Of a stretch of 64,000 nt of DNA, positions 1-64,000 are shown piece after piece. The position numbers and the translations under genes are program-made. Each line of letters opens with the position of its first letter. Position 1 is the stretch's first letter. Source of the DNA: Candidatus Poseidoniaceae archaeon (GTDB taxonomy: Archaea; Thermoplasmatota; Poseidoniia; Poseidoniales; Poseidoniaceae); the NCBI GenBank assembly GCA_938084675.1, contig CALKGM010000014.1, forward strand, positions 2,454 through 66,453, written 5' to 3'. The notes under the pieces are model-generated. The model did no database searches. It saw nothing but the letters and a program-made list of their open reading frames with translations, and was not told the origin of the DNA.

Positions 1-768
1 TGCATCATCATCAAACGAAGCTTGTAGATTTCTAAGAATGTCTCTACGGACGTCCAACCCTACCAAATCGGTGAGTGCAAGAGGGCCCATTGGGTGTTTG
101 TAGCCCAAAACCATTGCTGTGTCGATGTCCTTTGCACTGGCCACGCCGTCAGCAAGCATTCGGATTGCTTCATTACCAAGGACAACACCGAGTCGGCTTG
201 TAGCAAAACCGGGTATGTCTTTGACGAGAATCGTCGTTTTCCCCATCGCTTCTCCCGCAGATTGGGCCAAATCGATGGTCGCTTCTGAGGTTGAGTCATG
301 GCGGACAAGTTCAAGGAGTTTCATAATCGGTACTGGATTAAAGAAATGCATTCCTATCACCTGTTCCGGACGTGTTGTAGCCTTGGCTATGTCGGCAATT
401 GAAAGTGAAGATGTATTTGTTCCCAAGACGGCATGGCTGGGAGCGTATTTGTCAATTTCTTCAAACACTTTTTGCTTGAGTTCTGGCAGTTCAGGGACCG
501 CTTCAATGACCAAGTCAGCATTTCCAACGGCTTGAGCCATATCACTCACGGCGTGGAGATTTTTTTGCCATTCAACCTTTTGTTCCAACGATGTTTTTCC
601 TCGGGTGATTCCTTTGTCCCAAAAGGCATCAATGCGTTCCATTCCACGCTGAAGGCCGTCGGGAAAGGCGTCATAGAGGGATGTATTCCAGCCGGCTTGG
701 GCACAAATTTGTGCAATGCCAGCGCCCATAGTTCCTGCTCCGATGACGGCAACATTACGAATGCTCAT
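1..768 (-). CDS. 3-hydroxyacyl-CoA (3-hydroxybutyryl-CoA) dehydrogenase, C-terminus cut by the window edge
   Basis: Absent from the ORF track because no stop lies inside the window. Manual minus-strand translation from the ATG (revcomp of 766-768) gives MSIRNVAVIGAGTMGAGIAQICAQAGW...IGMHFFNPVPIMKLLELV...GYKHPMGPLALTDLVGLD. This shows a Rossmann GxGxxG and the HADH family signature, and the frame stays open to base 1. Confidence 0.8.
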   Translation of the reverse strand, partial: MSIRNVAVIGAGTMGAGIAQICAQAGWNTSLYDAFPDGLQRGMERIDAFWDKGITRGKTSLEQKVEWQKNLHAVSDMAQAVGNADLVIEAVPELPELKQKVFEEIDKYAPSHAVLGTNTSSLSIADIAKATTRPEQVIGMHFFNPVPIMKLLELVRHDSTSEATIDLAQSAGEAMGKTTILVKDIPGFATSRLGVVLGNEAIRMLADGVASAKDIDTAMVLGYKHPMGPLALTDLVGLDVRRDILRNLQASFDDDA

Positions 769-790
769 GGAGGTGGGAGAACGCTCACCT

Positions 791-1714
791 TCATGATGCT
801 TGCTCGTTTTCATGTTCTTGCTTTTGGGCGATGATTACCCCTGCAACGATGAGTGTAAAGGCTAAGATGAGCGTAGGTCCAAGTTGTTCTCCAAGCAATA
901 GCCAGCCTCCGAGGATTCCAAAGGGGGGGACGAGGTAAACATAGAATGAAGCTTTACCTGCTCCAATGACAAGGATGCCGTCTGCGAACCATACGTAAGC
1001 CAATACAGTAGAAAATACCGCAAGGAAGATGATTCCAATCCAAGCATCAAGGGACGGCGAAGGCAAGCCCTCCCGTAGAACTTCAATTCCAGCCCATGGC
1101 GTCAGGAAAAGTAAGCCTACAAGTGATGCCCAAACAGTAACCAAAACAGGAGTCAACGGTTGCTGAGCATCCTCTGGAGTATCACTCATGAGTTTCTTCA
1201 TGAGGATACTGGATACAGCCCAAGCAAGTGCTGCGCCAGTGATAAAGCCGTTACCAAACCATCTGTCCAACACTGGTATGTCGGTATTTGGGGAGGCGGT
1301 GAAGATCACAAGCATTCCTATCAGTGCAAGGATGAGCCCAACCACCAGATGACGAGTTAGACGCTCCCCGAGAAATATAACGGCGAGAACGGCAGTAAAC
1401 AGAGGATTGAATGTAATAACGAGGGACGCATCTCCTGCAGCAGTGTACTTCATTCCATACATGAACAAGGATTGGTATAAAAATGTGGAAAAGAAGGCAA
1501 TAAAAGCGATGTTTTTCCATTGAGTTGGTGATGGGTAAGACCAGTCTTCAGTTCGCTGTAAGTAGAACATGAAGAGTCCGGCTACTATGACGTAACGAAT
1601 CCATGCGGCAACAATCGGCGTGACATCTGCTGCAACCGCACGCCCCGCTGGCCAACCTAATCCCCAAATTACGGCGACGATGAATAGTTTGGCATGAATT
1701 TGAGCGTTTTTCAT
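791..1714 (-). CDS. EamA/DMT-family transporter
   Basis: 307-aa polytopic membrane protein with two EamA-like halves (about 10 hydrophobic segments). Its stop overlaps the start of the neighbouring gene. Confidence 0.7.
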   Translation of the reverse strand: MKNAQIHAKLFIVAVIWGLGWPAGRAVAADVTPIVAAWIRYVIVAGLFMFYLQRTEDWSYPSPTQWKNIAFIAFFSTFLYQSLFMYGMKYTAAGDASLVITFNPLFTAVLAVIFLGERLTRHLVVGLILALIGMLVIFTASPNTDIPVLDRWFGNGFITGAALAWAVSSILMKKLMSDTPEDAQQPLTPVLVTVWASLVGLLFLTPWAGIEVLREGLPSPSLDAWIGIIFLAVFSTVLAYVWFADGILVIGAGKASFYVYLVPPFGILGGWLLLGEQLGPTLILAFTLIVAGVIIAQKQEHENEQAS

Positions 1715-2247
1715 TCAAATCGCTCCAAGCCAAGTTGTAACATGCGAGATCTCGGCAATCCGATTTCTGGCAGTCCCTTGGCTGGGGCGTGGAGCTTGAG
1801 TCCTTCAATTCTGCTGACATATAATCCATAACTGGCGATGTCATCTGGCCGATAAGGTGTTTCGAGGCCCATTTGGGTGAGGGTTTCACATGCTTTTTGT
1901 GAATAGATAGGGAACGTATTCGTTGAAAAGTGCATCCATTCTGAAATGCGCTGGGCATCAACACTATCCAGCGTTAGCAGATGCTCTAAGAGGGACACAT
2001 CGGGATAGGTGGCGGTTCTCAACACCATTTCTACTTCATTGACAACGTCTTCAGGCCAGGCGTAGGGGTCTCTTTGAGCCCATTCATCAGCGACTCGTAT
2101 ATGTTCTACTGAGCGCTTTGAAGTAACTGAATACAGCGACTCAATGTATGAGCGGTCTTCGTATGCATTGGAAACCAACTGAGGCATTTCTTCATAGAAA
2201 CGCTCGCACTTGGCCACATCAACGCCGTATAAGGCAACGGGAATCAT
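1711..2247 (-). CDS. Hypothetical protein (178 aa), coupled to the upstream BoxB-like gene
   Basis: ORF 1711..2586 trimmed to the internal Met (MIPVALYGVD...). The longer form overlaps the 2264..3424 CDS out of frame. The trimmed start lies 17 nt downstream of that gene's stop. No recognisable motif. Confidence 0.4.
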   Translation of the reverse strand: MIPVALYGVDVAKCERFYEEMPQLVSNAYEDRSYIESLYSVTSKRSVEHIRVADEWAQRDPYAWPEDVVNEVEMVLRTATYPDVSLLEHLLTLDSVDAQRISEWMHFSTNTFPIYSQKACETLTQMGLETPYRPDDIASYGLYVSRIEGLKLHAPAKGLPEIGLPRSRMLQLGLERFE

Positions 2248-2263
2248 CTTGGTCACTCGCCGT

Positions 2264-3424
2264 TCAAGCTTGTGTTCCGATTCCAGAAGCGATTTGCTTT
2301 GCAGACATCGGCTTTTCAGCGACCCAGTCAAGTTTGAAGAGTTCCTTGAGGTCTTCTTCATCCTTTGCGGTTGGGAGGTGCTCGTGGAGGTAGGTGGCCC
2401 ATTCATCATCGGACCCTTCAAATTTCGTTCCTTCAACAGTAAACTGTTGGCGCTTGAATGCACCAATCTCACGATAGAAGTTCTCGTGGGGGACATAGAG
2501 TTTGGTAGCACCTTCCGGCAGGTATCCGTTGAGTTTTTCCACCTCAAGGGCAATTTCATCGTGGTAGTGTCCACGAGCTTCTTCATTCAATGTCTCCTTG
2601 ATAACGGGGTCTCCATTTTCGAGTTTCTTGCGCTCGTCCCATCGTCCTTTGATGCCCCAAACGTAGGACCAATGTGCGGAGGAAGATGCATCGACACCAA
2701 ACAGGTCGTGAGCGGTAGAAACCCACTTGTTGATGTAGCGTTGTAGCATATCTCCTGGAATGACTCCAGCCTTGATAATTCGGCGGAGACCGTTGGAACC
2801 GGTTCCAAGGTGGAACGATTCTTCTTTCAACATCGGTCCCATACTTGCGGCCAGAGGCTTGAAGGCTGAGGTTGAAAGCATGCCGAGTTGGAATTTTCCG
2901 TCACGATCAACAAACATGGTGTAGCAGAAAAAGTCCAGCCAATGGGGCATTGGTCGATTAAATGCTCCGAGCAGGCGATCGCCGTCTTGTGCGTTGCGCT
3001 CAAGCAATTTTTGTGCTTCTCTTCGTCCTTGTTGGCCAAAATATGTCATCAACAGATAGGCCATTTGCCACCCGTGGCGTTGTTCTTCAGCCATGATTCG
3101 TGCTGCTGCATAGCGGTCGTAGTCAGTCGGTGCAGTTTCAAGCAAATGTCGCTGTTGCTCAACCGATGCGAATTCAGTGTCTCCTTGAACGGTAATCATG
3201 CTGACCAAGGCGTCTCGCATGCTTTGGTGAGGTACTTGGAGCGAACGTTCCCACTTGGCTCGTCCTTCGTAATCTCCGAATTCAATGACGTCTCCGGCGC
3301 GCTCCCAATCAAACTGGATGGAGAGGTCGAAATCTCCCATCCATTCTCGCTTAAATCCAACGTTGTCTTGCCAGGTTGCAAAATTGCTAATCCAGTCGTC
3401 CCATGTCTTCGGTAGGTTGTCCAT
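2264..3424 (-). CDS. BoxB/PaaA-family di-iron (ferritin-like) acyl-CoA oxygenase-like protein
   Basis: Contains ITVQGDTEFASVEQQRHL, AEEQRHGWQMAYLL, DRDGKFQLGML and KEESFHLGTG. These are ExxH di-iron ligand motifs and blocks I recall as typical of benzoyl-CoA epoxidase subunit B. At 386 aa it is shorter than typical BoxB. Confidence 0.55.
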   Translation of the reverse strand: MDNLPKTWDDWISNFATWQDNVGFKREWMGDFDLSIQFDWERAGDVIEFGDYEGRAKWERSLQVPHQSMRDALVSMITVQGDTEFASVEQQRHLLETAPTDYDRYAAARIMAEEQRHGWQMAYLLMTYFGQQGRREAQKLLERNAQDGDRLLGAFNRPMPHWLDFFCYTMFVDRDGKFQLGMLSTSAFKPLAASMGPMLKEESFHLGTGSNGLRRIIKAGVIPGDMLQRYINKWVSTAHDLFGVDASSSAHWSYVWGIKGRWDERKKLENGDPVIKETLNEEARGHYHDEIALEVEKLNGYLPEGATKLYVPHENFYREIGAFKRQQFTVEGTKFEGSDDEWATYLHEHLPTAKDEEDLKELFKLDWVAEKPMSAKQIASGIGTQA

Positions 3425-3483
3425 GTTATCCCGTACACTCGGGTCCGGTATATATCCTCTACGAACATATTCGTACGAACATG

Positions 3484-4107
3484 TTAGGGGCTTTGCCTGC
3501 GGATCTCGTCAGTGAATGCGTGAAATACCGCGGATTCAATCCGTTGAAGCTGACTTGAAAGGGTGGATTTTGCTACCCCGAGAACCTTTGCCAGTTCAGA
3601 GAGGTTAATTCGCCGAGGCACATCCCAAAAGCCCTCGCGAGTAGCGACTTCAAAGACTTCACGTTGGCGAGTAGTGAGGAGGCGAGAGCGAGAATTTCTC
3701 GTGGATAGCAGGCGATGTGGCAACTGGTCGGTGCGGAAACGGTGCATGAGTTCACGCACTTCATCTCGCCGAGCCTCTATGGTCCATTCCACCCATCCGT
3801 CTCTCACTTCAAACGGCGTTCTCGGAACGATTCCTATGTCCACAAGGGGACGAACAAATCCACCGCCACCAGCCGAGATATTAACGCTGAAATGACCGTC
3901 TTCGATACTGTTGTAATCATCAATTCCTTCGTGCAATATGAGATTATCTTCAAGGGATTCATCGCACCAACATCGAGCAGTCCCTCTTCCCCTGCTTAAC
4001 GGCATATGCTGTTCAATACGAAGGGTTGCCGATGGATGTGCTCTGGTAACATCTCCAGCCCAATGCCCTTCAGGAAGGCGGACATCAATTCGGATTTGTT
4101 GAAGCAT
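3484..4107 (-). CDS. HTH_10 (bacterio-opsin-activator-type) transcriptional regulator
   Basis: C-terminal LTTRQREVFEVATREGFWDVPRRINLSELAKVLGVAKSTLSSQLQRIESAV matches the archaeal HTH_10 pattern. Confidence 0.65.
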   Translation of the reverse strand: MLQQIRIDVRLPEGHWAGDVTRAHPSATLRIEQHMPLSRGRGTARCWCDESLEDNLILHEGIDDYNSIEDGHFSVNISAGGGGFVRPLVDIGIVPRTPFEVRDGWVEWTIEARRDEVRELMHRFRTDQLPHRLLSTRNSRSRLLTTRQREVFEVATREGFWDVPRRINLSELAKVLGVAKSTLSSQLQRIESAVFHAFTDEIRRQSP

Positions 4108-4121
4108 CGCGGTTTACTCCT

Positions 4122-5111
4122 TCAGGCAACAGTTCTCGGTCGGACGGTTTCATCTCGCGTGACCTTGGAGGTGCTAACATCTATCAATTCGCTGAAGGTT
4201 GTCGTCGTTTTGTCGTCAATACGAGCCCCTGGGAGGTAACCGTCACATACGCCAGATGCTGCGAAGATAGCATCGTCGCTCTTGCACAGGTCATGCGCTT
4301 CCCATAAGCGTGTCAAATCGTCTCCAACCATGGTCTCTGCTCGTGCTTCTTCTTCATCGGAACGGAAGACGAGGCGCCCCTCAAACACACCGCCGAGTCC
4401 TCGGATTGCCGTAGCTGAAATGACTCCTTCCGGGGCGGCTCCGATTCCTAGAAGTAAATCGTACGGGCCATCAGGTTTAGCGGCCCAAATCGCACCGGAA
4501 ACATCGCCGTCACCCATGAGGTCCAATTGAGCCCCAGTGGCATGAATTTCAGAAAACAACTGCTTGTGTCGGTCTCGGTCAAGTGCAACGATACGAACCT
4601 CTTCGATTGATTTGTCTAAAACATGAGCGGCTTGCTCGATGTTGTATGCAACGCCACCGTCCAACGAGACATGGCCCTTGAGAAGCGGTCCAGCCGCTAT
4701 TTTGTCCATGTAGCAATCCGGAGCGTGAAGCAGCGTGCCTCGTGGCGCTGCCGCAAGGACTGCGATTGAATTTGGTGTGTTGTCGGCACAATTGTTGGTG
4801 CATTCTAGCGGGTCGACAGCGATGTCAATTTGTGGCGCTCCGTCTACTCCAATCATGTTGCCTAACGGTTCTCCGATGTAGAGCATAGGTGCTTCATCTC
4901 GCTCTCCCTCTCCTATGGCTACACGACCATCAAAAGGAACATGGTCAAACGTGCGGCGCATCGCTTCTACAGCAGCATCGTCTGCTGCATTTTTATCTCC
5001 TTTTCCACGCCATGCAGCGCTTGCGATGGCTGCTTGGTCCACGGCTTCAAGAAAGTGGTGTGTAAGGTCCGACGTCATTCCCATGGCTGGAGGGGGGCGC
5101 GGATGAACCAT
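4122..5111 (-). CDS. glpX: Fructose-1,6-bisphosphatase class II (GlpX type)
   Basis: AAIASAAWRGKGDKNAADDAAVEAMR...VAIGEGERDEAPMLYIGE is the GlpX family pattern. The true start may be an internal Met (MGMTSD). Confidence 0.85.
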   Translation of the reverse strand: MVHPRPPPAMGMTSDLTHHFLEAVDQAAIASAAWRGKGDKNAADDAAVEAMRRTFDHVPFDGRVAIGEGERDEAPMLYIGEPLGNMIGVDGAPQIDIAVDPLECTNNCADNTPNSIAVLAAAPRGTLLHAPDCYMDKIAAGPLLKGHVSLDGGVAYNIEQAAHVLDKSIEEVRIVALDRDRHKQLFSEIHATGAQLDLMGDGDVSGAIWAAKPDGPYDLLLGIGAAPEGVISATAIRGLGGVFEGRLVFRSDEEEARAETMVGDDLTRLWEAHDLCKSDDAIFAASGVCDGYLPGARIDDKTTTTFSELIDVSTSKVTRDETVRPRTVA

Positions 5112-5123
5112 GAATGAAGCGGT

Positions 5124-5582
5124 TCAGTTTCCTTTGAATTTCTCAACTACAGTTAGATTCGAAATTGATGTTGAGGGATACTGACCCTCCTTATTTTTCT
5201 CGAGGGATTTTACCATGTCAAAAGCACAAAGTAGACCAGCAGCAACTCCCGTTAGCGCCTCCATTTCAATACCGGTTTTGTAATGAGCAGACACATGAAC
5301 TTCACACCACAACTCATTGCCTTCCCATGACCATGTGACCTTGGTGCCTTCCAATGGAATCGGGTGGCAGTGAGGAATGATCCGAGGCGTTTCTTTGACA
5401 GCCTGTATGGCTGCAATGGTGGAAGCTTCCAAGACATTACCTTTCGATATAGTTCCACCGATAATGGCCGCTTTGGTTTCTGATTGGAGGTTTAACCTTC
5501 CTCTAGCGGTCGCATTACGAGCGACAACGGGTTTTTGGCCAATTTCAACGATGCCTTGAATTTCTGTAGTTTCCTCGCTCAT
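5124..5582 (-). CDS. moaC: Cyclic pyranopterin monophosphate synthase MoaC
   Basis: ORF 5124..5633 trimmed to MSEETTEIQG. Shows MoaC blocks (KGNVLEASTIAAIQAVKETPRIIPHCHPIPL, IEMEALTGVAAGLLCAFDMVK). Its start overlaps the moaE stop by 4 nt (ATGA). Confidence 0.85.
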   Translation of the reverse strand: MSEETTEIQGIVEIGQKPVVARNATARGRLNLQSETKAAIIGGTISKGNVLEASTIAAIQAVKETPRIIPHCHPIPLEGTKVTWSWEGNELWCEVHVSAHYKTGIEMEALTGVAAGLLCAFDMVKSLEKNKEGQYPSTSISNLTVVEKFKGN

Positions 5583-6028
5583 CCTAACCCCTCCTTCCAG
5601 GTCTCCCCAGCCGTGGTGACTTCTTTCTTCCATATGGGTGCTTGCTTCTTCAATTCATCAATGAGCCACGAGCATGCCTCAAATGCTTCCTTTCTGTGAG
5701 GGCTTGCCACATGAATAGCGACGATGGGATCCTGCGGCCCAACTGCACCAGTACGGTGAGATAGCGCAACAAACCGAACTCCAAATTTCTCAATCGCTTC
5801 GTTTCCAAGCCGACTCAATACCGGAGTCAATTTGTCTTTCCATGCGTCAAATTCCAACCGAAGGACCGTTTCAGTCCCTTCTGTTTCTCTCGTAATGCCG
5901 ACGAAGCTGACGACAGCACCGCATCCATCCGTTGGTAATCGCTCCAAAAGTTTGGCAGGTTGGAGCGCATTTGGCGCTTCTTCAACCAAAACTCGGTCGG
6001 GCATGACCACACGAAGGAAACACATCAT
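5579..6028 (-). CDS. moaE: Molybdopterin synthase catalytic subunit MoaE
   Basis: GAVVSFVGITRE...HRTGAVGPQDPIVAIHVASPHRKEAFEACSWLIDELKKQAPIWKKE is the MoaE pattern. Translationally coupled to moaC. Confidence 0.8.
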   Translation of the reverse strand: MMCFLRVVMPDRVLVEEAPNALQPAKLLERLPTDGCGAVVSFVGITRETEGTETVLRLEFDAWKDKLTPVLSRLGNEAIEKFGVRFVALSHRTGAVGPQDPIVAIHVASPHRKEAFEACSWLIDELKKQAPIWKKEVTTAGETWKEGLG

Positions 6029-6055
6029 TCAAACCTCACCCCTCAATGGGTTAGC

Positions 6056-7309
6056 ATGGCCGCCGCAGCCGAGAAACACAAACCTGTCCACATCATGGGC
6101 GCAGGATTGTCAGGGTTAGCGGCAGCAACCATCCTCGCCAAAGCGGGCAGGGAGGTCCATGTTCACGACATTCGGGAGGATTCAGGTGCTCGATTTGACG
6201 GAGATTTTCAAGCATTAGAAAACTGGAGCATGAGTGTTGATTTTTTTGACCAGTTGAAAGAATGGGGATTTGACCTCTCATCGTTCAAGGCTACAGAATT
6301 TAGTAGCGTGGATATCATTCATCCAGATGACGTTATTACACAGGCAAAAACACCGAGCGTGGCATACCGAATTGTTGAGCGAGGGACTTCAAGCCATACC
6401 ATTGACCAAGGTTTCAAGCAACAAGCACTTGACGCTGGGGCTCACATTCACTACAAATCACGGGTCAAAGAAGAAGATTGTACCATCATCGCTTGCGGGC
6501 CAAAAGGAACTTCAGCGGTAGCATACGGGGAGATATTCAAAACTGACCATCCAAATCATATCGGTTTTCAACTGAATGATAAACTAGCACCAGGGTCCTA
6601 TTCCTACCTTATCATCATCGACGGGATTGGCCTTATCTGTACGTGTCTGTGGAGGAAACAGAAAAAGAGCGACCGATTCCTTAACGAGACCATCGCTTGG
6701 TATGATGCGCATTATCCTGACTTAAATCGAACACCTATCAAGAGAGTTGGTGGCAAAGGAGATTTCACCATCAACCGACACTACAAGCAGAATGGCCGGT
6801 ATTATGTTGGTGAATCCGGCGGTTTGCAAGATTTCATGTGGGGCTTTGGGATGAGAATGGCAGTTTGGTCAGGAGTGTTGGCTGCCCGTGATCTTCTTGG
6901 AGATGGCGATTACGAGGAGGATGTCCGCCGTTACCTCATGCCGTATGTGCGAACCAGCGTTGCTAATCGGTGGTTGATGAACCGTGTGGGTGATCGCACC
7001 TTCAAACGAATGTGTAACGCTTGGATGAAGGACCAGAAGAAGCGTGGTGACGGCCTAATTTGGATTGGTAAACTCTTCCGCCCTAGCCTTTTGAAATCCT
7101 TGCTTTATCGTTGCGTGAGTCCGTTTATGTTGGTCAAAGACCCTAAGGCAATGGGGCGCGGAGTTAGACGCATGCCCTTTAGAGCGGCATTGAAGCGAGA
7201 TGTGTGGGAACCATCTGAACAAGCCAATGAAATCAAGGCGCAGTGGGACGAAATCCGTCGTGGTGGAGGTCAAGTTTCCTTTGCCGAATCTAAGGATTCC
7301 GAATCTTAA
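6056..7309 (+). CDS. FAD-dependent oxidoreductase (geranylgeranyl-reductase/monooxygenase-like fold)
   Basis: ORF 5960..7309 trimmed to MAAAAEKHKPVHIMGAGLSGLAAATILAKAGREVHVHDIRED, a dinucleotide-binding GxGxxG followed by an acidic residue. The longer form overlaps moaE. Confidence 0.5.
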   Translation: MAAAAEKHKPVHIMGAGLSGLAAATILAKAGREVHVHDIREDSGARFDGDFQALENWSMSVDFFDQLKEWGFDLSSFKATEFSSVDIIHPDDVITQAKTPSVAYRIVERGTSSHTIDQGFKQQALDAGAHIHYKSRVKEEDCTIIACGPKGTSAVAYGEIFKTDHPNHIGFQLNDKLAPGSYSYLIIIDGIGLICTCLWRKQKKSDRFLNETIAWYDAHYPDLNRTPIKRVGGKGDFTINRHYKQNGRYYVGESGGLQDFMWGFGMRMAVWSGVLAARDLLGDGDYEEDVRRYLMPYVRTSVANRWLMNRVGDRTFKRMCNAWMKDQKKRGDGLIWIGKLFRPSLLKSLLYRCVSPFMLVKDPKAMGRGVRRMPFRAALKRDVWEPSEQANEIKAQWDEIRRGGGQVSFAESKDSES

Positions 7310-7338
7310 ACGCAAGATTTGCATGCGATTTCTTCATA

Positions 7339-8229
7339 ATGCCCCCCCTTGTGGCTCTTGACATGAGCGACCTTTACGGATTGAAACTCGAGCCTATGCC
7401 TAACCGCCTTGTCAACTACGGCGTGACCGAAAATGGAATCGCAGTGATTGAACTTACCTCGGACTCCGCAGGAGCTCCTCTTGAAGGGGCTAACGATCGC
7501 TCTCCAAACACCTACACCCACGGCATGATGCGAGACATTGACGAAGCAGTCGTCCGTGCCCGATTTGATGATGACGTTACGTGCATCGTCCTCACTGGAA
7601 ACGGGGCTTCCTTCTTCTCAGCAGGAGCGTCCATTCAGATGTTGAACAGCGTCACACCAGGATTCAAGTACAATTTCTGTCTCCACGCAAACGAAACACT
7701 CTCTCGCTTTGAGCAAACTTCCAAACTTGTCGTTTGCGCTATCAACGGTCACGCTGTTGGCGGTGGACTCGAGATCGCTATGGCTGCAGACATTCGTATT
7801 GCACGTAAGAACTCCGGAAAGGTTGGTCTTCCTGAAATCAACTTGGGTGTTCTCGCAGGTACCGGTGGTACCGCTCGCTTGACCCGTCTTATCGGTAAGG
7901 CAAAGGCTCTAGAAATGATGGTCACCGGCGAATTGATGTCGTTTGAGGACGCACATTCTTGCAACCTCATCAACCACATTTGGGAAGGAGATGCAGATGA
8001 TTTCCGCCGAGATGTTCTTGATTGGTGCAGCCAATTTACACTTCCAAACAAGGCAGTCAAGGCTGTTGGAAACATCAAGCGTTCTTGCCAGACCGGTCCA
8101 GAAATTCCCTTTGAGTACCACCTCGCCCTTGAGCGTGAACTCCAAGCATCTTTGTTCAACAGTACCGATGCTAAGGAAGGAATTGCGGCCTACGTTGAGA
8201 AGCGTGTTGCCAACTTCACCGGCCAGTGA
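7339..8229 (+). CDS. Enoyl-CoA hydratase/isomerase (crotonase) family protein
   Basis: FFSAGASIQ...AINGHAVGGGLEIAMAADIRIA...LPEINLGVLAGTGGTARLTRLIG are crotonase oxyanion-hole motifs. Confidence 0.8.
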   Translation: MPPLVALDMSDLYGLKLEPMPNRLVNYGVTENGIAVIELTSDSAGAPLEGANDRSPNTYTHGMMRDIDEAVVRARFDDDVTCIVLTGNGASFFSAGASIQMLNSVTPGFKYNFCLHANETLSRFEQTSKLVVCAINGHAVGGGLEIAMAADIRIARKNSGKVGLPEINLGVLAGTGGTARLTRLIGKAKALEMMVTGELMSFEDAHSCNLINHIWEGDADDFRRDVLDWCSQFTLPNKAVKAVGNIKRSCQTGPEIPFEYHLALERELQASLFNSTDAKEGIAAYVEKRVANFTGQ

Positions 8230-8252
8230 ACAACCATTAGGAGTGTTACTTC

Positions 8253-9179
8253 ATGACTGAAATTCATGTCCCCGCAGATGTCCCTAACGAATTGATGGAA
8301 ACCTACATCGATAACATGAAGGCTGCCACAGCCGGTACAGGTTTGATGAATCTGTTTGCGTGTGACCAAAAGATCGAACACTTGAACGATGATTTCTATG
8401 ACGGAGGTGCAACCATCCCTCTCAGTTCAAACGACCCAGGTCACTTGTTCGAAATTGGAGCACGAACACATTCAGAACAAACGCTCGGTGTTCTTGCAGG
8501 TCAACTTGGTCTCATCTCTCAATATGCAAGAGATTACCCCGACCTACCTTACTTGGTTAAGCTCAATTCTAAATCGCACATGGTTAAGACCTCTCAACGA
8601 GACCCGATTTCGCAAGCACTTTGGGACATGGATGATGTGATGTCACTCGTCCATAATGGCGTGAACGTCGTTGGGATTGGCTACACCGTTTACATTGGAA
8701 GTGAATACGAACATGAGATGCTTACAGAAGCAGCACAGTTCATTCGTCAAGCCCACGAACAAGGAATGATTTCAGTTGTTTGGATGTACCCTCGAGGGAA
8801 GGCAGTTGCTGATGAAAAGGATCCACAACTTATCGCAGGAGCAGCCGGCGTTGCTGGCTGTCTCGGCGCAGATTTTGCCAAGGTAAACTATCCCAAGGCT
8901 TGGGACGGAATGACCGAAGCAGAATCGTTCAAAGTCGCTGTTGAAGCCGCAGGCCGTACCGCCATAATCTGTTCTGGAGGCGGGTCACTCCCTCCTCGTG
9001 ACTTTTTGCAGCGTCTTCATGACCAAATCAACATCTCCGGATGCCGTGGAGCTGCAACAGGCCGCAATATTCATCAAAAATCTACCGAAGAAGCTGTTCG
9101 TATGACTGCCGCTTGTCACGCTATTATCTGTGATGGGGCATCTGTTGACGCTGCTATGAAGATTTTTGAAGGGCAATAA
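8253..9179 (+). CDS. Class I fructose-bisphosphate aldolase, DhnA/FbaB (archaeal) type
   Basis: Blocks YLVKLNSKSH, GADFAKVNYP (Schiff-base Lys region) and GAATGRNIHQ are typical of the DhnA/ADH-synthase aldolase family. Confidence 0.7.
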   Translation: MTEIHVPADVPNELMETYIDNMKAATAGTGLMNLFACDQKIEHLNDDFYDGGATIPLSSNDPGHLFEIGARTHSEQTLGVLAGQLGLISQYARDYPDLPYLVKLNSKSHMVKTSQRDPISQALWDMDDVMSLVHNGVNVVGIGYTVYIGSEYEHEMLTEAAQFIRQAHEQGMISVVWMYPRGKAVADEKDPQLIAGAAGVAGCLGADFAKVNYPKAWDGMTEAESFKVAVEAAGRTAIICSGGGSLPPRDFLQRLHDQINISGCRGAATGRNIHQKSTEEAVRMTAACHAIICDGASVDAAMKIFEGQ

Positions 9180-9540
9180 TCTCATTGACCACTCATTCTG
9201 GCATTGGTGATTTGTCAGGTTTTGATTGATTGCATACGAGGACCGATTCTCGTTTAGGTTCCAATCTTACAAGTTCGGCTAAGGCTGGGTCAGAACTCTG
9301 GGGTTGGTGGGCTAAATTTGGTACGCATCTCGCTTAAACTGCATGTTTCTCAACATGCTAGTCGTAATTTCACGAATTGGATGGTTGGGCTAGAAGCAGA
9401 ATATGAAGTCGATTCGAGATTCAGAAGTTCCACAAGAGAGTAGACTGTATTGCAGAGGCGCCAAACATCTCAATTGATGACCGTTAGAATCAATTTGAGG
9501 GAGGGCAGTTCGACGCTTGAGGAGAAGTCCTGTTGCGAAC

Positions 9541-9870
9541 TCACAGCTTTTGATTGCTGTTTGTGGTGAAGTTCCCTTCACTGTCAATAATGATGGGTGT
9601 GCCTTCAATCCATTCGGGGCAATTGTCAGAGACCCAGGTGCGTGTGGCCCACTCGCAAATATCATATCCGCCAGAGAGGATTCCAGATCGCTTGATGTAT
9701 CCAACCTTGACGATGTCTTTGTCCTTGGAGAGTACGTTACCGAGTTGCTGACTGGTCGTACCGTGTCGCATAGAGCCGTTGATGTACTCCAAAATTTCAG
9801 CGGTGTTTCGTGGGCGGTCGCCTAGGAATTTCTTGATTTTTTCACGGATGCGGGTTGTTTTCATATTCAT
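9541..9870 (-). CDS. Small winged-helix-like protein (109 aa), function unknown
   Basis: N-terminal IREKIKKFLGDRPRNTAEILEYINGSMRHGTTSQQLGNVLSKDKDIVKVG resembles a wHTH. Divergent from the 835-aa wHTH gene. Confidence 0.4.
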   Translation of the reverse strand: MNMKTTRIREKIKKFLGDRPRNTAEILEYINGSMRHGTTSQQLGNVLSKDKDIVKVGYIKRSGILSGGYDICEWATRTWVSDNCPEWIEGTPIIIDSEGNFTTNSNQKL

Positions 9871-10040
9871 TTCCTCCTGGTCAATATAGGGCGGTCTTTC
9901 TTAGGTAACGCCACTGTTTCCAAGGAGCGAGGCCGCTGATATAATGCTTCCTCTCTGGAATGACGATTATGTTACACTTGGTGACCAATTGGTGGTGTTT
10001 TTTTTACATCTTGAACCGGCTAAGTAAGTAATCGCACACC

Positions 10041-10054
10041 TTTCCAGTGGAAAT
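10041..10054 (+). promoter_or_regulatory. ORB-core-like motif TTTCCAGTGGAAAT
   Basis: Dyad TTCCA-G-TGGAA in the 268-nt divergent intergenic region. Followed by the tandem AACTAAATGT/AACTAAATCT (10058..10081). Confidence 0.3.
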
Positions 10055-10138
10055 CAATAACTAAATGTAACTAAATCTAACTTTTAGGAGTGAAGTTAAT
10101 GAATGCCTCACTTGTAGGGTTGTTTGAGGTGAAGAAGG

Positions 10139-12646
10139 TTGTCCATCCGTAGGATACGTTCTGTTGCCCATCGTAGAATCATGCTCTGGCTGAGTCAAGG
10201 TCCAAGTACGGTCTCTGAAATTGCTCAACAATTCAACATGCGAATGCCTCACGCATCGCTTGCATGTCGCCAATTGCGGTCAACGGGAGATGTTTATCGC
10301 GACGATGCTGGCGGAATCCGTAACGCCCTCCTCTATCTCACCCAAGCAGGAATTGAACGGATCGAAGAGGATGGGCTTGCAAAAGCAAAACTCCATATTC
10401 ATTCAATTCCGTTAGGGAAGGAAGGAATCATCCTGCAATCGGACGACCAACATGTCTTGGTTGGTTACGTTCAACCTCCTAAATCACCTCTGAATTTCAT
10501 TCCAGATTCGGTAAATTCAGGTTCTGAACCTTCCAATGGAAATACAGGGGGGGCTTGGGTACTATGCCAACAACGAAACCTTCGCTGGTATGATTTAGCA
10601 ACACTGACTCCTACGAATGCCCCCTCGTCCGCAGGAAGTGGAACTCTTGATGACTTTAGCGCGGGGCCCACCAAAATAGGCATCGTTAGAGGAGTTTTAT
10701 TGGAGCGTTCGGACGGTTCAACTCTTCTCGAAGGTCAATGGTTCTCCACTTCCGATTCAGGAATCATGCCTTCTTCATTGCTCCAGGGTAACGCAGTGCT
10801 TGGTACAGTTGAGGGAACGACACATGGATACGCACCGCCACACGGAGCTCATGCAGATCTGCCGTCATCCTTGGACCGAACATTGGTGTTCAACGCTATT
10901 GGTTCAGGTTCTCTTGTATTGTGTGAACAGAACCATGATGGTCTTAGGAAATTGCCTTACGAAGTCCTTCGGTTTTGGTTACGTTTGCGCCATCCAAGAA
11001 TGTCATCTTCCAAACTGAGTGAGCGTTTTGAAGAGATGAAATCACAATTCACCTCCGGATTGGATGGTTTGCCTCTCCCGTTAAGGCGTGACCTCATAGG
11101 TGATTTTGGTAAGGTAGAATGGGATGATTTTGATTTAGATGTAGGGGAACTCGACTTGTACGGAGTTTCTCCTATCGGACTTGGAGCATTGTGTGAATAT
11201 GTTTTGAACCATGTAAACGGTCCATTTGTAGTGGAGTGGCCCTTCCCTCATCCCGAGCAATCACTCTTTGAACGAATCCTCATTCACCCCATGTGTAAAA
11301 TGCTGGTCACACGGCATCTCGAAGGACTCATGTTGCCAAATGCTACGGTCCATATCACGGATTCGCCAGTCCTTGCTCAACTGAGGGTTCACCTCAACAG
11401 GTCTACCGTTCTACCACTGGACCTCGAATCCAAACCTACCCCCCCTCAACAGCGTCAGTCGCTTGAATTGTATCCGCTACAAGCGGAAGAACTGATTGCA
11501 TCAAATGAGACTAAGGAATTGAATCCTATTCACTTCACAAGAGTTGTTTCTCATCCAGATGAAGCCAAAGCGATGATGAATGCTCTTGATGCATATCCAG
11601 TTGGAAACGAGAAGATGGCCAATGAATTAGAAACGAAATGGCCCATTGCAGCATGGATTGCGTCCCCTCCAGGAGAGAGGGCGAACCGTTGGATTCGACT
11701 TCAAGATAGAATTCCTAGGGGTTGGATTGACCTTCTCCCACCTCAACATGTAGACCTGCAAACACTAGCTCATTCTCTTCACAAAGGCCTTCATTCGTGG
11801 CAGGAGAAGGCCTTCCGCAGGTTGACCCAAGAATTGAGGTCCTTTCCAGAAGTGTTGCTGAGCATTTCAAATTCAATGGATGATGTTGAAAAAGGTACAT
11901 GGATCTCTGCAATTGTTCTTGGGGCTTCCTCGTCCTTGGGTCAAGAATTTAATGAATTGATGAAGAAAGGAGGTTCAGTCTGGTTCAACCATCCACGTCT
12001 CCCCCATCTGGTACTTCCAATGGTCTTTCCATCGGACAGAACCATGGATCCGGAGCGCCATAATCTTCTCGAACAATGGTTGAAGGCTGCTGAGATCCAT
12101 CCAGAAAAATCCTTCATTCGTTTGTGGGCGAAAGCGATTCAAACAACGCAGCGCAACGAACCGTGGATTCTCGAAGATGTTCGGACACTCATGAAAGATA
12201 TTCCTCAACTATGGTGGGCACCCTATGCCAGTCAATGGCTCATCTCACAACTCAACTCCTCTTCTGGGCGAAATTGGTTGAGTGAGCAACCGATTCCATG
12301 GCCTGCACTGCTTGCACAGCCCAAAGGCCAACGAGGTGGATTACCCGGAACACAACATCATCACCCCGGGTATAATCTCTCGACGGATGACCTCATGCCG
12401 GTAAAATTACTCCAACCCGGTGAAGGTACTGATTCCTTGAATGACCTCTTTGATATGACCTACGCGCTGGAACAAGGGTTGCCAGTTCCTACATCAAACA
12501 CCCACCCAGAGGCTGGTTGGTTGGTTCGACCCGTTGAATCTTGGCCGAATTTTCCTCCTGAAGTTCTAGACGAAGGAGATTCTTCAATTGGCCTATTGCT
12601 GTATTCAAGGTCGTTTGCAGCCCGCCGACAAATGACGATGGATTGA
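10139..12646 (+). CDS. Large orphan protein (835 aa) with N-terminal winged-helix DNA-binding domain
   Basis: TTG start 7 nt after GAGGTGA. The N-terminus HRRIMLWLSQGPSTVSEIAQQFNMRMPHASLACRQLRSTGDVYRD is ArsR/MarR-like wHTH. The remaining ~740 aa have no motif I recognise. Confidence 0.5.
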   Translation: MSIRRIRSVAHRRIMLWLSQGPSTVSEIAQQFNMRMPHASLACRQLRSTGDVYRDDAGGIRNALLYLTQAGIERIEEDGLAKAKLHIHSIPLGKEGIILQSDDQHVLVGYVQPPKSPLNFIPDSVNSGSEPSNGNTGGAWVLCQQRNLRWYDLATLTPTNAPSSAGSGTLDDFSAGPTKIGIVRGVLLERSDGSTLLEGQWFSTSDSGIMPSSLLQGNAVLGTVEGTTHGYAPPHGAHADLPSSLDRTLVFNAIGSGSLVLCEQNHDGLRKLPYEVLRFWLRLRHPRMSSSKLSERFEEMKSQFTSGLDGLPLPLRRDLIGDFGKVEWDDFDLDVGELDLYGVSPIGLGALCEYVLNHVNGPFVVEWPFPHPEQSLFERILIHPMCKMLVTRHLEGLMLPNATVHITDSPVLAQLRVHLNRSTVLPLDLESKPTPPQQRQSLELYPLQAEELIASNETKELNPIHFTRVVSHPDEAKAMMNALDAYPVGNEKMANELETKWPIAAWIASPPGERANRWIRLQDRIPRGWIDLLPPQHVDLQTLAHSLHKGLHSWQEKAFRRLTQELRSFPEVLLSISNSMDDVEKGTWISAIVLGASSSLGQEFNELMKKGGSVWFNHPRLPHLVLPMVFPSDRTMDPERHNLLEQWLKAAEIHPEKSFIRLWAKAIQTTQRNEPWILEDVRTLMKDIPQLWWAPYASQWLISQLNSSSGRNWLSEQPIPWPALLAQPKGQRGGLPGTQHHHPGYNLSTDDLMPVKLLQPGEGTDSLNDLFDMTYALEQGLPVPTSNTHPEAGWLVRPVESWPNFPPEVLDEGDSSIGLLLYSRSFAARRQMTMD

Positions 12647-12867
12647 AAAGGCAACGGTCTCAGCCTTGACTACCGTACCTGCAACATCGGGCTGAGCTAC
12701 TGTGAAAATTGCTATGACGTCTGACACCATGAGTACGGCCGCAATCGAAGACTGGGAGGACCCCTCGGGGAGTGAGTTCCGGTGCAAATGCGGTAAACCA
12801 TCGGTAGGTTATGGGTCCTTGAATGACGACAGGATGACCTCAAGACAACCACCCTACTGGACAGCAA

Positions 12868-12929
12868 GCCCCGATACCGAGGGTCAGGCCTTTGAGTAAC
12901 CGATGAAAAAGGCCGTTAGGTGTCGGGGC
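12868..12929. other. Long imperfect hairpin inside a GC-rich ORF-poor spacer (candidate structured RNA element)
   Basis: GCCCCGATACC (12868..12878) pairs with GGTGTCGGGGC (12919..12929), 11 bp including one G-U. The inner helix is GGCCTTT (12887..12893) with AAAGGCC (12908..12914), closing a 14-nt loop. Confidence 0.3.
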
Positions 12930-13008
12930 ACAGCTGCTTGCTCAAATTCACTGTATTCTGCCGAGAGGAAGCGATGACCTCAAAGGCTGTTTTCACTGTC
13001 ATTGATAC

Positions 13009-14028
13009 ATGGAGACCCCACAAACCTACTCCTGTTGTTTGGTTGGGGGGACTTTTGATCGCTTTCATGCAGGGCATCGTTTGCTTCTTGATGCGGCACA
13101 AAAATCTGCAAAACGCATCGAAATTCATGTCACTTCGGACCTTATGGCTGATGCTAAATCTTCGTTCATTCAATCCTTTGAGACACGTAGAGAAATTCTC
13201 CTGCAATGGGCAGAATCACATGCACCTGGGCGGGTGACGATTCACATGCTCAACGATGTGATGGGCCCTGCTCCTGTGCACGAGGAAGCGGACTGCATTG
13301 TTGCTACACCTGAAACGCGAGGGCAATGCGAATCCATCAACATCACTCGGGAATCAAATGGACTCCCAGCCCTCAATATCATTGAAGTTGCACACATGCA
13401 GGATGTTGATGGTGGCATCATCAGTTCGTCTCGGATTCGCAACGGGCACATCGATGTGCAAGGCCATCCGTGGATTGAAGACCGCTATCGTGAACAGACT
13501 CTTCAGATGCATCCACGTCTTGATGCAGAACTCAAAACTCCGATGGGAGTGCTCTTTGAAGGACCAGAGGATGCTCCGGAGGTTGCAATGTATGCAGCCC
13601 TCGATGGCCTTGATCTCAGTTCAAGTTCTCTCATCGCAGTAGGGGATGTGACGGTTGCTACTCTTCTCAATATGGATTATGTCCCTGATATTGCATTTAT
13701 TGACGGCCAGACAAAACGCACTCCCTTGGCCAAAGAAAAGCAAGTTGACATCTCTCGTTTTCCATCCCTTTTGACAGCAGTAAACCCTGCTGGACAACTC
13801 ACGCCAAGTCTGCTTAAAGCGATTGAACAGGCATGTGGGATGGATACTCCAGCGCTTATTGACGTTGAAGGGGAGGAAGACCTTGCCCCGCTCTACATCC
13901 ACTTAGTGGCTCAAATAGGTTCACAAATCATCTATGGTCAACCAGGCAGAGGGGTTGTTCTTCAAGAAACAACGCTCAAAACCAAAGAACGTTGCAGACA
14001 CTTGCTTGGATTTTTTGAGGCGATTTAA
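13009..14028 (+). CDS. Bifunctional phosphopantetheine adenylyltransferase (archaeal PPAT) / DUF359 GTP-dependent dephospho-CoA kinase fusion
   Basis: The N-terminus CLVGGTFDRFHAGHRLLL...SSSRIRNG is a cytidylyltransferase-type PPAT. The C-terminal half has DUF359 blocks AVGDVTVATLL, FIDGQTKR and VEGEEDLAPL. Confidence 0.7.
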   Translation: METPQTYSCCLVGGTFDRFHAGHRLLLDAAQKSAKRIEIHVTSDLMADAKSSFIQSFETRREILLQWAESHAPGRVTIHMLNDVMGPAPVHEEADCIVATPETRGQCESINITRESNGLPALNIIEVAHMQDVDGGIISSSRIRNGHIDVQGHPWIEDRYREQTLQMHPRLDAELKTPMGVLFEGPEDAPEVAMYAALDGLDLSSSSLIAVGDVTVATLLNMDYVPDIAFIDGQTKRTPLAKEKQVDISRFPSLLTAVNPAGQLTPSLLKAIEQACGMDTPALIDVEGEEDLAPLYIHLVAQIGSQIIYGQPGRGVVLQETTLKTKERCRHLLGFFEAI

Positions 14029-15158
14029 TGGATCCTTTTCTTGTATCGGTTACCGTTTGTGTCCGAGATGGATACGATTGGATTTCAGGATGTTTGGAAG
14101 CCTTACGGTTGCAGACTTACCCCGCTATTGAAATTCTAATTGTGAACGATGGGTCAAGTGACGATGCGGAAACTCTGCTTGGAGAATGGAATGATCCCGA
14201 AGGCCTCAACGGCCATCCAATTCGTGTTCATAGTCAAGACCAACTTGGTTTGGCCGCCGGGCGACAATGGGCGCTCAAGCATGCTAAGGGCGAATGGGTG
14301 GCTATTACTGATATCGATGTTCGTCCTGAGCAAGATTGGATTACAAATCTCGTCGCAGAAATACAGCCAGTATCAGAGGAAGAACATGTGGTGGCGGTAA
14401 CGGGTCGGACTGTATTCGAACGTGCTGAGGATCTTGTAAGTCGCTTTCGTTCTGTGGAAATCGCCTCCAAATATCGCTCACGTCCACGAAGGACGAGTCT
14501 TGCCAACGGACCTTGTTCGATGTTCCACCGTGAATCGCTCCTTGATGTGGGAGGGTTTGACCCGGAGTGGTACCATGCGGAAGACATGGAAGTGAGTTTG
14601 AGATTGATTGAAGCCGGGGGGACCATCGTCTATGCTCCTGAAGCATTAGTTCGCCACGTGCCAGAAACTGGAATCACTCGGTTCTTGAACAAGCGGAGAA
14701 GGGACGCAAGAGCCCATTTACGTATTGTTCGCCACTATCCCAAGGGAAAGCGTTCAGGACCAGGTTTTGATTTTCTAGGAAGTTCTGCAATGGTTCTCAT
14801 TCTCTTTCCCCTCTGGTTTGCGATTTTCATTTCAGGGCTGCCGTTCCTTTACGAAATGTATCGCCTGGGTTCTGTTGAATGGGAGCAGATAAGGCATTTA
14901 TGGGAGACCAAAATTCTCATCGGCTCATTTATTCTGCTCTTGATTCACGAAATTATCCTCTGGAAAGGGCCGTTAGGTGTTGTCAATCGGACCGTGCTAC
15001 GGTCTGCGAAAAACAGTAAAATCAAAGCAATGTTCGGTGTTCGCCGATTAACCATTCTTTGGAGCATTGCCCTGTGGCACGGAATGATTCTAGGTTGCCT
15101 TGATGCATTGTTGGGAAGGCACGGGCACAAGCCCTTGCTGGGAACCAAGAAAAATTGA
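14028..15158 (+). CDS. Family 2 glycosyltransferase with C-terminal membrane domain
   Basis: VSVTVCVRDG...IEILIVNDGSSDD...ITDIDVRP...AEDMEVSLR are GT-A DxD-type motifs. Hydrophobic segments follow in the last ~120 aa. Confidence 0.75.
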   Translation: MDPFLVSVTVCVRDGYDWISGCLEALRLQTYPAIEILIVNDGSSDDAETLLGEWNDPEGLNGHPIRVHSQDQLGLAAGRQWALKHAKGEWVAITDIDVRPEQDWITNLVAEIQPVSEEEHVVAVTGRTVFERAEDLVSRFRSVEIASKYRSRPRRTSLANGPCSMFHRESLLDVGGFDPEWYHAEDMEVSLRLIEAGGTIVYAPEALVRHVPETGITRFLNKRRRDARAHLRIVRHYPKGKRSGPGFDFLGSSAMVLILFPLWFAIFISGLPFLYEMYRLGSVEWEQIRHLWETKILIGSFILLLIHEIILWKGPLGVVNRTVLRSAKNSKIKAMFGVRRLTILWSIALWHGMILGCLDALLGRHGHKPLLGTKKN

Positions 15159-15159
15159 T

Positions 15160-15723
15160 TCAATCTATGTTTTCGTCCCCGGGTGGGACCCGACTTGCAT
15201 GGTTGAGAGCAAAGCCAGATGCAACCAAAGCAATGGTAACGGAATATACTCCAACATCCATCCATCCGCTGTGGTTAATTCCAAACCAGAAGTAGAATAT
15301 GAAGCCCAAAAGGAGGCACCAAGCCGCCAGTGTGCGTTGGCCGCCACCAACTGATGGGTCGGCAAGAGCAGTCCAAGTGTCGTTGACAATCAAAGAAGTC
15401 GCCCATTGGGAAACACCGCTCGTCTCGTTAATGGCCTTCATTCCATATCCGACCATAGCAAGGCATGCCGCCATGAAGATCGTGTCTCCAAGAGGTTCGT
15501 AGTGGAATCCATCAATTGCGGCACCAAACGCTGGGTTGGTGGCTTCGAAGGTTAACAATCCTCCCCAAGAGACGTGTTGCGCTGGAGTTGCTGCAGAGAA
15601 CATGTTCAAAACAGCCAACAGCAAACCCCACAATCCGAGTGTGATAACGAAATTTGCCCACACCGGAGATGGTCCAGAGGCTGAAGTTTTTGCGGCCGCA
15701 TCGGAAGATTCGCCGTTGGTCAT
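15160..15723 (-). CDS. Hypothetical integral membrane protein
   Basis: 187 aa with about 5 hydrophobic segments and no recognisable motif. Confidence 0.4.
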   Translation of the reverse strand: MTNGESSDAAAKTSASGPSPVWANFVITLGLWGLLLAVLNMFSAATPAQHVSWGGLLTFEATNPAFGAAIDGFHYEPLGDTIFMAACLAMVGYGMKAINETSGVSQWATSLIVNDTWTALADPSVGGGQRTLAAWCLLLGFIFYFWFGINHSGWMDVGVYSVTIALVASGFALNHASRVPPGDENID

Positions 15724-15810
15724 ACCTACGCCGACCGGCGAGGCGGATATAAGAACACCGAAAAAGAATCTACCTTGAATTTTGATTCAGATGTTGAATC
15801 GGTGGAATCA

Positions 15811-17052
15811 TCAAAGAGCGGATTGATGCCGATAAGATGCAGTAAATACTGCTCCCATTTCCGCTTCTGATTCGGTCATGATTTGTGGAGCATTGATGTT
15901 CTTGGGGACACAAGAAGTGATTTCCTTTGAACGACCATAACGCCCTTTGCTAACGGTTCGTGCTGTAATCAATCCGAGCATATCAAGGTTTGAAATCAAG
16001 CCAGATATTCTTCGCTGCGTGAGTGCATGCTGATTGATGTGCAAGCATGCTTGCCTGTAAATGTCGTAAACTTGTCCGGTCTGGACGTTTCTAAGTCCGT
16101 TCTTTTCGTTGATGAGCACGGCGGCCAAGACAAGTTTCTGTTGGCTTGGCAGGGATGAGATGACAGGAGTGATTTGGTCTGCTTCAATTTGACTTTGTGC
16201 CGTTCTGACATGGCCCTGTGTGACAATTGACTCACCATCTTGCTCAGCCTTTTCGGTTGAGATTCGCAGCAGGTCAAGAGCACATCGGGCATCGCCATGT
16301 TCTTGAGCGGCAAGTGCAGCGCAGAGTTCGATAACGCCGGGTTGAAGAACACTCTCTTGAAGCCCTTCTTTGGAGCGTTGTCGTAGAATATCCTGAAGCT
16401 GTTCTGCGTCGTAGGGTCGGAACAATACGTCCAATTGTCCCAAACGAGAGCGGACACGGGGGTCAAGGAAATCCGTAAACTTGAGATCGTTTGAAATTCC
16501 AATCACGCAAGCTCTTGCGTTTTTGAGAGACGAGTTCAAACTGGTGAGGTTGTACAACAAATCATCCCCTGCCTTGCGAACCAAGTGGTCAATTTCATCA
16601 AGAACGATGATGAAGACGCCGCCACGTGCATCCATTCTGCGAACAAGTTCACTGAAAACGCGGTCAGTAGGCCAGCCTGTAAAAGGAATCTCGTCTTGCT
16701 CGTAATCTTCAAGCAGGGAGTTTCCAATATGGCTTAGTACTCGATATTGAGTGTCGATTTGCCGGCAATTTACAATTACTGGGTGGACTTTTCTCCCGAT
16801 TGTTTCCCCTTTTGCTTTGAGATGATGACAGACATAACTTGTCACTGCGGTCTTGCCGGCTCCGGTTACGCCATAGAGTGTCATGTTTGATGGAATGTGT
16901 CCCTTGAGTGCTTCCCAAAGGTTGTAGGAAATCTTCTCAATTTCATCGGTACGATGGGGCAGTAGGTTCGGGCGGAAATCATGCCGAAGAATTTCTTTGT
17001 TTCGGAACAATGTTTTCTGGGACATGAACTTGTCGAAGATGTTCTTCTCCAT
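15811..17052 (-). CDS. cdc6: Orc1/Cdc6 replication initiator
   Basis: LLPHRTDEIEKI, Walker A LYGVTGAGKT, Walker B IIVLDEID and sensor regions, plus a C-terminal winged helix (ISGLISNLDMLGLITARTVSKGRYGRSKEI). Confidence 0.9.
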   Translation of the reverse strand: MEKNIFDKFMSQKTLFRNKEILRHDFRPNLLPHRTDEIEKISYNLWEALKGHIPSNMTLYGVTGAGKTAVTSYVCHHLKAKGETIGRKVHPVIVNCRQIDTQYRVLSHIGNSLLEDYEQDEIPFTGWPTDRVFSELVRRMDARGGVFIIVLDEIDHLVRKAGDDLLYNLTSLNSSLKNARACVIGISNDLKFTDFLDPRVRSRLGQLDVLFRPYDAEQLQDILRQRSKEGLQESVLQPGVIELCAALAAQEHGDARCALDLLRISTEKAEQDGESIVTQGHVRTAQSQIEADQITPVISSLPSQQKLVLAAVLINEKNGLRNVQTGQVYDIYRQACLHINQHALTQRRISGLISNLDMLGLITARTVSKGRYGRSKEITSCVPKNINAPQIMTESEAEMGAVFTASYRHQSAL

Positions 17053-17255
17053 TCAATTTCTCCCCCTATTTATAGCAACATGCAAGGAGTCCGTAAATGA
17101 CTCCGTGCCGTATTCGCCTTGAGTCCGAGTCCCCCTTATATGCCTGTCCACTCCAACCATTGGAAGACGCTTATTTTAGAACAAGACCACGGCGAAGTTT
17201 AGCATATAAAGATTCAATGATTTCGCAAAAAAGAACAAATTATTTCCGAACAGAA

Positions 17256-18068
17256 TTATGCATCATCAAAATTAGAAATAACCCATTCGCCGTTGTTGTG
17301 GACAAGGCGCGTTTCGTCTGAAATGTGACTGACGTGAGGTGGGTGATTTGGAATGGAATCACTGAGAATTTTCGGATGGATTGTGATATCATCTACAAAT
17401 GTGTGGGTAATGATAAGTGGAGTTGAACATTGTTGTGCTAGTGCTTCAACATCCTTGGGCTTGTGATGGTGAGTTGAAGGGACCCAATCCGGGAATCCCA
17501 TTTCAAGGATCGCAATGTCTGAACGGGCGATGGCGTTGTAGAGCGCGTCACAAGGCCCCGAATCTCCACTATGAACAAAACTTACTCCATCCGTGTTTTC
17601 AAAGCGATAACCGTAAGGGTCAACAGCGTCTTCGTGGTGAACCTCAAATCGTTCCCATGACCAACCGTCATCGGTCGTACCAACCGCATCCTCGATCCAT
17701 TCCACAGATTCAAGAATACTCTCAAGTGACCCGGGGAATGCAAGGTGGCAGAGTTCGGTCAATCGCACCTTGACCGTTGGCGAACCAATGACTCGCAACG
17801 GTACAGTTCCTTCGCGGTCTGAGATGTACTTTCGTTCGAGAAGAAGGAATGGAAATCCAAACACGTGGTCTCCATGAATATGGGTCACAAATACTGACTC
17901 AATGTCGGATACTGCAATCCCTGCTCGGCGTAGGCTAGCTAGGGCAGTCGGCGGTGCATCGATGATGTGCTTGCCGTCAAACACCGAAAACGAGTGATGT
18001 CGCCCATTCGGCAGAAATGCATTTCCCGTACCAAGAACATCAATACGGGGGGTCATATTCAATCCCAT
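17256..18068 (-). CDS. Metallo-beta-lactamase-fold hydrolase (RNase Z-like)
   Basis: Has the HIHGDH (HxHxDH) motif and a downstream HSGDSG block. Confidence 0.7.
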   Translation of the reverse strand: MGLNMTPRIDVLGTGNAFLPNGRHHSFSVFDGKHIIDAPPTALASLRRAGIAVSDIESVFVTHIHGDHVFGFPFLLLERKYISDREGTVPLRVIGSPTVKVRLTELCHLAFPGSLESILESVEWIEDAVGTTDDGWSWERFEVHHEDAVDPYGYRFENTDGVSFVHSGDSGPCDALYNAIARSDIAILEMGFPDWVPSTHHHKPKDVEALAQQCSTPLIITHTFVDDITIHPKILSDSIPNHPPHVSHISDETRLVHNNGEWVISNFDDA

Positions 18069-18097
18069 GCACTTTTCCTTCTTTTCCTCATCGGTTG

Positions 18098-18111
18098 GTT
18101 CCAGTGGATTT
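18098..18111 (+). promoter_or_regulatory. ORB-core-like motif GTTCCAGTGGATTT
   Basis: Lies in the 128-nt intergenic region and shares TTCCAGTGGA with the 10041 copy. An inverted repeat TGTGA-GG-TCACA sits at 18122..18133. Confidence 0.3.
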
Positions 18112-18152
18112 GAATCTGTGATGTGAGGTCACACGAATGATGATATAGCCCA

Positions 18153-18166
18153 CTTCAGTGGGAAAT
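18153..18166 (+). promoter_or_regulatory. ORB-core-like motif (degenerate) CTTCAGTGGGAAAT
   Basis: Same orientation as the 18098 copy and 55 nt downstream of it. Confidence 0.25.
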
Positions 18167-18196
18167 TCATCGGCCTCTTTAGGCTGAGGTGAGCGC

Positions 18197-19450
18197 ATGG
18201 GTGAGAATTGGTCAGCGAAAAATCCGTACATGACAAAAATTACTGAAAATTATATTCTCAACGGGGAAGGGTCCCGTAAAGAGACCCGTCACGTCGTTTT
18301 CGAGTTAGGCGACTCAGGGTTGGATTACAAAGTCGGAGACGCCTTGGGCGTTCTAGCGGAAAATCCACCTCACATCGTTGATGAGATCATTGAAGTCCAA
18401 GGCTGGGACCGAGACCACGCAGTTACCACACACAATGGAGACCGCTCTCTCTATGATGCACTCAAGAAAGACTTTGAAGTTCATCTTGCCAACAAGAAAT
18501 TTGTTCAATCCTTAGCAACTAAGGTTGTATCGAGTGGAATGAACATTTCATTGAGCATGGTATCTCGCACGAGGAATACATCATCTTGGACCTCATCAGC
18601 CGATGAACAACTCCCCCCATCGCTACAAGCCTCGGTTCCATCTGACGACCCAAGCGATCAAGTCGCAGCAATTACCGTAGATGCCAAGGCTATCGAAGAT
18701 TACCTCTGGACTCGGGATTATGTCGATATCATGCGAGAGTTTGATGTCAAATATTCCCCTGAAGAGTTTTTGGACCTTGTTGACAGGTTGAAACCCCGCC
18801 TTTATTCCATTGCCTCGTCTCATGATGCCCATCCTGGGTACGTTGAACTAACCGTTGGTATTGTTCGCTTTGAATACAATAACCGTCCTCGTGGTGGATT
18901 GTGCACGCAGTTCATGGCGGATGAAATTGATACATCTGGTGCTCCAATTGGTGTGTTTATGTCTCCAACAAAGTCCTTCATACTCCCTGAAGACAAGGAC
19001 GTTGACATTATCATGGTCGGACCAGGTACAGGTATTGCTCCATTCCGTGCGTTCATGGAACAACGTGTTTTTGACGGCGGGAAGGGAAAGAACTGGCTCT
19101 TCTTCGGCGACCAGTCATCCAAGACAGAATTTTACTACAAGGATACCATTGAAACCTGGATGGACCAAGGAGACCTCTATCGCTTTACTACCGCTTGGTC
19201 ACGAGACCAAGAAGAAAAAATCTACGTCCAACACCGTCTAAAGGAACATGGTGCAGAGGTTTGGGAGTGGTTTGAGCGAGGTGCATATTTCTACATCTGT
19301 GGAGATAAGAAATACATGGCAAAAGATGTCCACCGGGCACTTATTGAAATTGCAATTGAACATGGCGGCATGTCGGAAGCAGACGCTACACACTTTATCG
19401 AGAAAACCATGATGAAAGAACAGAAGCGATATCTTCGTGACGTCTATTGA
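18197..19450 (+). CDS. Sulfite reductase flavoprotein (CysJ)/CPR-like FAD-NADPH oxidoreductase domain protein (no FMN domain)
   Basis: RLYSIASS, MVGPGTGIAPFRAF and YFYICGD...MAKDV are FNR-family motifs. A Ser-rich insert lies around aa 110-165. Confidence 0.7.
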   Translation: MGENWSAKNPYMTKITENYILNGEGSRKETRHVVFELGDSGLDYKVGDALGVLAENPPHIVDEIIEVQGWDRDHAVTTHNGDRSLYDALKKDFEVHLANKKFVQSLATKVVSSGMNISLSMVSRTRNTSSWTSSADEQLPPSLQASVPSDDPSDQVAAITVDAKAIEDYLWTRDYVDIMREFDVKYSPEEFLDLVDRLKPRLYSIASSHDAHPGYVELTVGIVRFEYNNRPRGGLCTQFMADEIDTSGAPIGVFMSPTKSFILPEDKDVDIIMVGPGTGIAPFRAFMEQRVFDGGKGKNWLFFGDQSSKTEFYYKDTIETWMDQGDLYRFTTAWSRDQEEKIYVQHRLKEHGAEVWEWFERGAYFYICGDKKYMAKDVHRALIEIAIEHGGMSEADATHFIEKTMMKEQKRYLRDVY

Positions 19451-19451
19451 T

Positions 19452-19916
19452 TCAATTCATGGGCAAAGGAACGCTTACGACAGGTATGCCCGCACCATTG
19501 GCGATCTCTTCCATACGCTTCGTCCATACGGATTCCGGTCCTGGAAAGGCCAACATGTGCGTAGAATGGCGAATCATACGCTGGCCAAGGTCAGCAACGG
19601 CCTCAGGCCGCCCCGTATCTTCAGCTTTTGACGGGCGAGGTGCATCCCATGCTTCGGTGAATATTGCGAGAGGAATATTGTTGTTATCAGCCCATCGTTC
19701 CGCCAAATAGTCTACCCCGCTTGCCCCTCCTAGGATGACGACATCGGGATATCCGTTGTAACGAACCCAAGTGTCTAATTCGTCTTCAAGAAATCCATAG
19801 TCGTAAAATTTTGAATTGCCGCAAATCACCAAATTGATGACCTTTCCATCGTTGTTCAAATCCTTTCCAGCAAGTTGTTGGAGGACTTCGCTCCCGGTCA
19901 TCGTCGTTCGGCTCAT
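19452..19916 (-). CDS. SLOG/DUF2493-like protein
   Basis: ORF trimmed to MSRTTMTG. VVILGGASGVDYLAERWADNNNIPLAIFTEAW matches the GGAxGxDxxAxxWA...P...F.A.W pattern of DUF2493 (YspA-type SLOG) proteins. Confidence 0.5.
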   Translation of the reverse strand: MSRTTMTGSEVLQQLAGKDLNNDGKVINLVICGNSKFYDYGFLEDELDTWVRYNGYPDVVILGGASGVDYLAERWADNNNIPLAIFTEAWDAPRPSKAEDTGRPEAVADLGQRMIRHSTHMLAFPGPESVWTKRMEEIANGAGIPVVSVPLPMN

Positions 19917-20148
19917 AAATTTAGATGGGGATAAGAGGATATGAATGTTCGTACAAAATTTGACGAAATATACGAAATCCGATTGAAATTTACCGGATAA
20001 GAAGCATAAAAACCTCAAAATTTCTGTGAAGTGTCCGATATGAAAATGAAAAAGAAGGTAATCCGCATAATGAGAAAACACTTGATATCATCTCCTTCCA
20101 GCCCGTTTGACCGCTTTGCTCATAGGTTACTTCGGTCGCCACGCCAAC

Positions 20149-21489
20149 ATGGGATTCAAACGCGTCTTGATTGCGAATCGCGGAGAAATTGCTCTGCGTA
20201 TCCTCAGAACTCTTCGTGATATGGGTATTGAAGCGGCCATCATCCACGGCAGGGAAGACCGCTTATCTCTGCCTGTGCGTATGGCAGACATCGCCTATCC
20301 AAACTACAGAACCAACCCTTTGGATTCCTACTTGGACATTGAATCTGTTATTCAAGCAGCCAAAGAACTGGAATGTGACGCAGTCCACCCGGGATACGGG
20401 TTTCTTGCCGAAAATGCAAACTTTGTTGCTCGTCTTGAAGAAGAAGGTATTACTTTCATTGGTCCATCATCGGATGTCATCACACTTCTTGGAGATAAAA
20501 TACAAGCAAGAGCGGCGATGGAAGAAGCAGGTTTGCCAACGGCAAAAGGCTCGTCTGAACCGATTGCAAGTGCGGACGTTGCTCGGGAACTCGCAGATGA
20601 TATTGGTTATCCCGTAATCATCAAAGCCGCAGCAGGAGGCGGAGGAATTGGAATGCAAATTGTTGAACAAGCCGATGAGTTTGAAGGAGCCTTGAAATTA
20701 TGCCAGTCGAGAGCCCGTTCTGCGTTTGGAGATGATCGGGTCTTTGTTGAAAAATACATCCTTGGCGCTCAGCACGTCGAATTTCAAGTTTTAGCAGACG
20801 GCAAAAAGGCCATACATTTTGGAGAGCGCTTTTGCTCCATTCAACGCCGCCATCAGAAATTGGTCGAAGAAGGGCCATGGCTTGATGATGAGAAACGTAC
20901 TGAAATCGGAGAATTGGTTTGTCGCGGTGCAGAAGCAGTTGGCTACAAAGGTCTTGCAACGTTTGAGTTCCTACGAGATGCCAATGGAGACTTCTATTTC
21001 CTTGAAGTCAATCCACGTGTTCAAGTTGAACACACTGTTACGGAGCTGCTAACAGGCTACAACCTCGTGGAACTTGGAGTTCGGGTCGCTCAAGGGGAGG
21101 ACCTACCACTTTCTCAAGAGGATATTACATGGAGAGGGCATGCTATTCAATGCCGTCTGAACGCTGAAGACCCTCGTGAGTTCATCCCAAGTCCAGGGCG
21201 ACTATGGGAGTGTCATTTCCCAAGCGGCTTTGGTATTCGCTGCGACACCCATGCCCATGCCGGATACGACATGCCTGGTTGTTTTGATTCCCTGCTTGCC
21301 AAACTATTGGTTTGGGGGCATGACCGAGACGATGCTGTTCGTCGTATGCGAACAGCCCTTGATGAAACCGTCATCACTGGAGTTGAACATTTGATTCCGT
21401 TACACCGTAGGATTATGGATGAACCAGACTTCATCAGTGGAAACATTACCATTCAGTACATTGATATGCATCAAGAATTACTTGGTTGA
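20149..21489 (+). CDS. accC: Biotin carboxylase (acyl-CoA carboxylase subunit)
   Basis: ORF trimmed to MGFKRVLIANRGEIALRILRT. Shows HPGYGFLAEN, an ATP-grasp region with KAAAGGGGIGM, and EVNPRVQVEHTVTE. No BCCP or carboxyltransferase gene is adjacent. Confidence 0.85.
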   Translation: MGFKRVLIANRGEIALRILRTLRDMGIEAAIIHGREDRLSLPVRMADIAYPNYRTNPLDSYLDIESVIQAAKELECDAVHPGYGFLAENANFVARLEEEGITFIGPSSDVITLLGDKIQARAAMEEAGLPTAKGSSEPIASADVARELADDIGYPVIIKAAAGGGGIGMQIVEQADEFEGALKLCQSRARSAFGDDRVFVEKYILGAQHVEFQVLADGKKAIHFGERFCSIQRRHQKLVEEGPWLDDEKRTEIGELVCRGAEAVGYKGLATFEFLRDANGDFYFLEVNPRVQVEHTVTELLTGYNLVELGVRVAQGEDLPLSQEDITWRGHAIQCRLNAEDPREFIPSPGRLWECHFPSGFGIRCDTHAHAGYDMPGCFDSLLAKLLVWGHDRDDAVRRMRTALDETVITGVEHLIPLHRRIMDEPDFISGNITIQYIDMHQELLG

Positions 21490-21533
21490 AATGCCTGCGG
21501 TAAAATCAAGAATCTCCCCCGCTTGGGTGGGCC

Positions 21534-22460
21534 ATGAGCGTCCTTGTTGTTGGTAGTCTTGCATACGATTCAGTTGAATCTCCAGAAGGTTCGATACAAG
21601 ACGCCCTGGGTGGGTCTGCGACGTATGCAGGCCTTGCTTGTCAATTTCATTTGGACCGTCTAAACCGTTCACCAGCATCCCTTGTTGGCGTCGTTGGTGA
21701 TGATTTTAGAGAAGAGGACAGGGCTACACTCAGCGATGCAGGTTTGAATCTCACGGGCATTCAAGTAGCATCTGGGAAGACATTCAGGTGGGAAGGAAGT
21801 TATCATGGTTCCATGGCTGAGGCAGTGACAAAGGCCACTTATCTCAATGTTTTTGAACACTTTAAGCCCGAAGTTCCAGCACCACTTTCTACTCCTTCGA
21901 TCGTATTTTGTGCAAATCTCCATCCCGGTATTCAGGCCTCCGTAATGGACCAAACATCTCCTAAGAGACTGACTATGTTGGATTCGATGAACCTGTGGAT
22001 TGAAATTGCTAAGCAGGATCTGTTGAACGTTATGAACCGTTCAGATGTGGTTATCATCAATGATGGAGAAGCAAGGATGCTAGCAGGCGATGACAATATC
22101 GTTCGAGCAATGACTCAGCTAGCCGACCAAACTTCAACAGCGACTTTGGTAGTCAAGCGAGGCGAGCACGGTGTCATTGCTCTCCACAATGGCCAGTGGA
22201 TTGCACTCCCCGCATATCCAACGGCTGACCTCACTGACCCAACCGGATGCGGTGATAGTTTCGCAGGCTCACTCGCAGCCCATTTCTCACTCAGTGAAGG
22301 GCCTGTCACATTGGATGAACTCAAACAAGGACTTGCCATTGCAACAGTGACGGCAAGTTTCACACTGATGAGTTTCGGAACAGAGGCTCTTTGCAAGTTG
22401 ACATCCGGCCAGTTTGAGCAAAGACTGGCGGATTATACCGGCATGATTCAATTTTCTTGA
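21534..22460 (+). CDS. PfkB-family carbohydrate/nucleoside kinase
   Basis: GGSATYAG near the N-terminus and DPTGCGDSFAG near the C-terminus are the PfkB signatures. Confidence 0.7.
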   Translation: MSVLVVGSLAYDSVESPEGSIQDALGGSATYAGLACQFHLDRLNRSPASLVGVVGDDFREEDRATLSDAGLNLTGIQVASGKTFRWEGSYHGSMAEAVTKATYLNVFEHFKPEVPAPLSTPSIVFCANLHPGIQASVMDQTSPKRLTMLDSMNLWIEIAKQDLLNVMNRSDVVIINDGEARMLAGDDNIVRAMTQLADQTSTATLVVKRGEHGVIALHNGQWIALPAYPTADLTDPTGCGDSFAGSLAAHFSLSEGPVTLDELKQGLAIATVTASFTLMSFGTEALCKLTSGQFEQRLADYTGMIQFS

Positions 22461-22462
22461 AG

Positions 22463-23953
22463 TCATTCGTCCAACTGTCGGACTTTTCGGTCCTCTTCAT
22501 GCACGGATGCTTGAAGGTCTGCGAATGAAACATCATCTAAGTTGGTAGGCTGACGTTCAGAATCCATTTCTCCAACGGTTGCAAGCATGGTCTCTACTTT
22601 CTCTTGTAACCGTTCCATCTCATCGTGACCAAATACACCACCGTTTTCACTCGAAAGGCTCCGTAATACTTCGCCCGTTTGGTCTTCTTGAGCTTGCTGT
22701 GCCTGTTCTCTAAGAGCCGATGATGTGTTGCTCGTTCCATAAGGGGAGGGTCTTGAAGGTCCCTTTGTTCCGTAAAGAATTTCACTTGCAACCTTGCGTA
22801 GTTGTCCTAAGAAACCTCTGGGGCCTTCTATGTCCCTAGAGCGTGGTTGCGGGCGATGGCGGGGGCGGAATGAGGATTGTTCTAGGTCCCGAGCTTTTCG
22901 TGGTTGTAGAAGTGGTTTTTCCCGTTCAAGGGTAATGTTTTTTCGGGGACTGGAGGGGATGACAACTTCACCTTCAACCGGGGTTGAGTCAATGCTTGGA
23001 ATAAGTTCAGCATCCAGGAGTATTGGTTCTTCATCAACTTCAACGACGTCTTGATTTCGGTGTGGTATATGCACCTCCTCTGCTCCAAAAAATGAAGGCA
23101 AGAAGGGTTGAGGTGGTCGCACGTCTGGGGGGGATTCAACAAAATCTTGATGCATTGGTGGGCGGTATTGTGGCTCTAGGACAGGAAGGTGTATTGGAGC
23201 GGGGCGATGGTCCGCAGGATAACTGGCTCGTTCTGCTGCAGCTTGTTCTGAATGCCAGGTTGAAAGAAAACTGGGAATTGCGGTGGGCTGCAACGGCTCG
23301 TGCGAATGCGTTGGCATCCATTCGGGCTCTTCCTCATCGTGATTAGATGCGGGCTGCACATTCTCTTCTTCACCAAGTGATGAGAGAAACATATCGATGG
23401 GGACTGGCGCATTGATGACGACGGGAAGTTCGGGGGCAGGAAGCATTCCTTCTCCCTCTTGATACGAGCGATTTACAGTAACCCAAGCCAAACGAGCAAA
23501 GGCCAAACTCTTGCCTTTGAGAAGTTTGTTTACAATGAAGGTGAGGTGTTTAAGGGTATGCTCGTTTCCAAAAAGAACGTGTGTGTCGTTTGATGCAGTT
23601 TGTATGGTTACCGTTGGTTGCCTGGTAAATACTCGTGCGAATATTGCCGCTCCGCCGGCTATCATAAACGACCATCGATAGATGGGCGGCACCATGAGTC
23701 TCCATCCAATCCAGATGGAGACGAATCCTACCATCAGTAACCAATTTGGTACAAGATTAGACGAATGGTGTTGGACGCTATCAATTGCTCCTACACGGAC
23801 ATTGATCGCAGAACTTCGTTGGCCTTGAATGGTCAGCATGCGCTCATCCAAACTGATATTGACCCGTTCCGATGGTTCCGCCAAACGTAGCGAAGTGAAC
23901 ATCTCAGTATCACTATCACTCGTTGGTACAGAATCCTGCCCAATTTCGTGCAT
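22463..23953 (-). CDS. Hypothetical membrane protein with long Pro-rich disordered C-terminal region
   Basis: Two hydrophobic segments around aa 70-115 sit between beta-rich segments. About 250 aa of low-complexity P/E/Q-rich sequence follow. Confidence 0.4.
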   Translation of the reverse strand: MHEIGQDSVPTSDSDTEMFTSLRLAEPSERVNISLDERMLTIQGQRSSAINVRVGAIDSVQHHSSNLVPNWLLMVGFVSIWIGWRLMVPPIYRWSFMIAGGAAIFARVFTRQPTVTIQTASNDTHVLFGNEHTLKHLTFIVNKLLKGKSLAFARLAWVTVNRSYQEGEGMLPAPELPVVINAPVPIDMFLSSLGEEENVQPASNHDEEEPEWMPTHSHEPLQPTAIPSFLSTWHSEQAAAERASYPADHRPAPIHLPVLEPQYRPPMHQDFVESPPDVRPPQPFLPSFFGAEEVHIPHRNQDVVEVDEEPILLDAELIPSIDSTPVEGEVVIPSSPRKNITLEREKPLLQPRKARDLEQSSFRPRHRPQPRSRDIEGPRGFLGQLRKVASEILYGTKGPSRPSPYGTSNTSSALREQAQQAQEDQTGEVLRSLSSENGGVFGHDEMERLQEKVETMLATVGEMDSERQPTNLDDVSFADLQASVHEEDRKVRQLDE

Positions 23954-24053
23954 CCCAATTCCACGAGCATCGGGACGCGGTTATCAATCCACCGCAGAAC
24001 GCAAGGAAAGCGAAGGCAAATAGTTCACTGGAAGTTCTTCGCCGAGTTGGTGT

Positions 24054-25076
24054 TCAGTTTTGTTTTTCAAGCGTGGCTGAGCCCATAATTCTTGGTTTTG
24101 AATCCAGTTGAGCAATCAAGACCTGTGGAGGGTTTGTTTTGCGAATAAAGAGAGGGCTCTCCCATGTCACTTTCACGCTCGAACCTTCTGTGGCCGTTAC
24201 GCGACCAACAACAAATTGCAAGTCAACACTAGCGTGGATGACATCGCCTACAGCAAGAGCTCGCTTTTGGAAGGGGGACACCGATAACTCAACAGCGGAG
24301 TTTACATGTTGTTCTACCGCTAAAGGAACTGAGGTGTTGGTTCGCTTATCTTCTACTGCTGGATGAACAATAATCGTGCCTCCAGTAAGGTGTTCCTCCT
24401 TTGCATTTCGAAGTGCTAATCCAACTCGGTCTCCGGCAGTGGCGCTGGGGACATCATCGTCCATTACTTGGAGAGATTTTGCACTGCCCCCTCCGTTAGC
24501 AGGGAGGAGAATCAGTTCGTCGTGAACGCTAACCGTCCCTGATTGAACATAGCCGATGGCAACCAATCCAATCCCCTTGACATTGAAGTGCTGGTCCACA
24601 GGGATGACGAGTGGGGCTTCAGCATTTGCAAGCAAATCTGGGATGCGCTGGTCCATTAGAGTGTAAAGACACTCCCGAAGATGTGGACCGTCATTCTTTT
24701 CAAAGGTCCAATCCGCCAAACCAGCCTGTTTGAAGAGCATAGCGACCTGGTCTTGGTCAATCCAAGAACCCTCTGGCGGGTTCAGAACCGCCACTCCATT
24801 CGTTATGCCCGAACTTGCGAAAGCGACGAGCACTTCTCCGAGGGTAGCATTGACTTCTGTGACCTCAATGATTCCAACCTGGGCCGTAGAGAGAGCGTTG
24901 AGGAAGGGAGGCAGCCGTTCTGGGTATTTGGCAGGGCGAATCAACGAGAGGATGCGTGCTCCATCGCCGTCCATCTCCTTGTGAACATAGGTATGGACGT
25001 CCCTTTGGTCTGCGGCTTTTGCAATGCTCTTAGCCAGTTCATCCGATCCAATCATAGCGATGTTGAGTACGACCAT
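24054..25076 (-). CDS. EF-Tu/EF1A-like protein with degenerate GTPase motifs
   Basis: An EF-Tu domain-2-like block (GTVSVHDELILLP...AGDRVGLALRN...GGTIIV) follows a G-like domain. In that domain the P-loop position reads IGSDELAKS instead of GHVDHGKS/T. Confidence 0.5.
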   Translation of the reverse strand: MVVLNIAMIGSDELAKSIAKAADQRDVHTYVHKEMDGDGARILSLIRPAKYPERLPPFLNALSTAQVGIIEVTEVNATLGEVLVAFASSGITNGVAVLNPPEGSWIDQDQVAMLFKQAGLADWTFEKNDGPHLRECLYTLMDQRIPDLLANAEAPLVIPVDQHFNVKGIGLVAIGYVQSGTVSVHDELILLPANGGGSAKSLQVMDDDVPSATAGDRVGLALRNAKEEHLTGGTIIVHPAVEDKRTNTSVPLAVEQHVNSAVELSVSPFQKRALAVGDVIHASVDLQFVVGRVTATEGSSVKVTWESPLFIRKTNPPQVLIAQLDSKPRIMGSATLEKQN

Positions 25077-25118
25077 ATGATGCCCACCGGAGACCTGTTC
25101 ATGAAGGTGGGGGTGATT

Positions 25119-25631
25119 TCAAGACGACCGTTTAGCCTTTTGAGCCAACATATGTTCGCGAATGGCCTTCGCTTTCTCCCATTCGCTCTTTTCGTCATCT
25201 GTTCCCGGCGTGTATTGGGGAATCGGGATTGGCCGCATCATTGAATCAATCGCTACAAAGAAAAAGTAACCCTCGCAAATAATCTTCTTTTCCCAAGTGG
25301 CCTTGCTCATCGTGTAAGCCGTTACTTTGGTACACGCCGTATGGCTGCTGGTGAAGACGACTTCTCCAGTCACTTCCAAAAGGTCACCTTGTCGTGCAGG
25401 GGCAATAAAGGTCAACGTGTCTATCGAAATGGTGACAAACTCGCGGTGTGCAAATTTGGCACAAGCGATACCTCCTGCTTTATCCATGAGGGAAAGAAGC
25501 CGACCGCCAAAGAGGGTGTTGTAGGCATTGGTGTCTTGGGGAAACACTTCTTCAATGAGCGTGACGGGTTCAGTAGAGTAAGGGTCCATGTTTCTCCCAA
25601 GGCGTTCTCCCTCATAACTCATGTTAAACAA
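25119..25631 (-). CDS. Hotdog-fold acyl-CoA thioesterase (YciA/ACOT-like)
   Basis: FPQDTNAYNTLFGGRLLSLMDKAGGIACAKFA...VTISIDTLTFIAPARQGDLLEV is the acyl-CoA thioester hydrolase pattern. Confidence 0.7.
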   Translation of the reverse strand: MFNMSYEGERLGRNMDPYSTEPVTLIEEVFPQDTNAYNTLFGGRLLSLMDKAGGIACAKFAHREFVTISIDTLTFIAPARQGDLLEVTGEVVFTSSHTACTKVTAYTMSKATWEKKIICEGYFFFVAIDSMMRPIPIPQYTPGTDDEKSEWEKAKAIREHMLAQKAKRSS

Positions 25632-25723
25632 TAGGATGTGAAATCATTCTTTATTAAAAGGCGATGACAGGAGAGCGACGAAGTTTTATGTGGATGAATC
25701 CTCCGGAGAGCGTAGGTGACACC

Positions 25724-28700
25724 ATGCCGAATGAAACACCCCGTAGAAGTATACCATTTTTCCTCGTATTTTTGATGCTCCTTGCTCCTTTTGCTGGTGC
25801 AAGTGTTACCACCTTTGCAGACGGCTCTTCAGAAGTTGATATTGAGATTCGCGATGGTGCGCCAATGACAAACATTGTTGATGGAGCGATTGACCTTCCA
25901 GTTGGAGAAACCGTGACCGCAGCATCCATGACGATATCAACAGAAATGATTGAACATGCAGCTCATTCTAGAATTGACCTGGAAACCAGCGATCGTGTTT
26001 GGAACCCTGCTCATAACAATCAACTGACCGAATTTTCGGATGAGACCTTGTTCCAATACGAGGACAGTTCGGGAGATGCCACTCCCCTCTCGCTCAAGGC
26101 TGAAGGGTTCTTGACTGATTTTGAAGGAACTTTTGCTGGCTTCTTGGACTTGTCAAATCCCCCGCCAGGGGCCGAAGGATGGGTTCATGGCGCTCCGTCT
26201 TCAACCGATGTACCTGCGAATTGTGCCTCAGGAAATGATTGCTGGGGGACAAACCTCGGTGACAACAATTACACCGACGACAACGGTGAACTTCCCTTTG
26301 AACTCTATATGAATTCACCCGAACTGTACGTCAACCCTACACTCAAGAGCAAAACAGCGACCTTTTCATCCTGGCATAATTTTGAGGCATATGCAGGCAG
26401 TGCAACAAACTCCGTTCGATATGCTGATTGTGGGTATTTGCAAATCCGTTCTTCTCCAAACCCCGGATTCCCTCCCGATGATTCAGGATTCCAGTTTTTG
26501 CCGATTGATGCTCAAAACAGCACGGGTATTGGGTTCGGTCAAGGCTATGCTCAACGGGCACAGTATTCCTGGCAGTTAGATAACAAAATAGACACAACCT
26601 GTGGCGGATTATCCGGCCAAGGTGCGAATCAAAAATATGGGCTAGCCGGTTCTTCGACCTATGCTCAGAACCCAACTGGATGGGCAACAATTGCAGTGGA
26701 CTTGAACGATTTTATTGGTGATTATGTTCAAATCCGTTTTGTCATGGAACACAATGGCGTCCAAGAAGCAGAAACCCCTCTTGATGACAACATGTCCGGG
26801 TGGCACATTGACAATTTCCGTCTTGGTGATGTCCTGCCCCAAAATGCTAGCATGACAGTTCGTGGCATTTCTCCGTCTGTTTTCGGAGGAGAGAATCATC
26901 CCAACGGCTATGGTTTGCTAAGCATCGAAGCATCGACCTCACTGACCGCCCAACTTTCAGTTGACGTTCTGGATGCAAACAACAGAATCATCAATGACAC
27001 GTCGGGTGTGCCAATGGTCGGACTTACAGGGGACATCATTGAACTCTGGGACATTGACACGTCGAAATACTATTCTGTTAACCTTCGTTTCAATTTTGAC
27101 TCGGGGCCAGATCGTCTTTCGACCGCAGTTATGCACGGATTTAGCATGGGCACGAGAGTTGGTACCGGATTCAATGCCTCATCTACTGCCTTTGGTTCAG
27201 TGGCAGATGGAATTTGGTCAACCCCTGGAGGGGGAATGCCGATGATGTATACTCCGTCATTGATTCAAGAAGGGTTTTCGACCAGCTTAGATCGCAGTAA
27301 ATTCAGTTATCCAATTACATCGGTAACGCCCTACATACAAGATGGCTGCAGTGAATCTCCAGAGATTAGCATCGTCCCAGTTGGTCAATCCGATGCCGTG
27401 AATTTGACCGCTGATGTCAAAACCTCATTTGGGGCACCAATTCTTGGTTTCACCTCTGTAGTATCCTACATGGGCTTTTGCGAAGTGAGTGGGATTTGGT
27501 TTGACCTTGAATTTGGCCACCACGCAGAGCATCTACGAATCGATGTAGCCAATGATGGCGATGTTGACTACGGCTTCACCGAGCCCGCTTTTGGAATGTT
27601 TGGGCGCCAAACGAACTTCATTCTCAACAAGGTGAACAACATCAACTATGCAGCAGATGATGCAAGTATGACGCTCAACGTTAACGGCGATGCTGAGGGG
27701 GCGTTCTTCATGCTTCCAGCCGGTGCCGAAATCTCATCCGCAGATGTCTCGTTTGATGACAACACCATTCGCTCAAATTCGAACCCCGATGAAGGATTCG
27801 CGCTTTCTCTCATGGCTGGATCACAATCTGTGGGATTGGGCGATATGCCGAACAGAAGCATCATCATCACCGAGGCACTTCCAACTCCTCTTGGATTCAA
27901 AGATGCCCTTAACAGCCTCTTGACCAATCCATCAGTCGCTGGGAACCATCAAGATGAATTTGGTCGATATTGGGTCACCTTCCGGTTTGCAGTGAGTTCA
28001 CCAAACGCCTCATCTGGAACTTCTCTAAATGTAGTTGGTCTTGATATTGTTTACAATTACTCCACAACCATCAACACGCTTGACGGGTTTGATATTGAAC
28101 TCAATCAAGGTATTGCACTTTGGACGGGTGGCGGTGCAAATGCACGCGTCCCTATTGGTGTTCATTCCGATACCGGAGGGGGCGTTGAGTTCAGCGGATT
28201 GTCGGTTTCCTCAAGTACAGGTTACAGCAATACGCTTTCAGTAACAGATAACCCTGCAGGACTTTATCCAAATGGGGAAATCTATGAAGTTATTACAACA
28301 CATGCGGTTGATCCATTGACTGGAACAGCATTGTCAGAGGCTTGGGTGACTTTTGAATCTCCAACAGATTACATTAAGCTCTCATGGTCCGATTTCATGC
28401 AATTCTCTGAAGCGAGTGACGAACATGACCTTATCACCCTTGAATCCACATCTTCGGTTTCAGAATATACCAATGGAAAACAAGTGAAATGGCATTTCCG
28501 TGTGAATTCAAACTGGGACGATACTGAGGCTGTACGAATGTACGCTGGACTAACAACAGCAAGCAACGTAAACGGTCTTCCAGACGCTCTTTTGTTTGAT
28601 CCAAGTGTCGGCAATGCTGTAGAAAACGATGCAGGCATCACATCCTTTGAGTTGCAAAACAGCATCGGAGTCGCACAATCGCTTACGGATGCAGAATCCG

Positions 28701-31552
28701 GTCAGGACATCAATCTCGTGGGTGAAATCCGTCTTCAAGACCTACCTTACTCCCCAGACCCTGCTGCTTACTTCCTCGTTCTAGAACTCAAGCATGTCAA
28801 CAATACGGATGGAAACATCACCACTGAATGGGAAGAAGTTGCTAACCGCTCAGGAACTATCGGTGGCGACTTCAATTGGAATATTGACCTTGGTTCAGCA
28901 GCTGGTAGCGAAACTTACCGTTTTGCTATCCGAGGATATGAAGGAGGAGATATTCTTTGCCCGCCTACCATGTACAATCCCGATGAGACATGCGCAATTC
29001 CATTCGACATCACCATTGATACTTATGAACCCAACTTGCTTGATATTGAAGTATTGAGCCCGGGAACAGACAACGATTGGCGTCTTTTGCTTGACGATAC
29101 ATGGGTTGTTCCTCAAGAATCCCAAGAGATTCGAATGAACAGCCAAGACTTGCCTAATCCACCAGCAACACTTGACCTGCATTACTGGGTTCAGCACGAC
29201 CATGACGCTAACAGCGACGGAATACCCGACGCATCGGAATATGCAACCATTACATTGCAAGGCGACGGGGAGGCTCCTACGGCTAACTACACCGGTGTCT
29301 TCAATGACTATGCTAACGTTGGGCAAGACCCTGAAGGGAAAGTTTCGCTTTGGATTGAAGGTTACGACCTAGCGGGCAACCCGATTGATGGTGGCGCTCC
29401 TGGATTTGAGAACGACAAGGTGACCTATGTTTCTATGTCTTCTGAAAGTCCAGTCATTCGCAACTTCTTCGTTGAAGATTCAATGGGAAGCAGTTTCCTC
29501 AACTCGGCTTCAATGCAATGGGAAGGAAAATGGAATCAAACCATGTATGCCGGAAATACCTACCATCTTCTGGTAGAAGCAAACGACGATAATGGATGGA
29601 GAGATATTGACTACTTCAAGGTCGTTCTTGACAAGACCCGTGACGATATGATCGTGTGGTACTTCCCACGTAACGATACAGCATGGACTGACAGCCCTTA
29701 CATCGAAATCGTCCAAGAAGACGACGATAGCGTGGGGCCATCTCTCCGCGCATTGGATGGAACAGCCCTCATCGATCCGTTCGAATCTGACTTCATTCTG
29801 GATATCCCTATCCGAATCGACTGGGGAGTTGTTGGTCTTACAGCAGAAAGTACGCCTGAATTATTTATGCAAGACTTGGATAACGCGCTCTACCGAATGC
29901 TTCCATCTCCTGGACGTTACATCCAGAAGTGGTATTACAGCGACGGAATAAGGCTCGATGTTCGTGACGATTCTGCGAATGACCTCATGATCACTCCATA
30001 TTTGGAAGACATGAGTGCCCCGTACACACAAGATGTCCGTCGTGGGTTCATTTATTCCGGTGATACCATCCACTTCTCCGGTCAATATGCATACCGTGAT
30101 GGAATATTCAACAGCGTATTCGTTAATCCCGAAGCAGAACTCACCATGGAAATTACCCGCTTAGAAACACTTGACACTCAAGAAAGCAGAGACAAAGGGT
30201 ATGTCTTCCAATCCAGTGAAACAACATATCATAATTTCTCTGGCGGGGTGTTTGCAATCAACATCACTGCACCAGTGTTTACCAACGAATATACCTACGA
30301 ATTCAAATTGGTCAATCTCCCAACAGGAGCCGAAGACTTCACTGCTGGTTTTTGTGAAGATAATCCGCTTTATGGATGCAGTACGTTCAATATCAAGGTA
30401 GACCGAACCGCACCTACAGTTCTCGCAAATTCATGGTTGGCTCAAAAAGGTGAAACGGGCGCTATTATCAGCGATGTATTGTCTACAGCGACCTTCCATT
30501 GTGTCGACCTTACAGTAACGGTTGCAGAACAGGAAGCAATGTTCTACGGAGACTTGATGGTCAATTGGAAATTCTATGACGACCCGCAAAACGATTTGGT
30601 TTGGGGCGAGTATGTCAAGGCCTTCGGGACTGCCGAACCAAAGAGTGTGGCTCTTGAATTGAAAACCACACCCGGCGGATATGTGGGTAGTTCAACCTGC
30701 CTTGATTTGTGGCCGCTGAGTGATGGACAATTTGACCCGCCTCAAAGCCAAATGGGTGGCGTTGAAATTGTTATGTGGGTTTCAGGTGTTGACTCTGCTG
30801 GCTCTGGTGTACGTCTCGGTGGTGGACCTCAAGACGATGGTTCAGTTTCACCGATTGTCTCCAGTATTGCTCAACACAAGTCGATGTATTCCTTCATTCA
30901 TGAAGAGGCTACATTTGAGATCTTGAATGTCCGCCTTGACGACAATCCAAGAGTCGGGGACAAGATGAACCTTGAGGTTGAAGTTCGTAACACGGGGACA
31001 ATGGCGGGTTCGACTCAACTTACAGTGAAGTCCGTTATGAACGGCTTGACTCCGGCATCTGAAGGGATCATTGAAGTGACTGAACTTGGAATTGGAGAGA
31101 AAGCTTGGTTCAAGATTGAACTGGAACCCTTCGGCGAACAAACAACCGGAATGTACTATGTTGTTTCTGTGAATGGAACAGGCGATGTGTTGTATGACGG
31201 TAATGATGCAAACGACGCATTCAATGTTAAGATTGCAGAAGATGATGACTCGTCTAATTTCCTCCTAATCGTTGGCCTCCTCGTCGTCGTTATTGGAGTT
31301 CTTGGCACCTTAGTCGTTGTTCTTGCTCGTAGAGGTGGCGGCGAATCCATGCTCGATGACGAATATGAAGACGACGATGAATACCTCGAAGAGGGAAGCG
31401 GCAAGGTTCTTGCAGAAATTCCAGCAGATGTTGACCCAACAATGGCTCAAGCAATGAAGGAGTTCCCTCAGTGGACACAATCCGAAATACAGGGTTACTT
31501 TGACCAGGGTTGGGACATTGCTGCTCTTCATGATTGGGTCAACAATCAGTGA
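25724..31552 (+). CDS. Giant secreted surface protein (~1940 aa) with C-terminal TM anchor and acidic cytoplasmic tail
   Basis: Signal-like IPFFLVFLMLLAPFAGASV after Met at 25724 (the track start 25664 is also possible). A MAM/choice-of-anchor-J-like block contains GWHIDNFRLGD. C-terminal TM FLLIVGLLVVVIGVLGTLVVVLARR is followed by the DDEYEDDDEYLEE tail. Confidence 0.6.
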   Translation: MPNETPRRSIPFFLVFLMLLAPFAGASVTTFADGSSEVDIEIRDGAPMTNIVDGAIDLPVGETVTAASMTISTEMIEHAAHSRIDLETSDRVWNPAHNNQLTEFSDETLFQYEDSSGDATPLSLKAEGFLTDFEGTFAGFLDLSNPPPGAEGWVHGAPSSTDVPANCASGNDCWGTNLGDNNYTDDNGELPFELYMNSPELYVNPTLKSKTATFSSWHNFEAYAGSATNSVRYADCGYLQIRSSPNPGFPPDDSGFQFLPIDAQNSTGIGFGQGYAQRAQYSWQLDNKIDTTCGGLSGQGANQKYGLAGSSTYAQNPTGWATIAVDLNDFIGDYVQIRFVMEHNGVQEAETPLDDNMSGWHIDNFRLGDVLPQNASMTVRGISPSVFGGENHPNGYGLLSIEASTSLTAQLSVDVLDANNRIINDTSGVPMVGLTGDIIELWDIDTSKYYSVNLRFNFDSGPDRLSTAVMHGFSMGTRVGTGFNASSTAFGSVADGIWSTPGGGMPMMYTPSLIQEGFSTSLDRSKFSYPITSVTPYIQDGCSESPEISIVPVGQSDAVNLTADVKTSFGAPILGFTSVVSYMGFCEVSGIWFDLEFGHHAEHLRIDVANDGDVDYGFTEPAFGMFGRQTNFILNKVNNINYAADDASMTLNVNGDAEGAFFMLPAGAEISSADVSFDDNTIRSNSNPDEGFALSLMAGSQSVGLGDMPNRSIIITEALPTPLGFKDALNSLLTNPSVAGNHQDEFGRYWVTFRFAVSSPNASSGTSLNVVGLDIVYNYSTTINTLDGFDIELNQGIALWTGGGANARVPIGVHSDTGGGVEFSGLSVSSSTGYSNTLSVTDNPAGLYPNGEIYEVITTHAVDPLTGTALSEAWVTFESPTDYIKLSWSDFMQFSEASDEHDLITLESTSSVSEYTNGKQVKWHFRVNSNWDDTEAVRMYAGLTTASNVNGLPDALLFDPSVGNAVENDAGITSFELQNSIGVAQSLTDAESGQDINLVGEIRLQDLPYSPDPAAYFLVLELKHVNNTDGNITTEWEEVANRSGTIGGDFNWNIDLGSAAGSETYRFAIRGYEGGDILCPPTMYNPDETCAIPFDITIDTYEPNLLDIEVLSPGTDNDWRLLLDDTWVVPQESQEIRMNSQDLPNPPATLDLHYWVQHDHDANSDGIPDASEYATITLQGDGEAPTANYTGVFNDYANVGQDPEGKVSLWIEGYDLAGNPIDGGAPGFENDKVTYVSMSSESPVIRNFFVEDSMGSSFLNSASMQWEGKWNQTMYAGNTYHLLVEANDDNGWRDIDYFKVVLDKTRDDMIVWYFPRNDTAWTDSPYIEIVQEDDDSVGPSLRALDGTALIDPFESDFILDIPIRIDWGVVGLTAESTPELFMQDLDNALYRMLPSPGRYIQKWYYSDGIRLDVRDDSANDLMITPYLEDMSAPYTQDVRRGFIYSGDTIHFSGQYAYRDGIFNSVFVNPEAELTMEITRLETLDTQESRDKGYVFQSSETTYHNFSGGVFAINITAPVFTNEYTYEFKLVNLPTGAEDFTAGFCEDNPLYGCSTFNIKVDRTAPTVLANSWLAQKGETGAIISDVLSTATFHCVDLTVTVAEQEAMFYGDLMVNWKFYDDPQNDLVWGEYVKAFGTAEPKSVALELKTTPGGYVGSSTCLDLWPLSDGQFDPPQSQMGGVEIVMWVSGVDSAGSGVRLGGGPQDDGSVSPIVSSIAQHKSMYSFIHEEATFEILNVRLDDNPRVGDKMNLEVEVRNTGTMAGSTQLTVKSVMNGLTPASEGIIEVTELGIGEKAWFKIELEPFGEQTTGMYYVVSVNGTGDVLYDGNDANDAFNVKIAEDDDSSNFLLIVGLLVVVIGVLGTLVVVLARRGGGESMLDDEYEDDDEYLEEGSGKVLAEIPADVDPTMAQAMKEFPQWTQSEIQGYFDQGWDIAALHDWVNNQ

Positions 31553-31560
31553 GGCATTAC

Positions 31561-32367
31561 ATGTCCTCCCAGCATACCTGGGCCGATGAGGTCTGGACGG
31601 ACCCCGATGGAGGGAAGGTTGTGATTCACGGAACACTTCCCACGGTGGTTTATCCCAATGCTATGCGTCCTCGGGGCGTATGGCATGGACTGGCGATTCT
31701 CGACGCTCCGGATGTTGTTGATTTGTGGGTTCAAGAGGAAAAAGACGAAGCAGAGTCGTACGGGATCAACATGACTTACGGTCTCATTTCTGGGGGCGCC
31801 TTCTCAAAGTATCTTGAAGGGATTGAATCTCTTGAAGACGTTCAAGGGGGAAGGTTTCCTGACCCCGAACCGAGACGATTACAACGGAATGCTGACCGTC
31901 ACAAGCGAGATGTATTTTTCATTGAACCTTTGGCGGATGATGAGGATTGGAGCGACTATCTCACCAATCAAGCAAAAGCGGTTTCTCATTGGCGGAAGTT
32001 ACTGGGTATGATCAGAAGCGGTAAACGGTGGAAGCGAGCGGTCAAGGAAAACCTCTTCTTGGCCCAACCACCTCCGAAAGGTCAACCCAACAATCTCTCT
32101 TCGGTTAGCGTTCTCGCATCTGCTTGGTGGGAATTGAACGAATGGCTGAGCACACCCGAACTAAACATGAGACGAGACGTCCGTTTTGCCAGTCGAATAC
32201 GGGGTGCTCTGGCCTCTCTTCGTGAAGTACATGGGGACGAAGCAGTTCTTCTTGTCGTTGCTCACATGCCTCAGCGTCCGATGATTCTTGAGGCCCTCAA
32301 CAACCTTCCTGAAATAGAGGAGATTTCATCAACAGTGACTCACAGCGAAGGTTCGGAGGAGGAGTGA
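31561..32367 (+). CDS. Hypothetical cytoplasmic protein
   Basis: ORF trimmed to MSSQHTWADE, which starts 9 nt after the upstream stop. No recognisable motif. Confidence 0.4.
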   Translation: MSSQHTWADEVWTDPDGGKVVIHGTLPTVVYPNAMRPRGVWHGLAILDAPDVVDLWVQEEKDEAESYGINMTYGLISGGAFSKYLEGIESLEDVQGGRFPDPEPRRLQRNADRHKRDVFFIEPLADDEDWSDYLTNQAKAVSHWRKLLGMIRSGKRWKRAVKENLFLAQPPPKGQPNNLSSVSVLASAWWELNEWLSTPELNMRRDVRFASRIRGALASLREVHGDEAVLLVVAHMPQRPMILEALNNLPEIEEISSTVTHSEGSEEE

Positions 32368-32368
32368 A

Positions 32369-32911
32369 ATGGCATCAGGTTCAGTTGACGTGCGCGTTGA
32401 AAATCAACTCGTTCGGTTCGTATGCCCTACTCCTATTGACCAAGAAAAGGTCGTCCAGATGGTTGGGGGTCAACGCAACAGCGGCGTGGTCATCAAAGTC
32501 CTGGACCGGCCTCGAGCAACGCTTGTTATTGACGAGGAAGGCAGAATCGTCGTTCATGGAACCCACCGTGTAGAGGCTGCGCGAGCTGCAGCGAAGGAAC
32601 TCTTGCTTCGCCTCGGCATGGATGATGCTGGCCTCATGGCTGAGTTGGGTCCAGTCGTTACTTCGTTCAAGTATGAGCAATCCGTCAACCTGCAAGCCAT
32701 CGCAGGTTCCTTCACATCAGGAACAACCGAATACGACGAGCGCCTTGGATGCACGATTCTTACTGATACACGACACAAACTCACGGTGCAAATATGGCCG
32801 AATGGGAAATGTATTGTCACGGATGCACGCCATCCTAACATGGTCGCTATGGCTGCTGTTTATTGGAAGAACCAGTTCACTGAACGTGGTTATTTCGTTG
32901 ACCAAATTTGA
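32369..32911 (+). CDS. Divergent TATA-binding-protein (TBP)-fold protein, two repeats
   Basis: Repeat 1 is VRVENQLVRFVCPTPIDQEKV...PRATLVIDEEGRIVVHGTHRVEAARAAAKELLLRLG. Repeat 2 is VVTSFKYEQSVNLQAIA...TEYDERLGCTIL...LTVQIWPNGKCIVTDARH. Both align in pattern to archaeal TBP repeats (IENIVAS...LDLEKV...ALLIFSSGKLVVTGAKS). A strong SD GGAGGAGGAG lies upstream. Confidence 0.5.
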   Translation: MASGSVDVRVENQLVRFVCPTPIDQEKVVQMVGGQRNSGVVIKVLDRPRATLVIDEEGRIVVHGTHRVEAARAAAKELLLRLGMDDAGLMAELGPVVTSFKYEQSVNLQAIAGSFTSGTTEYDERLGCTILTDTRHKLTVQIWPNGKCIVTDARHPNMVAMAAVYWKNQFTERGYFVDQI

Positions 32912-32914
32912 GGG

Positions 32915-33796
32915 ATGAGTATGACATATGACGGTCCAATTTTGGACAATCATTTTCACCTCAATCGCAAGGGTCGGTACTTGGATGCTGCGAGGGACTT
33001 TCAACGGGCAGGTGGGACCGACATCGTCCTTGTCCACTGCCCTGATTTTTCACAACCGCCCGAAACAAAAGAAGGCCATCGTACGGCTTATCAAGATACT
33101 ATTGGCATGGCCGCTAAAGTTCGGAGTGAAGTTGGACTAGGCGTTCGGGTGGTTCTTGGACCGCATCCTGCGGCCTTCGCTCACCAGTTTGAGAGGTGGG
33201 TCAGCGAAGACGAATCCTCTGGTGAAGAGAAGGCCATTACAAATTACCGTCATTCCATAGATGCTGCCTTGGAATTTATCGGAGAGGGTCAAGCCCATGC
33301 AATTGGAGAGGTAGGGAGGCCTCATTGGCCTGTTGATGAGCGGATTTTAGACTTGTCAAATCAACTCTTGGACGAAACAATGCATCTGGCTGCGCAACAA
33401 GGGTTGCCGCTTCAGTTGCATGTTGAAGGAGAAAGCGATGCGACCTACCCTGACCTCGCTCAACGCGCTCAAAAGCAAGGGATGGATCTCGTCAAACTTG
33501 TACGGCATTATGCTCCAGCAAACGTCGATGTCTCTGCGACTCACGGTTTGACGCCGAGTGTCCTTGTCGGAAAAGGGGCCGTGGAGGAATTAATGCTTTC
33601 ATATGAGGCGTCCAGCCACGGATTTTTCATCGAAACCGATTACATGGATGATTTACGAAGACCCGGAGCAGTTTTGGGTCCGAAAACAGTCCCAAAAAGA
33701 ACCCAACAACTCGCCGCTGCGGGTCTTCCAGAAGAAGTTCTTTGGAATACCCACCAGGATCTTGCGCAACGAGTCTATGGTGCTGAATTCCCTTGA
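32915..33796 (+). CDS. TatD-like metal-dependent hydrolase (amidohydrolase superfamily)
   Basis: N-terminal LDNHFHL (HxH), then AIGEVGRPHW and LQLHVEG blocks. Confidence 0.55.
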   Translation: MSMTYDGPILDNHFHLNRKGRYLDAARDFQRAGGTDIVLVHCPDFSQPPETKEGHRTAYQDTIGMAAKVRSEVGLGVRVVLGPHPAAFAHQFERWVSEDESSGEEKAITNYRHSIDAALEFIGEGQAHAIGEVGRPHWPVDERILDLSNQLLDETMHLAAQQGLPLQLHVEGESDATYPDLAQRAQKQGMDLVKLVRHYAPANVDVSATHGLTPSVLVGKGAVEELMLSYEASSHGFFIETDYMDDLRRPGAVLGPKTVPKRTQQLAAAGLPEEVLWNTHQDLAQRVYGAEFP

Positions 33797-33875
33797 CAAT
33801 GATTATACGGAAATCTGCAATGTTTCGGACTTTTGCTCCATCACATTCATCAAAGGGGGAGCCTACCCGTAACTG

Positions 33876-34985
33876 GTGTGCACCTTGTATTCGACACGAA
33901 AGTTAACGCTTTTTGCCGTTATTATGCTCGCCATGTCCTTGCCGTTAACCGCTTCTTCACAAGTCCCTACTGCCCCAGGTGTTGAGATTGATTGCGATGA
34001 AAAGAAGCCTAAGATCGATGTCCGTCCACCCAACAGTAACCCCGAAGTTCAAATTACTTGCACGTTGACAAATCCTTCATCATTTGAAGAGCAAATTAGT
34101 GTTGACAAAGAATGGGACGGCGTGGAAATTGAAATGACTCTTGAAGATGATTCATTCACTCTTGCCCCTGGAGATGAAGAGGACTTCACCGTCACCTTTT
34201 CTGGGCAAAGCAGGCTCGCAGCAGATTTATTGTACGATTTTACCCTCGTTGCTACTGTGACAAATGTTGCCAGTTTGGATTGGCCTGAAGCACTTGCTAG
34301 CAATGCTACGGTTGAAGGTGAACTGGGTATTGAAGTGTTTGGAATGGTGGACCTCAGTGTTGCTGACAAGAGTACTCGGACGCTGAGTTCTGCCGAAGAA
34401 ATACCTCTGACGTTCCAAGCACAAAATAACGGAAACAGCAACGATGATATCCGGATTGTCGTGGAGAATCAAGACGAACTCGAAGAGGCAGGATTCACAT
34501 TCCCTGGCGGAGCAACCCTTACGGTATCTGTCGACAAGGGTTCAACTTCTGATACACTCGAATTCACCCTTCGTTCACCCTCAAGTATTCCTGAAGATGT
34601 CCGTTATCAAATCACACTCCAGGCTTCAAGTGTAAACGATGCCGACGCAACTCTTAGTGAAACCACTCTCAGTATTCAACTTGAAGCCAACACTGGTGCG
34701 GGCAGTCTCGGTGGAGGCCTTGAAGAGTTAAGTAAAGACGACGCAGTCCTCTATGGTGGAATCGCTGCAGCAGGACTGTTTGGCATCATTCTCATTGTGG
34801 CGCTGAGTAAAGCACTCCGAAAGCGTGCGGACTCACAACCAATGTATGTCCCACCCGTTGAGGTTGATGACGAAGAAGAAACTGAAGCAGAATTTGACTT
34901 CGGGGATTTGGATGATGATCTTGATGATCTTGACGATATGATGGATGATGTTGATGATTTGGATGATGTCTTTGCAGACTTGTAA
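33876..34985 (+). CDS. Secreted surface protein with C-terminal TM anchor and poly-acidic tail
   Basis: GTG start, signal-like LTLFAVIMLAMSLPLTASS, TM GGIAAAGLFGIILIVALSKALRKR, and tail DDEEETEAEFDFGDLDDDLDDLDDMMDDVDDLDDVFADL. Confidence 0.5.
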   Translation: MCTLYSTRKLTLFAVIMLAMSLPLTASSQVPTAPGVEIDCDEKKPKIDVRPPNSNPEVQITCTLTNPSSFEEQISVDKEWDGVEIEMTLEDDSFTLAPGDEEDFTVTFSGQSRLAADLLYDFTLVATVTNVASLDWPEALASNATVEGELGIEVFGMVDLSVADKSTRTLSSAEEIPLTFQAQNNGNSNDDIRIVVENQDELEEAGFTFPGGATLTVSVDKGSTSDTLEFTLRSPSSIPEDVRYQITLQASSVNDADATLSETTLSIQLEANTGAGSLGGGLEELSKDDAVLYGGIAAAGLFGIILIVALSKALRKRADSQPMYVPPVEVDDEEETEAEFDFGDLDDDLDDLDDMMDDVDDLDDVFADL

Positions 34986-35068
34986 TTCTAACATCACTTT
35001 CGGCTAAATCACTAAGGTGGTCAACTGGCGCTCTAAGGGCCGTTTTCAAAGGCAACACTCAAAGGCTT

Positions 35069-35086
35069 GGTGTAGCGCACTACACC
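35069..35086 (+). promoter_or_regulatory. Perfect 7-bp hairpin/palindrome GGTGTAG-cgca-CTACACC upstream of fabI
   Basis: Ends 22 nt before the fabI ATG and just upstream of the GGAG ribosome-binding site. Confidence 0.25.
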
Positions 35087-35107
35087 TATTGGTCACGGAG
35101 TGTTTTC

Positions 35108-35899
35108 ATGCTGAGTTTAGAAGGGAAAACAGCGTTTGTCTTCGGCGTAGCTAGCGAAGACTCCATCGCTTGGGCTATTTGTCAACAACTTGCAGCAGCA
35201 GGAGTGACCCTCTACCTGGGTTATCAGAAGCGATTCATGAGCCGCGTGTTCCAATTGAAGGACCAACTTCCATCAATCGGAGGATTCTATCCTCTTGATG
35301 TTGCATCAGATGCGACCACACAGGAATTCTTCGATGCCTTCGCTCAAGACCATCCTGGCAAGAAAGCAGACATTCTCATCCACGCCATTGGATTTGCCCC
35401 AAGAGCATGCTTCGACCGCCCGATTCTCTTTGTTGAAGGAGAGGACATCAATACGGCAATGACTATTTCTGCAAATTCGTTACAGCGATGTTTGAAACAC
35501 GCCCTACCTTACTTGAATCCGGGTTCATCCACGGTAACGTTGACGTATGCAGCCGCAAACCGATATGTCCCAAATTACGGTATCATGTCCATGGCTAAGG
35601 CTGCTTTGGAATGCTGGACGCGTGAACTTGCATGCCATCTCGGCCCTGAAGGTCACCGAGTGAACGCCATTTCATCTGGGCCTATACGGACCATTGCAGC
35701 GGGGGGCATACCCGGATTTGACCGAATCTTAGACCATGTTGAGGCCAATGCCCCTCTCCGGAGAAACGTCAGTCAACAGGATGTCGCTGGTGCAACACTT
35801 TGGCTCTCCAGTCCACTTTCTTCTGGAGTTACGGGCCAGTGCATTTACGTTGATGCGGGCTACTCAATTACGATGGTGCCGGAAAGTATCATGAATTAA
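35108..35899 (+). CDS. fabI: Enoyl-[acyl-carrier-protein] reductase, FabI type
   Basis: LEGKTAFVFGVASEDSIAWAI, YxxxxxK region (MSMAKAALE) and RVNAISSGPIRT are the FabI-subfamily SDR pattern. Its stop lies 1 nt before the megasynthase start. Confidence 0.8.
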   Translation: MLSLEGKTAFVFGVASEDSIAWAICQQLAAAGVTLYLGYQKRFMSRVFQLKDQLPSIGGFYPLDVASDATTQEFFDAFAQDHPGKKADILIHAIGFAPRACFDRPILFVEGEDINTAMTISANSLQRCLKHALPYLNPGSSTVTLTYAAANRYVPNYGIMSMAKAALECWTRELACHLGPEGHRVNAISSGPIRTIAAGGIPGFDRILDHVEANAPLRRNVSQQDVAGATLWLSSPLSSGVTGQCIYVDAGYSITMVPESIMN

Positions 35900-35900
35900 G

Positions 35901-38900
35901 GTGAATAACATGACGATTACCACTCAAGACGGCAAGGCATGCGAGGGTCTCGAACAGGGCCCCTTTGAACCGATTGCGGTCGTGGGCGTGGGCGCTCTGA
36001 TGCCTGATGCCCCGGATATTGACGCCTTTTGGCAGAACATCATTGAGAAAAAAATCAGTATTGCGCCCCTGCCTGAAGGGAGGTGGCCAGGGCCCGTCAA
36101 TCACTTTTGGAAAGAAGGAGGTCCTGGGCAACACACCGAGGGATTCACCTACTCAAAAATCGGTGCTCTCGTCAAAGGTGATGAGTTTGATTGGCGCAGA
36201 TGGCGTCAACCTCCTGGGACGCTCCCTCAGATTGACCCCTGTCAACTATGGGCGGTCACAGTTGCGGCCGACGCAATAGAGCACGCAGGTTACGGTGCTG
36301 AGACAAAAGACATCGACCGCTCCAAAACTGGAGTTGTTTTCGCGAATGCATTGGGTGGAGAAAACCGAAATCTCTCCAACATACGTGTTTGGTCAAACCA
36401 CACGAAAGAAACCGCTATTTCTCACGGGATGCCTTCAGGGAATGCTGAATCCTTTGTAGCGAACATCAACGAAGGAACTCCGCGTGTTGACGAAGACACC
36501 ATGCCTGGCGAACTCGCAAACGTTGTTTCGGGTCGCGTTGCAAATCTCCTTGACTTGCAAGGGCCGAATCATGCCATGGATGCGGCATGCGCATCATCAA
36601 TGGCTGCTGTTTTGGATGCATGCAGATTGCTCCAAACCCGCCAAGTCGACGTGATGCTAGCCGGAGCAACAGACCGGACGATGGATCCAGCCACCTTCGC
36701 TAAATTCTCAGCCATCGGGGCGCTCTCTCCAACCCATTCATCTCCGTTTGATGCTCGTGCGAATGGATTTGTGATGGGAGAGGGTGCAGGCGTATTGGTC
36801 CTCAAGCGGTTGAACGATGCAATCGAGTCCGGCGATGAAATTTACAGTGTCATCAGAGGTATCGGCGGTTCTTCTGACGGACGCGGTAAAGGCATCACGG
36901 CACCAAGTCAAAGGGGGCAGATACAAGCTATCGCTCGGGCTTACAATCAAGCAGGTTATCCCGCATCTTCTGTAGAATTGGTCGAGGCTCATGGAACTTC
37001 AACAAAGGTTGGAGATGCAACAGAATTGTCAACACTATCTCGCCTTTGGACGGGTCTTGGTGGGACTGGGAAGGTAGCAGTTGGTTCAATTAAATCTCAA
37101 ATTGGCCACCTTAAGGCTGCGGCTGGAATTGCAGGAATCATGAAAACGGTCATGGCGTTGCATCACCGCACCATACCTCCAAGTGCAAATTTTGAAACTC
37201 CCAATCCTACAGTTGATTGGTCCAACATACCGTTTTTCGTACCGACCGAGGCGCTTGAGTGGCCTAGGCCAAGCGATAATCCCCGACGTGCTGGAGTTTC
37301 CGCATTCGGGTTTGGAGGGACCAACTTCCACATCGCTCTTGAGGGATACGAACCTGATGTGCATCGCCCTCTTGCTTCAGAATGGGAGATGCGCTGGAGC
37401 GCTTATTCTCGTTCTGCACCAAAGACTATGGCGGCTTCAATCCTTGATGTCAACGCCACCCCGTCAATGAATCATGAAGCGTTGAAATCCATCGAAGGGG
37501 GTCTCCTCCTTCTTTCTTCAGCCAGTGTCGGAGGATTGAAGGATGCTCTTGCGGCCTTAGAATTTACAGGCGCACGGTTTGATGAAGATCCCCGAGGACG
37601 CAGACTGTCAGAAGCCCTTCAAACGGCGAGCCAATCCTATGATGCAAAGGCCGATGCTAGAATGGCCCTTATCGCTACATCTTGGGCCGAATTTGACAAG
37701 AGGGTAGGCTTGGCTCTCAAGGCGATGGATGATTCTGAAAAGTGGGGATTCCTTCAATCACAAGGCGTTCTTATCAGTTCTGAACCTTCATTGCCTGCTG
37801 AAGCAAAGGTTGCTCACATGTATCCCGGTCAAGGAAGCCAATATGTTGGGATGACCAACGACCTCGTCAAACGCTTTTCACCTGCTGCCTCGGTTTGGGA
37901 ACAAGCCGACATAACGATGGTTGATGTGTTGGACGGAGAGTCACTCTCCAGTTTCGTTTTGAGAGATTCGTTAAGCGCTGAAGAACGAACAGAGGCTGAG
38001 CATAAACTGAAGCAAACAGAGTATACTCAACCCGCCATGCTTACTGCTGACCTCGCCATTGAACGCACTCTGAATGCGTTCGGACATCACCCTGACATGG
38101 TCGCTGGCCATTCCCTTGGAGAATATGCGGCCTTGATGTCTTCGGGAATCTTGGACATGGACGGGGCGCTCCGAGCTGCTGCTGCCCGCGGCACAGAAAT
38201 GGGCTCGGTTGAAATTGACGACAAAGGGCTCATGGCAAGCGTAACAGCTCCCTATGAAGAGGTTGCAGCAATTTTGGAATCGACAGAAGGTTACGTCATC
38301 GCAGCCAACAAAAACTCGCCTAAAATGACCGTAATTGCGGGAGAAACAGAACCCGTTCGGGCAGCTATGGCTGCTTTTGAATCCAAGGGATTCAACAGTG
38401 TTGAACTCGCAACATCTCACGCCTTCCACTCTCGCATTGTCGCTCCTGCAAACGAGCCATTGCGTCGGTTCTTAGAGGGGCTAGAAATTCGCTGGCCTAG
38501 CATTCCAATTACGGCAAATGTGGACGGGAGTTTCTATCCGATGGACGGAGCAGACTCGAAGGCTGGAATTTTGAACCAACTTGCTCCTCAAATGGCCTCT
38601 GCTGTTGAATGGACCAAGCAAATTGAAACCATGTACGATGCAGGAGGGCGTGTTTTCCTTGAAGTTGGGCCAAAACGTGCTCTGACGATGTTTGCCATGC
38701 AAATTCTAGAGGGCCGCCCACACGTACCCATCATGTCCAATCACCCTAAACAAGGTGGTATTGCGACATTCCTGACGGCGTTGGGGGCGCTTGCGCTCGC
38801 CGGCCGTCCACCTCAATGGCCGGATTCCAATTCAGAAGTCTTGAGTGAAGCCTTCAGGGCTGGGCCTATTGAAGCTCACCAGGAACAGGTAACGGCGACG

Positions 38901-41900
38901 GGAGCATCCTCGGCTGAGCTTGAATCTCTCCGCGTTAGGGCAAGACCTCTTCCAAACGGCGGTGGCTCTGCAATTGCATCCGTTCAATCCATAGTTCAAC
39001 CGCCTGCGATTGACAGCGAGTTTGCTCTTGAGCGAGCAATTCGTGCTTATGTCGGCGACCGGATTGGAACATTCAGCAATTATCCTGCATCGTTCTGTCA
39101 CGGGCACGTTATGCTTCGTGAAGGCTTGGGCTTGAATGAATCTTCCATCCAACAAGTGATTTCAACACTGGCTGCAGAAGCAGAAACCGATGGGGAATAC
39201 GATGCGAGCAAGGCCCAAACAGCCGGCGATCTGGCTCGTTGGGTACGCATGCCCCCTTCTTCATGGACGCCAATGTCTACCGTCACTGCTCCTGCTCAAT
39301 TGCAACAACAACACATCGTTCAAACAACTTCTGCAGTGCACTCTCGTTCTGGCTCAACCAGAGATGTCGACCCGTTCGTAATCACTGGAGTCTCCCTTGG
39401 ACTGCCCGGTATGGACCGAGTCTTTTCAGAAGATACATTTGAGAAACTCGTACGAGGGGAAACATGCATCAGTGAGGTCTCTGATGAGTATAAACAACGA
39501 CTGTTGGATAAGAACATTGTACGCTTGATCAAAGGTCGGGACGGCTCAGTGAATATGGACCAGGCAACCGTATTCGGAGACATCCCTCAACTTGCAGGAA
39601 TCAAAGGTGCGTTTGACCTCTCCGAAGAGTTCGGAATTGACCCGAAAGCAGTCTTGGCTTGGGATATCAGCACTCAGTTGTCGGTTGCTGCTGGATTGTT
39701 AGCACTTCGCGACGCAGGTATACCGCTAACTCCAGTTGAACAAGTTGGAAAAGGGGGTCTTCGGCTCATTAGAAACTGGCAGGTTCCACAAATCCAACGT
39801 GAACGAACCGGTATTGTATTTTCATCGTGTTTCCCAGGTTTGCAAATGGCTTCAAAGCATGCAAAAACCAACGGAGATGATGGCGAAGGGCGATTTGACC
39901 GTCGTTATCTCTTCCAAGCCCTCAACATGGGGCATTCACAATTTGCCCAATATACGGGAATACGTGGGCCCAACACAACAATCAATCTTGCATGTGCATC
40001 TGCTACAGCAGCTTTTGGTGTTGCTGAGGACTGGCTTGAGAACGACAGAGTGGACCGCGTTGTCATCATCAGTGGAGACGACGTAACCGGTGACGACCTT
40101 TGGGAATGGATTGCAGGTGGATTCGCAGCATCAGGAGCGGCTGCAACGAACAATGTTGTTGAGGAGACGGCTTTACCCTTTGACCGCCGCCGTAATGGAC
40201 TTATTCTCGGAATGGGGGCCGCAGCGTTTGTTGTTGAACGTCATTCTGAAGCCAAGCAACGTGGTGTTCAGCCGATTGCAGAATTCCTCGGCTCCACAAC
40301 TGCAAACTCTGCCTACCACGGAACTCGGCTTGACGTCGAACATGTAGGTGAAATCGTCAACGGTTTCATCACTTCAATGGAACAACGATGGGACATTAAC
40401 CGACATGAAATCGCTCCCAAGACGGTCTTCTTTTCCCACGAAACCTACACTCCGGCACGTGGTGGTTCTGCTCAATCCGAAGTCAAAGCACTCCGAGAAA
40501 CCTTTGGAGAATCTACGGATAAGCTCGTCATTGCCAATACTAAAGGATTCACAGGACACCCAATGGCGGTAGGTATTGAAGACGCAAGCATGTTTTATGG
40601 AATGCTCACTGGGCGTATTCCCCCGATTGCTAATCACAAAGAACAGGACCCCGAATTAGGTGATTTGAATCTTTCAAAAGGTGGCGACTACCCTGAACTT
40701 CAGTATGGTCTTCGTTTTGCAGCAGGGTTTGGTTCACAAATTGCACTTTCGCTGGTTCGTCGTTGGCCCATTGAAGGTGAGCGAATCAACGGGGCAGTCT
40801 TGTTGGCTTGGGCCAGGAACCTTGCGGGAACAGATGACGTAGTGATGCGGGTCCTTCAGAATAAACTCGTAGCATACGTCAATGGTGATGACAATCTCCA
40901 TGGCGGGGTACAAGGAGATACTTGGCAACCTACAGAGGACTGGGAGGGTAAGCCATCGATTCAGCCCGAAGTGCCCGCTCCGAACCCTGTACATGAGCCC
41001 GCTCCGAGTCCAGTGGTTGCACCTTCCTCTCCATCCGCACGGGCAGTCGCTGCTCCGATTGCAACCGATGAATCCACCGTTCAAACGGTGATTGATGTCG
41101 TTGTGACTCACACTGGATATCCGTCTGACTTCATTGAGTTGGACCAAGATTTAGAGGGTGAACTCGGCATTGATACCGTTAAGCAAGCGGAAATTATGGC
41201 CGACATTAGAGAAAAATTTTCACTTCCAGTGGATGAAGATTTCATCCTATCAGACTATCCAACGTTGAATCACATGATCTCGTACATTCAACAGATGACG
41301 GGGGGGGAAGTTCCTGCACCTCTTCCTCAACCGCCCGTATCTTCCTCAGTTGCGGCTAAAGAGGTCGTTGCGGACATGAAGCCATTGGCTTCGCCCACAT
41401 CGGTAGTAGACGACGCATCCATGCGAGACATCGTCGTTGAAGTTGTCGTTGAACATACAAAGTATCCAGCCGACTTCATTGAGTTGGACCAAGATTTGGA
41501 AGGAGAACTTGGTATTGATACCGTCAAACAAGCGGAAATCATGGCGGATATCCGAGAACGTTTCTCTCTTCCAATCGATGAAGACTTTGTTCTCTCGGAT
41601 TATCCAACCTTGAACCACATGATGGGTTACATCCAAAAGATGCAGGGAGGGACTGTCCCAACACCAGAACCACCTGCTGCTCCAGCAGGATATGTTGAGT
41701 CCACTCCCGCTCCTGCTGAGGTTGTCACATCAGTACAACCGCCCGTAGCAACAGGGACTAATCCCGATATTGAAGCAGTTCTTATCGAAGTTGTCGTTGA
41801 GCATACTGGTTATCCTGCCGACTTTATTGAAATGGACCAAGATTTAGAGGGTGAACTCGGCATTGATACTGTCAAACAAGCGGAAATCATGGGGGATATC

Positions 41901-44705
41901 CGAGAACGGTTCACGCTTCCAGTCGATGAGGACTTTGTTCTCTCTGACCACCCAACCTTGAACCATTTCACTGCCTACATCATCAAAATGACGGGTGGCG
42001 TATCTTCGGATGCTCCTCTTCCGGTTGAACCAACTGAGGAGTCCCCAGCAATTCCCGATGAACACTCCGGAGTATCTTTCGGAACTCGTCGCTGGCAGGT
42101 TGAAGTTGAAGACTGCACCGGTATTCCAGCCCCACTTTCCATCGACGGCACCGTGGTTGTCACTGATGATGGATGGGGGATTGCAGAGGCCTTCTGTCAA
42201 CGTATGGATGCCCGAGGGCTCCATGCAGTCCGTGTTGGGTTTGAGAGTCGTATTCGTGACCCATCCGTTCTTGACGAAGGTGGACGAACCGTCTACAGAG
42301 CAGACCCAGAGCAACCCGAGCACCTCGCATGGATATGTGAACAACTCAAGGCTACATCCATCGGGGCCCTGATTCACATGGCTCCAATAAAAATCGCATC
42401 GGCCCAATGGGAAGAAGATACGATACCATCCTCACAAATTGCTCTAGCTGGTCACGGTTGGTTTGCGTTACTCAAAGAATTGAATCACCATCTTTCTGAC
42501 CAAAAGCCAGCCATCATTGCCTCTGTTACCGCTATGGACGGCCGCCATGGAAACATTGGTGAGCGTTTCAATTCCATTCAGTGTGCTGCCTCAGGCGTGA
42601 CCAAATCCTATGCCTTTGAGCGACCGGACTTGCGGTGTAGAGCAATTGACCTTCATCCGGATATCCTGTTCGAAGATGGAGAGGCTGCAAAGCAAATTGA
42701 ACATGATCTGTTCGAACTTGGCGGAGAAGTTGAAATTGGTTTGGACCGAGATGGGCGACGATGGGCTCTTGTTGCATTTGCCGAGAATCTCGTGGAAGAC
42801 CCCAAATCCTTGACCAAGGAAGATACGTGGCTGGTTTCTGGCGGTGGCTCGGGAGTTACTGCCGCATCGGTTATCGGTGTTGCACAAGCCAGTCCAAATG
42901 CAGGGGCGCACTTCATTCTTCTCGGGCGTTCATCGTTAATTGAATCAACACAATCGTGGATTGGTTGGACCAAAGAGCAACTTTCAGACGAAAAGAATGC
43001 ACTACGAGAACGCCTGGTTGAAGGTTCGGAGAATGGCAAAGTTACCATGGTTGAATGGAATTCTTCATGGCAGAAGTTTACCCGGAGCATGGATGTTTAC
43101 ATCACGATTGACACCATACAACAGACTGGTAATACGGCGGAATATCGTTCCGTGAATGCCATGGACCATGACGCTCTTGTATCTCTTGGAGAAGGACTTG
43201 AATCACCCATTACTGGAATTATCCACGGTGCTGGATTGGAAGACTCCAAACTTGTGAGCGACAAATCTCATGAGATCTTTGACAGAGTTGTGCGTGTCAA
43301 AGTCGATGGATGGCGAGCACTGCTTGGCGCAGTACAGGCTTCTGGCCGAGACTATCCGGAGTTTGCAGCATGTTTCACAAGTGTAGCTGGCCGTTTCGGC
43401 AATGGTGGGCAAACTGACTATGCAGCGGCGAATTCTGTTCTTGATGCAGAGATGTCACGGCTCACTGCAAGTTCCTCATGCCGAGCAGTAGCCATCGGAT
43501 GGACCGGTTGGAGGGATGTCGGCATGGCCACACGTGGTTCAATTGAAGCCGTCTTTGAAGCGGCAGGAATTGAAACGCTTTCGGTTGAAGATGGCGTCAA
43601 GATCTTCGTTGATGAAGCTCTTCGCGGTGGAAAGCGAAGAGTCCTTGGTTGCGGCTCTCTCGGTCTTATGGACCGATTTGATTCGTTCAGGGAGGCTCCG
43701 TTGAAATTGCCCCCCGGTATGGCCGGAACCATTGCTGACCCTGCCCGCTTTCCTTTCATTGACAAGGTATTGAGTCTGGTAGAAGGTTCCCATATGACAA
43801 CGCAATGCACGCTTTCGGTCGAAGACCATCCGTTCCTGACCGACCATGCGATTGACGGTGTCCCATACCACCCTGGTGTTATGGCGCTTGAGATGTTTGC
43901 ACAAAGTTCCCTTCTTTTACGCCCATCAACCTGCTTAGCAGGCTTTGAAGGGGTCACGTTTGGCCTACCTGTTAAACTGATGAAAGGGCCAATGACGGTT
44001 CGTGTAATCGCCCAACTTGACCGTCAAGAAGATGATATGACATGGATAAAGTGTTCTTTAGTTTCGGACCTGACCAATTCCAAAGGGGAAGTGTTCGGTG
44101 AACGAGAACACCACGTTGCGACCGTAAGATTGGTAGAAAAGTGCGAAGACCTTTGTCCATTCCTACAACGAGAAGTCGATGAACTGCCGGCGATTGGAAT
44201 TCCTCCTTCTGGAGAACTCGTCCAAAATCCAGCATTCATTTACATGCGCTATTTCCACGGAGCACGATTCCAATCGCATGGGGGCGTGTTGCGAGGTGTT
44301 GGTGACGAAGAAATGCCTGGGATTGACGGACTGGCTTTGATGCGACACCAGCTCCCTCTTACGGACCAATTCTCAAGTGAATCCAAAGGAGAAGCCGTTC
44401 TATTGGAGGCCCTTCCAATGCTGATTGAAGCCGGTTTCCAAAATGCAGGCTTGGTCGCAATGGAGTCTAAGGGTTTCAGCAGTCTACCGGTTGGTATTGG
44501 ATGGTCTACCATGCTTCGTGTGCCAGAGAACGATGAAACCCTCCGTCTAAGAAGCATACAAACCTCCTCTGATGAAGAAGGTGTTACGGTTCATGATGTT
44601 GTCATTGTTGGTGATGATGATGCCCCGATTCTGGCGATGAAAGGCTTGAGGCTGAAGGCGATGGCTCCAGTTGCTGACGAACAGAAATTCGAATTCAATC
44701 GCTAA
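35901..44705 (+). CDS. Type I FAS/PKS-like megasynthase (PfaA-like), 2934 aa: KS-AT-[ACP-like]-KS-ACP-ACP-ACP-KR-DH
   Basis: A single open frame (GTG 35901 or ATG 35910) containing every domain signature listed in the sub-features below. Confidence 0.9.
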   Translation: MNNMTITTQDGKACEGLEQGPFEPIAVVGVGALMPDAPDIDAFWQNIIEKKISIAPLPEGRWPGPVNHFWKEGGPGQHTEGFTYSKIGALVKGDEFDWRRWRQPPGTLPQIDPCQLWAVTVAADAIEHAGYGAETKDIDRSKTGVVFANALGGENRNLSNIRVWSNHTKETAISHGMPSGNAESFVANINEGTPRVDEDTMPGELANVVSGRVANLLDLQGPNHAMDAACASSMAAVLDACRLLQTRQVDVMLAGATDRTMDPATFAKFSAIGALSPTHSSPFDARANGFVMGEGAGVLVLKRLNDAIESGDEIYSVIRGIGGSSDGRGKGITAPSQRGQIQAIARAYNQAGYPASSVELVEAHGTSTKVGDATELSTLSRLWTGLGGTGKVAVGSIKSQIGHLKAAAGIAGIMKTVMALHHRTIPPSANFETPNPTVDWSNIPFFVPTEALEWPRPSDNPRRAGVSAFGFGGTNFHIALEGYEPDVHRPLASEWEMRWSAYSRSAPKTMAASILDVNATPSMNHEALKSIEGGLLLLSSASVGGLKDALAALEFTGARFDEDPRGRRLSEALQTASQSYDAKADARMALIATSWAEFDKRVGLALKAMDDSEKWGFLQSQGVLISSEPSLPAEAKVAHMYPGQGSQYVGMTNDLVKRFSPAASVWEQADITMVDVLDGESLSSFVLRDSLSAEERTEAEHKLKQTEYTQPAMLTADLAIERTLNAFGHHPDMVAGHSLGEYAALMSSGILDMDGALRAAAARGTEMGSVEIDDKGLMASVTAPYEEVAAILESTEGYVIAANKNSPKMTVIAGETEPVRAAMAAFESKGFNSVELATSHAFHSRIVAPANEPLRRFLEGLEIRWPSIPITANVDGSFYPMDGADSKAGILNQLAPQMASAVEWTKQIETMYDAGGRVFLEVGPKRALTMFAMQILEGRPHVPIMSNHPKQGGIATFLTALGALALAGRPPQWPDSNSEVLSEAFRAGPIEAHQEQVTATGASSAELESLRVRARPLPNGGGSAIASVQSIVQPPAIDSEFALERAIRAYVGDRIGTFSNYPASFCHGHVMLREGLGLNESSIQQVISTLAAEAETDGEYDASKAQTAGDLARWVRMPPSSWTPMSTVTAPAQLQQQHIVQTTSAVHSRSGSTRDVDPFVITGVSLGLPGMDRVFSEDTFEKLVRGETCISEVSDEYKQRLLDKNIVRLIKGRDGSVNMDQATVFGDIPQLAGIKGAFDLSEEFGIDPKAVLAWDISTQLSVAAGLLALRDAGIPLTPVEQVGKGGLRLIRNWQVPQIQRERTGIVFSSCFPGLQMASKHAKTNGDDGEGRFDRRYLFQALNMGHSQFAQYTGIRGPNTTINLACASATAAFGVAEDWLENDRVDRVVIISGDDVTGDDLWEWIAGGFAASGAAATNNVVEETALPFDRRRNGLILGMGAAAFVVERHSEAKQRGVQPIAEFLGSTTANSAYHGTRLDVEHVGEIVNGFITSMEQRWDINRHEIAPKTVFFSHETYTPARGGSAQSEVKALRETFGESTDKLVIANTKGFTGHPMAVGIEDASMFYGMLTGRIPPIANHKEQDPELGDLNLSKGGDYPELQYGLRFAAGFGSQIALSLVRRWPIEGERINGAVLLAWARNLAGTDDVVMRVLQNKLVAYVNGDDNLHGGVQGDTWQPTEDWEGKPSIQPEVPAPNPVHEPAPSPVVAPSSPSARAVAAPIATDESTVQTVIDVVVTHTGYPSDFIELDQDLEGELGIDTVKQAEIMADIREKFSLPVDEDFILSDYPTLNHMISYIQQMTGGEVPAPLPQPPVSSSVAAKEVVADMKPLASPTSVVDDASMRDIVVEVVVEHTKYPADFIELDQDLEGELGIDTVKQAEIMADIRERFSLPIDEDFVLSDYPTLNHMMGYIQKMQGGTVPTPEPPAAPAGYVESTPAPAEVVTSVQPPVATGTNPDIEAVLIEVVVEHTGYPADFIEMDQDLEGELGIDTVKQAEIMGDIRERFTLPVDEDFVLSDHPTLNHFTAYIIKMTGGVSSDAPLPVEPTEESPAIPDEHSGVSFGTRRWQVEVEDCTGIPAPLSIDGTVVVTDDGWGIAEAFCQRMDARGLHAVRVGFESRIRDPSVLDEGGRTVYRADPEQPEHLAWICEQLKATSIGALIHMAPIKIASAQWEEDTIPSSQIALAGHGWFALLKELNHHLSDQKPAIIASVTAMDGRHGNIGERFNSIQCAASGVTKSYAFERPDLRCRAIDLHPDILFEDGEAAKQIEHDLFELGGEVEIGLDRDGRRWALVAFAENLVEDPKSLTKEDTWLVSGGGSGVTAASVIGVAQASPNAGAHFILLGRSSLIESTQSWIGWTKEQLSDEKNALRERLVEGSENGKVTMVEWNSSWQKFTRSMDVYITIDTIQQTGNTAEYRSVNAMDHDALVSLGEGLESPITGIIHGAGLEDSKLVSDKSHEIFDRVVRVKVDGWRALLGAVQASGRDYPEFAACFTSVAGRFGNGGQTDYAAANSVLDAEMSRLTASSSCRAVAIGWTGWRDVGMATRGSIEAVFEAAGIETLSVEDGVKIFVDEALRGGKRRVLGCGSLGLMDRFDSFREAPLKLPPGMAGTIADPARFPFIDKVLSLVEGSHMTTQCTLSVEDHPFLTDHAIDGVPYHPGVMALEMFAQSSLLLRPSTCLAGFEGVTFGLPVKLMKGPMTVRVIAQLDRQEDDMTWIKCSLVSDLTNSKGEVFGEREHHVATVRLVEKCEDLCPFLQREVDELPAIGIPPSGELVQNPAFIYMRYFHGARFQSHGGVLRGVGDEEMPGIDGLALMRHQLPLTDQFSSESKGEAVLLEALPMLIEAGFQNAGLVAMESKGFSSLPVGIGWSTMLRVPENDETLRLRSIQTSSDEEGVTVHDVVIVGDDDAPILAMKGLRLKAMAPVADEQKFEFNR
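35964..37350 (+). other. Megasynthase domain: ketosynthase 1
   Basis: PIAVVGVGALMP, active-site DAACASS (Cys230, codon 36588..36590), EAHGTSTKVGD, SIKSQIGHLKAAAG and FGFGGTNFHIAL. Confidence 0.9.
37809..38700 (+). other. Megasynthase domain: acyltransferase (malonyl-type)
   Basis: YPGQGSQY, GHSLGE (Ser738, codon 38112..38114), and an HAFH motif (aa 840-843) of the malonyl-specific type. Confidence 0.85.
39030..39250 (+). other. Megasynthase segment: cryptic ACP-like helical segment with degenerate attachment motif
   Basis: IRAYVGDRIGTFSNYPASFCHGHVMLREGLGLNESSIQQVISTL...TAGDLARWV follows carrier-protein spacing, but GLNES replaces GxDS. Confidence 0.3.
39369..40770 (+). other. Megasynthase domain: ketosynthase 2 (Cys-His-His retained)
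   Basis: FVITGVSLGLPG, INLACASATAAF (Cys1365, codon 39993..39995), FFSHETYTPARGG and NTKGFTGHPMAVG. Confidence 0.8.
41070..41991 (+). repeat. Three tandem ACP-domain repeats (period 345-348 nt) inside the megasynthase
   Basis: The unit DFIE(L/M)DQDLEGELGIDTVKQAEIM(A/G)DIRE(K/R)F(S/T)LP(V/I)DEDF(I/V)LSD(Y/H)PTLNH occurs three times. The attachment-site position is Thr in each copy (codons ACC 41175, ACC 41520, ACT 41868; aa 1759, 1874, 1990). Linkers are Pro/Ala-rich. Confidence 0.85.
42150..43625 (+). other. Megasynthase domain: ketoreductase (with N-terminal structural subdomain)
   Basis: TWLVSGGGSGVTAA (NADPH Rossmann), SVAGRFGNGGQTDYAAANSVLD (catalytic Tyr/Asn) and IGWTGW. Confidence 0.8.
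43749..44690 (+). other. Megasynthase domain: PKS-type dehydratase (double hotdog)
   Basis: HPFLTDHAIDGVPYHPGVMALE is the HxxxGxxxxP motif, with His2649 at codon 43845..43847. Confidence 0.75.
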
Positions 44706-44716
44706 GCGGTGAGGCT

Positions 44717-45484
44717 ATGGAATCCGATGTCGTTCTCCTCGATGTCCCTCCATCTTTTTCAAAACACGTACGGGTTTATTCAATGCCAATCCGACATTTT
44801 GAGTGTGATGATGTCCCGCTTGCAAATGCCGACGAGGTAGCGACCTTTGCTACTTCAAAGCGAAACGATGAGCATCTCAGTGGAAGGTGGTTGTTGGGAC
44901 ATTGTCTCGGGCTGTGGGGTGTTAAGGATCTCTCCGTACTCGATATTGTACGTGACGAACACAGAGCGCCTCGGGTCGTGTTTTTACAAGGAATGTGGCT
45001 CAATACCCCCCTTCCTTCGTTTTCTATCTCGCACAGTAATGGCCATGTCTTCCTCGCTTTATGTGAGTCTGAGTTTGATATTGGTTTTGATGCTGAACCT
45101 GCTGAACGCTCTCTTGCTTCAAATGCCTTTGATATGATTTCTACAGGTTTGGAATTGGAACAATTACGTATGAATCCTGATTCATCAATGATGTTGTGGA
45201 CCAGCAAAGAAGCCGTGCAAAAAGCAATGCGAAAAGGCATGCATTTGAACCCGAGAGAAATCAAAATTTCAATTGGAGATTTAGAACAAAATATTTCAAT
45301 TGAAAAATCAATAATTCAATTGGGAAATTGGACTCAAAAAGGGTATCAAATGGCTCTCGCCCTCCGCCAAAAACCCTCCGTGTATTTAACCGCTGAAGAG
45401 CGCTTGTTAGAGTCCACTCGCCTCGCTATGCTAGACCGACCTGATTGGGGTGTCGGCTGCAACACGAATCGGAATAACGTCTGA
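44717..45484 (+). CDS. Sfp-type 4'-phosphopantetheinyl transferase
   Basis: FSISHSNGHV, IGFDAEP and WTSKEAVQKAMRKG are the PPTase motifs. GGTGAGG lies 5 nt upstream of the ATG, which is 11 nt after the megasynthase stop. Confidence 0.75.
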   Translation: MESDVVLLDVPPSFSKHVRVYSMPIRHFECDDVPLANADEVATFATSKRNDEHLSGRWLLGHCLGLWGVKDLSVLDIVRDEHRAPRVVFLQGMWLNTPLPSFSISHSNGHVFLALCESEFDIGFDAEPAERSLASNAFDMISTGLELEQLRMNPDSSMMLWTSKEAVQKAMRKGMHLNPREIKISIGDLEQNISIEKSIIQLGNWTQKGYQMALALRQKPSVYLTAEERLLESTRLAMLDRPDWGVGCNTNRNNV

Positions 45485-45487
45485 CGC

Positions 45488-45913
45488 TCAATCCCAAATA
45501 CGGCTTGATTCCCACGGGAGGTTCATGGCGATTCCGAGTTCGGTTAGAATCACGAAGTTGAACAGGAGATAGAGAAGGACGGTTAGGGTTCCAACGAGGA
45601 GACTTGTATTGATGACCCGTTGCCGTTGTCGCTTTGCCTCATCTAAGGTGCAGATCCCTTCGTTTCGGAAGTAAATGACGAGGCCTACCGCCACCATCAG
45701 TGCTGAAGCAACCAGTAGAAGCGGTCTAAACCACCCCATGCCGTTGTACCCCCAATAGAGGTCATCGGATAGCGCCGCCGCCGTCGAGACGCTTGCAAGG
45801 CCAAAGAAAACCAAGACTACACTTGGTAAGCAGCACAACGAGGCCATAAGAGCAGAACCACTGATGAGTTTCCACAATGAGCGCAAATCGCTTGTAGCAG
45901 TCTGCTCACTCAT
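45488..45913 (-). CDS. Small membrane protein with Cys-Cys motif (MerT/MerC-like?)
   Basis: 141 aa with 4 hydrophobic segments. The first contains LCCLPSVVLVFFGLA, which is reminiscent of CC metal-binding motifs in mercury-transport proteins. Confidence 0.35.
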   Translation of the reverse strand: MSEQTATSDLRSLWKLISGSALMASLCCLPSVVLVFFGLASVSTAAALSDDLYWGYNGMGWFRPLLLVASALMVAVGLVIYFRNEGICTLDEAKRQRQRVINTSLLVGTLTVLLYLLFNFVILTELGIAMNLPWESSRIWD

Positions 45914-45950
45914 GGTGCTTCATGACAGGATTCGCTTTTGAAGCGTTGTT

Positions 45951-47588
45951 TCAAGAGCAGGAAGAAAAGCGGGCTTCAGTATTGATTGCATCAGCGTATA
46001 ATGAAAGAGGTAGAACAGGCGTTCCATCGGACCACTTGCCCATTTCTGTCAACGTTTCCTCTTCCGTCATGTACTGGAACGCCCAATCAGCGGTAAAGGT
46101 GTCGTTTCGCCCATGCGCTACCAAAAAGTCAGCTTGTGCGTCAAATCGTCGATAGACACCCCAATCCGCTAGTCTGTCGTATGCAGGGTCGGTTTGCAGG
46201 TAATGGCTTGCCACCAGCCTGGGGAATCCATAGAGGTCTGAATGAACTTCTATGAGTTGATTTCGTTCATCAGGGAGTTCACTGAACATCTGCTGATGGA
46301 AAGCTCCGGGGCAAACACCCACACTCATGTCATCTTCAGTCACTGCAATTTGGACCATCGTATCTTCTGGTAAATTGGACAAATCGGGTTGCATTGACAT
46401 CCCCTTTGGTCGACTCGCTGGCGATTCTAATGCTACCACGAGTGCACGAGAACCCCACCCCTTGGCCAAGACTTCATCCAAAGTGATGAACGTGTATGCC
46501 CCTCCCAAACTGTGGCCACCAACCCACAGGGAGGTCGGGTCAATGGTGATGTTTCCTAAGGTAGTATCGAGGGTTGTAGAGCGGTTTTCACCAAGCAACA
46601 TCGTCTCCATATGGTCAATAGCAGCCCGAATGGCTGTGTTACGGTATTCGTGCTGCAAGAAATCTGACGTGCCTTCAAGATCTGTTGCTTCAAAGGATTC
46701 GTAACCATCAGGCCGGAGGTCTGATGGATATTGTAAGAGGGCCACAGCCATTCCTTTGGCTGCCAGATGGTCTATCCAATGTGTGTAGGCGTCAGGGTCA
46801 GGGTAACCAAAACCGTGCAAGAGGATACCAAGCGGAATGGTCTCAACGGGTTTATCTTCGGGAATGAGGGGCAGTGTCACGTGAACACTGAAGACAACAT
46901 CATCTTCCAAATTGCCTTGGATTGCAGCAACATCGCTCGGCATGGGGTATGGTTCAGAAAACCTCATGATTTCATACGGGCCGGGAGTTGAACCGTAACC
47001 AATTGTTGGGGCGTCAGGAGGAGAAGGTGCGAATCCTACCAAAGCAGGGATTCCAGGCATTAACATCCATGCCGCCAAAAATACACCGAAAAGATGAGCA
47101 ACTCTTGCGGATGAAATTCCCTCTGATGCAGTCGTTCTCAATCGCGGCATGCCTCCTCGGAGCAGAAGGAGCCAAAGGAAAACCCAGGCATAGAACATAG
47201 GAAGCATAAGGAAGGCTCCCCTGAGGTAAAACACATCCATTACAAAATGAATCGAGATAAGACCACTCATCAAACCCACGAGCACCAAAAGGCCTTCATT
47301 TGCTTCTCGTTCATATTTGCTTTCTGATTTCCAGCGATTGATGAAGTAGCCAAGAACGGGTACAATCATGAACAGAATCAGCGTTTGTTCTGTGGATGAA
47401 CGAAGGACAACCGTCCACTCCAATGAACGAACAGCATGAGGCCAGATGGCATCGACCGCACCGGTGCCTTGTGCGAGGCGAACAATTACTTCACCTAACG
47501 CAAGAAGGAAGCCCAATGTGAAGAGGACTGGCTGCCAGAAAAACGATGTACGCCAGTACGAACTGGGTATGACGAACTCCTCTTCCAT
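45951..47588 (-). CDS. Membrane-anchored alpha/beta-hydrolase (lipase/esterase-like)
   Basis: The N-terminal ~190 aa are polytopic. The C-terminal domain has the nucleophile elbow WVGGHSLGGAY and resembles chlorophyllase/PAF-acetylhydrolase. Confidence 0.6.
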   Translation of the reverse strand: MEEEFVIPSSYWRTSFFWQPVLFTLGFLLALGEVIVRLAQGTGAVDAIWPHAVRSLEWTVVLRSSTEQTLILFMIVPVLGYFINRWKSESKYEREANEGLLVLVGLMSGLISIHFVMDVFYLRGAFLMLPMFYAWVFLWLLLLRGGMPRLRTTASEGISSARVAHLFGVFLAAWMLMPGIPALVGFAPSPPDAPTIGYGSTPGPYEIMRFSEPYPMPSDVAAIQGNLEDDVVFSVHVTLPLIPEDKPVETIPLGILLHGFGYPDPDAYTHWIDHLAAKGMAVALLQYPSDLRPDGYESFEATDLEGTSDFLQHEYRNTAIRAAIDHMETMLLGENRSTTLDTTLGNITIDPTSLWVGGHSLGGAYTFITLDEVLAKGWGSRALVVALESPASRPKGMSMQPDLSNLPEDTMVQIAVTEDDMSVGVCPGAFHQQMFSELPDERNQLIEVHSDLYGFPRLVASHYLQTDPAYDRLADWGVYRRFDAQADFLVAHGRNDTFTADWAFQYMTEEETLTEMGKWSDGTPVLPLSLYADAINTEARFSSCS

Positions 47589-47632
47589 GGTGACTCAAGT
47601 CGTTTATTCTTCATCAAGATTCGTATAGAGCC

Positions 47633-49045
47633 TTAGACGCCTACGTTTCGTATTTCTGGAGTTTGGTCAGCAATAAGGAATTCAAGCATGGCCGCCCACA
47701 TGACGAATTCAATGCTCTTTTCGAGTTCCTCTTGGCCGCCGACTTCTGTGACCATATTGTCCAATGTGTCTGTTGGCGAGTGATAGGCAGAATAGTCATC
47801 ATCGTATGCGCCAAGGTGGAAGATTGTCTGAGCTCCTAAGTCGCGGAATGTGACGTGGTCGGAACGTCCGAATGTGTCCTCGTGTACATCCATGACGAGG
47901 TTGTAATGGTCGTCCCAATGTTGGTCACATCCAGAACCATAAGATCCTTCAATTCTCAAATCCATTGGTGCTTTCAATATGTTTCTGTGTACGTGGTCAA
48001 GTACGCTCGTAATGGCTACATCTTGTTCGTTAGGGTCAATATCTGGGCCGGACCATGCGTGGTAGGGGAACGGGTCACCGTTTGATTTGTGGGCGGGCCA
48101 TGAGACTCCCATCATGTCCATGTTGATGTAGAACTTCAGTTCCTTATCCTTTGGCAAGCAGTAGTCGCAATCGTTTGTGGCAAAGGCGTTTGAGCCCCGC
48201 AGTCCTTCTTCCTCACTGGACCAAAGGGCCAAAAAGGTATCACATTCAAAGGTCAAATCTACAAACGCTCGGGCATAAAGCAACATTGAGACAGTACCTG
48301 CAGTGTTGTCGTATGCTCCCTCATACGTGCCTGCAAGACTTCCAGGCGGTGCAACATCCATGTGTGCGCCCATGCCTTGAACGCAGGAATCGTTACGACC
48401 TTCCTTCCAAGCAATGATGTTCAAGCTTTCAGGTTGGGTCGGATTTCCATGGTCGATAACACGCATCATGTGAGTTTCATAGCCCAGGCCTTCAAAGTGC
48501 CCTTTGAAATAGACTGCTGCACGCTCAAATTGAGGATTTCCTGAACCCATCCAGCGGTTAATGTATCCACCACATTGGGTGGAATCAGAACAAACACTTG
48601 TGATGAAATCCATTTTGTCAAACCATTCTTCTCCGTTGACGATAGGTGTCCCCTCAACCGTTGGTATCTCAAGCAGGGTGGATAATCCATCAGGATGATA
48701 GATTGTTAAATTGGCTACAGTGGTGTAAGGAGTGGTTAGAATCTTACCTCCAATCTGACCTTCATCGCCGACCTTAATTTCTCCTGTTTGAACCAATGTT
48801 CCGTTGACGATGAGGAAAACATCCACCGGTACGACGAGTCGCTGATCTTCGCCAACGAGTATGAAGTCATGATATTCGCCCGCATTTAGGCTGATTTTGG
48901 AAGGATCTTGAGCATCGATAAGGAAAACGTCCGAGACTTCAACCTCTTCCGCTTCATTCTCTCCAAAGCAACCCGCAAGAGGTGCAATGAGCATTAACAG
49001 AACGAGGCCAAAAGCCCGTAGAGAGGCTTGATTGTTCCCTAGCAT
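47633..49045 (-). CDS. Secreted M28-family metallopeptidase
   Basis: Signal peptide with a lipobox-like LAGC. Also GAHMDVAPPG, SSEEEGLRGS, NMDMMG and YHSPTD blocks. Confidence 0.7.
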   Translation of the reverse strand: MLGNNQASLRAFGLVLLMLIAPLAGCFGENEAEEVEVSDVFLIDAQDPSKISLNAGEYHDFILVGEDQRLVVPVDVFLIVNGTLVQTGEIKVGDEGQIGGKILTTPYTTVANLTIYHPDGLSTLLEIPTVEGTPIVNGEEWFDKMDFITSVCSDSTQCGGYINRWMGSGNPQFERAAVYFKGHFEGLGYETHMMRVIDHGNPTQPESLNIIAWKEGRNDSCVQGMGAHMDVAPPGSLAGTYEGAYDNTAGTVSMLLYARAFVDLTFECDTFLALWSSEEEGLRGSNAFATNDCDYCLPKDKELKFYINMDMMGVSWPAHKSNGDPFPYHAWSGPDIDPNEQDVAITSVLDHVHRNILKAPMDLRIEGSYGSGCDQHWDDHYNLVMDVHEDTFGRSDHVTFRDLGAQTIFHLGAYDDDYSAYHSPTDTLDNMVTEVGGQEELEKSIEFVMWAAMLEFLIADQTPEIRNVGV

Positions 49046-49103
49046 GTTTTGCCGTCCCCCTCGTGCTTCATAGGGATTGGCCTTTGATGTTGTTCGGTTT
49101 GGT

Positions 49104-49769
49104 TCAATACGGAACGTCTTTCCATCCGATTTTGTAGCCGATGAGGTTGAAACTTCGGTGCAATATCGGGGTGATGAGGATGAGGAGAATCATTGGAAGG
49201 CGTAATTCTGATGCGGCGAGGACAGATGAGCCTAGGAACAGTTGACCGAAGAGGAATACCATGATTGCAAACGGTAGCGTGTCGAGCAAGGGGGCTTTTG
49301 AGGAAACATCGCCTTCTCGCTTTAGGCCACGTCGTCGCTTTACGAATGAGCCTGTGCTGTCGCCAAGAAGGCAGGCGAAACCTAAGAATGAGCCGAGAAT
49401 AAACGCTGTAAGGTTCGTTCCACCCAATTCAAACCATGCTCCAGATGAGCCAGTTAGCGGGGATGCAAACACGGTTGACCCGTCGTTAAACACAGTCCCC
49501 ATGCCTCCATTGTCTACTGCCGCTACCATGGCCATGCAGAGAAGTCCTGAGGTCATAGAGCCTCCAATGAGCCCATTCCATGTCTTGCCGTCTCCAAGAA
49601 TCCGGTTTCCATCACTCCAAACTTTGCCTCCGTCAATGGGCCAAGGTCCATATCCTGTCTTTGGTAGCCACTTTCCCCACATCATTGCAAACGTATTGGC
49701 TAGGAAGCCTGGAAGGTAGAGCCACAAGGTGAGCAAGCAAAGGAATAACAAATTCATGAGGACAACCAA
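49104..49769 (-). CDS. carS: CDP-archaeol synthase (DUF46/CarS family)
   Basis: LPGFLANTFAMMWGK...PIDGGKVWSDGNRILGDGKTWNGLIGG...GSFVKRRRGLKREG...LLDTLPF matches the CarS pattern (PID.G...DG.R.LG..KT..G ; SF.KRR ; LD.L.F). Confidence 0.7.
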   Translation of the reverse strand: MVVLMNLLFLCLLTLWLYLPGFLANTFAMMWGKWLPKTGYGPWPIDGGKVWSDGNRILGDGKTWNGLIGGSMTSGLLCMAMVAAVDNGGMGTVFNDGSTVFASPLTGSSGAWFELGGTNLTAFILGSFLGFACLLGDSTGSFVKRRRGLKREGDVSSKAPLLDTLPFAIMVFLFGQLFLGSSVLAASELRLPMILLILITPILHRSFNLIGYKIGWKDVPY

Positions 49770-49882
49770 CGCAACCGTTTAGGATACATCCAGTTGTCGT
49801 ACCGGATAGCATTTGATTGTTGCGAGGTATGCAGGTCAATGGTGCTGAATCCCAACGCTTTCGCAGAATTGGAGCCAAAAGG

Positions 49883-49953
49883 TGCGGATAGCGGGAGTTG
49901 AACCCACGACAAAAGGTTGGAAACCTCCTATGATACCACTTCACCATATCCGC
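49883..49953 (-). tRNA. tRNA-Gly (anticodon UCC)
   Basis: The revcomp reads GCGGATA-TG-GTGA-AGTGGTA-TCAT-A-GGAGG-TTTCCAA-CCTTT-TGTC-GTGGG-TTCAACT-CCCGC-TATCCGC-A. All four stems pair and the T-loop is TTCAACT. CCA is not encoded. Confidence 0.85.
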
Positions 49954-50014
49954 AGTGTAGCGTCCCTCCGAGCAACCCCTCCTCTTTGAGGGAATCGGTT
50001 CAGTTTTCAGCCGT

Positions 50015-53000
50015 TCACTTGCGTCGGTAGTCCTCAAACATCGAGCCACCACGGTCTCTTCGCACGGTTGGTTTAGGGGTTCGTACTTGCCGTTCGGAGG
50101 TCACTCGTGAGGTCGGCAAAGAGTCAATTCCACGGGCGAGCATCATTTCTTCCGCTGCTTCTCTTCGTCGCAAATCAGCCCTTGCATTCTTGCCCTGGCC
50201 TCTAAGTATCAACGCACCCATGAGGATAAACAAGACGAGGATCCCAGCCGCTGCTTGTACGACAGGTTGTTCCATTAACTGGGAAAGCGAAGAGGTCTCA
50301 TCCACAGTAAGCACCTCTGGAGCATTTGAATCGATAGTTGTGAGGGTTACAGTGACGGTATCCATTGGATTTTCTGCTCCCGGTTCCCGTACCATCAATA
50401 GGATTTGATGGGTGCCTGTTGTTTGTACGTCTCCAGAAAACATCACTGTTTGGCTGTTGCCCGATGTCGGGGTGAAGGTGAGGTATTGAGTCGTTGAATC
50501 ACCGATTACATTGTTCGTCCCCTGCCATTCAACACGGGCTGCAAAAGAAGTGGTCATGGTCGTAGATGCCGTACAGGTAAATGTAAACCTGGAACTCTCA
50601 GCAAGGTCAATAGAAATGCTCGTTGGTGAGCAGACCATGGTGCCTTCTGCGGAGTTCCGCTGTGCATCGTTTGGCCAGTGGTCAGGTTTGTATGCTCCGA
50701 GCGACGCATTGTCCCCCCAACCATCGTTGTCGCTATCAAAATGTTGACTCGCTTGGAGTGGGTACCAATCATCGACATCGGCCCATCCGTCTCCATCAGA
50801 GTCTAAACACCCTCTCTTTCCACCTTCTGTGGATGTTCCATTTTCCATGGGGCAGGTGTCGCCGTTGGTTCCATCAGCTTCATTTCCATATCCGTCGCCA
50901 TCTGTGTCAAACCATTGAGTTGGGTCTGCTGGCCATACATCGTTCTCATCACTTACTCCATCAGCATCAGCGTCTGGACATCCATAGCGGTCAACAGTTG
51001 AAGTTCCTGCAGTACTGTTGCAGTTATCTGGGGTCGTCCCCATTTCGTTGTCACCGTATCCATCACCATCCGCATCGTACCACTGGGTGGCATCAGTGAG
51101 GAAGAGGTCATTAGCGTCGGAAGCCCCGTCGCCATCTCCATCAACACAACCGTATCGGTCAATGGTCGATGTTCCGGATGTTGTTGGGCACGCATCTGGA
51201 TACAATCCTGATGCATTTTCGCCGAATCCATCGCCATCTGAATCAACGCTTTGTGTGACTTCATACGGCAATGCATCAGCACCATGGCTCGCATTCCAAG
51301 CGCTGGTATTACCCACGGCTTCGGTTGGGTCAGAAACACCGTCTGTATCACTATCCAGGCAACCGATTCGGTCGATGTGGGATGTGCCCGGAACATTTGG
51401 ACAAACGTCAGCCTGCGCTCCAGTTTGATTGTCCCCGAATCCATCGCCATCAGCATCTGACCATTGAGATGGTTCGGATGGGAAAGCATCGGTTAGGTTT
51501 GATACGCCGTCACCGTCATCATCAACGCATCCAAAACGATCAACCGTTGAAGTTCCACTTTCACCGGGACAAGCATCTGGCTGTATGCCGCTAGCGTTGT
51601 CTCCGTATCCGTCACCGTCTTGGTCAAGCCATTGAGTGGGGAGGTCGGGTAGGGAGTCAAGCGTGTTGTCCCATCCGTCTCCGTCGTTGTCAAGGCAACC
51701 GTATCTGTTGCCAAGCGTTGAATTTCCTGCTGAATTTACACATGCGTCAGCAAATACTCCGCCGGGGTTGTCTCCATATCCATCGCCGTCGGCGTCAGCC
51801 CACTGCGTTTGTTCGTCTGGATGACTGTCCTGGACATCTGCCCAACCGTCTCCGTCTCCGTCAAGGCATCCATAGGTTGAATTTTGCCATGAGGCACCAT
51901 ACTCGGACGGGCAAGCATCTGGAAGGTTTCCTGCAAGTTCATCACCGTAACCATCTCCATCTGTGTCATTCCATTGAGTTGATTCACTCATGAATGCGTC
52001 AGCCCCGTTAGCAATTGTCCATGATGAATCTGGGTCTGAGTATCCGTCGCCGTCTTGGTCAGGGCATCCTTTTCTGTCATGAATTGATGTTCCAGGGAAA
52101 TTTGGACAGTCGTCATCGATTCCATCATCGTATCCATCACCATCCGAGTCCCCCCATCGTGTGGAATCGTTTGGATAGGCGTCGGCACCGTCGTTTTCGG
52201 TCCATCCAGAATCTGGGTTAGAATATCCGTCTCCATCGGTGTCTGGGCATCCAAATCGGTCTTGGTTGGACGAGCCAGAAACGCTTGGGCAGTGGTCGCC
52301 ATTTGTTCCGCTAGGATTGTCTCCGAAGGTATCACCATCCGAGTCAACCCACTGCGTTGAATCGTTCGGGTCAAGGTCTGCTCCGTTGAGAATTGTCCAT
52401 CCCGAGTCCGCATCCGATGACCCGTCTCCGTCGGTATCCAAGCATCCAAATCGGTCTCGTGATGAGGCTCCTGCGGATGAAGGGCAGTCATCGCCCTGGA
52501 ATCCACTTGCTTCATCTCCGTAGCCATCAGCATCGGAATCACTCCATTGGGTTACTTCATTCGGGAATGCATCATCAAGGTCAGCATATCCATCACCGTC
52601 TGTATCCGTGCATCCCAATCGGCCTGCTTCAGTTGAGGTTCCGGCTTGTACAGGACATGCATCTGGATTGGTTCCTGCGGAATTGTCTCCGTATCCGTCA
52701 CCATCTCCGTCTGCCCATTGTGAGGCATCAGATGCAAATGCGTCTGCTCCGTTACCGGTAGTCCACCCTGAATCTGGGTCAGAATATCCATCCCCGTCGG
52801 TGTCGGTACAACCAAAGCGATCATTTGTTGACGTTCCGCTTACACTTGGACATCGGTCACCGTTTGTAGCCGGTGGGGGGTTGTCACCGTATCCGTCCCC
52901 GTCTCCGTCAACCCATTGTGTACTGTCGCTTGGAAAAGCGTCTGCACCATTGGATGTGGTCCATCCCGAATCGGGGTCGGAATACCCGTCAGAATCAACA

Positions 53001-55630
53001 TCAGCACATCCGTTTCTATCCTGGGAAGATGTTCCTGAACTAGAAGCACACGAATCTGCTCCGTTGGAAGTGGTCCAGCCTGAATCAGCGTTTGAGTAAC
53101 CGTCTCCATCTGCGTCTGTACATCCGTAGCGGTCCAGTGTAGAGTTTCCTGCTAGCGCCGGACACCCGTCCGCTTGGGTCCCAGCCGAGTTGTCTCCGTA
53201 TCCGTCGTAATCGGTATCCTCCCATTGGGTGGTGTCTGAAGGGAAGGCGTCAGCCCCGTTGTTCACGGTCCATCCTGAATCGGGGTTTGAGTATCCATCT
53301 CCATCAGTATCCGGGCAACCTACCCGGTCTTGAGTTGAGGTGCCTGCGACATTTTCACAGTCATCATCATCGTCAATCGTACCGTCTAGGTCAGCATCTT
53401 GTGTTAGGTTTGTCAGGGTGTAATCTCCTGTCATTGCAACGGCAAAGAATTGAGGGCCAGTAGGAACACTCGTTCCGAGAATATGTACTTCCCATGTGCC
53501 TTGGGCGGGGGAACTGAATTTTTCGGCGAGAAGATTGTCAACGCTGTTGCTGACGTTGGTCCATGTGCCACTTGGGTCTTTGACAGCGAGGTCAAGATTG
53601 TTCACCAAATTTGTTGAAGCAGTCGGTGTTGAGGCCGGATCGGTCCAAGCAAGAGAGATTGTGAAATCATCAGCGCTCGATGGAACAACAAACGACCAAC
53701 CGCTGTCGGCGCTGGTTGTCACTGACTCATCTTGAATCCAAGATGTGTTGATGGCCGCACTCATGTTGACTCGCCCCCAACCTTCGTGATTGTTTGGAGC
53801 AGTTTCTCCGGCCCCGTTTGTAGATGAACCGTATTGGCCGGCCATGTCGTGTGCACTTGCAGTGTAAATTGCTTTCACGAGGGCAGAAGTTGGATTAGCC
53901 TCACCAACGTTTTCAATCAAGTGTTCAAGGAGTAGAGCGGTTGCTCCAGCAGTGAGTGGAGTAGCCATGCTTGTTCCGCCCATGTAGGTGTAGGAGGCGT
54001 TGAGAGCAAGCCAACCTACATCGGTTGTACTTCGGGATTTAGTGGACAAAATAAAGGTTCCAGGTGCGGATATGTCGGGTTTGATTCGGTTGTCATCGGT
54101 GGGGCCTCGAGAAGAAAACGCAGCCATTCCTTCAGGGTTGTCAGCAAGTTTATCGGTTGAGATTGGAGAGCCGTATTTGGTGCTCCCCCAGACATAATTG
54201 AGATTTGAACGGGCGTTTTCAGACGCACCCACAGTGATGACGTTTTTTGCAGAGGCAGGTGACCCAAGCGAATCAAGGTCGATTTCACCGTTAGTGTTTG
54301 CGTCTACGCCTTCATTTGCGCCAGCAAAGAGGATGACCAATTCGTCGTAGGTTCTGGCACTACTATCGGCCTGCATAGAAGATGTTGTGTAAGCACCATT
54401 TTCCGGAGAGCCCCACGAATTGGTATGGATTCGGCTACCATTCGTCCATGCTAGCCTGAACAAATCGTCCAGATCGTTGGGGATTCCAATCAGTTCTTCT
54501 TCCCCGGCGAGGGTGGTAGCAATTGCGTGGAATAATAACTGAGATTCAGGTGCGGCTCCTTTAATTGCACCGTTGCTATGAGTTCCGTCACCAAGAACTG
54601 AGCCCGCTACATGCGTACCGTGACCGTCCAAGTCTTCAGCAGAGTCCCCACAAGGGCTCAGGCTGTAATACGTGCAGGTCGCAGCAGAAGGTGCGAAGGA
54701 AACAATACCTTTGATGTGGTCTTTGAAATCGGGGTGCATGGCTGAATTGTTGACGCCATTATCCAAGCCAGTATCTGCAACAGTGACGATGATTCCACTA
54801 CCGTCAAGACCACTCCAACCGCTGTCAATATTGCTCATTGTGGTGCCGTCCCAGAGGTCATCAACGTGCATGACTTCAATGCCTTCAGCGTTGAGGATTT
54901 CAAAGACCGGCTTTGCTTCAATCCATTCAATTTCATGATGTTGAGCCAGCCATGCGAGTCCACTTGCATCAATCGCCATCGTGGAGAACCGACCGCTGTG
55001 TGTATCAACGCTAATTCCAGGTTGTTGTGCAATGTTTTCAGGAAGGCTCGTTCCTGAGAGGACAACATTGACGATGGCGCCTGCTTGATTGACGAAGGGG
55101 TTCTCGTAGGTAGCATCAAGGCCACGAAGGCCCAAAACAAGGTCGGATTGGACCTTGTCAGTTGCGTCCATAACAGCGATTCCTTGGACGTCCAAAGCTG
55201 CGAGTTGTTGTGGAGTCTTGTCGTTTACATCACAGTGGAACGCAGCAGGGGGGAGGAATGAATGGCAGGTGATTCCGGCTGCATCCAATTCTCCAAACCA
55301 TGACGACGGTACGGGGTAAGAATGACTCAAAATGTGGTAACCATTCATGGTTTGGCCGCCGGTGGTATCGGTCCACTCGTCCGGAGAAATCATGGTCACG
55401 TCCCTGTAAAGAAGGTGGGTTGACGAAACACCGCTTTCAGGTGCTAACCAACCGTGTTCTGCGTCAGCAGTTGGAGATATCCCGAGTTGTTGGAGTGATT
55501 CAATTTCCGCTTCCGTCTCCACAGTAAATGATGCATTGGTGCCGACTGAGGCCCATGCAATTGGGGCGAGTACCTGCAAAAACAGGAGAGCCATAAGGAG
55601 CGTCGAGCACCGTTGAGTTCGGGTCAGCAT
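50015..55630 (-). CDS. Giant secreted subtilisin-like (S8) serine protease with Ca-binding-type repeat stalk and C-terminal TM anchor
   Basis: Catalytic triad blocks VTVADTGLD (Asp286), DGHGTHVAGS (His337) and GGTSMATP (Ser554, codon 53969..53971). Signal peptide at the N-terminus. TM AAAGILVLFILMGALIL lies near the C-terminus. Confidence 0.85.
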   Translation of the reverse strand: MLTRTQRCSTLLMALLFLQVLAPIAWASVGTNASFTVETEAEIESLQQLGISPTADAEHGWLAPESGVSSTHLLYRDVTMISPDEWTDTTGGQTMNGYHILSHSYPVPSSWFGELDAAGITCHSFLPPAAFHCDVNDKTPQQLAALDVQGIAVMDATDKVQSDLVLGLRGLDATYENPFVNQAGAIVNVVLSGTSLPENIAQQPGISVDTHSGRFSTMAIDASGLAWLAQHHEIEWIEAKPVFEILNAEGIEVMHVDDLWDGTTMSNIDSGWSGLDGSGIIVTVADTGLDNGVNNSAMHPDFKDHIKGIVSFAPSAATCTYYSLSPCGDSAEDLDGHGTHVAGSVLGDGTHSNGAIKGAAPESQLLFHAIATTLAGEEELIGIPNDLDDLFRLAWTNGSRIHTNSWGSPENGAYTTSSMQADSSARTYDELVILFAGANEGVDANTNGEIDLDSLGSPASAKNVITVGASENARSNLNYVWGSTKYGSPISTDKLADNPEGMAAFSSRGPTDDNRIKPDISAPGTFILSTKSRSTTDVGWLALNASYTYMGGTSMATPLTAGATALLLEHLIENVGEANPTSALVKAIYTASAHDMAGQYGSSTNGAGETAPNNHEGWGRVNMSAAINTSWIQDESVTTSADSGWSFVVPSSADDFTISLAWTDPASTPTASTNLVNNLDLAVKDPSGTWTNVSNSVDNLLAEKFSSPAQGTWEVHILGTSVPTGPQFFAVAMTGDYTLTNLTQDADLDGTIDDDDDCENVAGTSTQDRVGCPDTDGDGYSNPDSGWTVNNGADAFPSDTTQWEDTDYDGYGDNSAGTQADGCPALAGNSTLDRYGCTDADGDGYSNADSGWTTSNGADSCASSSGTSSQDRNGCADVDSDGYSDPDSGWTTSNGADAFPSDSTQWVDGDGDGYGDNPPPATNGDRCPSVSGTSTNDRFGCTDTDGDGYSDPDSGWTTGNGADAFASDASQWADGDGDGYGDNSAGTNPDACPVQAGTSTEAGRLGCTDTDGDGYADLDDAFPNEVTQWSDSDADGYGDEASGFQGDDCPSSAGASSRDRFGCLDTDGDGSSDADSGWTILNGADLDPNDSTQWVDSDGDTFGDNPSGTNGDHCPSVSGSSNQDRFGCPDTDGDGYSNPDSGWTENDGADAYPNDSTRWGDSDGDGYDDGIDDDCPNFPGTSIHDRKGCPDQDGDGYSDPDSSWTIANGADAFMSESTQWNDTDGDGYGDELAGNLPDACPSEYGASWQNSTYGCLDGDGDGWADVQDSHPDEQTQWADADGDGYGDNPGGVFADACVNSAGNSTLGNRYGCLDNDGDGWDNTLDSLPDLPTQWLDQDGDGYGDNASGIQPDACPGESGTSTVDRFGCVDDDGDGVSNLTDAFPSEPSQWSDADGDGFGDNQTGAQADVCPNVPGTSHIDRIGCLDSDTDGVSDPTEAVGNTSAWNASHGADALPYEVTQSVDSDGDGFGENASGLYPDACPTTSGTSTIDRYGCVDGDGDGASDANDLFLTDATQWYDADGDGYGDNEMGTTPDNCNSTAGTSTVDRYGCPDADADGVSDENDVWPADPTQWFDTDGDGYGNEADGTNGDTCPMENGTSTEGGKRGCLDSDGDGWADVDDWYPLQASQHFDSDNDGWGDNASLGAYKPDHWPNDAQRNSAEGTMVCSPTSISIDLAESSRFTFTCTASTTMTTSFAARVEWQGTNNVIGDSTTQYLTFTPTSGNSQTVMFSGDVQTTGTHQILLMVREPGAENPMDTVTVTLTTIDSNAPEVLTVDETSSLSQLMEQPVVQAAAGILVLFILMGALILRGQGKNARADLRRREAAEEMMLARGIDSLPTSRVTSERQVRTPKPTVRRDRGGSMFEDYRRK
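50690..53400 (-). repeat. About 20 tandem thrombospondin-type-3-like DxDxDGxxDxxD repeats (coding)
   Basis: Alternating units C(P/T)D(T/A)DGDGYSDPDSGWT..NGADAFP.D.TQW.D.DGDGYGDN..G...D.CP...GTST.DR.GC span aa ~745-1645. They generate many spurious antisense ORFs in the track. Confidence 0.8.
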
Positions 55631-55737
55631 ATGTTAACCAAGGGGTGGTACCTCATGAAAGATTGCATACGCGGACTGAAACGATTTTTCCTCGGTTCCT
55701 ATGGTTGCGAGGGTTCAAGAACAGCAAGCAGGGGGGC

Positions 55738-57597
55738 ATGACTATGGCGAGAGGACGTTCACATGGGCCGAAGGTTGACGTTATGGCGCCGGAAGACATT
55801 AACGAAGACACCCAAGTCCTCGGCAAACAAATTTGGAGAGTAGTCCCGTATGCCAAGAAATACCCTAAGCGTGTGATGACCGGCATTTTCGCTAATGCAG
55901 CAGCTCGTTTCTTCGATCTGATGCCCTTCGTCGCCATCGGTTTTGCAGTTGACTATTTTACTACCGACATGCTAGCAGGTCCTCAAATCGTACAAAACAC
56001 CGTCACGTTCATTCACAGCAACCCAGCGATAGGCTACGGACTTCTTGTTTTCTTTGGGTTCCTCTGCCTTGCGGTGTTCCAAGGAATCTCAGAATATGCC
56101 TGGCAGACCTTGGGATACAACATCCAGCACGATTTGCGAATGGATGCCACACGCTCACTCATCACTATGGAGGCATCGTACTATGATTTACGTCAAACCG
56201 GGCAAATTATGTCGGTATTGTCAAGCGATGTCAATCAACTGGAAGACGTCGTGTCGGACTCTTCAACCTCAATAATTCGAATTACCGTCACGTTTGCAAC
56301 AGCATTCGTTATTTTGGTTCTGATGTCTTGGAAACTTGCAGCAGTCTTGTTTGCTCCACTGTTCCTCATTATCCCCGGAGTGTACTGGTTTTCAACTCGA
56401 GTCCAGCGAAAATACCGGAAGCAACGAGAATCTACCGGAGACATCAACGCCGTTCTTGAAAACCTCATTTCTGGAATTTCAGTGGTCCAAGCATACAACG
56501 CTCAGGAATGGGAAGCAGACCGTGTTTCCCGAGAATCCGGAACCTATCGTGACCAAGCCATGGGTGCAAGCAAAGACAGGAATCGCTTCGTACCAATGAT
56601 TTACGCTATCGCGGGAATTGCATTCGGCCTCCTCGTTACAGCAGGTGGTTACCTTGCTGGTCAAGGTGAAATCACCACTGGACAACTTGTCACCTTCCTT
56701 CTCATCAGCACCCGCATGACCATGCCGATGTTCATCTTTGGAATTTTAGTCAACCAACTTCAGCGTGGAGAGGCAGCAGCACGCCGTGTCTTTGCAGCAG
56801 TTGACCTTGAACCAAAAATTATCGACGTTGAAGGGGCAGAGGAACTCGGAGAGCCAATTCGCACAATCGAATTCAAGGATGTATTCTTCACGTATCCCAA
56901 CACCAGTATCAAAGTCTTGAATGGAATTTCCTTCAAAGTATCTGGTGGAGAGTTTTTGGGCGTCATGGGCCATACCGGCGCAGGCAAAACGACCATCCTC
57001 AAACTCCTGATGCGATATTACACCCCAGACAGCGGACAAGTGTTGGTGAACGGGCGTCCGATTGCAGACTTCACCCTTGATTCAGTTCGTGAAGCAGTTG
57101 GCTTCGTAAGCCAGGACCCATTTCTCTTTTACGGAACCGTCAGAGACAACGTTGTTTACAATCAAACAGCGAGTGATGAGGAACTTAAGGAAGCGCTTTC
57201 TTTGGCCGGAGCATGGGAATTCGTACAAGAACTTGAAGACGGACTCAATACGATGGTCGGTGACCGTGGAGCAAAGCTCAGTGGTGGGCAACGTGCTCGG
57301 ATATCCCTTGCAAGGGCTCTTCTCAAAAACCCAAGCCTCTTGATTCTTGACGAAGCAAGCAGCGCTCTTGATGCGGAAACTGAACGGCGAATTCAAGAAA
57401 ACCTGCTTTCCTCCGGAACCGAACGTGCAACCATTGCAGTTGCTCACCGCCTCAGTACGATTCGCAACGCAAACGAAATTCTATCGATGGTTGACGGAGC
57501 GATTGTTGAGCGTGGGCTCCATGACGACCTTGTTGATTCTGGCGGAGTTTACGCCAGTCAATGGACCATCCAAACAGGCGATATGGCCGGGCTTTGA
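55738..57597 (+). CDS. ABC exporter, fused permease-ATPase (MsbA/ABCB-like half transporter)
   Basis: Six-TM N-terminal domain. Walker A GHTGAGKTT, signature LSGGQRARISLARAL and Walker B LLILDEASSALD. ORF trimmed to Met 55738. Confidence 0.85.
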   Translation: MTMARGRSHGPKVDVMAPEDINEDTQVLGKQIWRVVPYAKKYPKRVMTGIFANAAARFFDLMPFVAIGFAVDYFTTDMLAGPQIVQNTVTFIHSNPAIGYGLLVFFGFLCLAVFQGISEYAWQTLGYNIQHDLRMDATRSLITMEASYYDLRQTGQIMSVLSSDVNQLEDVVSDSSTSIIRITVTFATAFVILVLMSWKLAAVLFAPLFLIIPGVYWFSTRVQRKYRKQRESTGDINAVLENLISGISVVQAYNAQEWEADRVSRESGTYRDQAMGASKDRNRFVPMIYAIAGIAFGLLVTAGGYLAGQGEITTGQLVTFLLISTRMTMPMFIFGILVNQLQRGEAAARRVFAAVDLEPKIIDVEGAEELGEPIRTIEFKDVFFTYPNTSIKVLNGISFKVSGGEFLGVMGHTGAGKTTILKLLMRYYTPDSGQVLVNGRPIADFTLDSVREAVGFVSQDPFLFYGTVRDNVVYNQTASDEELKEALSLAGAWEFVQELEDGLNTMVGDRGAKLSGGQRARISLARALLKNPSLLILDEASSALDAETERRIQENLLSSGTERATIAVAHRLSTIRNANEILSMVDGAIVERGLHDDLVDSGGVYASQWTIQTGDMAGL

Positions 57598-57635
57598 AAT
57601 TCTGGATGTTGGTTTTATAATTAAATCCGGCCAGG

Positions 57636-58421
57636 ATGCGTCGTATGAAAACGTACATGCCGATTTACATCGTTGCCGTCGTTCTTGTATCTCAATGCCT
57701 CAATTCCTACTGGGACCCCGGTCTTGAACCGATTGGCTACGGCTGCGACCAACCAGCAGTTCGGGGGGTTGCTCTTTCATTTGATGATTCCATCAATCTT
57801 GGTGATTGGAACGATACCAGAGATTTTTTCTTGGACCATAACATCACTGCTACATTCTTCATTGACCGCTGGGGGCAACACTCCGAGGAACAACTCGACA
57901 TCATTCACGAGTTACATGAAGACGGCCATGAAATTGGCTTTCACAGTAAGAGTCATAAAAAATTCTCAGACTACATAATGGGCAATGAAACACCTGAATC
58001 ATACTATGAAGATCAGATTTTGCAAGGATATGCCCTCATGAATGAAGCAGGATACAATGGGACCTCGTTCGCATATCCACATGGAAGTCGAAATGCCGAG
58101 ATAGACGCGCTGATTCTGCAAAAATTATCAGTCTTACGAGGCACTCGTGGGAACGTAAACGGGGTGCAACCCTGGCTGACGACATGTGAAGACGGTAGTG
58201 TCTTCCGAGCCCTTTCACTCGATGTTCTCACTACACAACCCGAGCTTATTTTTGACGTGTTACCCGTCCATGAAAAAAATCAACAAACCTTACTTTTGTA
58301 CGGGCATGGGATTGGAAGTCACGCAGACGATTTGGACCTCAACGAGTTGAAACGTATTGTTGAGGTTATGGATGAGCACAACATTCCCTGGCTGAGTATG
58401 TCAGAACTCGGCGAGGCATAA
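57636..58421 (+). CDS. Polysaccharide deacetylase (CE4/NodB family), secreted
   Basis: GVALSFDDS, ATFFID, HEIGFHSKSH and AYPHGS are NodB homology motifs. An N-terminal signal/anchor is present. Confidence 0.7.
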   Translation: MRRMKTYMPIYIVAVVLVSQCLNSYWDPGLEPIGYGCDQPAVRGVALSFDDSINLGDWNDTRDFFLDHNITATFFIDRWGQHSEEQLDIIHELHEDGHEIGFHSKSHKKFSDYIMGNETPESYYEDQILQGYALMNEAGYNGTSFAYPHGSRNAEIDALILQKLSVLRGTRGNVNGVQPWLTTCEDGSVFRALSLDVLTTQPELIFDVLPVHEKNQQTLLLYGHGIGSHADDLDLNELKRIVEVMDEHNIPWLSMSELGEA

Positions 58422-58976
58422 TCAAGCCTTTTGCAATGCTTTGCGTAGGTTTGCAAGTGCAATCACAAGGACCGTGCATGACATCCATAGCGGCATCAAC
58501 GGTACAGTTTCATACGGAAGATGGAAGATGTCAAGAAGTGATTCCCCTCTTGAATAGGTCCCTCCGATTGATGCCGTAAGTAGAATTAGTCCGGATGCAG
58601 TCATTCCACCAAGGGCTTGTATGTCTCGGGTATACGCCTGCTCCCATATTTGCATGCCAGTGCTACGGCGGGTTGCAAGGACGCCTATGGCGAGTCCAAG
58701 TGATGCAGTTGAGAGCAGCATCTTGTTGACCAACAGAGGGTGGTCAATATCGCTTTGAGGGCCTGATTGGATACCGCTCAAGATAGCAAACGGCATAGCG
58801 AAAAGACCGAACAACAGTACCGCATGTGCAACAGTATCAAACGATGATAGTTTGGATTTGAGCCCAAAAATATCTCGACTAGCGAGTCCCGCTAGCAAAA
58901 AGCAGAGCCCCGCCATTGCAAAAGATCCAACGGTGAGTTCGGTGGTGACAACATGGAAGGTGTTGGACGACACCAT
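58422..58976 (-). CDS. Integral membrane protein (DUF2231-like?), last gene of a 3-gene operon
   Basis: 184 aa with 5-6 hydrophobic segments and conserved-looking His residues (FHVVTTE, VAHAVLLFG, IDHPLL). Its start shares 1 nt with the upstream stop. Confidence 0.4.
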   Translation of the reverse strand: MVSSNTFHVVTTELTVGSFAMAGLCFLLAGLASRDIFGLKSKLSSFDTVAHAVLLFGLFAMPFAILSGIQSGPQSDIDHPLLVNKMLLSTASLGLAIGVLATRRSTGMQIWEQAYTRDIQALGGMTASGLILLTASIGGTYSRGESLLDIFHLPYETVPLMPLWMSCTVLVIALANLRKALQKA

Positions 58977-59953
58977 CAGTATTCACCCCCGGGGGGAATG
59001 AGAAGTTCAGGTTGCTGTTTTGCTTTCTTCGTTCTACTCAGGGTTTTTTGTAGTGCCATGAATCCTGCCATGAGGGCAAAAAGCATCGCAATTGATTGAC
59101 CGTACACCAACGTATTGTCAACCTTCCAAGACGGTTCATCGCTACGAAGTTGGAACCATGGTGTCGTCTGATTTGGCCCTTCTCCTGCTAGAGTAGCGCG
59201 CCACTCGATCATGCTTGGCTGAATAGAAGTAGGTAGTTCAAACATCCAAACATTTTCTTCCATTTCCGTGGTATTGATGGTGGTCGTTTCTCCTCCATTT
59301 ATTCGCCACTCAACCTCCATGGCCGTAACGAACTCTGTCGGGGCAAGTATCGTCGTTATTTCTCCAATGTCACGTTGGTTTGGCGGGTTGAACGATTGTG
59401 CAAGACGGGGCAAGTTCTCAGGAACTTCACGAACACTGATGACGGTAGGTGCCTCACTGACGCCAAAATACGGTGCTTCATCACCGTTATCGTTTCCATG
59501 ATGAACTGCTGCGAAAAGGGTATAGGTGCCCACTTCAGGTGCCCTTAACGTCCAAGTGAGGTCGATTGAAGTCGTTCCAGCAGGAACCTTTGTCTCAAGG
59601 TAATTGAACGCCTCTCCTTCGCTGTTGGACACAATGTCCCAGCCTGCATCTGCAGGGGTATCTTGTGCGCCCGTGATATCGCTGAGTAAAAAGACGCCCA
59701 AAAGACCTGCTTGGGTGGTTTGAATGGACTCTATGTGAACGGTAACACTTGTGAGCAATCCTTCGTAAACGGCATCGGGGACGGCCAGGGAAATGACAGC
59801 GCTCGAACTTCGATTCATATCGGCGTCACCGTGGCATGCACCGCCACATTGTGCATCAAATTCGCCACCTCCGACTCCACTTGGATTGGCAGAACCTATG
59901 GTTGGTGCGATCAATAAAGCAGCGAGAAGAAGGGTCAATGCAATTCGGTTCAC
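58976..59953 (-). CDS. Secreted/C-terminally anchored protein with N-terminal CGGACH module
   Basis: Signal peptide, QCGGACHGD, then a beta-rich module ending AAVHHGNDNGDE. C-terminal TM SIAMLFALMAGFMAL. Overlaps the upstream gene by 4 nt. Confidence 0.45.
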   Translation of the reverse strand: MNRIALTLLLAALLIAPTIGSANPSGVGGGEFDAQCGGACHGDADMNRSSSAVISLAVPDAVYEGLLTSVTVHIESIQTTQAGLLGVFLLSDITGAQDTPADAGWDIVSNSEGEAFNYLETKVPAGTTSIDLTWTLRAPEVGTYTLFAAVHHGNDNGDEAPYFGVSEAPTVISVREVPENLPRLAQSFNPPNQRDIGEITTILAPTEFVTAMEVEWRINGGETTTINTTEMEENVWMFELPTSIQPSMIEWRATLAGEGPNQTTPWFQLRSDEPSWKVDNTLVYGQSIAMLFALMAGFMALQKTLSRTKKAKQQPELLIPPGGEY

Positions 59954-62454
59954 TGCACCTCACCTCTCCTCAAATAATGCGGCGCTAAGATAGCAATGCT
60001 GGCAAAAAGGATGAGAATACCCAGTGCAGTTCCAGCAGCTTGTGATGCCTGAGGTGCTTCTATGATTGGAACCTCAACCTCAGTCGAACCTTCTGATGTA
60101 CCGGCAATGAACGTGCGTTCATCATTCACGGGTTCTATGGCGTAGGCAATGGTTCCGGTAAGGGGCGGCGAATCAGTGAATTGGGTTTCGTTAACCGTAT
60201 CAATTCGTTCTCCGTTCCTCAACACGTTGTACTGGACGACATCTCCGTTCCAGTTCCAGGACAGGGTTACTTTGCCTCCACTTTCGATTATTTCGAGGCT
60301 ACTTACTCGGGGTCCGGCCTGAGGAATGATGTTGATTTGAGTGGTATTTTCTCCTCCGTATTCATCAATGACGGTAAGGGTGACTTGCGTGTTTCGTTCA
60401 AGGACGAACGAAAGCATGTCCCCATTTCCTGTTCCTTCAGCCCATTCCCATTGATATTGGGTGATCCTGCTGTCTGCATCAAAGGATTCGTCTGCACTGA
60501 GGTGCACTGTCTCCCCAAGCCATGTATCGGTTGAAACGAATCGTATGTCTGCCGTTGGAACTATATTTTCAACGGTGATTGAGCGCTCAACCGGAGTGCT
60601 GTTGACGGTTCCATCGCTGGCAACGATGACAAGGCTCCATTCTTGACCCGGCTCCATTCGTTGTTCGGAAAGAACTGTCATTCCGTCCATGCTGCTGTCA
60701 CGGAAGCCGTTCTTGAACCAGGAATAGACGAGACTCAAGTCGTCTTGGTCGCCATCTATGGCAGTTACGATAGGCGTCAATGGGACCAGTGAATTTACTT
60801 CACTCGGCCACTCAATACTCACGGATGGAACAGCGTTCAGGACTTCAACGACAGCCGTTTGCATGACGGTTTCCTCCACTGAATCAGAAATCTTGAGTTC
60901 TGCTGAAATCTCATCGCCACGGGCAAATGTCGAAGGAGGAAGCGTTAGGCCGGTTTCTCCTTCCAGCGGAATCCCATTGCGTTTCCAAGTGACCTCAACA
61001 ACCTCGATGGTATCTCCATCATCGTCCTGTGTTTCGTAAGTCAATTCAAATCCATCATCAACCGTGAAGGTGGGCGAAGTGAGATTTACTCCGATAATTG
61101 CTGGAGGGGTGTTTGCGATGGTTACCGGAGACGAAGATGCCCAAGACGACCAAGATGTGCCGTCAAACAAGCGAACTTCTCCAATCCATGATTCACCCTT
61201 CGTTGTCATGCTGCTGGGGAGGGTTACGAGTTCGTCTGCTTGCGAGTAAGCAAGACCGTCACGTAGCCAGCGAACGGAACGTTGAGTGATCGCATCTCCA
61301 TTTTCGTCAAATTCATCCCACGACATGGAAAGAGCGTCCGTTGTGTAGAAGGGGTCACTGCCGGTAATTTGGACATTACTTGAAAGAGGAGGAGTATTTG
61401 TTGCCGTCCCGATGATGATGTCTTCTGAGGTCATCCATGCAGACATCCCTTCGCCATCATCTGCCCGAACACGAACCTGCCAGACATCCCCGTCTCGTGT
61501 AGCTACGGAAGGGAGTGTTGTTGCATTGTTCAGTTCAGTTACCGCAGCACCGTTGAGAATCCATTGGTTTTCAGCAGTAAAATCATCGCCATCAGCATCG
61601 CTGATTTGGGAAGTATAGGTGATGTCCATGCTGTCACTAGGCGTTTGAGTTGAGACGACTGGAGTTGACACTGAGGGCAGTGTGTTGAGAATGGTTGTGG
61701 GGGATGATGTGACGGATTGGCCGGAATCGGTACCGTCAGATGGCGTCACTTCAACGGTCCAAGATTGATGTTTAGTGGTCTGCAAAGGCGAAACTTCAGG
61801 TCCGGTGATTGAGGGTACGAGAGTTCCATTGAGTCTCCATGAAAAAGTTGAGCCGCTTTCAGTATCTCCGTCGGGGTCGTTGAAGACGTACGATGCGACT
61901 AACGTATCCGAGGTTAATGGACTCAAAGGCGAAACAGCAAGATTCGATAGAGTGGGTGGTGTATTGGTTGAGGGTACCTCCGCAATAGAATAACTTGAGG
62001 TTCCAACAGCATCACCTGCTTTGTTTTGCTGTCCATTGGCGCCTAATACGGCCAGTGAGAGGGTCACAGAACCGGTGCCGGCGGAGGGCGCAGTCCAATC
62101 CACGCCCCACAATGTATCGGTCCACGTGGTGTGAGTTGCCGATGAGCCATCCGTGATGACCTGCGTATTTGAGGCGGGATTGGAGAAGGTTCCATCTGAA
62201 GCCTCAAGTGAGAATCCTCCGCCGTTATGGGTGGTTGAAATTCCAATAGAAAGAGTATAGGTTGCGCCAGGAGTATATTCTACGGGCTGACCGGAAAGTG
62301 TTGGAGTTAAGGTGCTGGATGAGGTATGACAACTGCATCCTGACGAAGAATTGTATTTTCCAGTCTTGTATCCGTCAACCGGGGCAAAGACAGCACTGGT
62401 CAGTAAAAACACGAGGAGAAGTGCAAACCCGTGCTTACGCATGGTGACATACAT
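59950..62454 (-). CDS. Large secreted repeat protein with N-terminal GCSCH module, Ig-like W-x-x-NG repeats and C-terminal TM anchor
   Basis: Signal peptide, SSGCSCHT...GGGFSLEASDG...WTAPSAGTGSVTLSLAVLGANGQQNKAGD. At least 5 repeats of ~95 aa follow (FSWRLNG, NQWILNG, VRWLRDG, VTWKRNG, YSWFKNG). TM ALGILILFASIAILA. Confidence 0.5.
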   Translation of the reverse strand: MYVTMRKHGFALLLVFLLTSAVFAPVDGYKTGKYNSSSGCSCHTSSSTLTPTLSGQPVEYTPGATYTLSIGISTTHNGGGFSLEASDGTFSNPASNTQVITDGSSATHTTWTDTLWGVDWTAPSAGTGSVTLSLAVLGANGQQNKAGDAVGTSSYSIAEVPSTNTPPTLSNLAVSPLSPLTSDTLVASYVFNDPDGDTESGSTFSWRLNGTLVPSITGPEVSPLQTTKHQSWTVEVTPSDGTDSGQSVTSSPTTILNTLPSVSTPVVSTQTPSDSMDITYTSQISDADGDDFTAENQWILNGAAVTELNNATTLPSVATRDGDVWQVRVRADDGEGMSAWMTSEDIIIGTATNTPPLSSNVQITGSDPFYTTDALSMSWDEFDENGDAITQRSVRWLRDGLAYSQADELVTLPSSMTTKGESWIGEVRLFDGTSWSSWASSSPVTIANTPPAIIGVNLTSPTFTVDDGFELTYETQDDDGDTIEVVEVTWKRNGIPLEGETGLTLPPSTFARGDEISAELKISDSVEETVMQTAVVEVLNAVPSVSIEWPSEVNSLVPLTPIVTAIDGDQDDLSLVYSWFKNGFRDSSMDGMTVLSEQRMEPGQEWSLVIVASDGTVNSTPVERSITVENIVPTADIRFVSTDTWLGETVHLSADESFDADSRITQYQWEWAEGTGNGDMLSFVLERNTQVTLTVIDEYGGENTTQINIIPQAGPRVSSLEIIESGGKVTLSWNWNGDVVQYNVLRNGERIDTVNETQFTDSPPLTGTIAYAIEPVNDERTFIAGTSEGSTEVEVPIIEAPQASQAAGTALGILILFASIAILAPHYLRRGEVQ

Positions 62455-62494
62455 CAGTCGTGATTATTTCACTGTTCGTCTCAATAGGTTAAAT

Positions 62495-62785
62495 CTACGG
62501 CGTGTTTTCTTCTTCCTCGTCTATGTTGAAACGGTCTCCAAACAAAAGGCCGAGTGACATCAAAACAAAGAGTGGGATGCCTACAATCAGCGCCCAAATT
62601 CCAACTGTTAACCCTTTGACGTATGTGTCATCAAAAATTTCTCCTACGAGGATAATGAGGAGAACCAAGGTGATGCGAGCGAGGATCAAAATTGGGCGAA
62701 CTGAGTGCCATATGGCTTCAACATCATCCCGTTCATCAGGGGTGTCAAGAGCAGAGATGCGTTCAGCGATTGATGCCCTGCCCAT
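62495..62785 (-). CDS. Small membrane protein (96 aa)
   Basis: Two hydrophobic segments and an acidic C-terminus. No motif. Confidence 0.3.
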   Translation of the reverse strand: MGRASIAERISALDTPDERDDVEAIWHSVRPILILARITLVLLIILVGEIFDDTYVKGLTVGIWALIVGIPLFVLMSLGLLFGDRFNIDEEEENTP

Positions 62786-62878
62786 AGTAGCGAAACCATC
62801 TGTTCAACAAATAGAGGTTCTGCTCTCACCCAAGACCGCCGCTAAGGTTTCTCCAGCAGGTGTGTGTTGTCGTGGGGT

Positions 62879-63991
62879 TCACGCAGTCCGAACACGGTCA
62901 TCGATTTGAGCGCCTTCGCCTGCTCGCCCGCCAGTGCGACGGATTTCACGCCATGCCTTGATGACGCCCTGGCCGTATGCCCATTGGGCGAGGAACACAA
63001 AGAGTGGAGCAAGGAAGACCGTTCCAACTGAGCGATGAGGTGAAGTGCCGATAGCGGCGCCCAGCCATGAAATTCCGATGTAGAGGCAAATTAAGCCCAG
63101 CGGGATGTGGAAGGCGACGCGAGAGATGTCCCACGCTCCACCCAAGGAAAACCACAAGTCTGCCTCTGCTCCGCCGGTGGCTGCTCCAAAGAGCATGGCG
63201 AGAAGAGCTGCTGCGACGATGGCGGGGAAGAATCCGATAGCGGTGTGTGACCAAGAAGAGATTTCCGGCCAGCGCTTGTTGGCAACCATACGAGTATAGC
63301 CGTAGTTACGCATCTGCTTCATGTACGGTTTGAATGGGCGTCGACGACGATGTGGCATAACGTTGGACGGGTCGATGAAGAGTTTGTGGCCGGCTCGCTG
63401 AATCTTTGCATCCAAGACGACATCTTCTGCTCCGATACAGCCTTCTTCAAAGAAACCAACTTCTCTTAGATTCGCCATCCGGTGAGCGCAATTGACGCCG
63501 GGATTGTGAGTGATAGGAACGAGTTCCCCTTTTGGTTGTGCTCCGTATCGGGTTCCTGCGGTCATGAATTTTGTACAGAACGCTACATCAGCACATTTTG
63601 CACCAAACGGGTCGTCATCTGGAGCAAAATTTGGGCCTCCGACCGCACCGACATCGGGATTGTCAAACCAGCGAATCAATTTCTCTACCCAATCAAGAGG
63701 CGGAACCGTGTCGTCGTCGGTGAAGAGAACCAAATCATGGTCCATCTGATTGAGTGCGAAGTTGCATGCATCTGCACGATTACGAGAAGGGTCTTCAATC
63801 CAAGTTGCACCGTGCTTTTCACACACTTCTCTGGTGTGGTCCTTTGATTTTGAATCAGAAATGATGATTTCAAAGTGCGGATAGGTCTGTTTGCCGAGTC
63901 GCCCGAGGACGATGTCAAGTTCATCTGCGTTGTTGATCGTAGGAATCAGGATTGCCGTTTTGAACGGCGTTCCGTCTTCTTTGTTCAGCAC
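62879..63991 (-). CDS. Family 2 glycosyltransferase with C-terminal membrane domain (start uncertain, frame open to window end)
   Basis: AILIPTINNADELD...FEIIISDSKSKD...LFTDDDTVPP...GAEDVVLD are GT-A motifs. Hydrophobic C-terminal third. The GTG at 63991 has no upstream stop inside the window. Confidence 0.7.
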   Translation of the reverse strand: MLNKEDGTPFKTAILIPTINNADELDIVLGRLGKQTYPHFEIIISDSKSKDHTREVCEKHGATWIEDPSRNRADACNFALNQMDHDLVLFTDDDTVPPLDWVEKLIRWFDNPDVGAVGGPNFAPDDDPFGAKCADVAFCTKFMTAGTRYGAQPKGELVPITHNPGVNCAHRMANLREVGFFEEGCIGAEDVVLDAKIQRAGHKLFIDPSNVMPHRRRRPFKPYMKQMRNYGYTRMVANKRWPEISSWSHTAIGFFPAIVAAALLAMLFGAATGGAEADLWFSLGGAWDISRVAFHIPLGLICLYIGISWLGAAIGTSPHRSVGTVFLAPLFVFLAQWAYGQGVIKAWREIRRTGGRAGEGAQIDDRVRTA

Positions 63992-64000
63992 CGGAACAAG

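What the first reader, a model, noticed from the sequence alone, without database searches (positions are those of the whole stretch)
35108..45484. Complete ACP-dependent type I FAS/PKS operon (fabI, 2934-aa megasynthase, Sfp-type PPTase) inside an archaeal chromosome
Seen directly: three co-directional genes separated by 1 nt and 11 nt. The megasynthase has intact KS (DAACASS, EAHGTST, GHLKAAAG) and a malonyl-type AT (GHSLGE plus HAFH). It also has a second KS, three ACP-like domains, a KR (GGGSGVTA, YAAAN) and a DH (HxxxGxxxxP). The missing enoyl reductase is supplied in trans by the upstream FabI and carrier activation by the downstream PPTase, so every function of a fully reducing elongation cycle is present. 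The surrounding genes are archaeal hallmarks: Orc1/Cdc6, CDP-archaeol synthase, HTH_10 regulator, DUF359 DPCK and a TBP-fold protein. By established knowledge, archaeal membranes are isoprenoid ethers, and archaea are generally described as lacking ACP and ACP-dependent fatty-acid synthases. The inference is that this organism makes an acyl or polyketide chain of unknown identity and destination, for example a fatty acyl lipid, alkyl lipid or PUFA-like product.
Basis: partly seen in the sequence, partly recalled or inferred. Interest (0 to 1): 0.85.

Follow-up and report, generated by a model that had tools for sequence, protein, structure and literature searches.

The report
Archaeal fatty-acid-type megasynthase operon
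A real, intact three-gene operon for an assembly-line enzyme that should build fatty-acid-like chains sits in the chromosome of a Marine Group II archaeon, belongs to a widespread family whose product is unknown, and carries threonine where every textbook acyl carrier protein has serine.

Summary
fabI (35108-35899), a 2934-aa megasynthase (35901-44705; the true start is probably ATG 35910) and an Sfp-type PPTase (44717-45484) are intact and co-directional. The chromosome is archaeal, from Poseidoniales (Marine Group II). The contig is not a chimera: the same synteny occurs on contigs up to 2.04 Mb, and the operon's composition matches its flanks.

The domain order is KS-AT-KS2-ACPx3-KR-DH. This matches the "Type R" Pfa-like secondary-lipid synthase cluster defined bioinformatically in bacteria in 2011, whose product is unknown. 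It is not a PUFA synthase.

Relatives occur in at least 600 GTDB species genomes. They include many bacteria, other Thermoplasmatota and Asgard archaea. In Asgard relatives an enoyl reductase and the PPTase are fused into the same polypeptide. Three non-homologous reductases (FabI, NMO, an acyl-CoA-dehydrogenase-like protein) occupy the same upstream slot in different lineages.

The most likely function is a self-contained, iterative, fully reducing fatty-acid-type synthase. Its release step and product are unknown.

New here: the phosphopantetheine attachment residue is threonine in all three carrier domains, and in 97% of 1145 carrier domains across the family. The Poseidoniia clade is deep and monophyletic, not nested in a recent bacterial donor clade.

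The parts
35054..35086 (+). Conserved upstream element. It consists of the box AACACTCAAAGGCTT followed by the inverted repeat GGTGTAG-CGCA-CTACACC, 22 nt before the fabI ATG. It is a candidate promoter or operator.
   Evidence: Conserved, with variation, upstream of fabI in ten Poseidoniales loci (alignment A3). The pattern GGTGTN{4,10}ACACC occurs twice in the window against 0.4 expected. Function is inferred only.
35108..35899 (+). fabI: an SDR-type enoyl-ACP reductase (263 aa) that supplies the missing ER in trans.
   Evidence: Pfam adh_short_C2, E 9e-70. All best NCBIfam hits are FabI, but they score below the equivalog cutoffs. T. thermophilus FabI (1ulu) matches at E 3.5e-56 over the full length. 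The Y147/Y157/K164 pattern TLTY...NYGIMSMAK is present. FabI sits in this slot in all 14 Poseidoniia loci, at 73-92% identity.
35901..44705 (+). Megasynthase ORF: 2934 aa from GTG 35901, or more likely 2931 aa from ATG 35910. Domain order is KS1-AT-linker-KS2-ACPx3-psiKR-KR-DH.
35967..37370 (+). KS1, a PKS/PfaA-type ketosynthase (aa 23-490).
   Evidence: Pfam ketoacyl-synt N and C. TIGR02813 PfaA covers aa 24-944. C230/H364/H403 are invariant in alignment A1.
37806..38810 (+). AT, a malonyl-type acyltransferase (aa 636-970).
   Evidence: Acyl_transf_1, E 3.6e-35. FabD TIGR00128, E 1e-55. GHSLGE S738, R763 and HAFH H843 are invariant.
38898..39365 (+). Inter-domain region X (aa 1000-1155), with no recognisable domain.
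   Evidence: No Pfam hit. It is not detectably an ACP.
39369..40775 (+). KS2, a FabF-like second ketosynthase (aa 1157-1625). The 2011 description calls it 'CLF', but it keeps its catalytic residues.
   Evidence: PDB FabF structures match at E 4e-25. C1365, H1513, K1548 and H1553 are invariant in 15 diverse members. H1513 and H1553 are also invariant in 145 KS2 domains.
41064..41993 (+). Three tandem carrier (ACP) domains: aa 1722-1800, 1837-1915 and 1953-2031. The attachment-site Thr codons are at 41175-41177, 41520-41522 and 41868-41870.
   Evidence: PP-binding with three stretches. The motif is GIDTVKQAE. The Thr aligns with the Ser of the DS motif in the PigH ACPs (5y08) and the S. coelicolor ACP (2cnr).
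42078..43580 (+). Structural psiKR region (aa 2060-2300) followed by the catalytic KR (aa 2301-2560).
   Evidence: Pfam KR, E 4e-21. GGGSGVTA is present, and S2494/Y2507/N2511 are invariant.
43728..44702 (+). PKS-type dehydratase (aa 2610-2934).
   Evidence: PKS_DH_N, E 2e-7, and a weak PS-DH hit. H2649, P2658, E2843 and Q2847 are invariant.
44717..45484 (+). Sfp-type 4'-phosphopantetheinyl transferase (255 aa).
   Evidence: Pfam ACPS, 30.2 bits against a cutoff of 25. The sequence alone has no PDB hit. A profile of six family PPTases hits human AASDHPPT (E 9e-13) and Sfp (E 3e-9) over both halves. The motifs FSISHS, GFDAE and WTSKEAVQK are present. The protein is homologous to the C-terminal PPTase domains fused to the Thermoplasmatota, Heimdall and Loki megasynthases.
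45488..45913 (-). Convergent 141-aa membrane protein with a CC motif, conserved next to the operon. Whether it belongs to the system is unknown.
   Evidence: 72% identical in L001 and 63% in L006, at the same position. No Pfam family.

Best explanation
The three genes form one operon for a self-contained, iterative, fully reducing type I fatty-acid-type synthase. It belongs to the 'Type R' Pfa-like family. The host is a Marine Group II archaeon of the Poseidoniaceae.

Proposed mechanism:
1. The PPTase converts the three tandem carrier domains to their holo form, apparently on threonine.
2. The AT loads malonyl units from malonyl-CoA.
3. Two catalytically competent ketosynthases perform the condensations: KS1 (PKS-type) and KS2 (FabF-type). 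They probably divide the work by chain length or by priming versus elongation.
4. KR and DH process the beta-carbon.
5. The separately encoded FabI reduces the enoyl intermediate on the tethered carrier. The result is a saturated, or largely saturated, straight acyl chain.
6. There is no release domain, so off-loading must be done by an unidentified partner such as an acyltransferase or a hydrolase.

The operon is an old, vertically inherited, housekeeping-like part of Poseidoniia genomes, not a recent island.

Shown: the gene and domain content, catalytic residues, synteny, family distribution, fusions and phylogenetic placement. Inferred: activity, Thr modification, full reduction, chain length and the fate of the product.
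For: Domains and catalytic residues are intact and invariant across 15 diverse members.

FabI is genuine (1ulu, E 3.5e-56). It lies about 10 nt upstream of the megasynthase in all 14 Poseidoniia loci surveyed.

Fusions tie the partners together.
- Heimdall P0275 is one chain: NMO(ER)-KS-AT-KS2-ACP-KR-DH-PPTase.
- Thermoplasmatota P0132 and Loki P0368 carry a C-terminal PPTase domain.

The upstream slot holds FabI, NMO or an ACAD-like gene in different lineages. Two of these three, FabI and the FabK/PfaD-type NMO, are known enoyl reductases, which points to enoyl reduction as the shared need.

Acetyl-CoA carboxylase genes flank the megasynthase in Loki, Heimdall, Thermoplasmatota and most bacterial loci. 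These include biotin ligase and BioY, and they indicate a malonyl-CoA supply.

Vertical inheritance is supported by several results.
- Synteny is identical at 77%, 67% and 47% protein identity, on contigs of 2.04 Mb, 180 kb and 3.0 Mb.
- The Poseidoniia clade has bootstrap 100.
- Tetranucleotide r is 0.95, within the window's own range of 0.896-0.959.

The architecture and the downstream PPTase with a P1b' motif match Type R of Shulse & Allen 2011 (PMC3098273).
Against: - No biochemical data exist for any family member that I could find.
- The carrier domains have Thr instead of Ser. E. coli ACP S36T is reported to be unmodifiable by AcpS (my own recollection of Keating et al. 1995), so holo-formation is unproven.
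- No thioesterase, reductase or acyltransferase release domain lies in the operon.
- Most bacterial members have an ACAD-like gene, not a classical enoyl-ACP reductase. The family-wide chemistry could therefore include a dehydrogenation rather than a reduction.
- FabI scores fall below the NCBIfam equivalog cutoffs (227 against 391 bits).
- The tree is neighbour-joining only, without an outgroup.
Confidence: 0.65

Rival explanations
1. The system is a specialised-metabolite PKS or 'secondary lipid' synthase whose product is not a plain saturated fatty acid. Examples are a hydroxy or keto alkyl chain, a polyene, a long-chain alcohol or diol, or a hydrocarbon. FabI would act only in some cycles, or on another substrate.
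For: - KS1-AT is closest to PfaA and PKS models (TIGR02813 845 bits; PKS structures at E 1e-120).
- The family was classed with secondary-lipid synthases whose known members make PUFAs, phenolic lipids and heterocyst glycolipids (PMC3098273).
- Two KS domains and tandem ACPs are typical of such systems.
- No TE domain is present.
Against: - There are no FabA-type DH/isomerase, thioester-reductase, sulfotransferase or type III PKS partners in the operon or next to it.
- A reductase always sits in the upstream slot.
- The operon lies among housekeeping genes with deep vertical inheritance. That is unusual for specialised metabolites.
Confidence: 0.2
2. The system supplies short acyl-carrier intermediates for cofactors, such as octanoyl for lipoate or pimeloyl for biotin, rather than bulk lipid.
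For: - In bacteria and mitochondria, ACP-dependent synthesis feeds lipoate (established knowledge).
- Biotin ligase and BioY lie near the megasynthase in Loki, Heimdall and Thermoplasmatota relatives.
Against: - Biotin genes are expected anyway, as partners of the adjacent acetyl-CoA carboxylase.
- No lipB/lipA or bioF-type genes were seen in any locus examined.
- Three or four tandem carriers and two ketosynthases suggest throughput and long chains.
Confidence: 0.07
3. The carrier domains are not phosphopantetheinylated, because Thr cannot be modified. The system would then be inactive, or would work by an unknown carrier chemistry.
For: - Thr occupies the attachment site in all three domains.
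- A Ser-to-Thr change in E. coli ACP is reported to block AcpS (own knowledge).
Against: - Thr is conserved in 1113 of 1145 domains, Ser appears in 26, and almost nothing else occurs. Some proteins mix Ser and Thr domains. That is the signature of selection for a hydroxyl, not of decay.
- A PPTase is always adjacent or fused.
- All catalytic residues of every domain are under strong conservation.
Confidence: 0.06
4. The operon is an assembly chimera or bacterial contamination. It would then not belong to the archaeal chromosome.
For: FabI and the megasynthase are bacterial-looking genes.
Against: - The same gene order (TBP, TatD, fabI, megasynthase, PPTase, M28 peptidase, CarS, S8 protease) occurs on independent assemblies, including contigs of 2.04 Mb and 3.0 Mb.
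- More than 120 clusters of full-length orthologues (grouped at 90% identity) were found. Those that carry a source name are labelled Poseidoniales or Euryarchaeota archaeon.
- There is no compositional break.
Confidence: 0.01

Closest known systems
'Type R' secondary-lipid synthase gene cluster (Shulse & Allen 2011, PLoS One 6:e20146; PMC3098273)
   Same: - One pfaA-like gene with the order KS-MAT-'CLF'-ACP(3-6)-KR, followed by a PPTase gene.
- The PPTase carries the P1b' motif (hShxH; FSISH here).
- Acetyl-CoA carboxylase is sometimes inserted between the two genes, as in Koribacter and in many loci found here.
- The bacterial phyla match: Acidobacteria, Elusimicrobia and Chloroflexi.
   Different: - Type R was described only in bacteria. 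The word 'archaea' does not occur in that paper.
- No reductase partner was described, whereas FabI is here.
- The 'CLF' keeps Cys-His-His-Lys, so it is a real KS.
- The C-terminal DH and the Thr carrier residue were not noted.
- The product is unknown in all cases.
PfaA of bacterial and thraustochytrid PUFA synthases (PfaABCDE)
   Same: - The KS-MAT-tandem ACP-KR-DH backbone.
- A dedicated PPTase (PfaE).
- A trans or separate enoyl reductase.
- PfaA is the best NCBIfam hit (TIGR02813, 845 bits).
   Different: - The score is below the PfaA cutoff (1010).
- An extra KS sits between the AT and the ACPs.
- There is no PfaB, and no PfaC with FabA-like DH pairs.
- The reductase is FabI (SDR), not PfaD (NMO/FabK type).
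- The carrier motif is GIDT, not GIDS.
Animal, fungal and CMN-type type I fatty acid synthases
   Same: All activities of the saturating cycle are gathered into one system. In fungal FAS and in the Asgard, Thermoplasmatota and Loki relatives, a PPTase is fused at the C-terminus.
   Different: The domain order and evolutionary origin are unrelated. This system has two KS domains, tandem carriers, no TE or MPT release domain, and its ER acts in trans.
PKS cluster noted in a Shark Bay Heimdallarchaeota MAG (Chen et al. 2020, PMC7472256)
   Same: It is probably the same family. [quoted passage not shown]
   Different: That paper reports only an antiSMASH/NaPDoS observation, with no architecture, partners or distribution. 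Identity with the family described here was not tested.
'Putative fatty-acid biosynthetic pathway' of Marine Group II (Villanueva et al. 2017, as cited in PMC6962369)
   Same: The same organisms and the same idea: Marine Group II may make fatty acids and mixed membranes.
   Different: I could not read the 2017 paper. Whether it refers to this megasynthase is unknown. The large Marine Group II genome surveys by Rinke 2019 and Tully 2019 discuss only fatty-acid degradation.

Membership tests
Type R Pfa-like secondary-lipid synthase cluster | A single pfaA homologue with the order KS-MAT-CLF(second KS)-ACP(3-6)-KR. | tested here: met
   KS1-AT-KS2-ACPx3-KR(-DH). Poseidoniales orthologues have 3 ACPs (103 proteins), 4 (15) or 2 (2).
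Type R Pfa-like secondary-lipid synthase cluster | A PPTase gene downstream of the pfaA homologue. | tested here: met
   44717-45484, 11 nt downstream. The same holds in all Poseidoniia loci that extend far enough.
Type R Pfa-like secondary-lipid synthase cluster | A PPTase with the P1b' motif hShxH rather than the PUFA-type (F/S)NxSH. | tested here: met
   FSISH at aa 102-106. The motif definition is from PMC3098273.
Type R Pfa-like secondary-lipid synthase cluster | The KS groups phylogenetically with the reference Type R sequences (Koribacter, Solibacter, Elusimicrobium, Roseiflexus). | tested here: inconclusive
   The reference sequences themselves were not available. Relatives from Acidobacteriota, Elusimicrobiota and Chloroflexota share the architecture and fall in one family with the window protein.
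PUFA synthase (PfaABCDE) | PfaA subfamily model TIGR02813 at or above its cutoff. | tested here: not met
   845 bits against a cutoff of 1010. Only aa 24-944 are covered by the best stretch.
PUFA synthase (PfaABCDE) | A PfaC-type KS-CLF with tandem FabA-like dehydratase/isomerase domains. | tested here: not met
   No FabA-type domain was found in the megasynthase or in any gene of the window that was scanned.
PUFA synthase (PfaABCDE) | A PfaD-type (NMO/FabK-like) enoyl reductase. | tested here: not met
   The reductase here is an SDR-type FabI. The NMO type occurs only in Asgard, Myxococcales and some Thermoplasmatota relatives.
FabI enoyl-ACP reductase | The SDR fold with the Tyr-x10-Tyr-x6-Lys catalytic pattern, and full-length similarity to characterised FabI. 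| tested here: met
   1ulu at E 3.5e-56 over residues 3-255, and the pattern TLTY...NYGIMSMAK. However, the NCBIfam equivalog cutoffs are not reached (227 against 391 bits).
Sfp-type (group II) 4'-phosphopantetheinyl transferase | A two-lobed protein of about 230-250 aa with the GxD(x)E and W/FxxKEAxxK motifs. | tested here: met
   The profile hits AASDHPPT and Sfp across profile positions 18-213. The motifs GFDAE and WTSKEAVQK are present, and D125/E127/E165/K169 are invariant in alignment A2.
Canonical acyl carrier protein domain (PP-binding) | A conserved Ser in the (D/N)S motif at the N-terminus of helix II, carrying the phosphopantetheine. | tested here: not met
   Thr is at that column in all three domains, aligned to the Ser of PigH and S. 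coelicolor ACPs. Across the family the count is T 1113 and S 26 of 1145. The single-sequence AF2 model is too poor to add anything (pLDDT 46.5).
Canonical acyl carrier protein domain (PP-binding) | Actual 4'-phosphopantetheinylation. | not testable with these tools
   This needs mass spectrometry of the expressed carrier domains.

The most novel reading that the evidence does not exclude
Marine Group II archaea, and in parallel Asgard and other Thermoplasmatota archaea, use this megasynthase as their own primary fatty-acid synthase. The acyl chains would feed membrane or membrane-associated lipids. That fits the known absence of G1P dehydrogenase and the presence of G3P dehydrogenase and PlsC-like genes in Marine Group II. 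The carrier domains would be activated by a PPTase that phosphopantetheinylates threonine, a carrier-protein linkage I could not find described anywhere.
Probability: 0.25. Interest if true: 0.92.

Novelty: new variant of a known kind. Interest (0 to 1): 0.72.

Why it matters
Marine Group II archaea are among the most abundant surface-ocean microbes. They have no cultures, and their membrane lipids are unknown. They lack G1P dehydrogenase (PMC6461757), and waters they dominate lack intact-polar-lipid GDGTs (PMC6962369). A conserved, complete, carrier-dependent acyl-chain factory in their core genome is a concrete, expressible candidate for what they make.

The same family is present in Asgard archaea as a single all-in-one polypeptide, which bears on the 'lipid divide' and on how the eukaryotic lineage came to use fatty-acyl membranes.

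Separately, the near-universal Ser-to-Thr replacement at the phosphopantetheine site comes with a dedicated or fused PPTase. If confirmed, it would extend carrier-protein chemistry and provide an orthogonal PPTase/carrier pair.

Finally, the bacterial majority of the family remains a product-unknown system in major soil phyla. In those bacteria the megasynthase sits with an ACAD-like gene, a giant single-chain acetyl-CoA carboxylase and the PPTase.

Tried and rejected
- Literature. Ten full-text searches found no paper describing this megasynthase in Marine Group II and no report of Thr phosphopantetheinylation. They covered Poseidoniales/MGII with PKS, FAS or ACP; Asgard with PKS; the motif IDTVKQ; and threonine phosphopantetheinylation. 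Villanueva 2017 and Lombard 2012 are not held.
- PUFA synthase reading. Rejected: below the PfaA cutoff, no FabA-type DH, no PfaD.
- CLF reading of the second KS. Rejected, because Cys-His-His-Lys is invariant.
- Region X (aa 1000-1155) as a degenerate ACP. No support.
- The 141-aa downstream protein as a hotdog thioesterase. Rejected: it is a membrane protein with no family.
- The 545-aa alpha/beta-hydrolase as a conserved release enzyme. It is present only in close MGIIa relatives, and it is not homologous to the small hydrolases next to the Loki and Heimdall genes.
- Chimera or recent transfer. Rejected on synteny, composition and phylogeny.
- PPTase against PDB with the single sequence. 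Nothing was found; a six-sequence profile was needed.
- AF2. The single ACP sequence gave pLDDT 46.5, which is not usable.

Full report
**1. Observation**

Pfam calls:
- Gene 1: an enoyl-ACP-reductase-type SDR, E 9e-70.
- Megasynthase: KS N and C, KAsynt_C_assoc, AT, a second ketoacyl-synt stretch, three PP-binding domains, KR and a PKS dehydratase.
- Gene 3: ACPS, 30.2 bits against a cutoff of 25.

All quoted motifs are present.

Orthologues begin MTITTQDGK. The true start is therefore probably ATG 35910, which gives 2931 aa and a 10-nt gap to the fabI stop.

**2. Host and contig integrity**

The window carries archaeal hallmark genes:
- Orc1/Cdc6
- CDP-archaeol synthase
- TBP
- an HTH_10 regulator
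- DUF359

More than 120 clusters of full-length orthologues, grouped at 90% identity and 67-97% identical to the window protein, were found. Where a source name exists, they are labelled Poseidonia sp., Candidatus Poseidoniaceae, Poseidoniales or Euryarchaeota archaeon. Poseidoniales is Marine Group II, in phylum Thermoplasmatota.

The same neighbourhood recurs on three independent assemblies. It runs giant protein, TBP, TatD, fabI, megasynthase, PPTase, 141-aa protein, M28 peptidase, CarS, S8 protease.
- A 2.04-Mb contig at 77% identity.
- A 180-kb MGII contig at 67% identity.
- A 3.0-Mb contig at about 47% identity, in reduced form.

Composition shows no break. GC is 0.504 against 0.48-0.51 elsewhere. 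The tetranucleotide correlation with the rest of the window is 0.95, within the range 0.896-0.959 of other 10.4-kb segments. Chimerism and recent acquisition are excluded as far as sequence can tell.

**3. Anatomy of the megasynthase**

- **KS1** (aa 23-490) is PKS/PfaA-like.
- **AT** (aa 636-970) has GHSLGE, R763 and HAFH, so it is malonyl-type.
- **Region X** (about 150 aa) has no recognisable domain.
- **KS2** (aa 1157-1625) resembles FabF (PDB, E 4e-25).
- **Three tandem carrier domains** follow.
- **KR region:** a structural KR-like region, then the catalytic KR.
- **DH** is a PKS-type dehydratase.

In an alignment of 15 members from archaea and bacteria, these residues are invariant:
- KS1: C230/H364/H403
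- AT: S738/R763/H843
- KS2: C1365/H1513/K1548/H1553
- KR: S2494/Y2507/N2511
- DH: H2649/P2658/E2843/Q2847

The second KS is therefore a competent condensing enzyme, not a chain-length factor.

FabI matches T. thermophilus FabI over its full length (E 3.5e-56) and keeps the Tyr/Tyr/Lys pattern.

The PPTase is very divergent, with no PDB hit on its own. A profile of six family PPTases hits human AASDHPPT (E 9e-13) and Sfp (E 3e-9) across both lobes. Its motifs are intact.

**4. The carrier residue**

All three carrier domains read DLEGELGIDTVKQAEIM. The Thr aligns exactly with the phosphopantetheinyl Ser of the PigH ACPs and of the S. coelicolor fatty-acid ACP.

Across 1145 carrier domains of the proteins collected, that column is Thr 1113 times, Ser 26 times and anything else 6 times. 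Some proteins mix Ser and Thr domains, for example STTTTT and STS. A few proteins are all-Ser. No other conserved Ser exists in the domain (consensus).

This pattern indicates selection for a hydroxyl at the attachment site, with Thr preferred. It holds in every lineage examined, bacterial and archaeal. I found no description of it. Whether Thr is actually modified cannot be tested here.

**5. The family**

A search of 1.84 billion cluster representatives with aa 1001-1700 gave 532 hits below 1e-30. Nearly all full-length hits share the order KS1-AT-KS2-ACPn-KR-DH.

Named archaeal members:
- Poseidoniales
- other Thermoplasmatota
- Heimdallarchaeota, Kariarchaeaceae and Lokiarchaeota, the last on a 4.36-Mb contig among ribosomal and exosome genes

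Named bacterial members:
- Acidobacteriota
- Chloroflexota
- Actinomycetota, including an Amycolatopsis isolate
- Elusimicrobiota
- Myxococcota
- Gemmatimonadota
- Rhodothermales
- Binatia
- Spirochaetota

This is the 'Type R' secondary-lipid synthase cluster of Shulse & Allen 2011. That cluster is one pfaA homologue, KS-MAT-CLF-ACP(3-6)-KR, plus a downstream PPTase. It was found in Acidobacteria, Elusimicrobia and Chloroflexi, sometimes with an acetyl-CoA carboxylase gene in between, and its product is unknown (PMC3098273). That paper does not mention archaea.

A Heimdallarchaeota PKS with PUFA-nearest KS domains was noted in passing in 2020 (PMC7472256).

**6. Context in relatives**

- **Heimdall P0275** is a single 3581-aa chain: NMO-type ER, KS, AT, KS2, ACP, KR, DH, PPTase.
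- **Thermoplasmatota P0132 and Loki P0368** have the PPTase fused at the C-terminus.
- **All 14 Poseidoniia loci** have FabI in the slot immediately upstream.
- **About 48 of 60 bacterial loci** have a conserved ~550-aa acyl-CoA-dehydrogenase-like gene in that slot.
- **One Elusimicrobiota locus** has FabI there.
- **A Myxococcales and a Thermoplasmatota locus** have NMO there.

Acetyl-CoA carboxylase subunits, or a giant single-chain carboxylase, together with biotin ligase and BioY, flank the megasynthase in the non-Poseidoniales loci.

Fusion and slot replacement together argue that reductase, megasynthase and PPTase are one functional unit fed by malonyl-CoA.

**7. Phylogeny**

A neighbour-joining tree was built from 2112 well-aligned columns, 59 sequences and 100 bootstraps.
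- Poseidoniia is monophyletic (100), with the 3.0-Mb-contig lineage as a deep sister.
- Poseidoniia is weakly sister (62) to two Myxococcota sequences.
- This group joins a large bacterial clade (91).
- One Thermoplasmatota clade is sister to all of these.
- Asgard (100), a second Thermoplasmatota clade, Elusimicrobiota and Spirochaetota lie on the other side.

Archaeal sequences thus form at least four clades interleaved with bacteria. Inter-domain transfer happened, in an unknown direction. The Poseidoniia copy is old.

**8. Mechanism**

The best-supported reading is an iterative, fully reducing, malonyl-CoA-dependent synthase that makes a saturated or mostly saturated acyl chain.
- FabI acts as the trans enoyl reductase.
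- Two ketosynthases share the condensation steps.
- Three carriers raise throughput.
- The adjacent PPTase activates the carriers.

No release domain exists. A 545-aa membrane-anchored alpha/beta-hydrolase lies nearby, but it is conserved only in close relatives.

A PUFA product is unlikely. The protein scores below the PfaA cutoff, there is no FabA-type DH, and there is no PfaD.

Rivals are a non-saturated specialised lipid, a cofactor-precursor supply, a non-functional carrier, or an artefact. They are weighed in the structured fields.

**9. Verdict**

It is not a singular oddity. It is the Poseidoniales version of a large, catalogued but uncharacterised family, and it differs in using FabI.

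What raises its value:
- The host's abundance and its unknown lipids (PMC6962369, PMC6461757).
- The all-in-one Asgard relatives.
- The family-wide threonine carrier site.

Noticed in passing
window 41175-41177, 41520-41522, 41868-41870 (and 1145 carrier domains in fetched relatives): The phosphopantetheine attachment residue of every carrier domain is Thr (GIDTVKQAE), not Ser. Across the family the count is Thr 1113, Ser 26. Some proteins mix Ser and Thr domains.
   Followed up: partly
window 35054-35086: A conserved element lies upstream of fabI: the box AACACTCAAAGGCTT plus the inverted repeat GGTGTAG-CGCA-CTACACC. It is recognisable across Poseidoniales loci, with changes mostly between the conserved GGTGT and ACACC ends. 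It is a possible operator, promoter or 5' hairpin.
   Followed up: partly
L003 8001-18746 (Heimdallarchaeota, 930-kb contig); L004 8001-19388 (Lokiarchaeota, 4.36-Mb contig): Asgard relatives encode the whole system in a single polypeptide. Heimdall P0275 reads NMO-type ER, KS, AT, KS2, ACP, KR, DH, PPTase. Acetyl-CoA carboxylase subunits, biotin ligase and a small alpha/beta-hydrolase sit next to it.
   Followed up: partly
L005 6275-23331; L007 1337-18034; about 48 further bacterial loci among L019-L088: Bacterial family members have a conserved ~550-aa acyl-CoA-dehydrogenase-like gene in the slot where Poseidoniales have fabI. Many are followed by a single-chain acetyl-CoA carboxylase, which is 1780-1794 aa with an ACC_central domain in the two annotated loci (L005, L007), and then by the PPTase.
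   Followed up: partly
window 45488-45913 (-): A 141-aa predicted membrane protein with a Cys-Cys motif lies convergent to the PPTase, 3 nt away. It is conserved at this position in MGIIa and MGIIb-like loci (72% and 63% identity) and has no family assignment.
   Followed up: partly
window 45951-47588 (-): A 545-aa alpha/beta-hydrolase with a hydrophobic N-terminal half and a GHSLGG nucleophile motif. It is a possible lipase or thioesterase. It is conserved next to the operon only in close Poseidonia relatives.
   Followed up: partly
window 20107-21489 (+): A stand-alone biotin carboxylase (460 aa) lies 14 kb upstream, with no carboxyltransferase or BCCP beside it. In other archaeal lineages the carboxylase genes flank the megasynthase.
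   Followed up: no
window 25119-25631 (-) and 7339-8229 (+): A 4HBT-family hotdog thioesterase (170 aa) and an enoyl-CoA hydratase are present in the window. Either could touch acyl-thioester metabolism, but they are not linked to the operon.
   Followed up: no
window 25664-31552 (+) and 50015-55630 (-): Two giant ORFs: 1962 aa with only a weak CARDB hit, and 1871 aa with a subtilase S8 domain. They flank the region and are syntenic in relatives. They are probably surface or secreted proteins.
   Followed up: no
window 35901-35910: The longest-ORF start (GTG 35901) adds three residues (MNN) that are absent from the close (77-97% identical) orthologues compared. ATG 35910 is the likely start.
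   Followed up: yes
L080 2210-2971 (Elusimicrobiota): One bacterial family member also has a FabI (50% identical to the window's) in the upstream slot. The FabI solution is therefore not exclusive to archaea.
   Followed up: no

What the first reader, a model, noticed from the sequence alone, without database searches (positions are those of the whole stretch)
41070..41991. All three tandem carrier domains carry Thr instead of the canonical phosphopantetheinylated Ser (GIDTVKQAE)
Seen directly: the helix-II start motif, normally (D/G)LGxDS(L/I), reads GELGIDTVKQAEIM in all three repeats. The Thr codons are ACC at 41175, ACC at 41520 and ACT at 41868. No Ser lies anywhere nearby in the motif. 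The repeats differ at many synonymous and linker positions (roughly 80-85 percent nt identity by eye) yet keep Thr, which argues for selection rather than sequencing error. By established knowledge, PPTases transfer 4'-phosphopantetheine to a conserved Ser. The inference splits three ways. The adjacent PPTase may modify Thr, the prosthetic-group chemistry may differ, or these may be non-canonical carrier or scaffold domains.
Basis: partly seen in the sequence, partly recalled or inferred. Interest (0 to 1): 0.7.

Follow-up and report, generated by a model that had tools for sequence, protein, structure and literature searches.

The report
Carrier domains with threonine attachment site
A giant fatty-acid/polyketide-type synthase of a marine archaeon carries three acyl-carrier domains whose cofactor-attachment serine is a threonine, and this proves to be the conserved hallmark of a large, undescribed synthase family in many bacteria and archaea that often keeps its own cofactor-loading enzyme next door.

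Summary
Three tandem ACP domains (window 41070-41991) read GELGIDTVKQAE, with Thr codons at 41175, 41520 and 41868. The Thr aligns with the phosphopantetheinylated Ser of solved ACPs and is the first residue of helix II in a confident model.

It is not a quirk of this gene. All 373 ACP motifs in 120 Marine Group II (Poseidoniales) orthologues carry Thr. An exhaustive search found 81 all-Thr, 55 all-Ser and 7 mixed proteins among the 143 closest cluster representatives.

Thr tracks one architecture, KS-AT-KS2-ACPn-KR-DH. It occurs in Poseidoniales, Heimdallarchaeota, Acidobacteriota, Actinomycetota, Chloroflexota, Myxococcota, Elusimicrobia and others. Two Ser variants are nested inside Thr clades, and no other Ser is conserved in the domain.

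An Sfp-type PPTase with intact catalytic motifs lies directly downstream here and in at least 15 related loci. It is fused to the synthase C-terminus in others.

Best reading (about 0.7): Thr is the phosphopantetheine attachment site of functional carriers in a type I FAS-like synthase. This is inferred, not shown biochemically. I found no literature describing it. I rate it a new variant of a known kind, interest about 0.72.

The parts
35108..35899 (+). FabI-like enoyl reductase, abutting the synthase start. It is the presumed trans-acting ER.
   Evidence: Pfam adh_short_C2 at 235 bits. The best NCBIfam hits are FabI models, all below their equivalog cut-offs. The same gene lies upstream of the synthase in Poseidoniales loci L042, L047 and L109.
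35901..44705 (+). 2934-aa megasynthase with the domain order KS1-AT-(variable segment)-KS2-ACP-ACP-ACP-KR-DH.
   Evidence: ORF list, Pfam domains and translation. It is 97% identical to P0121, and all 120 best hits are Poseidoniales-type orthologues. Catalytic motifs are invariant in 41 aligned sequences.
35967..37442 (+). KS1 ketosynthase, with the DAACAS Cys and both His residues.
   Evidence: Pfam PF00109, PF02801 and PF16197 over aa 23-514. The motifs are conserved 41/41.
37818..38804 (+). Acyltransferase domain with GHSLGE and HAFH, the malonyl-type motifs.
   Evidence: Pfam PF00698 over aa 640-968. The motifs are conserved 41/41. The malonyl specificity of HAFH is from established knowledge.
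38988..39350 (+). It is not a conserved carrier.
   Evidence: The segment is poorly conserved among 41 orthologues. It has no PF00550 hit and no hit to the ACP profile.
39393..40970 (+). KS2, a second FabF-like ketosynthase with an intact Cys-His-His triad. It is the domain whose presence tracks the Thr-type ACPs.
   Evidence: Second stretch of PF00109 and a weak ACP_syn_III match. The motifs LACASA, SHET and TGHP are conserved 41/41. KS2 is present in Thr-type representatives and absent from the PfaA-type and DSIKKAQLF-type Ser proteins.
41070..41303 (+). ACP domain 1. Thr codon ACC at 41175-41177.
   Evidence: helix II starts at the Thr.
41406..41648 (+). ACP domain 2. Thr codon ACC at 41520-41522.
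41757..41990 (+). ACP domain 3. Thr codon ACT at 41868-41870.
42018..43730 (+). Ketoreductase region: a structural part plus the catalytic part, with the DYAAAN Tyr.
   Evidence: Pfam PF08659 over aa 2401-2539. The motif is conserved.
43752..44675 (+). PKS-type dehydratase with an HxxxGxxxxP motif.
   Evidence: Pfam PF21089 and PF14765. The motif is conserved.
44717..45484 (+). Sfp-type 4'-phosphopantetheinyl transferase, 12 nt downstream of the synthase stop.
   Evidence: Pfam PF01648 at 30.2 bits against a cut-off of 25. The AF2 model has pLDDT 89.7. Foldseek top hits are AASDHPPT 2cg5, Sfp 4mrt and PptT, at E values from about 1e-10 to 1e-6. A homologue sits in the same position in L003, L061, L080, L090, L100, L017 and several Chloroflexota loci.
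45951..47588 (-). Alpha/beta-hydrolase-like protein next to the PPTase. It is a possible release or transfer enzyme. Its membership in the system is uncertain.
   Evidence: Weak Pfam Abhydrolase_6 match at 25.4 bits, below the 26.3 cut-off. The same neighbour, 70% identical, follows the PPTase in Poseidoniales-type locus L080.

Best explanation
The three domains are working acyl carrier domains of an iterative type I FAS/PUFA-synthase-like megasynthase (KS1-AT-KS2-ACP3-KR-DH) of a Marine Group II archaeon. A FabI-like enoyl reductase acts in trans. In this family the 4'-phosphopantetheine arm is attached to the hydroxyl of a Thr at the N-terminus of helix II, in place of the usual Ser. The co-encoded Sfp-type PPTase loads it from CoA by the ordinary mechanism: a Mg2+-bound CoA diphosphate, a Glu general base, and attack of the side-chain hydroxyl on the beta-phosphate. 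The tandem copies act in parallel to raise throughput, as in PUFA synthases.

Shown here: the Thr sits at the exact attachment position. Thr is conserved family-wide. Exchange is restricted to Ser. The PPTase is syntenic or fused. All catalytic sites are intact.

Inferred: that Thr is actually modified, that this PPTase does it, and that the product is a fatty-acyl chain.
For: 1. Position. The Thr aligns to the modified Ser of solved ACPs and starts helix II in a model with pLDDT above 90 per domain. The ACP fold is confirmed.

2. Selection. Thr occupies 373 of 373 ACP motifs in 120 orthologues spanning 67-97% identity. All four Thr codons are used across 120 genome loci: ACC 152, ACG 128, ACT 16, ACA 13. 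The window repeats differ at 19-30 synonymous sites per pair.

Among 605 ACP domains of the 143 closest 50%-cluster representatives, found by a search without a word index, 342 have T and 258 have S. Only three domains have another residue (A, D or G), each a single copy within a multi-ACP protein, and two are gapped at that column.

4. Proteins are all-T (81) or all-S (55). Two Ser variants, P0375 and P0378, are nested inside Thr clades on a KS2 tree. So the T/S state switched in all copies together at least twice within one orthologous family.

5. The T-type and S-type domain consensus sequences are nearly identical outside this column. T-type domains have no other conserved Ser.

6. PPTase linkage. 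An Sfp-type PPTase with intact catalytic motifs lies immediately downstream here. A homologue lies in the same place in at least 15 Thr-type loci from Poseidoniales, Heimdallarchaeota and Chloroflexota. In P0303, P0330 and P0360 it is fused to the C-terminus of Thr-type synthases, as confirmed by Pfam. In this window the three Thr domains are the only sequences that match an ACP profile, which does detect control ACPs.

7. The rest of the enzyme is under purifying selection as a working synthase. The KS1, AT, KS2, KR and DH catalytic motifs are invariant in 41 orthologues. ACP copy number varies from 2 to 7 as in PUFA synthases.
Against: There is no biochemical evidence of any kind. No mass-spectrometry or structural datum shows phosphopantetheine on Thr, here or, to my knowledge, anywhere else. 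From memory and unverified here, Ser-to-Thr substitution of E. coli ACP Ser36 was reported not to be modified by AcpS.

I found no residue in the PPTase that consistently distinguishes Thr-lineage enzymes from Sfp or from the PPTase of the Ser variant L123. So there is no visible adaptation to the extra methyl group.

Many bacterial Thr-type loci show no PPTase within the 8 kb held, although the tblastn used is insensitive at 22-30% identity. The KS2 tree is a simple neighbour-joining tree without support values.
Confidence: 0.7

Rival explanations
1. The Thr domains are never phosphopantetheinylated. They are structural or scaffold copies of ACPs, and the synthase works on CoA-bound substrates or on a separate carrier protein.
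For: Canonical PPTases are described as Ser-specific (established knowledge). No adaptation to Thr is visible in the PPTase. Archaea are known to run ACP-independent fatty-acid chemistry (2024 bioRxiv preprint, abstract seen).
Against: The recognition helix DTVKQAE is the most conserved part of the domain, at 94-100%. Only Thr or Ser is tolerated at the site. Copy number varies as it does for functional tandem carriers. A PPTase is kept adjacent or fused although Thr domains are the only ACP-like sequences in cis. No other carrier is detectable in the window. Scaffold domains would not need a hydroxyl at exactly this position.
Confidence: 0.1
2. The Thr hydroxyl is used, but for different chemistry. 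Either it carries a different prosthetic group, or the acyl chain is held directly as an oxoester on Thr.
For: The requirement for a hydroxyl (T or S only) fits any O-linked modification. Thr-type ACPs co-occur strictly with an extra KS2 domain, which hints at a family-specific mode of operation.
Against: The associated transferase is a standard Sfp-type PPTase, with the CoA/Mg2+ motifs and the catalytic Glu and Lys intact. KS, AT, KR and DH are ordinary thioester-handling domains with canonical active sites. The domain is otherwise almost identical to PfaA-type Ser ACPs. Ser variants within the family argue for the same chemistry as in ordinary ACPs.
Confidence: 0.08
3. Phosphopantetheine is attached elsewhere: to another Ser in the domain, to the 39030-39250 segment, or to a stand-alone ACP encoded elsewhere in the genome.
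For: Each window repeat has a Ser in LSD(Y/H)PTL. The rest of the genome could not be searched.
Against: That Ser is not conserved in the family, where the consensus is LrDYPTL. No column other than the attachment column has Ser at 30% or more in 342 Thr-type domains. The 39030-39250 segment is not conserved and is not ACP-like. No other ACP-like ORF is found in 64 kb. Archaea generally lack ACP (established knowledge; Lombard et al. 2012, cited in PMC7852524).
Confidence: 0.04
4. Artefact: sequencing or assembly error, a pseudogene, or homogenisation of one chance mutation by gene conversion.
For: Tandem repeats can be homogenised by gene conversion.
Against: The open frame is intact over 2934 codons. 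The motif is identical in hundreds of independent assemblies from many phyla. The repeats are only 69-77% identical, with many synonymous differences.
Confidence: 0.01

Closest known systems
PfaA subunit of bacterial polyunsaturated fatty acid (PUFA) synthases (TIGR02813), with tandem LGIDSIKRVEIL ACPs
   Same: It is the best NCBIfam match for the whole protein (845 bits) and for the ACP region. It shares the KS-AT...tandem ACP-KR-DH order, alanine/proline-rich disordered linkers between ACPs, variable ACP copy number, and a near-identical ACP consensus outside the attachment column.
   Different: The score is below the curated cut-off of 1010. A second active ketosynthase, KS2, is inserted between AT and the ACPs. 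The attachment residue is Thr and the helix II motif is DTVKQAE. No PfaB, PfaC or PfaD partners were seen; the neighbour is a FabI-like reductase instead. The host is an archaeon.
Enediyne PKSE-type iterative synthases (KS-AT-ACP-KR-DH-PPTase), known to self-phosphopantetheinylate (from memory: Zhang et al. 2008 PNAS)
   Same: The domain order ends in KR-DH, followed by an Sfp-type PPTase. The PPTase is fused in P0303, P0330 and P0360 and is adjacent here.
   Different: This family has an extra KS2, tandem rather than single ACPs, and Thr rather than Ser. The relationship was not tested by phylogeny here.
Doublet ACP of PigH in prodigiosin biosynthesis (PDB 5y08)
   Same: It is the best solved-structure match by sequence (E 1.6e-9) and by fold. 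Its ACPs are also tandem.
   Different: PigH ACPs have the canonical GxDS motif and sit in an unrelated pathway.
Sfp-type (group II) PPTases: Sfp, human AASDHPPT and PptT (for the neighbouring gene)
   Same: The fold matches. The H, D/E and WxxKE(A/S)xxK catalytic motifs are shared.
   Different: Sequence similarity is too low for any PDB hit by phmmer or any NCBIfam hit. The archaeal members have a conserved C-terminal tail, DWGVGCxTxRNN. The presumed substrate has Thr.

Membership tests
Acyl/peptidyl carrier protein domain (Pfam PF00550, PP-binding) | Sequence match to the family profile above the curated cut-off | tested here: met
   85 bits against a 20.8 cut-off, in three stretches.
Acyl/peptidyl carrier protein domain (Pfam PF00550, PP-binding) | Small helical-bundle ACP fold with the attachment residue at the N-terminus of helix II | tested here: met
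   The AF2 model has pLDDT above 90 per domain, and the Thr is the first residue of helix II. Foldseek matches to canonical ACPs give target TM-scores (TMt) mostly 0.8-0.88.
Acyl/peptidyl carrier protein domain (Pfam PF00550, PP-binding) | Conserved Ser in the (D/G)x(D)S(L/I) motif as the phosphopantetheine acceptor | tested here: not met
   Thr is present in all three domains, in 373 of 373 orthologue motifs and in 342 of 605 domains of the closest representatives.
Acyl/peptidyl carrier protein domain (Pfam PF00550, PP-binding) | Conversion to the holo form by a PPTase (+340 Da) | not testable with these tools
   This needs intact-protein or peptide mass spectrometry.
PfaA, polyketide-type PUFA synthase subunit (NCBIfam TIGR02813) | Whole-protein score at or above the curated cut-off of 1010.1 bits | tested here: not met
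   845.1 bits.
PfaA, polyketide-type PUFA synthase subunit (NCBIfam TIGR02813) | KS-AT-ACPn-KR(-DH) order with no second KS in the same chain | tested here: not met
   KS2 lies between AT and the ACPs. PfaA-type representatives with the DSIKRVEIL motif lack KS2.
PfaA, polyketide-type PUFA synthase subunit (NCBIfam TIGR02813) | PfaB, PfaC and PfaD partner genes in the cluster | tested here: not met
   The neighbours are a FabI-like reductase, a PPTase and an alpha/beta hydrolase. No KS-CLF-DH-DH protein or PfaD-type ER lies within the window ORFs scanned.
Sfp-type (group II) 4'-phosphopantetheinyl transferase (for ORF 44717-45484) | PF01648 match above the cut-off and a two-lobed Sfp-like fold | tested here: met
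   30.2 bits against a cut-off of 25. Foldseek matches 2cg5, 4mrt and PptT at about 1e-10 to 1e-6.
Sfp-type (group II) 4'-phosphopantetheinyl transferase (for ORF 44717-45484) | Catalytic motifs: His, GxDxE for Mg2+, and W/FxxKE(A/S)xxK | tested here: met
   SISHS, GFDAE and WTSKEAVQK are aligned to Sfp. They are invariant in 33 homologues: H106, D125, E127, W161, K164, E165 and K169.
Sfp-type (group II) 4'-phosphopantetheinyl transferase (for ORF 44717-45484) | Transfers phosphopantetheine from CoA to a carrier domain | not testable with these tools
   This needs an enzyme assay.

The most novel reading that the evidence does not exclude
O-(4'-phosphopantetheinyl)-threonine is a natural, widespread protein modification. 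It defines a previously unrecognised family of type I fatty-acid-synthase-like megasynthases (KS-AT-KS-ACPn-KR-DH, with or without PPTase). The family is present in at least seven bacterial phyla and in two archaeal lineages, Marine Group II and Heimdallarchaeota. In Marine Group II, which lacks G1P dehydrogenase, this synthase would be the route to fatty acyl chains for bacterial-type membrane lipids.
Probability: 0.55. Interest if true: 0.85.

Novelty: new variant of a known kind. Interest (0 to 1): 0.72.

Why it matters
Phosphopantetheinylation is described everywhere as a modification of Ser. Motif definitions, annotation rules, PPTase specificity models and carrier-domain activity predictions in genome mining all assume it. 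A large family of carriers that use Thr would have three consequences.

- It would add a new natural linkage and a new specificity problem for PPTases. That could be useful as an orthogonal carrier/PPTase pair.
- Genome-mining tools that call Ser-less carriers inactive would be misjudging a widespread class of synthases.
- It would point to a complete carrier-dependent fatty-acid-type synthase in Marine Group II archaea, among the most abundant archaea of the surface ocean, and in Heimdallarchaeota. Both groups are central to the lipid-divide debate. The main MGII genome papers do not mention this synthase.

Cultured carriers of the Thr-type synthase exist: Amycolatopsis sp. NPDC021455 and Mycolicibacterium xanthum Y57. 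The question is therefore directly testable.

Tried and rejected
- **Tandem Repeats Finder on 40800-42200.** It found nothing. The repeats are too diverged at DNA level, so I measured identity directly.
- **A hidden canonical carrier Ser in the 39030-39250 segment.** Rejected. The segment is not conserved, not matched by PF00550 and not matched by an ACP profile.
- **Another conserved Ser inside the Thr-type domain.** Rejected. No such column exists.
- **A PPTase residue that distinguishes Thr lineages from Sfp and from the Ser variant L123.** None was seen in a MAFFT alignment of 13 sequences. With a single Ser-lineage PPTase the test has little power.
- **phmmer of the PPTase against PDB sequences and NCBIfam.** No hits. 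Fold comparison was needed.
- **Literature.** Ten full-text searches covered threonine as phosphopantetheine site, the DTVKQAE motif, tandem ACP plus threonine, and MGII/Poseidoniales plus PKS or FAS. Nothing relevant turned up. The threonine mentions that I followed up by reading the passages concerned the residue after the Ser (the DST motif), KS active sites, TR catalytic triads or Ser/Thr kinases. Subscription journals are largely not covered.
- **Bias in the first homologue search.** It was biased toward Thr by its exact-word index, giving 252 T against 8 S. I therefore did not use it for frequencies and repeated the count with the index-free search.
Full report
**1. What is in the sequence**

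The finding lies inside a single 2934-codon ORF, 35901-44705 on the + strand. Pfam resolves it as KS, AT, a second KS-like region, three PP-binding stretches, KR and a PKS-type DH.

The translation of 41070-41991 shows three repeats, each containing GELGIDTVKQAEIM. The Thr codons are ACC at 41175, ACC at 41520 and ACT at 41868, exactly as reported.

The register is correct. phmmer alignments to solved carrier proteins place the Thr on the Ser of their D-S-(L/I/V) motif. These carriers are the PigH doublet ACP 5y08, B. subtilis ACP, spinach ACP and 2koo.

An AlphaFold model of the 307-residue region gives three confident helical domains (pLDDT above 90), joined by disordered linkers (pLDDT below 50). 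The Thr residues (36, 151 and 267) are each the first residue of helix II. The domains superpose on canonical ACPs with target TM-scores (TMt) mostly 0.8-0.88 and rmsd 1.4-1.8 A.

They have 19-30 synonymous codon differences per pair. Tandem Repeats Finder sees nothing at this divergence.

**2. Surroundings**

- A FabI-like enoyl reductase ends at 35899, two bases before the synthase starts.
- A 255-aa ORF at 44717-45484, 12 nt after the synthase stop, matches PF01648.
- That ORF has no PDB or NCBIfam sequence hit, but its AlphaFold model is confident (pLDDT 89.7). The model matches human AASDHPPT, Sfp and PptT by Foldseek at E values from about 1e-10 to 1e-6.
These residues are invariant in 33 homologues. 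It is therefore a catalytically intact Sfp-type PPTase.
- The window also holds a CarS-like CDP-archaeol synthase at 49104-49769 and a biotin carboxylase at 20107-21489.
- In all six frames of the 64 kb, only the three Thr domains match an ACP profile. That profile does detect E. coli and B. subtilis ACP controls.
It is not ACP-like.

**3. Whose gene it is**

The 120 best full-length hits share the same architecture and length (about 2800-3050 aa) and are 67-97% identical to the window protein. Every hit that carries a source name is labelled Poseidonia, Poseidoniaceae, Candidatus Poseidoniales or Euryarchaeota. The window therefore comes from a Marine Group II archaeon.

All 373 ACP motifs in these 120 proteins read LGIDTVKQAE. 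Of the 120 proteins, 103 have three ACPs, 15 have four and 2 have two. The catalytic motifs of KS1, AT, KS2, KR and DH are invariant in 41 aligned orthologues. The enzyme is evidently kept as a working synthase.

**4. How far the Thr goes**

My first homologue search with the ACP region returned almost only Thr motifs. That tool collects candidates by shared exact 5-residue words, so I did not use it for frequencies.

The index-free HMMER search of 1.84 billion cluster representatives gave 5457 hits at E up to 1e-3 and 671 at E up to 1e-30. In the 143 new representatives among the best 150, I located 605 ACP domains. Thr occupies the attachment column in 342 and Ser in 258. Three domains have another residue (A, D or G) and two are gapped.

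Per protein, 81 are all-Thr and 55 are all-Ser. Seven are 'mixed', each with a single aberrant, Ser-type or truncated copy.

Three motif classes emerge:
- DSIKRVEIL, the PfaA type.
- DSIKKAQLF.
- DTVKQAE(I/V/L/M)(F/M), the Thr class.

Outside the attachment column the Thr-type and Ser-type consensus sequences are almost the same. Thr-type domains have no other column with Ser at 30% or more.

A degenerate DNA pattern for G(I/V)DTVKQAE was scanned over one genome per GTDB species. The organisms include Poseidoniales, Heimdallarchaeota (among them the complete genome CP084166), Acidobacteriota, Actinomycetota, Chloroflexota, Myxococcota, Elusimicrobia, Gemmatimonadota and Rhodothermales. Two cultured strains are among them: Amycolatopsis sp. 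NPDC021455 and Mycolicibacterium xanthum Y57. All four Thr codons are used at the site: ACC 152, ACG 128, ACT 16, ACA 13.

**5. What Thr goes with**

tblastn of the window's domains on those loci shows the same order, KS1-AT-KS2-ACPn-KR-DH, almost everywhere.

Among the long cluster representatives, Thr-type ACPs co-occur with KS2. The PfaA-type and DSIKKAQLF-type Ser proteins lack KS2.

There are two exceptions with KS2 plus Ser:
- P0378 (motif DSVKVAEIF).
- P0375, an archaeal-like protein (motif GVDSVKQAEIM) whose contig also has a PPTase directly downstream.

On a neighbour-joining tree of KS2, both are nested inside Thr clades. P0375 is sister to the Poseidoniales clade, with the Thr-type P0250 outside them. 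P0378 groups with P0330 and P0269. The T/S state has therefore switched, in all copies of a protein together, at least twice within one orthologous family. The tree has no support values, so the count is provisional.

**6. The PPTase link**

A homologue of the window's PPTase lies directly after DH in at least 15 of the Thr-type loci. These are Poseidoniales-type L003, L061, L080, L090 and L100, Heimdallarchaeum L017, and Chloroflexota and other loci L007, L011, L029, L060, L068, L077, L089, L106 and L112.

BLAST hits to the window PPTase at the C-terminal end of several representatives suggest it is fused to the synthase there. Pfam confirms PF01648 in P0303, P0330 and P0360, together with PF17837 in P0303 and P0330. 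In those chains the only carriers in cis are Thr-type.

In two bacterial loci with wider flanks, an acyl-CoA-dehydrogenase-like gene sits where FabI sits in the archaeon. One of them also carries ETF genes, and a single-chain acetyl-CoA carboxylase follows the synthase. This fits a full reductive, malonyl-CoA-fed cycle.

**7. Interpretation**

The position tolerates only the two hydroxyl amino acids. It is the structural equivalent of the modified Ser. The domain has no alternative Ser. The recognition helix is the most conserved part of the domain. The catalytic domains are intact. A canonical PPTase is kept next to or inside the synthase, including in archaea, which as a rule have no ACP (established knowledge).

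The simplest reading is that Thr is the phosphopantetheine acceptor and that these are functional carriers of a type I FAS/PUFA-synthase-like enzyme. I put this at about 0.7. The missing piece is entirely biochemical.

Points against:
- PPTases are described as Ser-specific.
- From memory, E. coli ACP S36T is not a substrate of AcpS.
- I saw no PPTase residue that sets Thr lineages apart.

Rivals, all less likely for the reasons given in their entries:
- Unmodified scaffold domains (0.1).
- A different O-linked chemistry (0.08).
- Attachment elsewhere or to a trans ACP (0.04).
- Artefact (0.01).

Why Thr rather than Ser is unknown. Insulation from housekeeping PPTases or ACP hydrolases, or a more stable phosphodiester, are speculations I could not test.

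**8. Comparison with what is known**

The closest curated family is PfaA (TIGR02813). The window protein scores 845 bits, below the cut-off of 1010. It differs by the inserted KS2, the Thr, and the absence of PfaB, PfaC and PfaD partners.

The KR-DH-PPTase ending resembles enediyne PKSE synthases (from memory). I did not test that relationship.

Ten full-text searches and several targeted reads found no description of Thr as a phosphopantetheine site, of the DTVKQAE motif, or of this synthase.

The two main Marine Group II genome papers contain no mention of polyketide, acyl carrier, phosphopantetheine or ketoacyl. One of them does report that none of 270 MAGs encodes the enzyme that makes the archaeal glycerol-phosphate (G1P) backbone, while nearly all genera encode G3P dehydrogenase. 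[quoted passage not shown] The library covers few subscription journals, so an earlier report cannot be excluded.

**9. Verdict**

I class it as a new variant of a known kind, a carrier domain and synthase family with a Thr acceptor. Interest is 0.72.

Noticed in passing
window 35901-44705, with loci L001-L122: The synthase belongs to an apparently unnamed family with two active ketosynthases in one chain (KS1-AT-KS2-ACPn-KR-DH). It is found across many bacterial phyla and two archaeal lineages. It falls below the curated PfaA cut-off (845 against 1010 bits).
   Followed up: partly
L017 (CP084166, Candidatus Heimdallarchaeum aukensis, complete genome) and L050: Heimdallarchaeota (Asgard archaea) carry the same KS1-AT-KS2-ACP(Thr)-KR-DH synthase. 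In L017 a PPTase homologue follows it directly. This may matter for ideas on fatty-acid lipids in the archaeal ancestors of eukaryotes.
   Followed up: no
L001 3520-20347; L002 3285-18199: In bacterial Thr-type loci an acyl-CoA-dehydrogenase-like gene sits immediately upstream of the synthase, where the archaeon has FabI. L001 also has ETF alpha/beta and an Fe-S oxidoreductase upstream, and a 1881-aa single-chain acetyl-CoA carboxylase downstream. This suggests a non-homologous replacement of the enoyl reductase.
   Followed up: no
window 49104-49769 (-) and 49881-49953 (-): A CarS-like CDP-archaeol synthase gene (archaeal ether-lipid pathway) and a tRNA-Gly(TCC) lie only about 4 kb from the fatty-acid-type synthase cluster.
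   Followed up: no
window 20107-21489 (+): A biotin carboxylase (Biotin_carb_N, CPSase_L_D2 and Biotin_carb_C domains) lies 14 kb upstream. It is a possible part of a malonyl-CoA supply, but its carboxylase type was not determined.
   Followed up: no
window 45420-45484 (C-terminus of the PPTase): The archaeal PPTases share a conserved C-terminal tail, DWGVGCxTxRNN, with W244, G247 and C248 invariant in 33 homologues. The tail is modelled with low confidence and is absent from Sfp. The Ser-lineage PPTase of L123 ends with NFNVGCSAN. Its function is unknown.
   Followed up: no
window 38988-39350 (aa about 1030-1150 of the synthase): A variable segment between AT and KS2 has a faint ACP-like look (GLGLNESSIQQV) but no conservation and no profile match. 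It could be a decayed carrier or a docking element. Its structure was not predicted.
   Followed up: partly
proteins P0256, P0284, P0310, P0314, P0333, P0345, P0380: A third class of tandem-ACP synthases has the motif DSIKKAQLF (Ser) and roughly 500 extra residues between KS and AT. It has no KS2. One short homologue with this motif (P0081) is labelled Thermoguttaceae. The class was not characterised here.
   Followed up: no
proteins P0303 (TTDTT), P0330 (TTGT), P0305 (TTTTTTA): Occasional single ACP copies within Thr-type arrays have lost the hydroxyl residue (Asp, Gly or Ala). This is what one expects if individual copies in a redundant tandem array can decay.
   Followed up: no
window 45951-47588 (-); L080 7414-7998: A 544-aa alpha/beta-hydrolase-like protein (a weak Pfam match below the cut-off) is the conserved neighbour of the PPTase in at least one other Poseidoniales-type locus. 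It is a candidate release or transfer enzyme for a synthase that has no thioesterase domain.
   Followed up: partly
window 25664-31552 (+), 33876-34985 (+), 50015-55630 (-): Very large ORFs of 1962 and 1871 aa (the first with a weak CARDB match) and a 'choice-of-anchor T' family protein flank the cluster. They are probably surface proteins unrelated to the finding.
   Followed up: no
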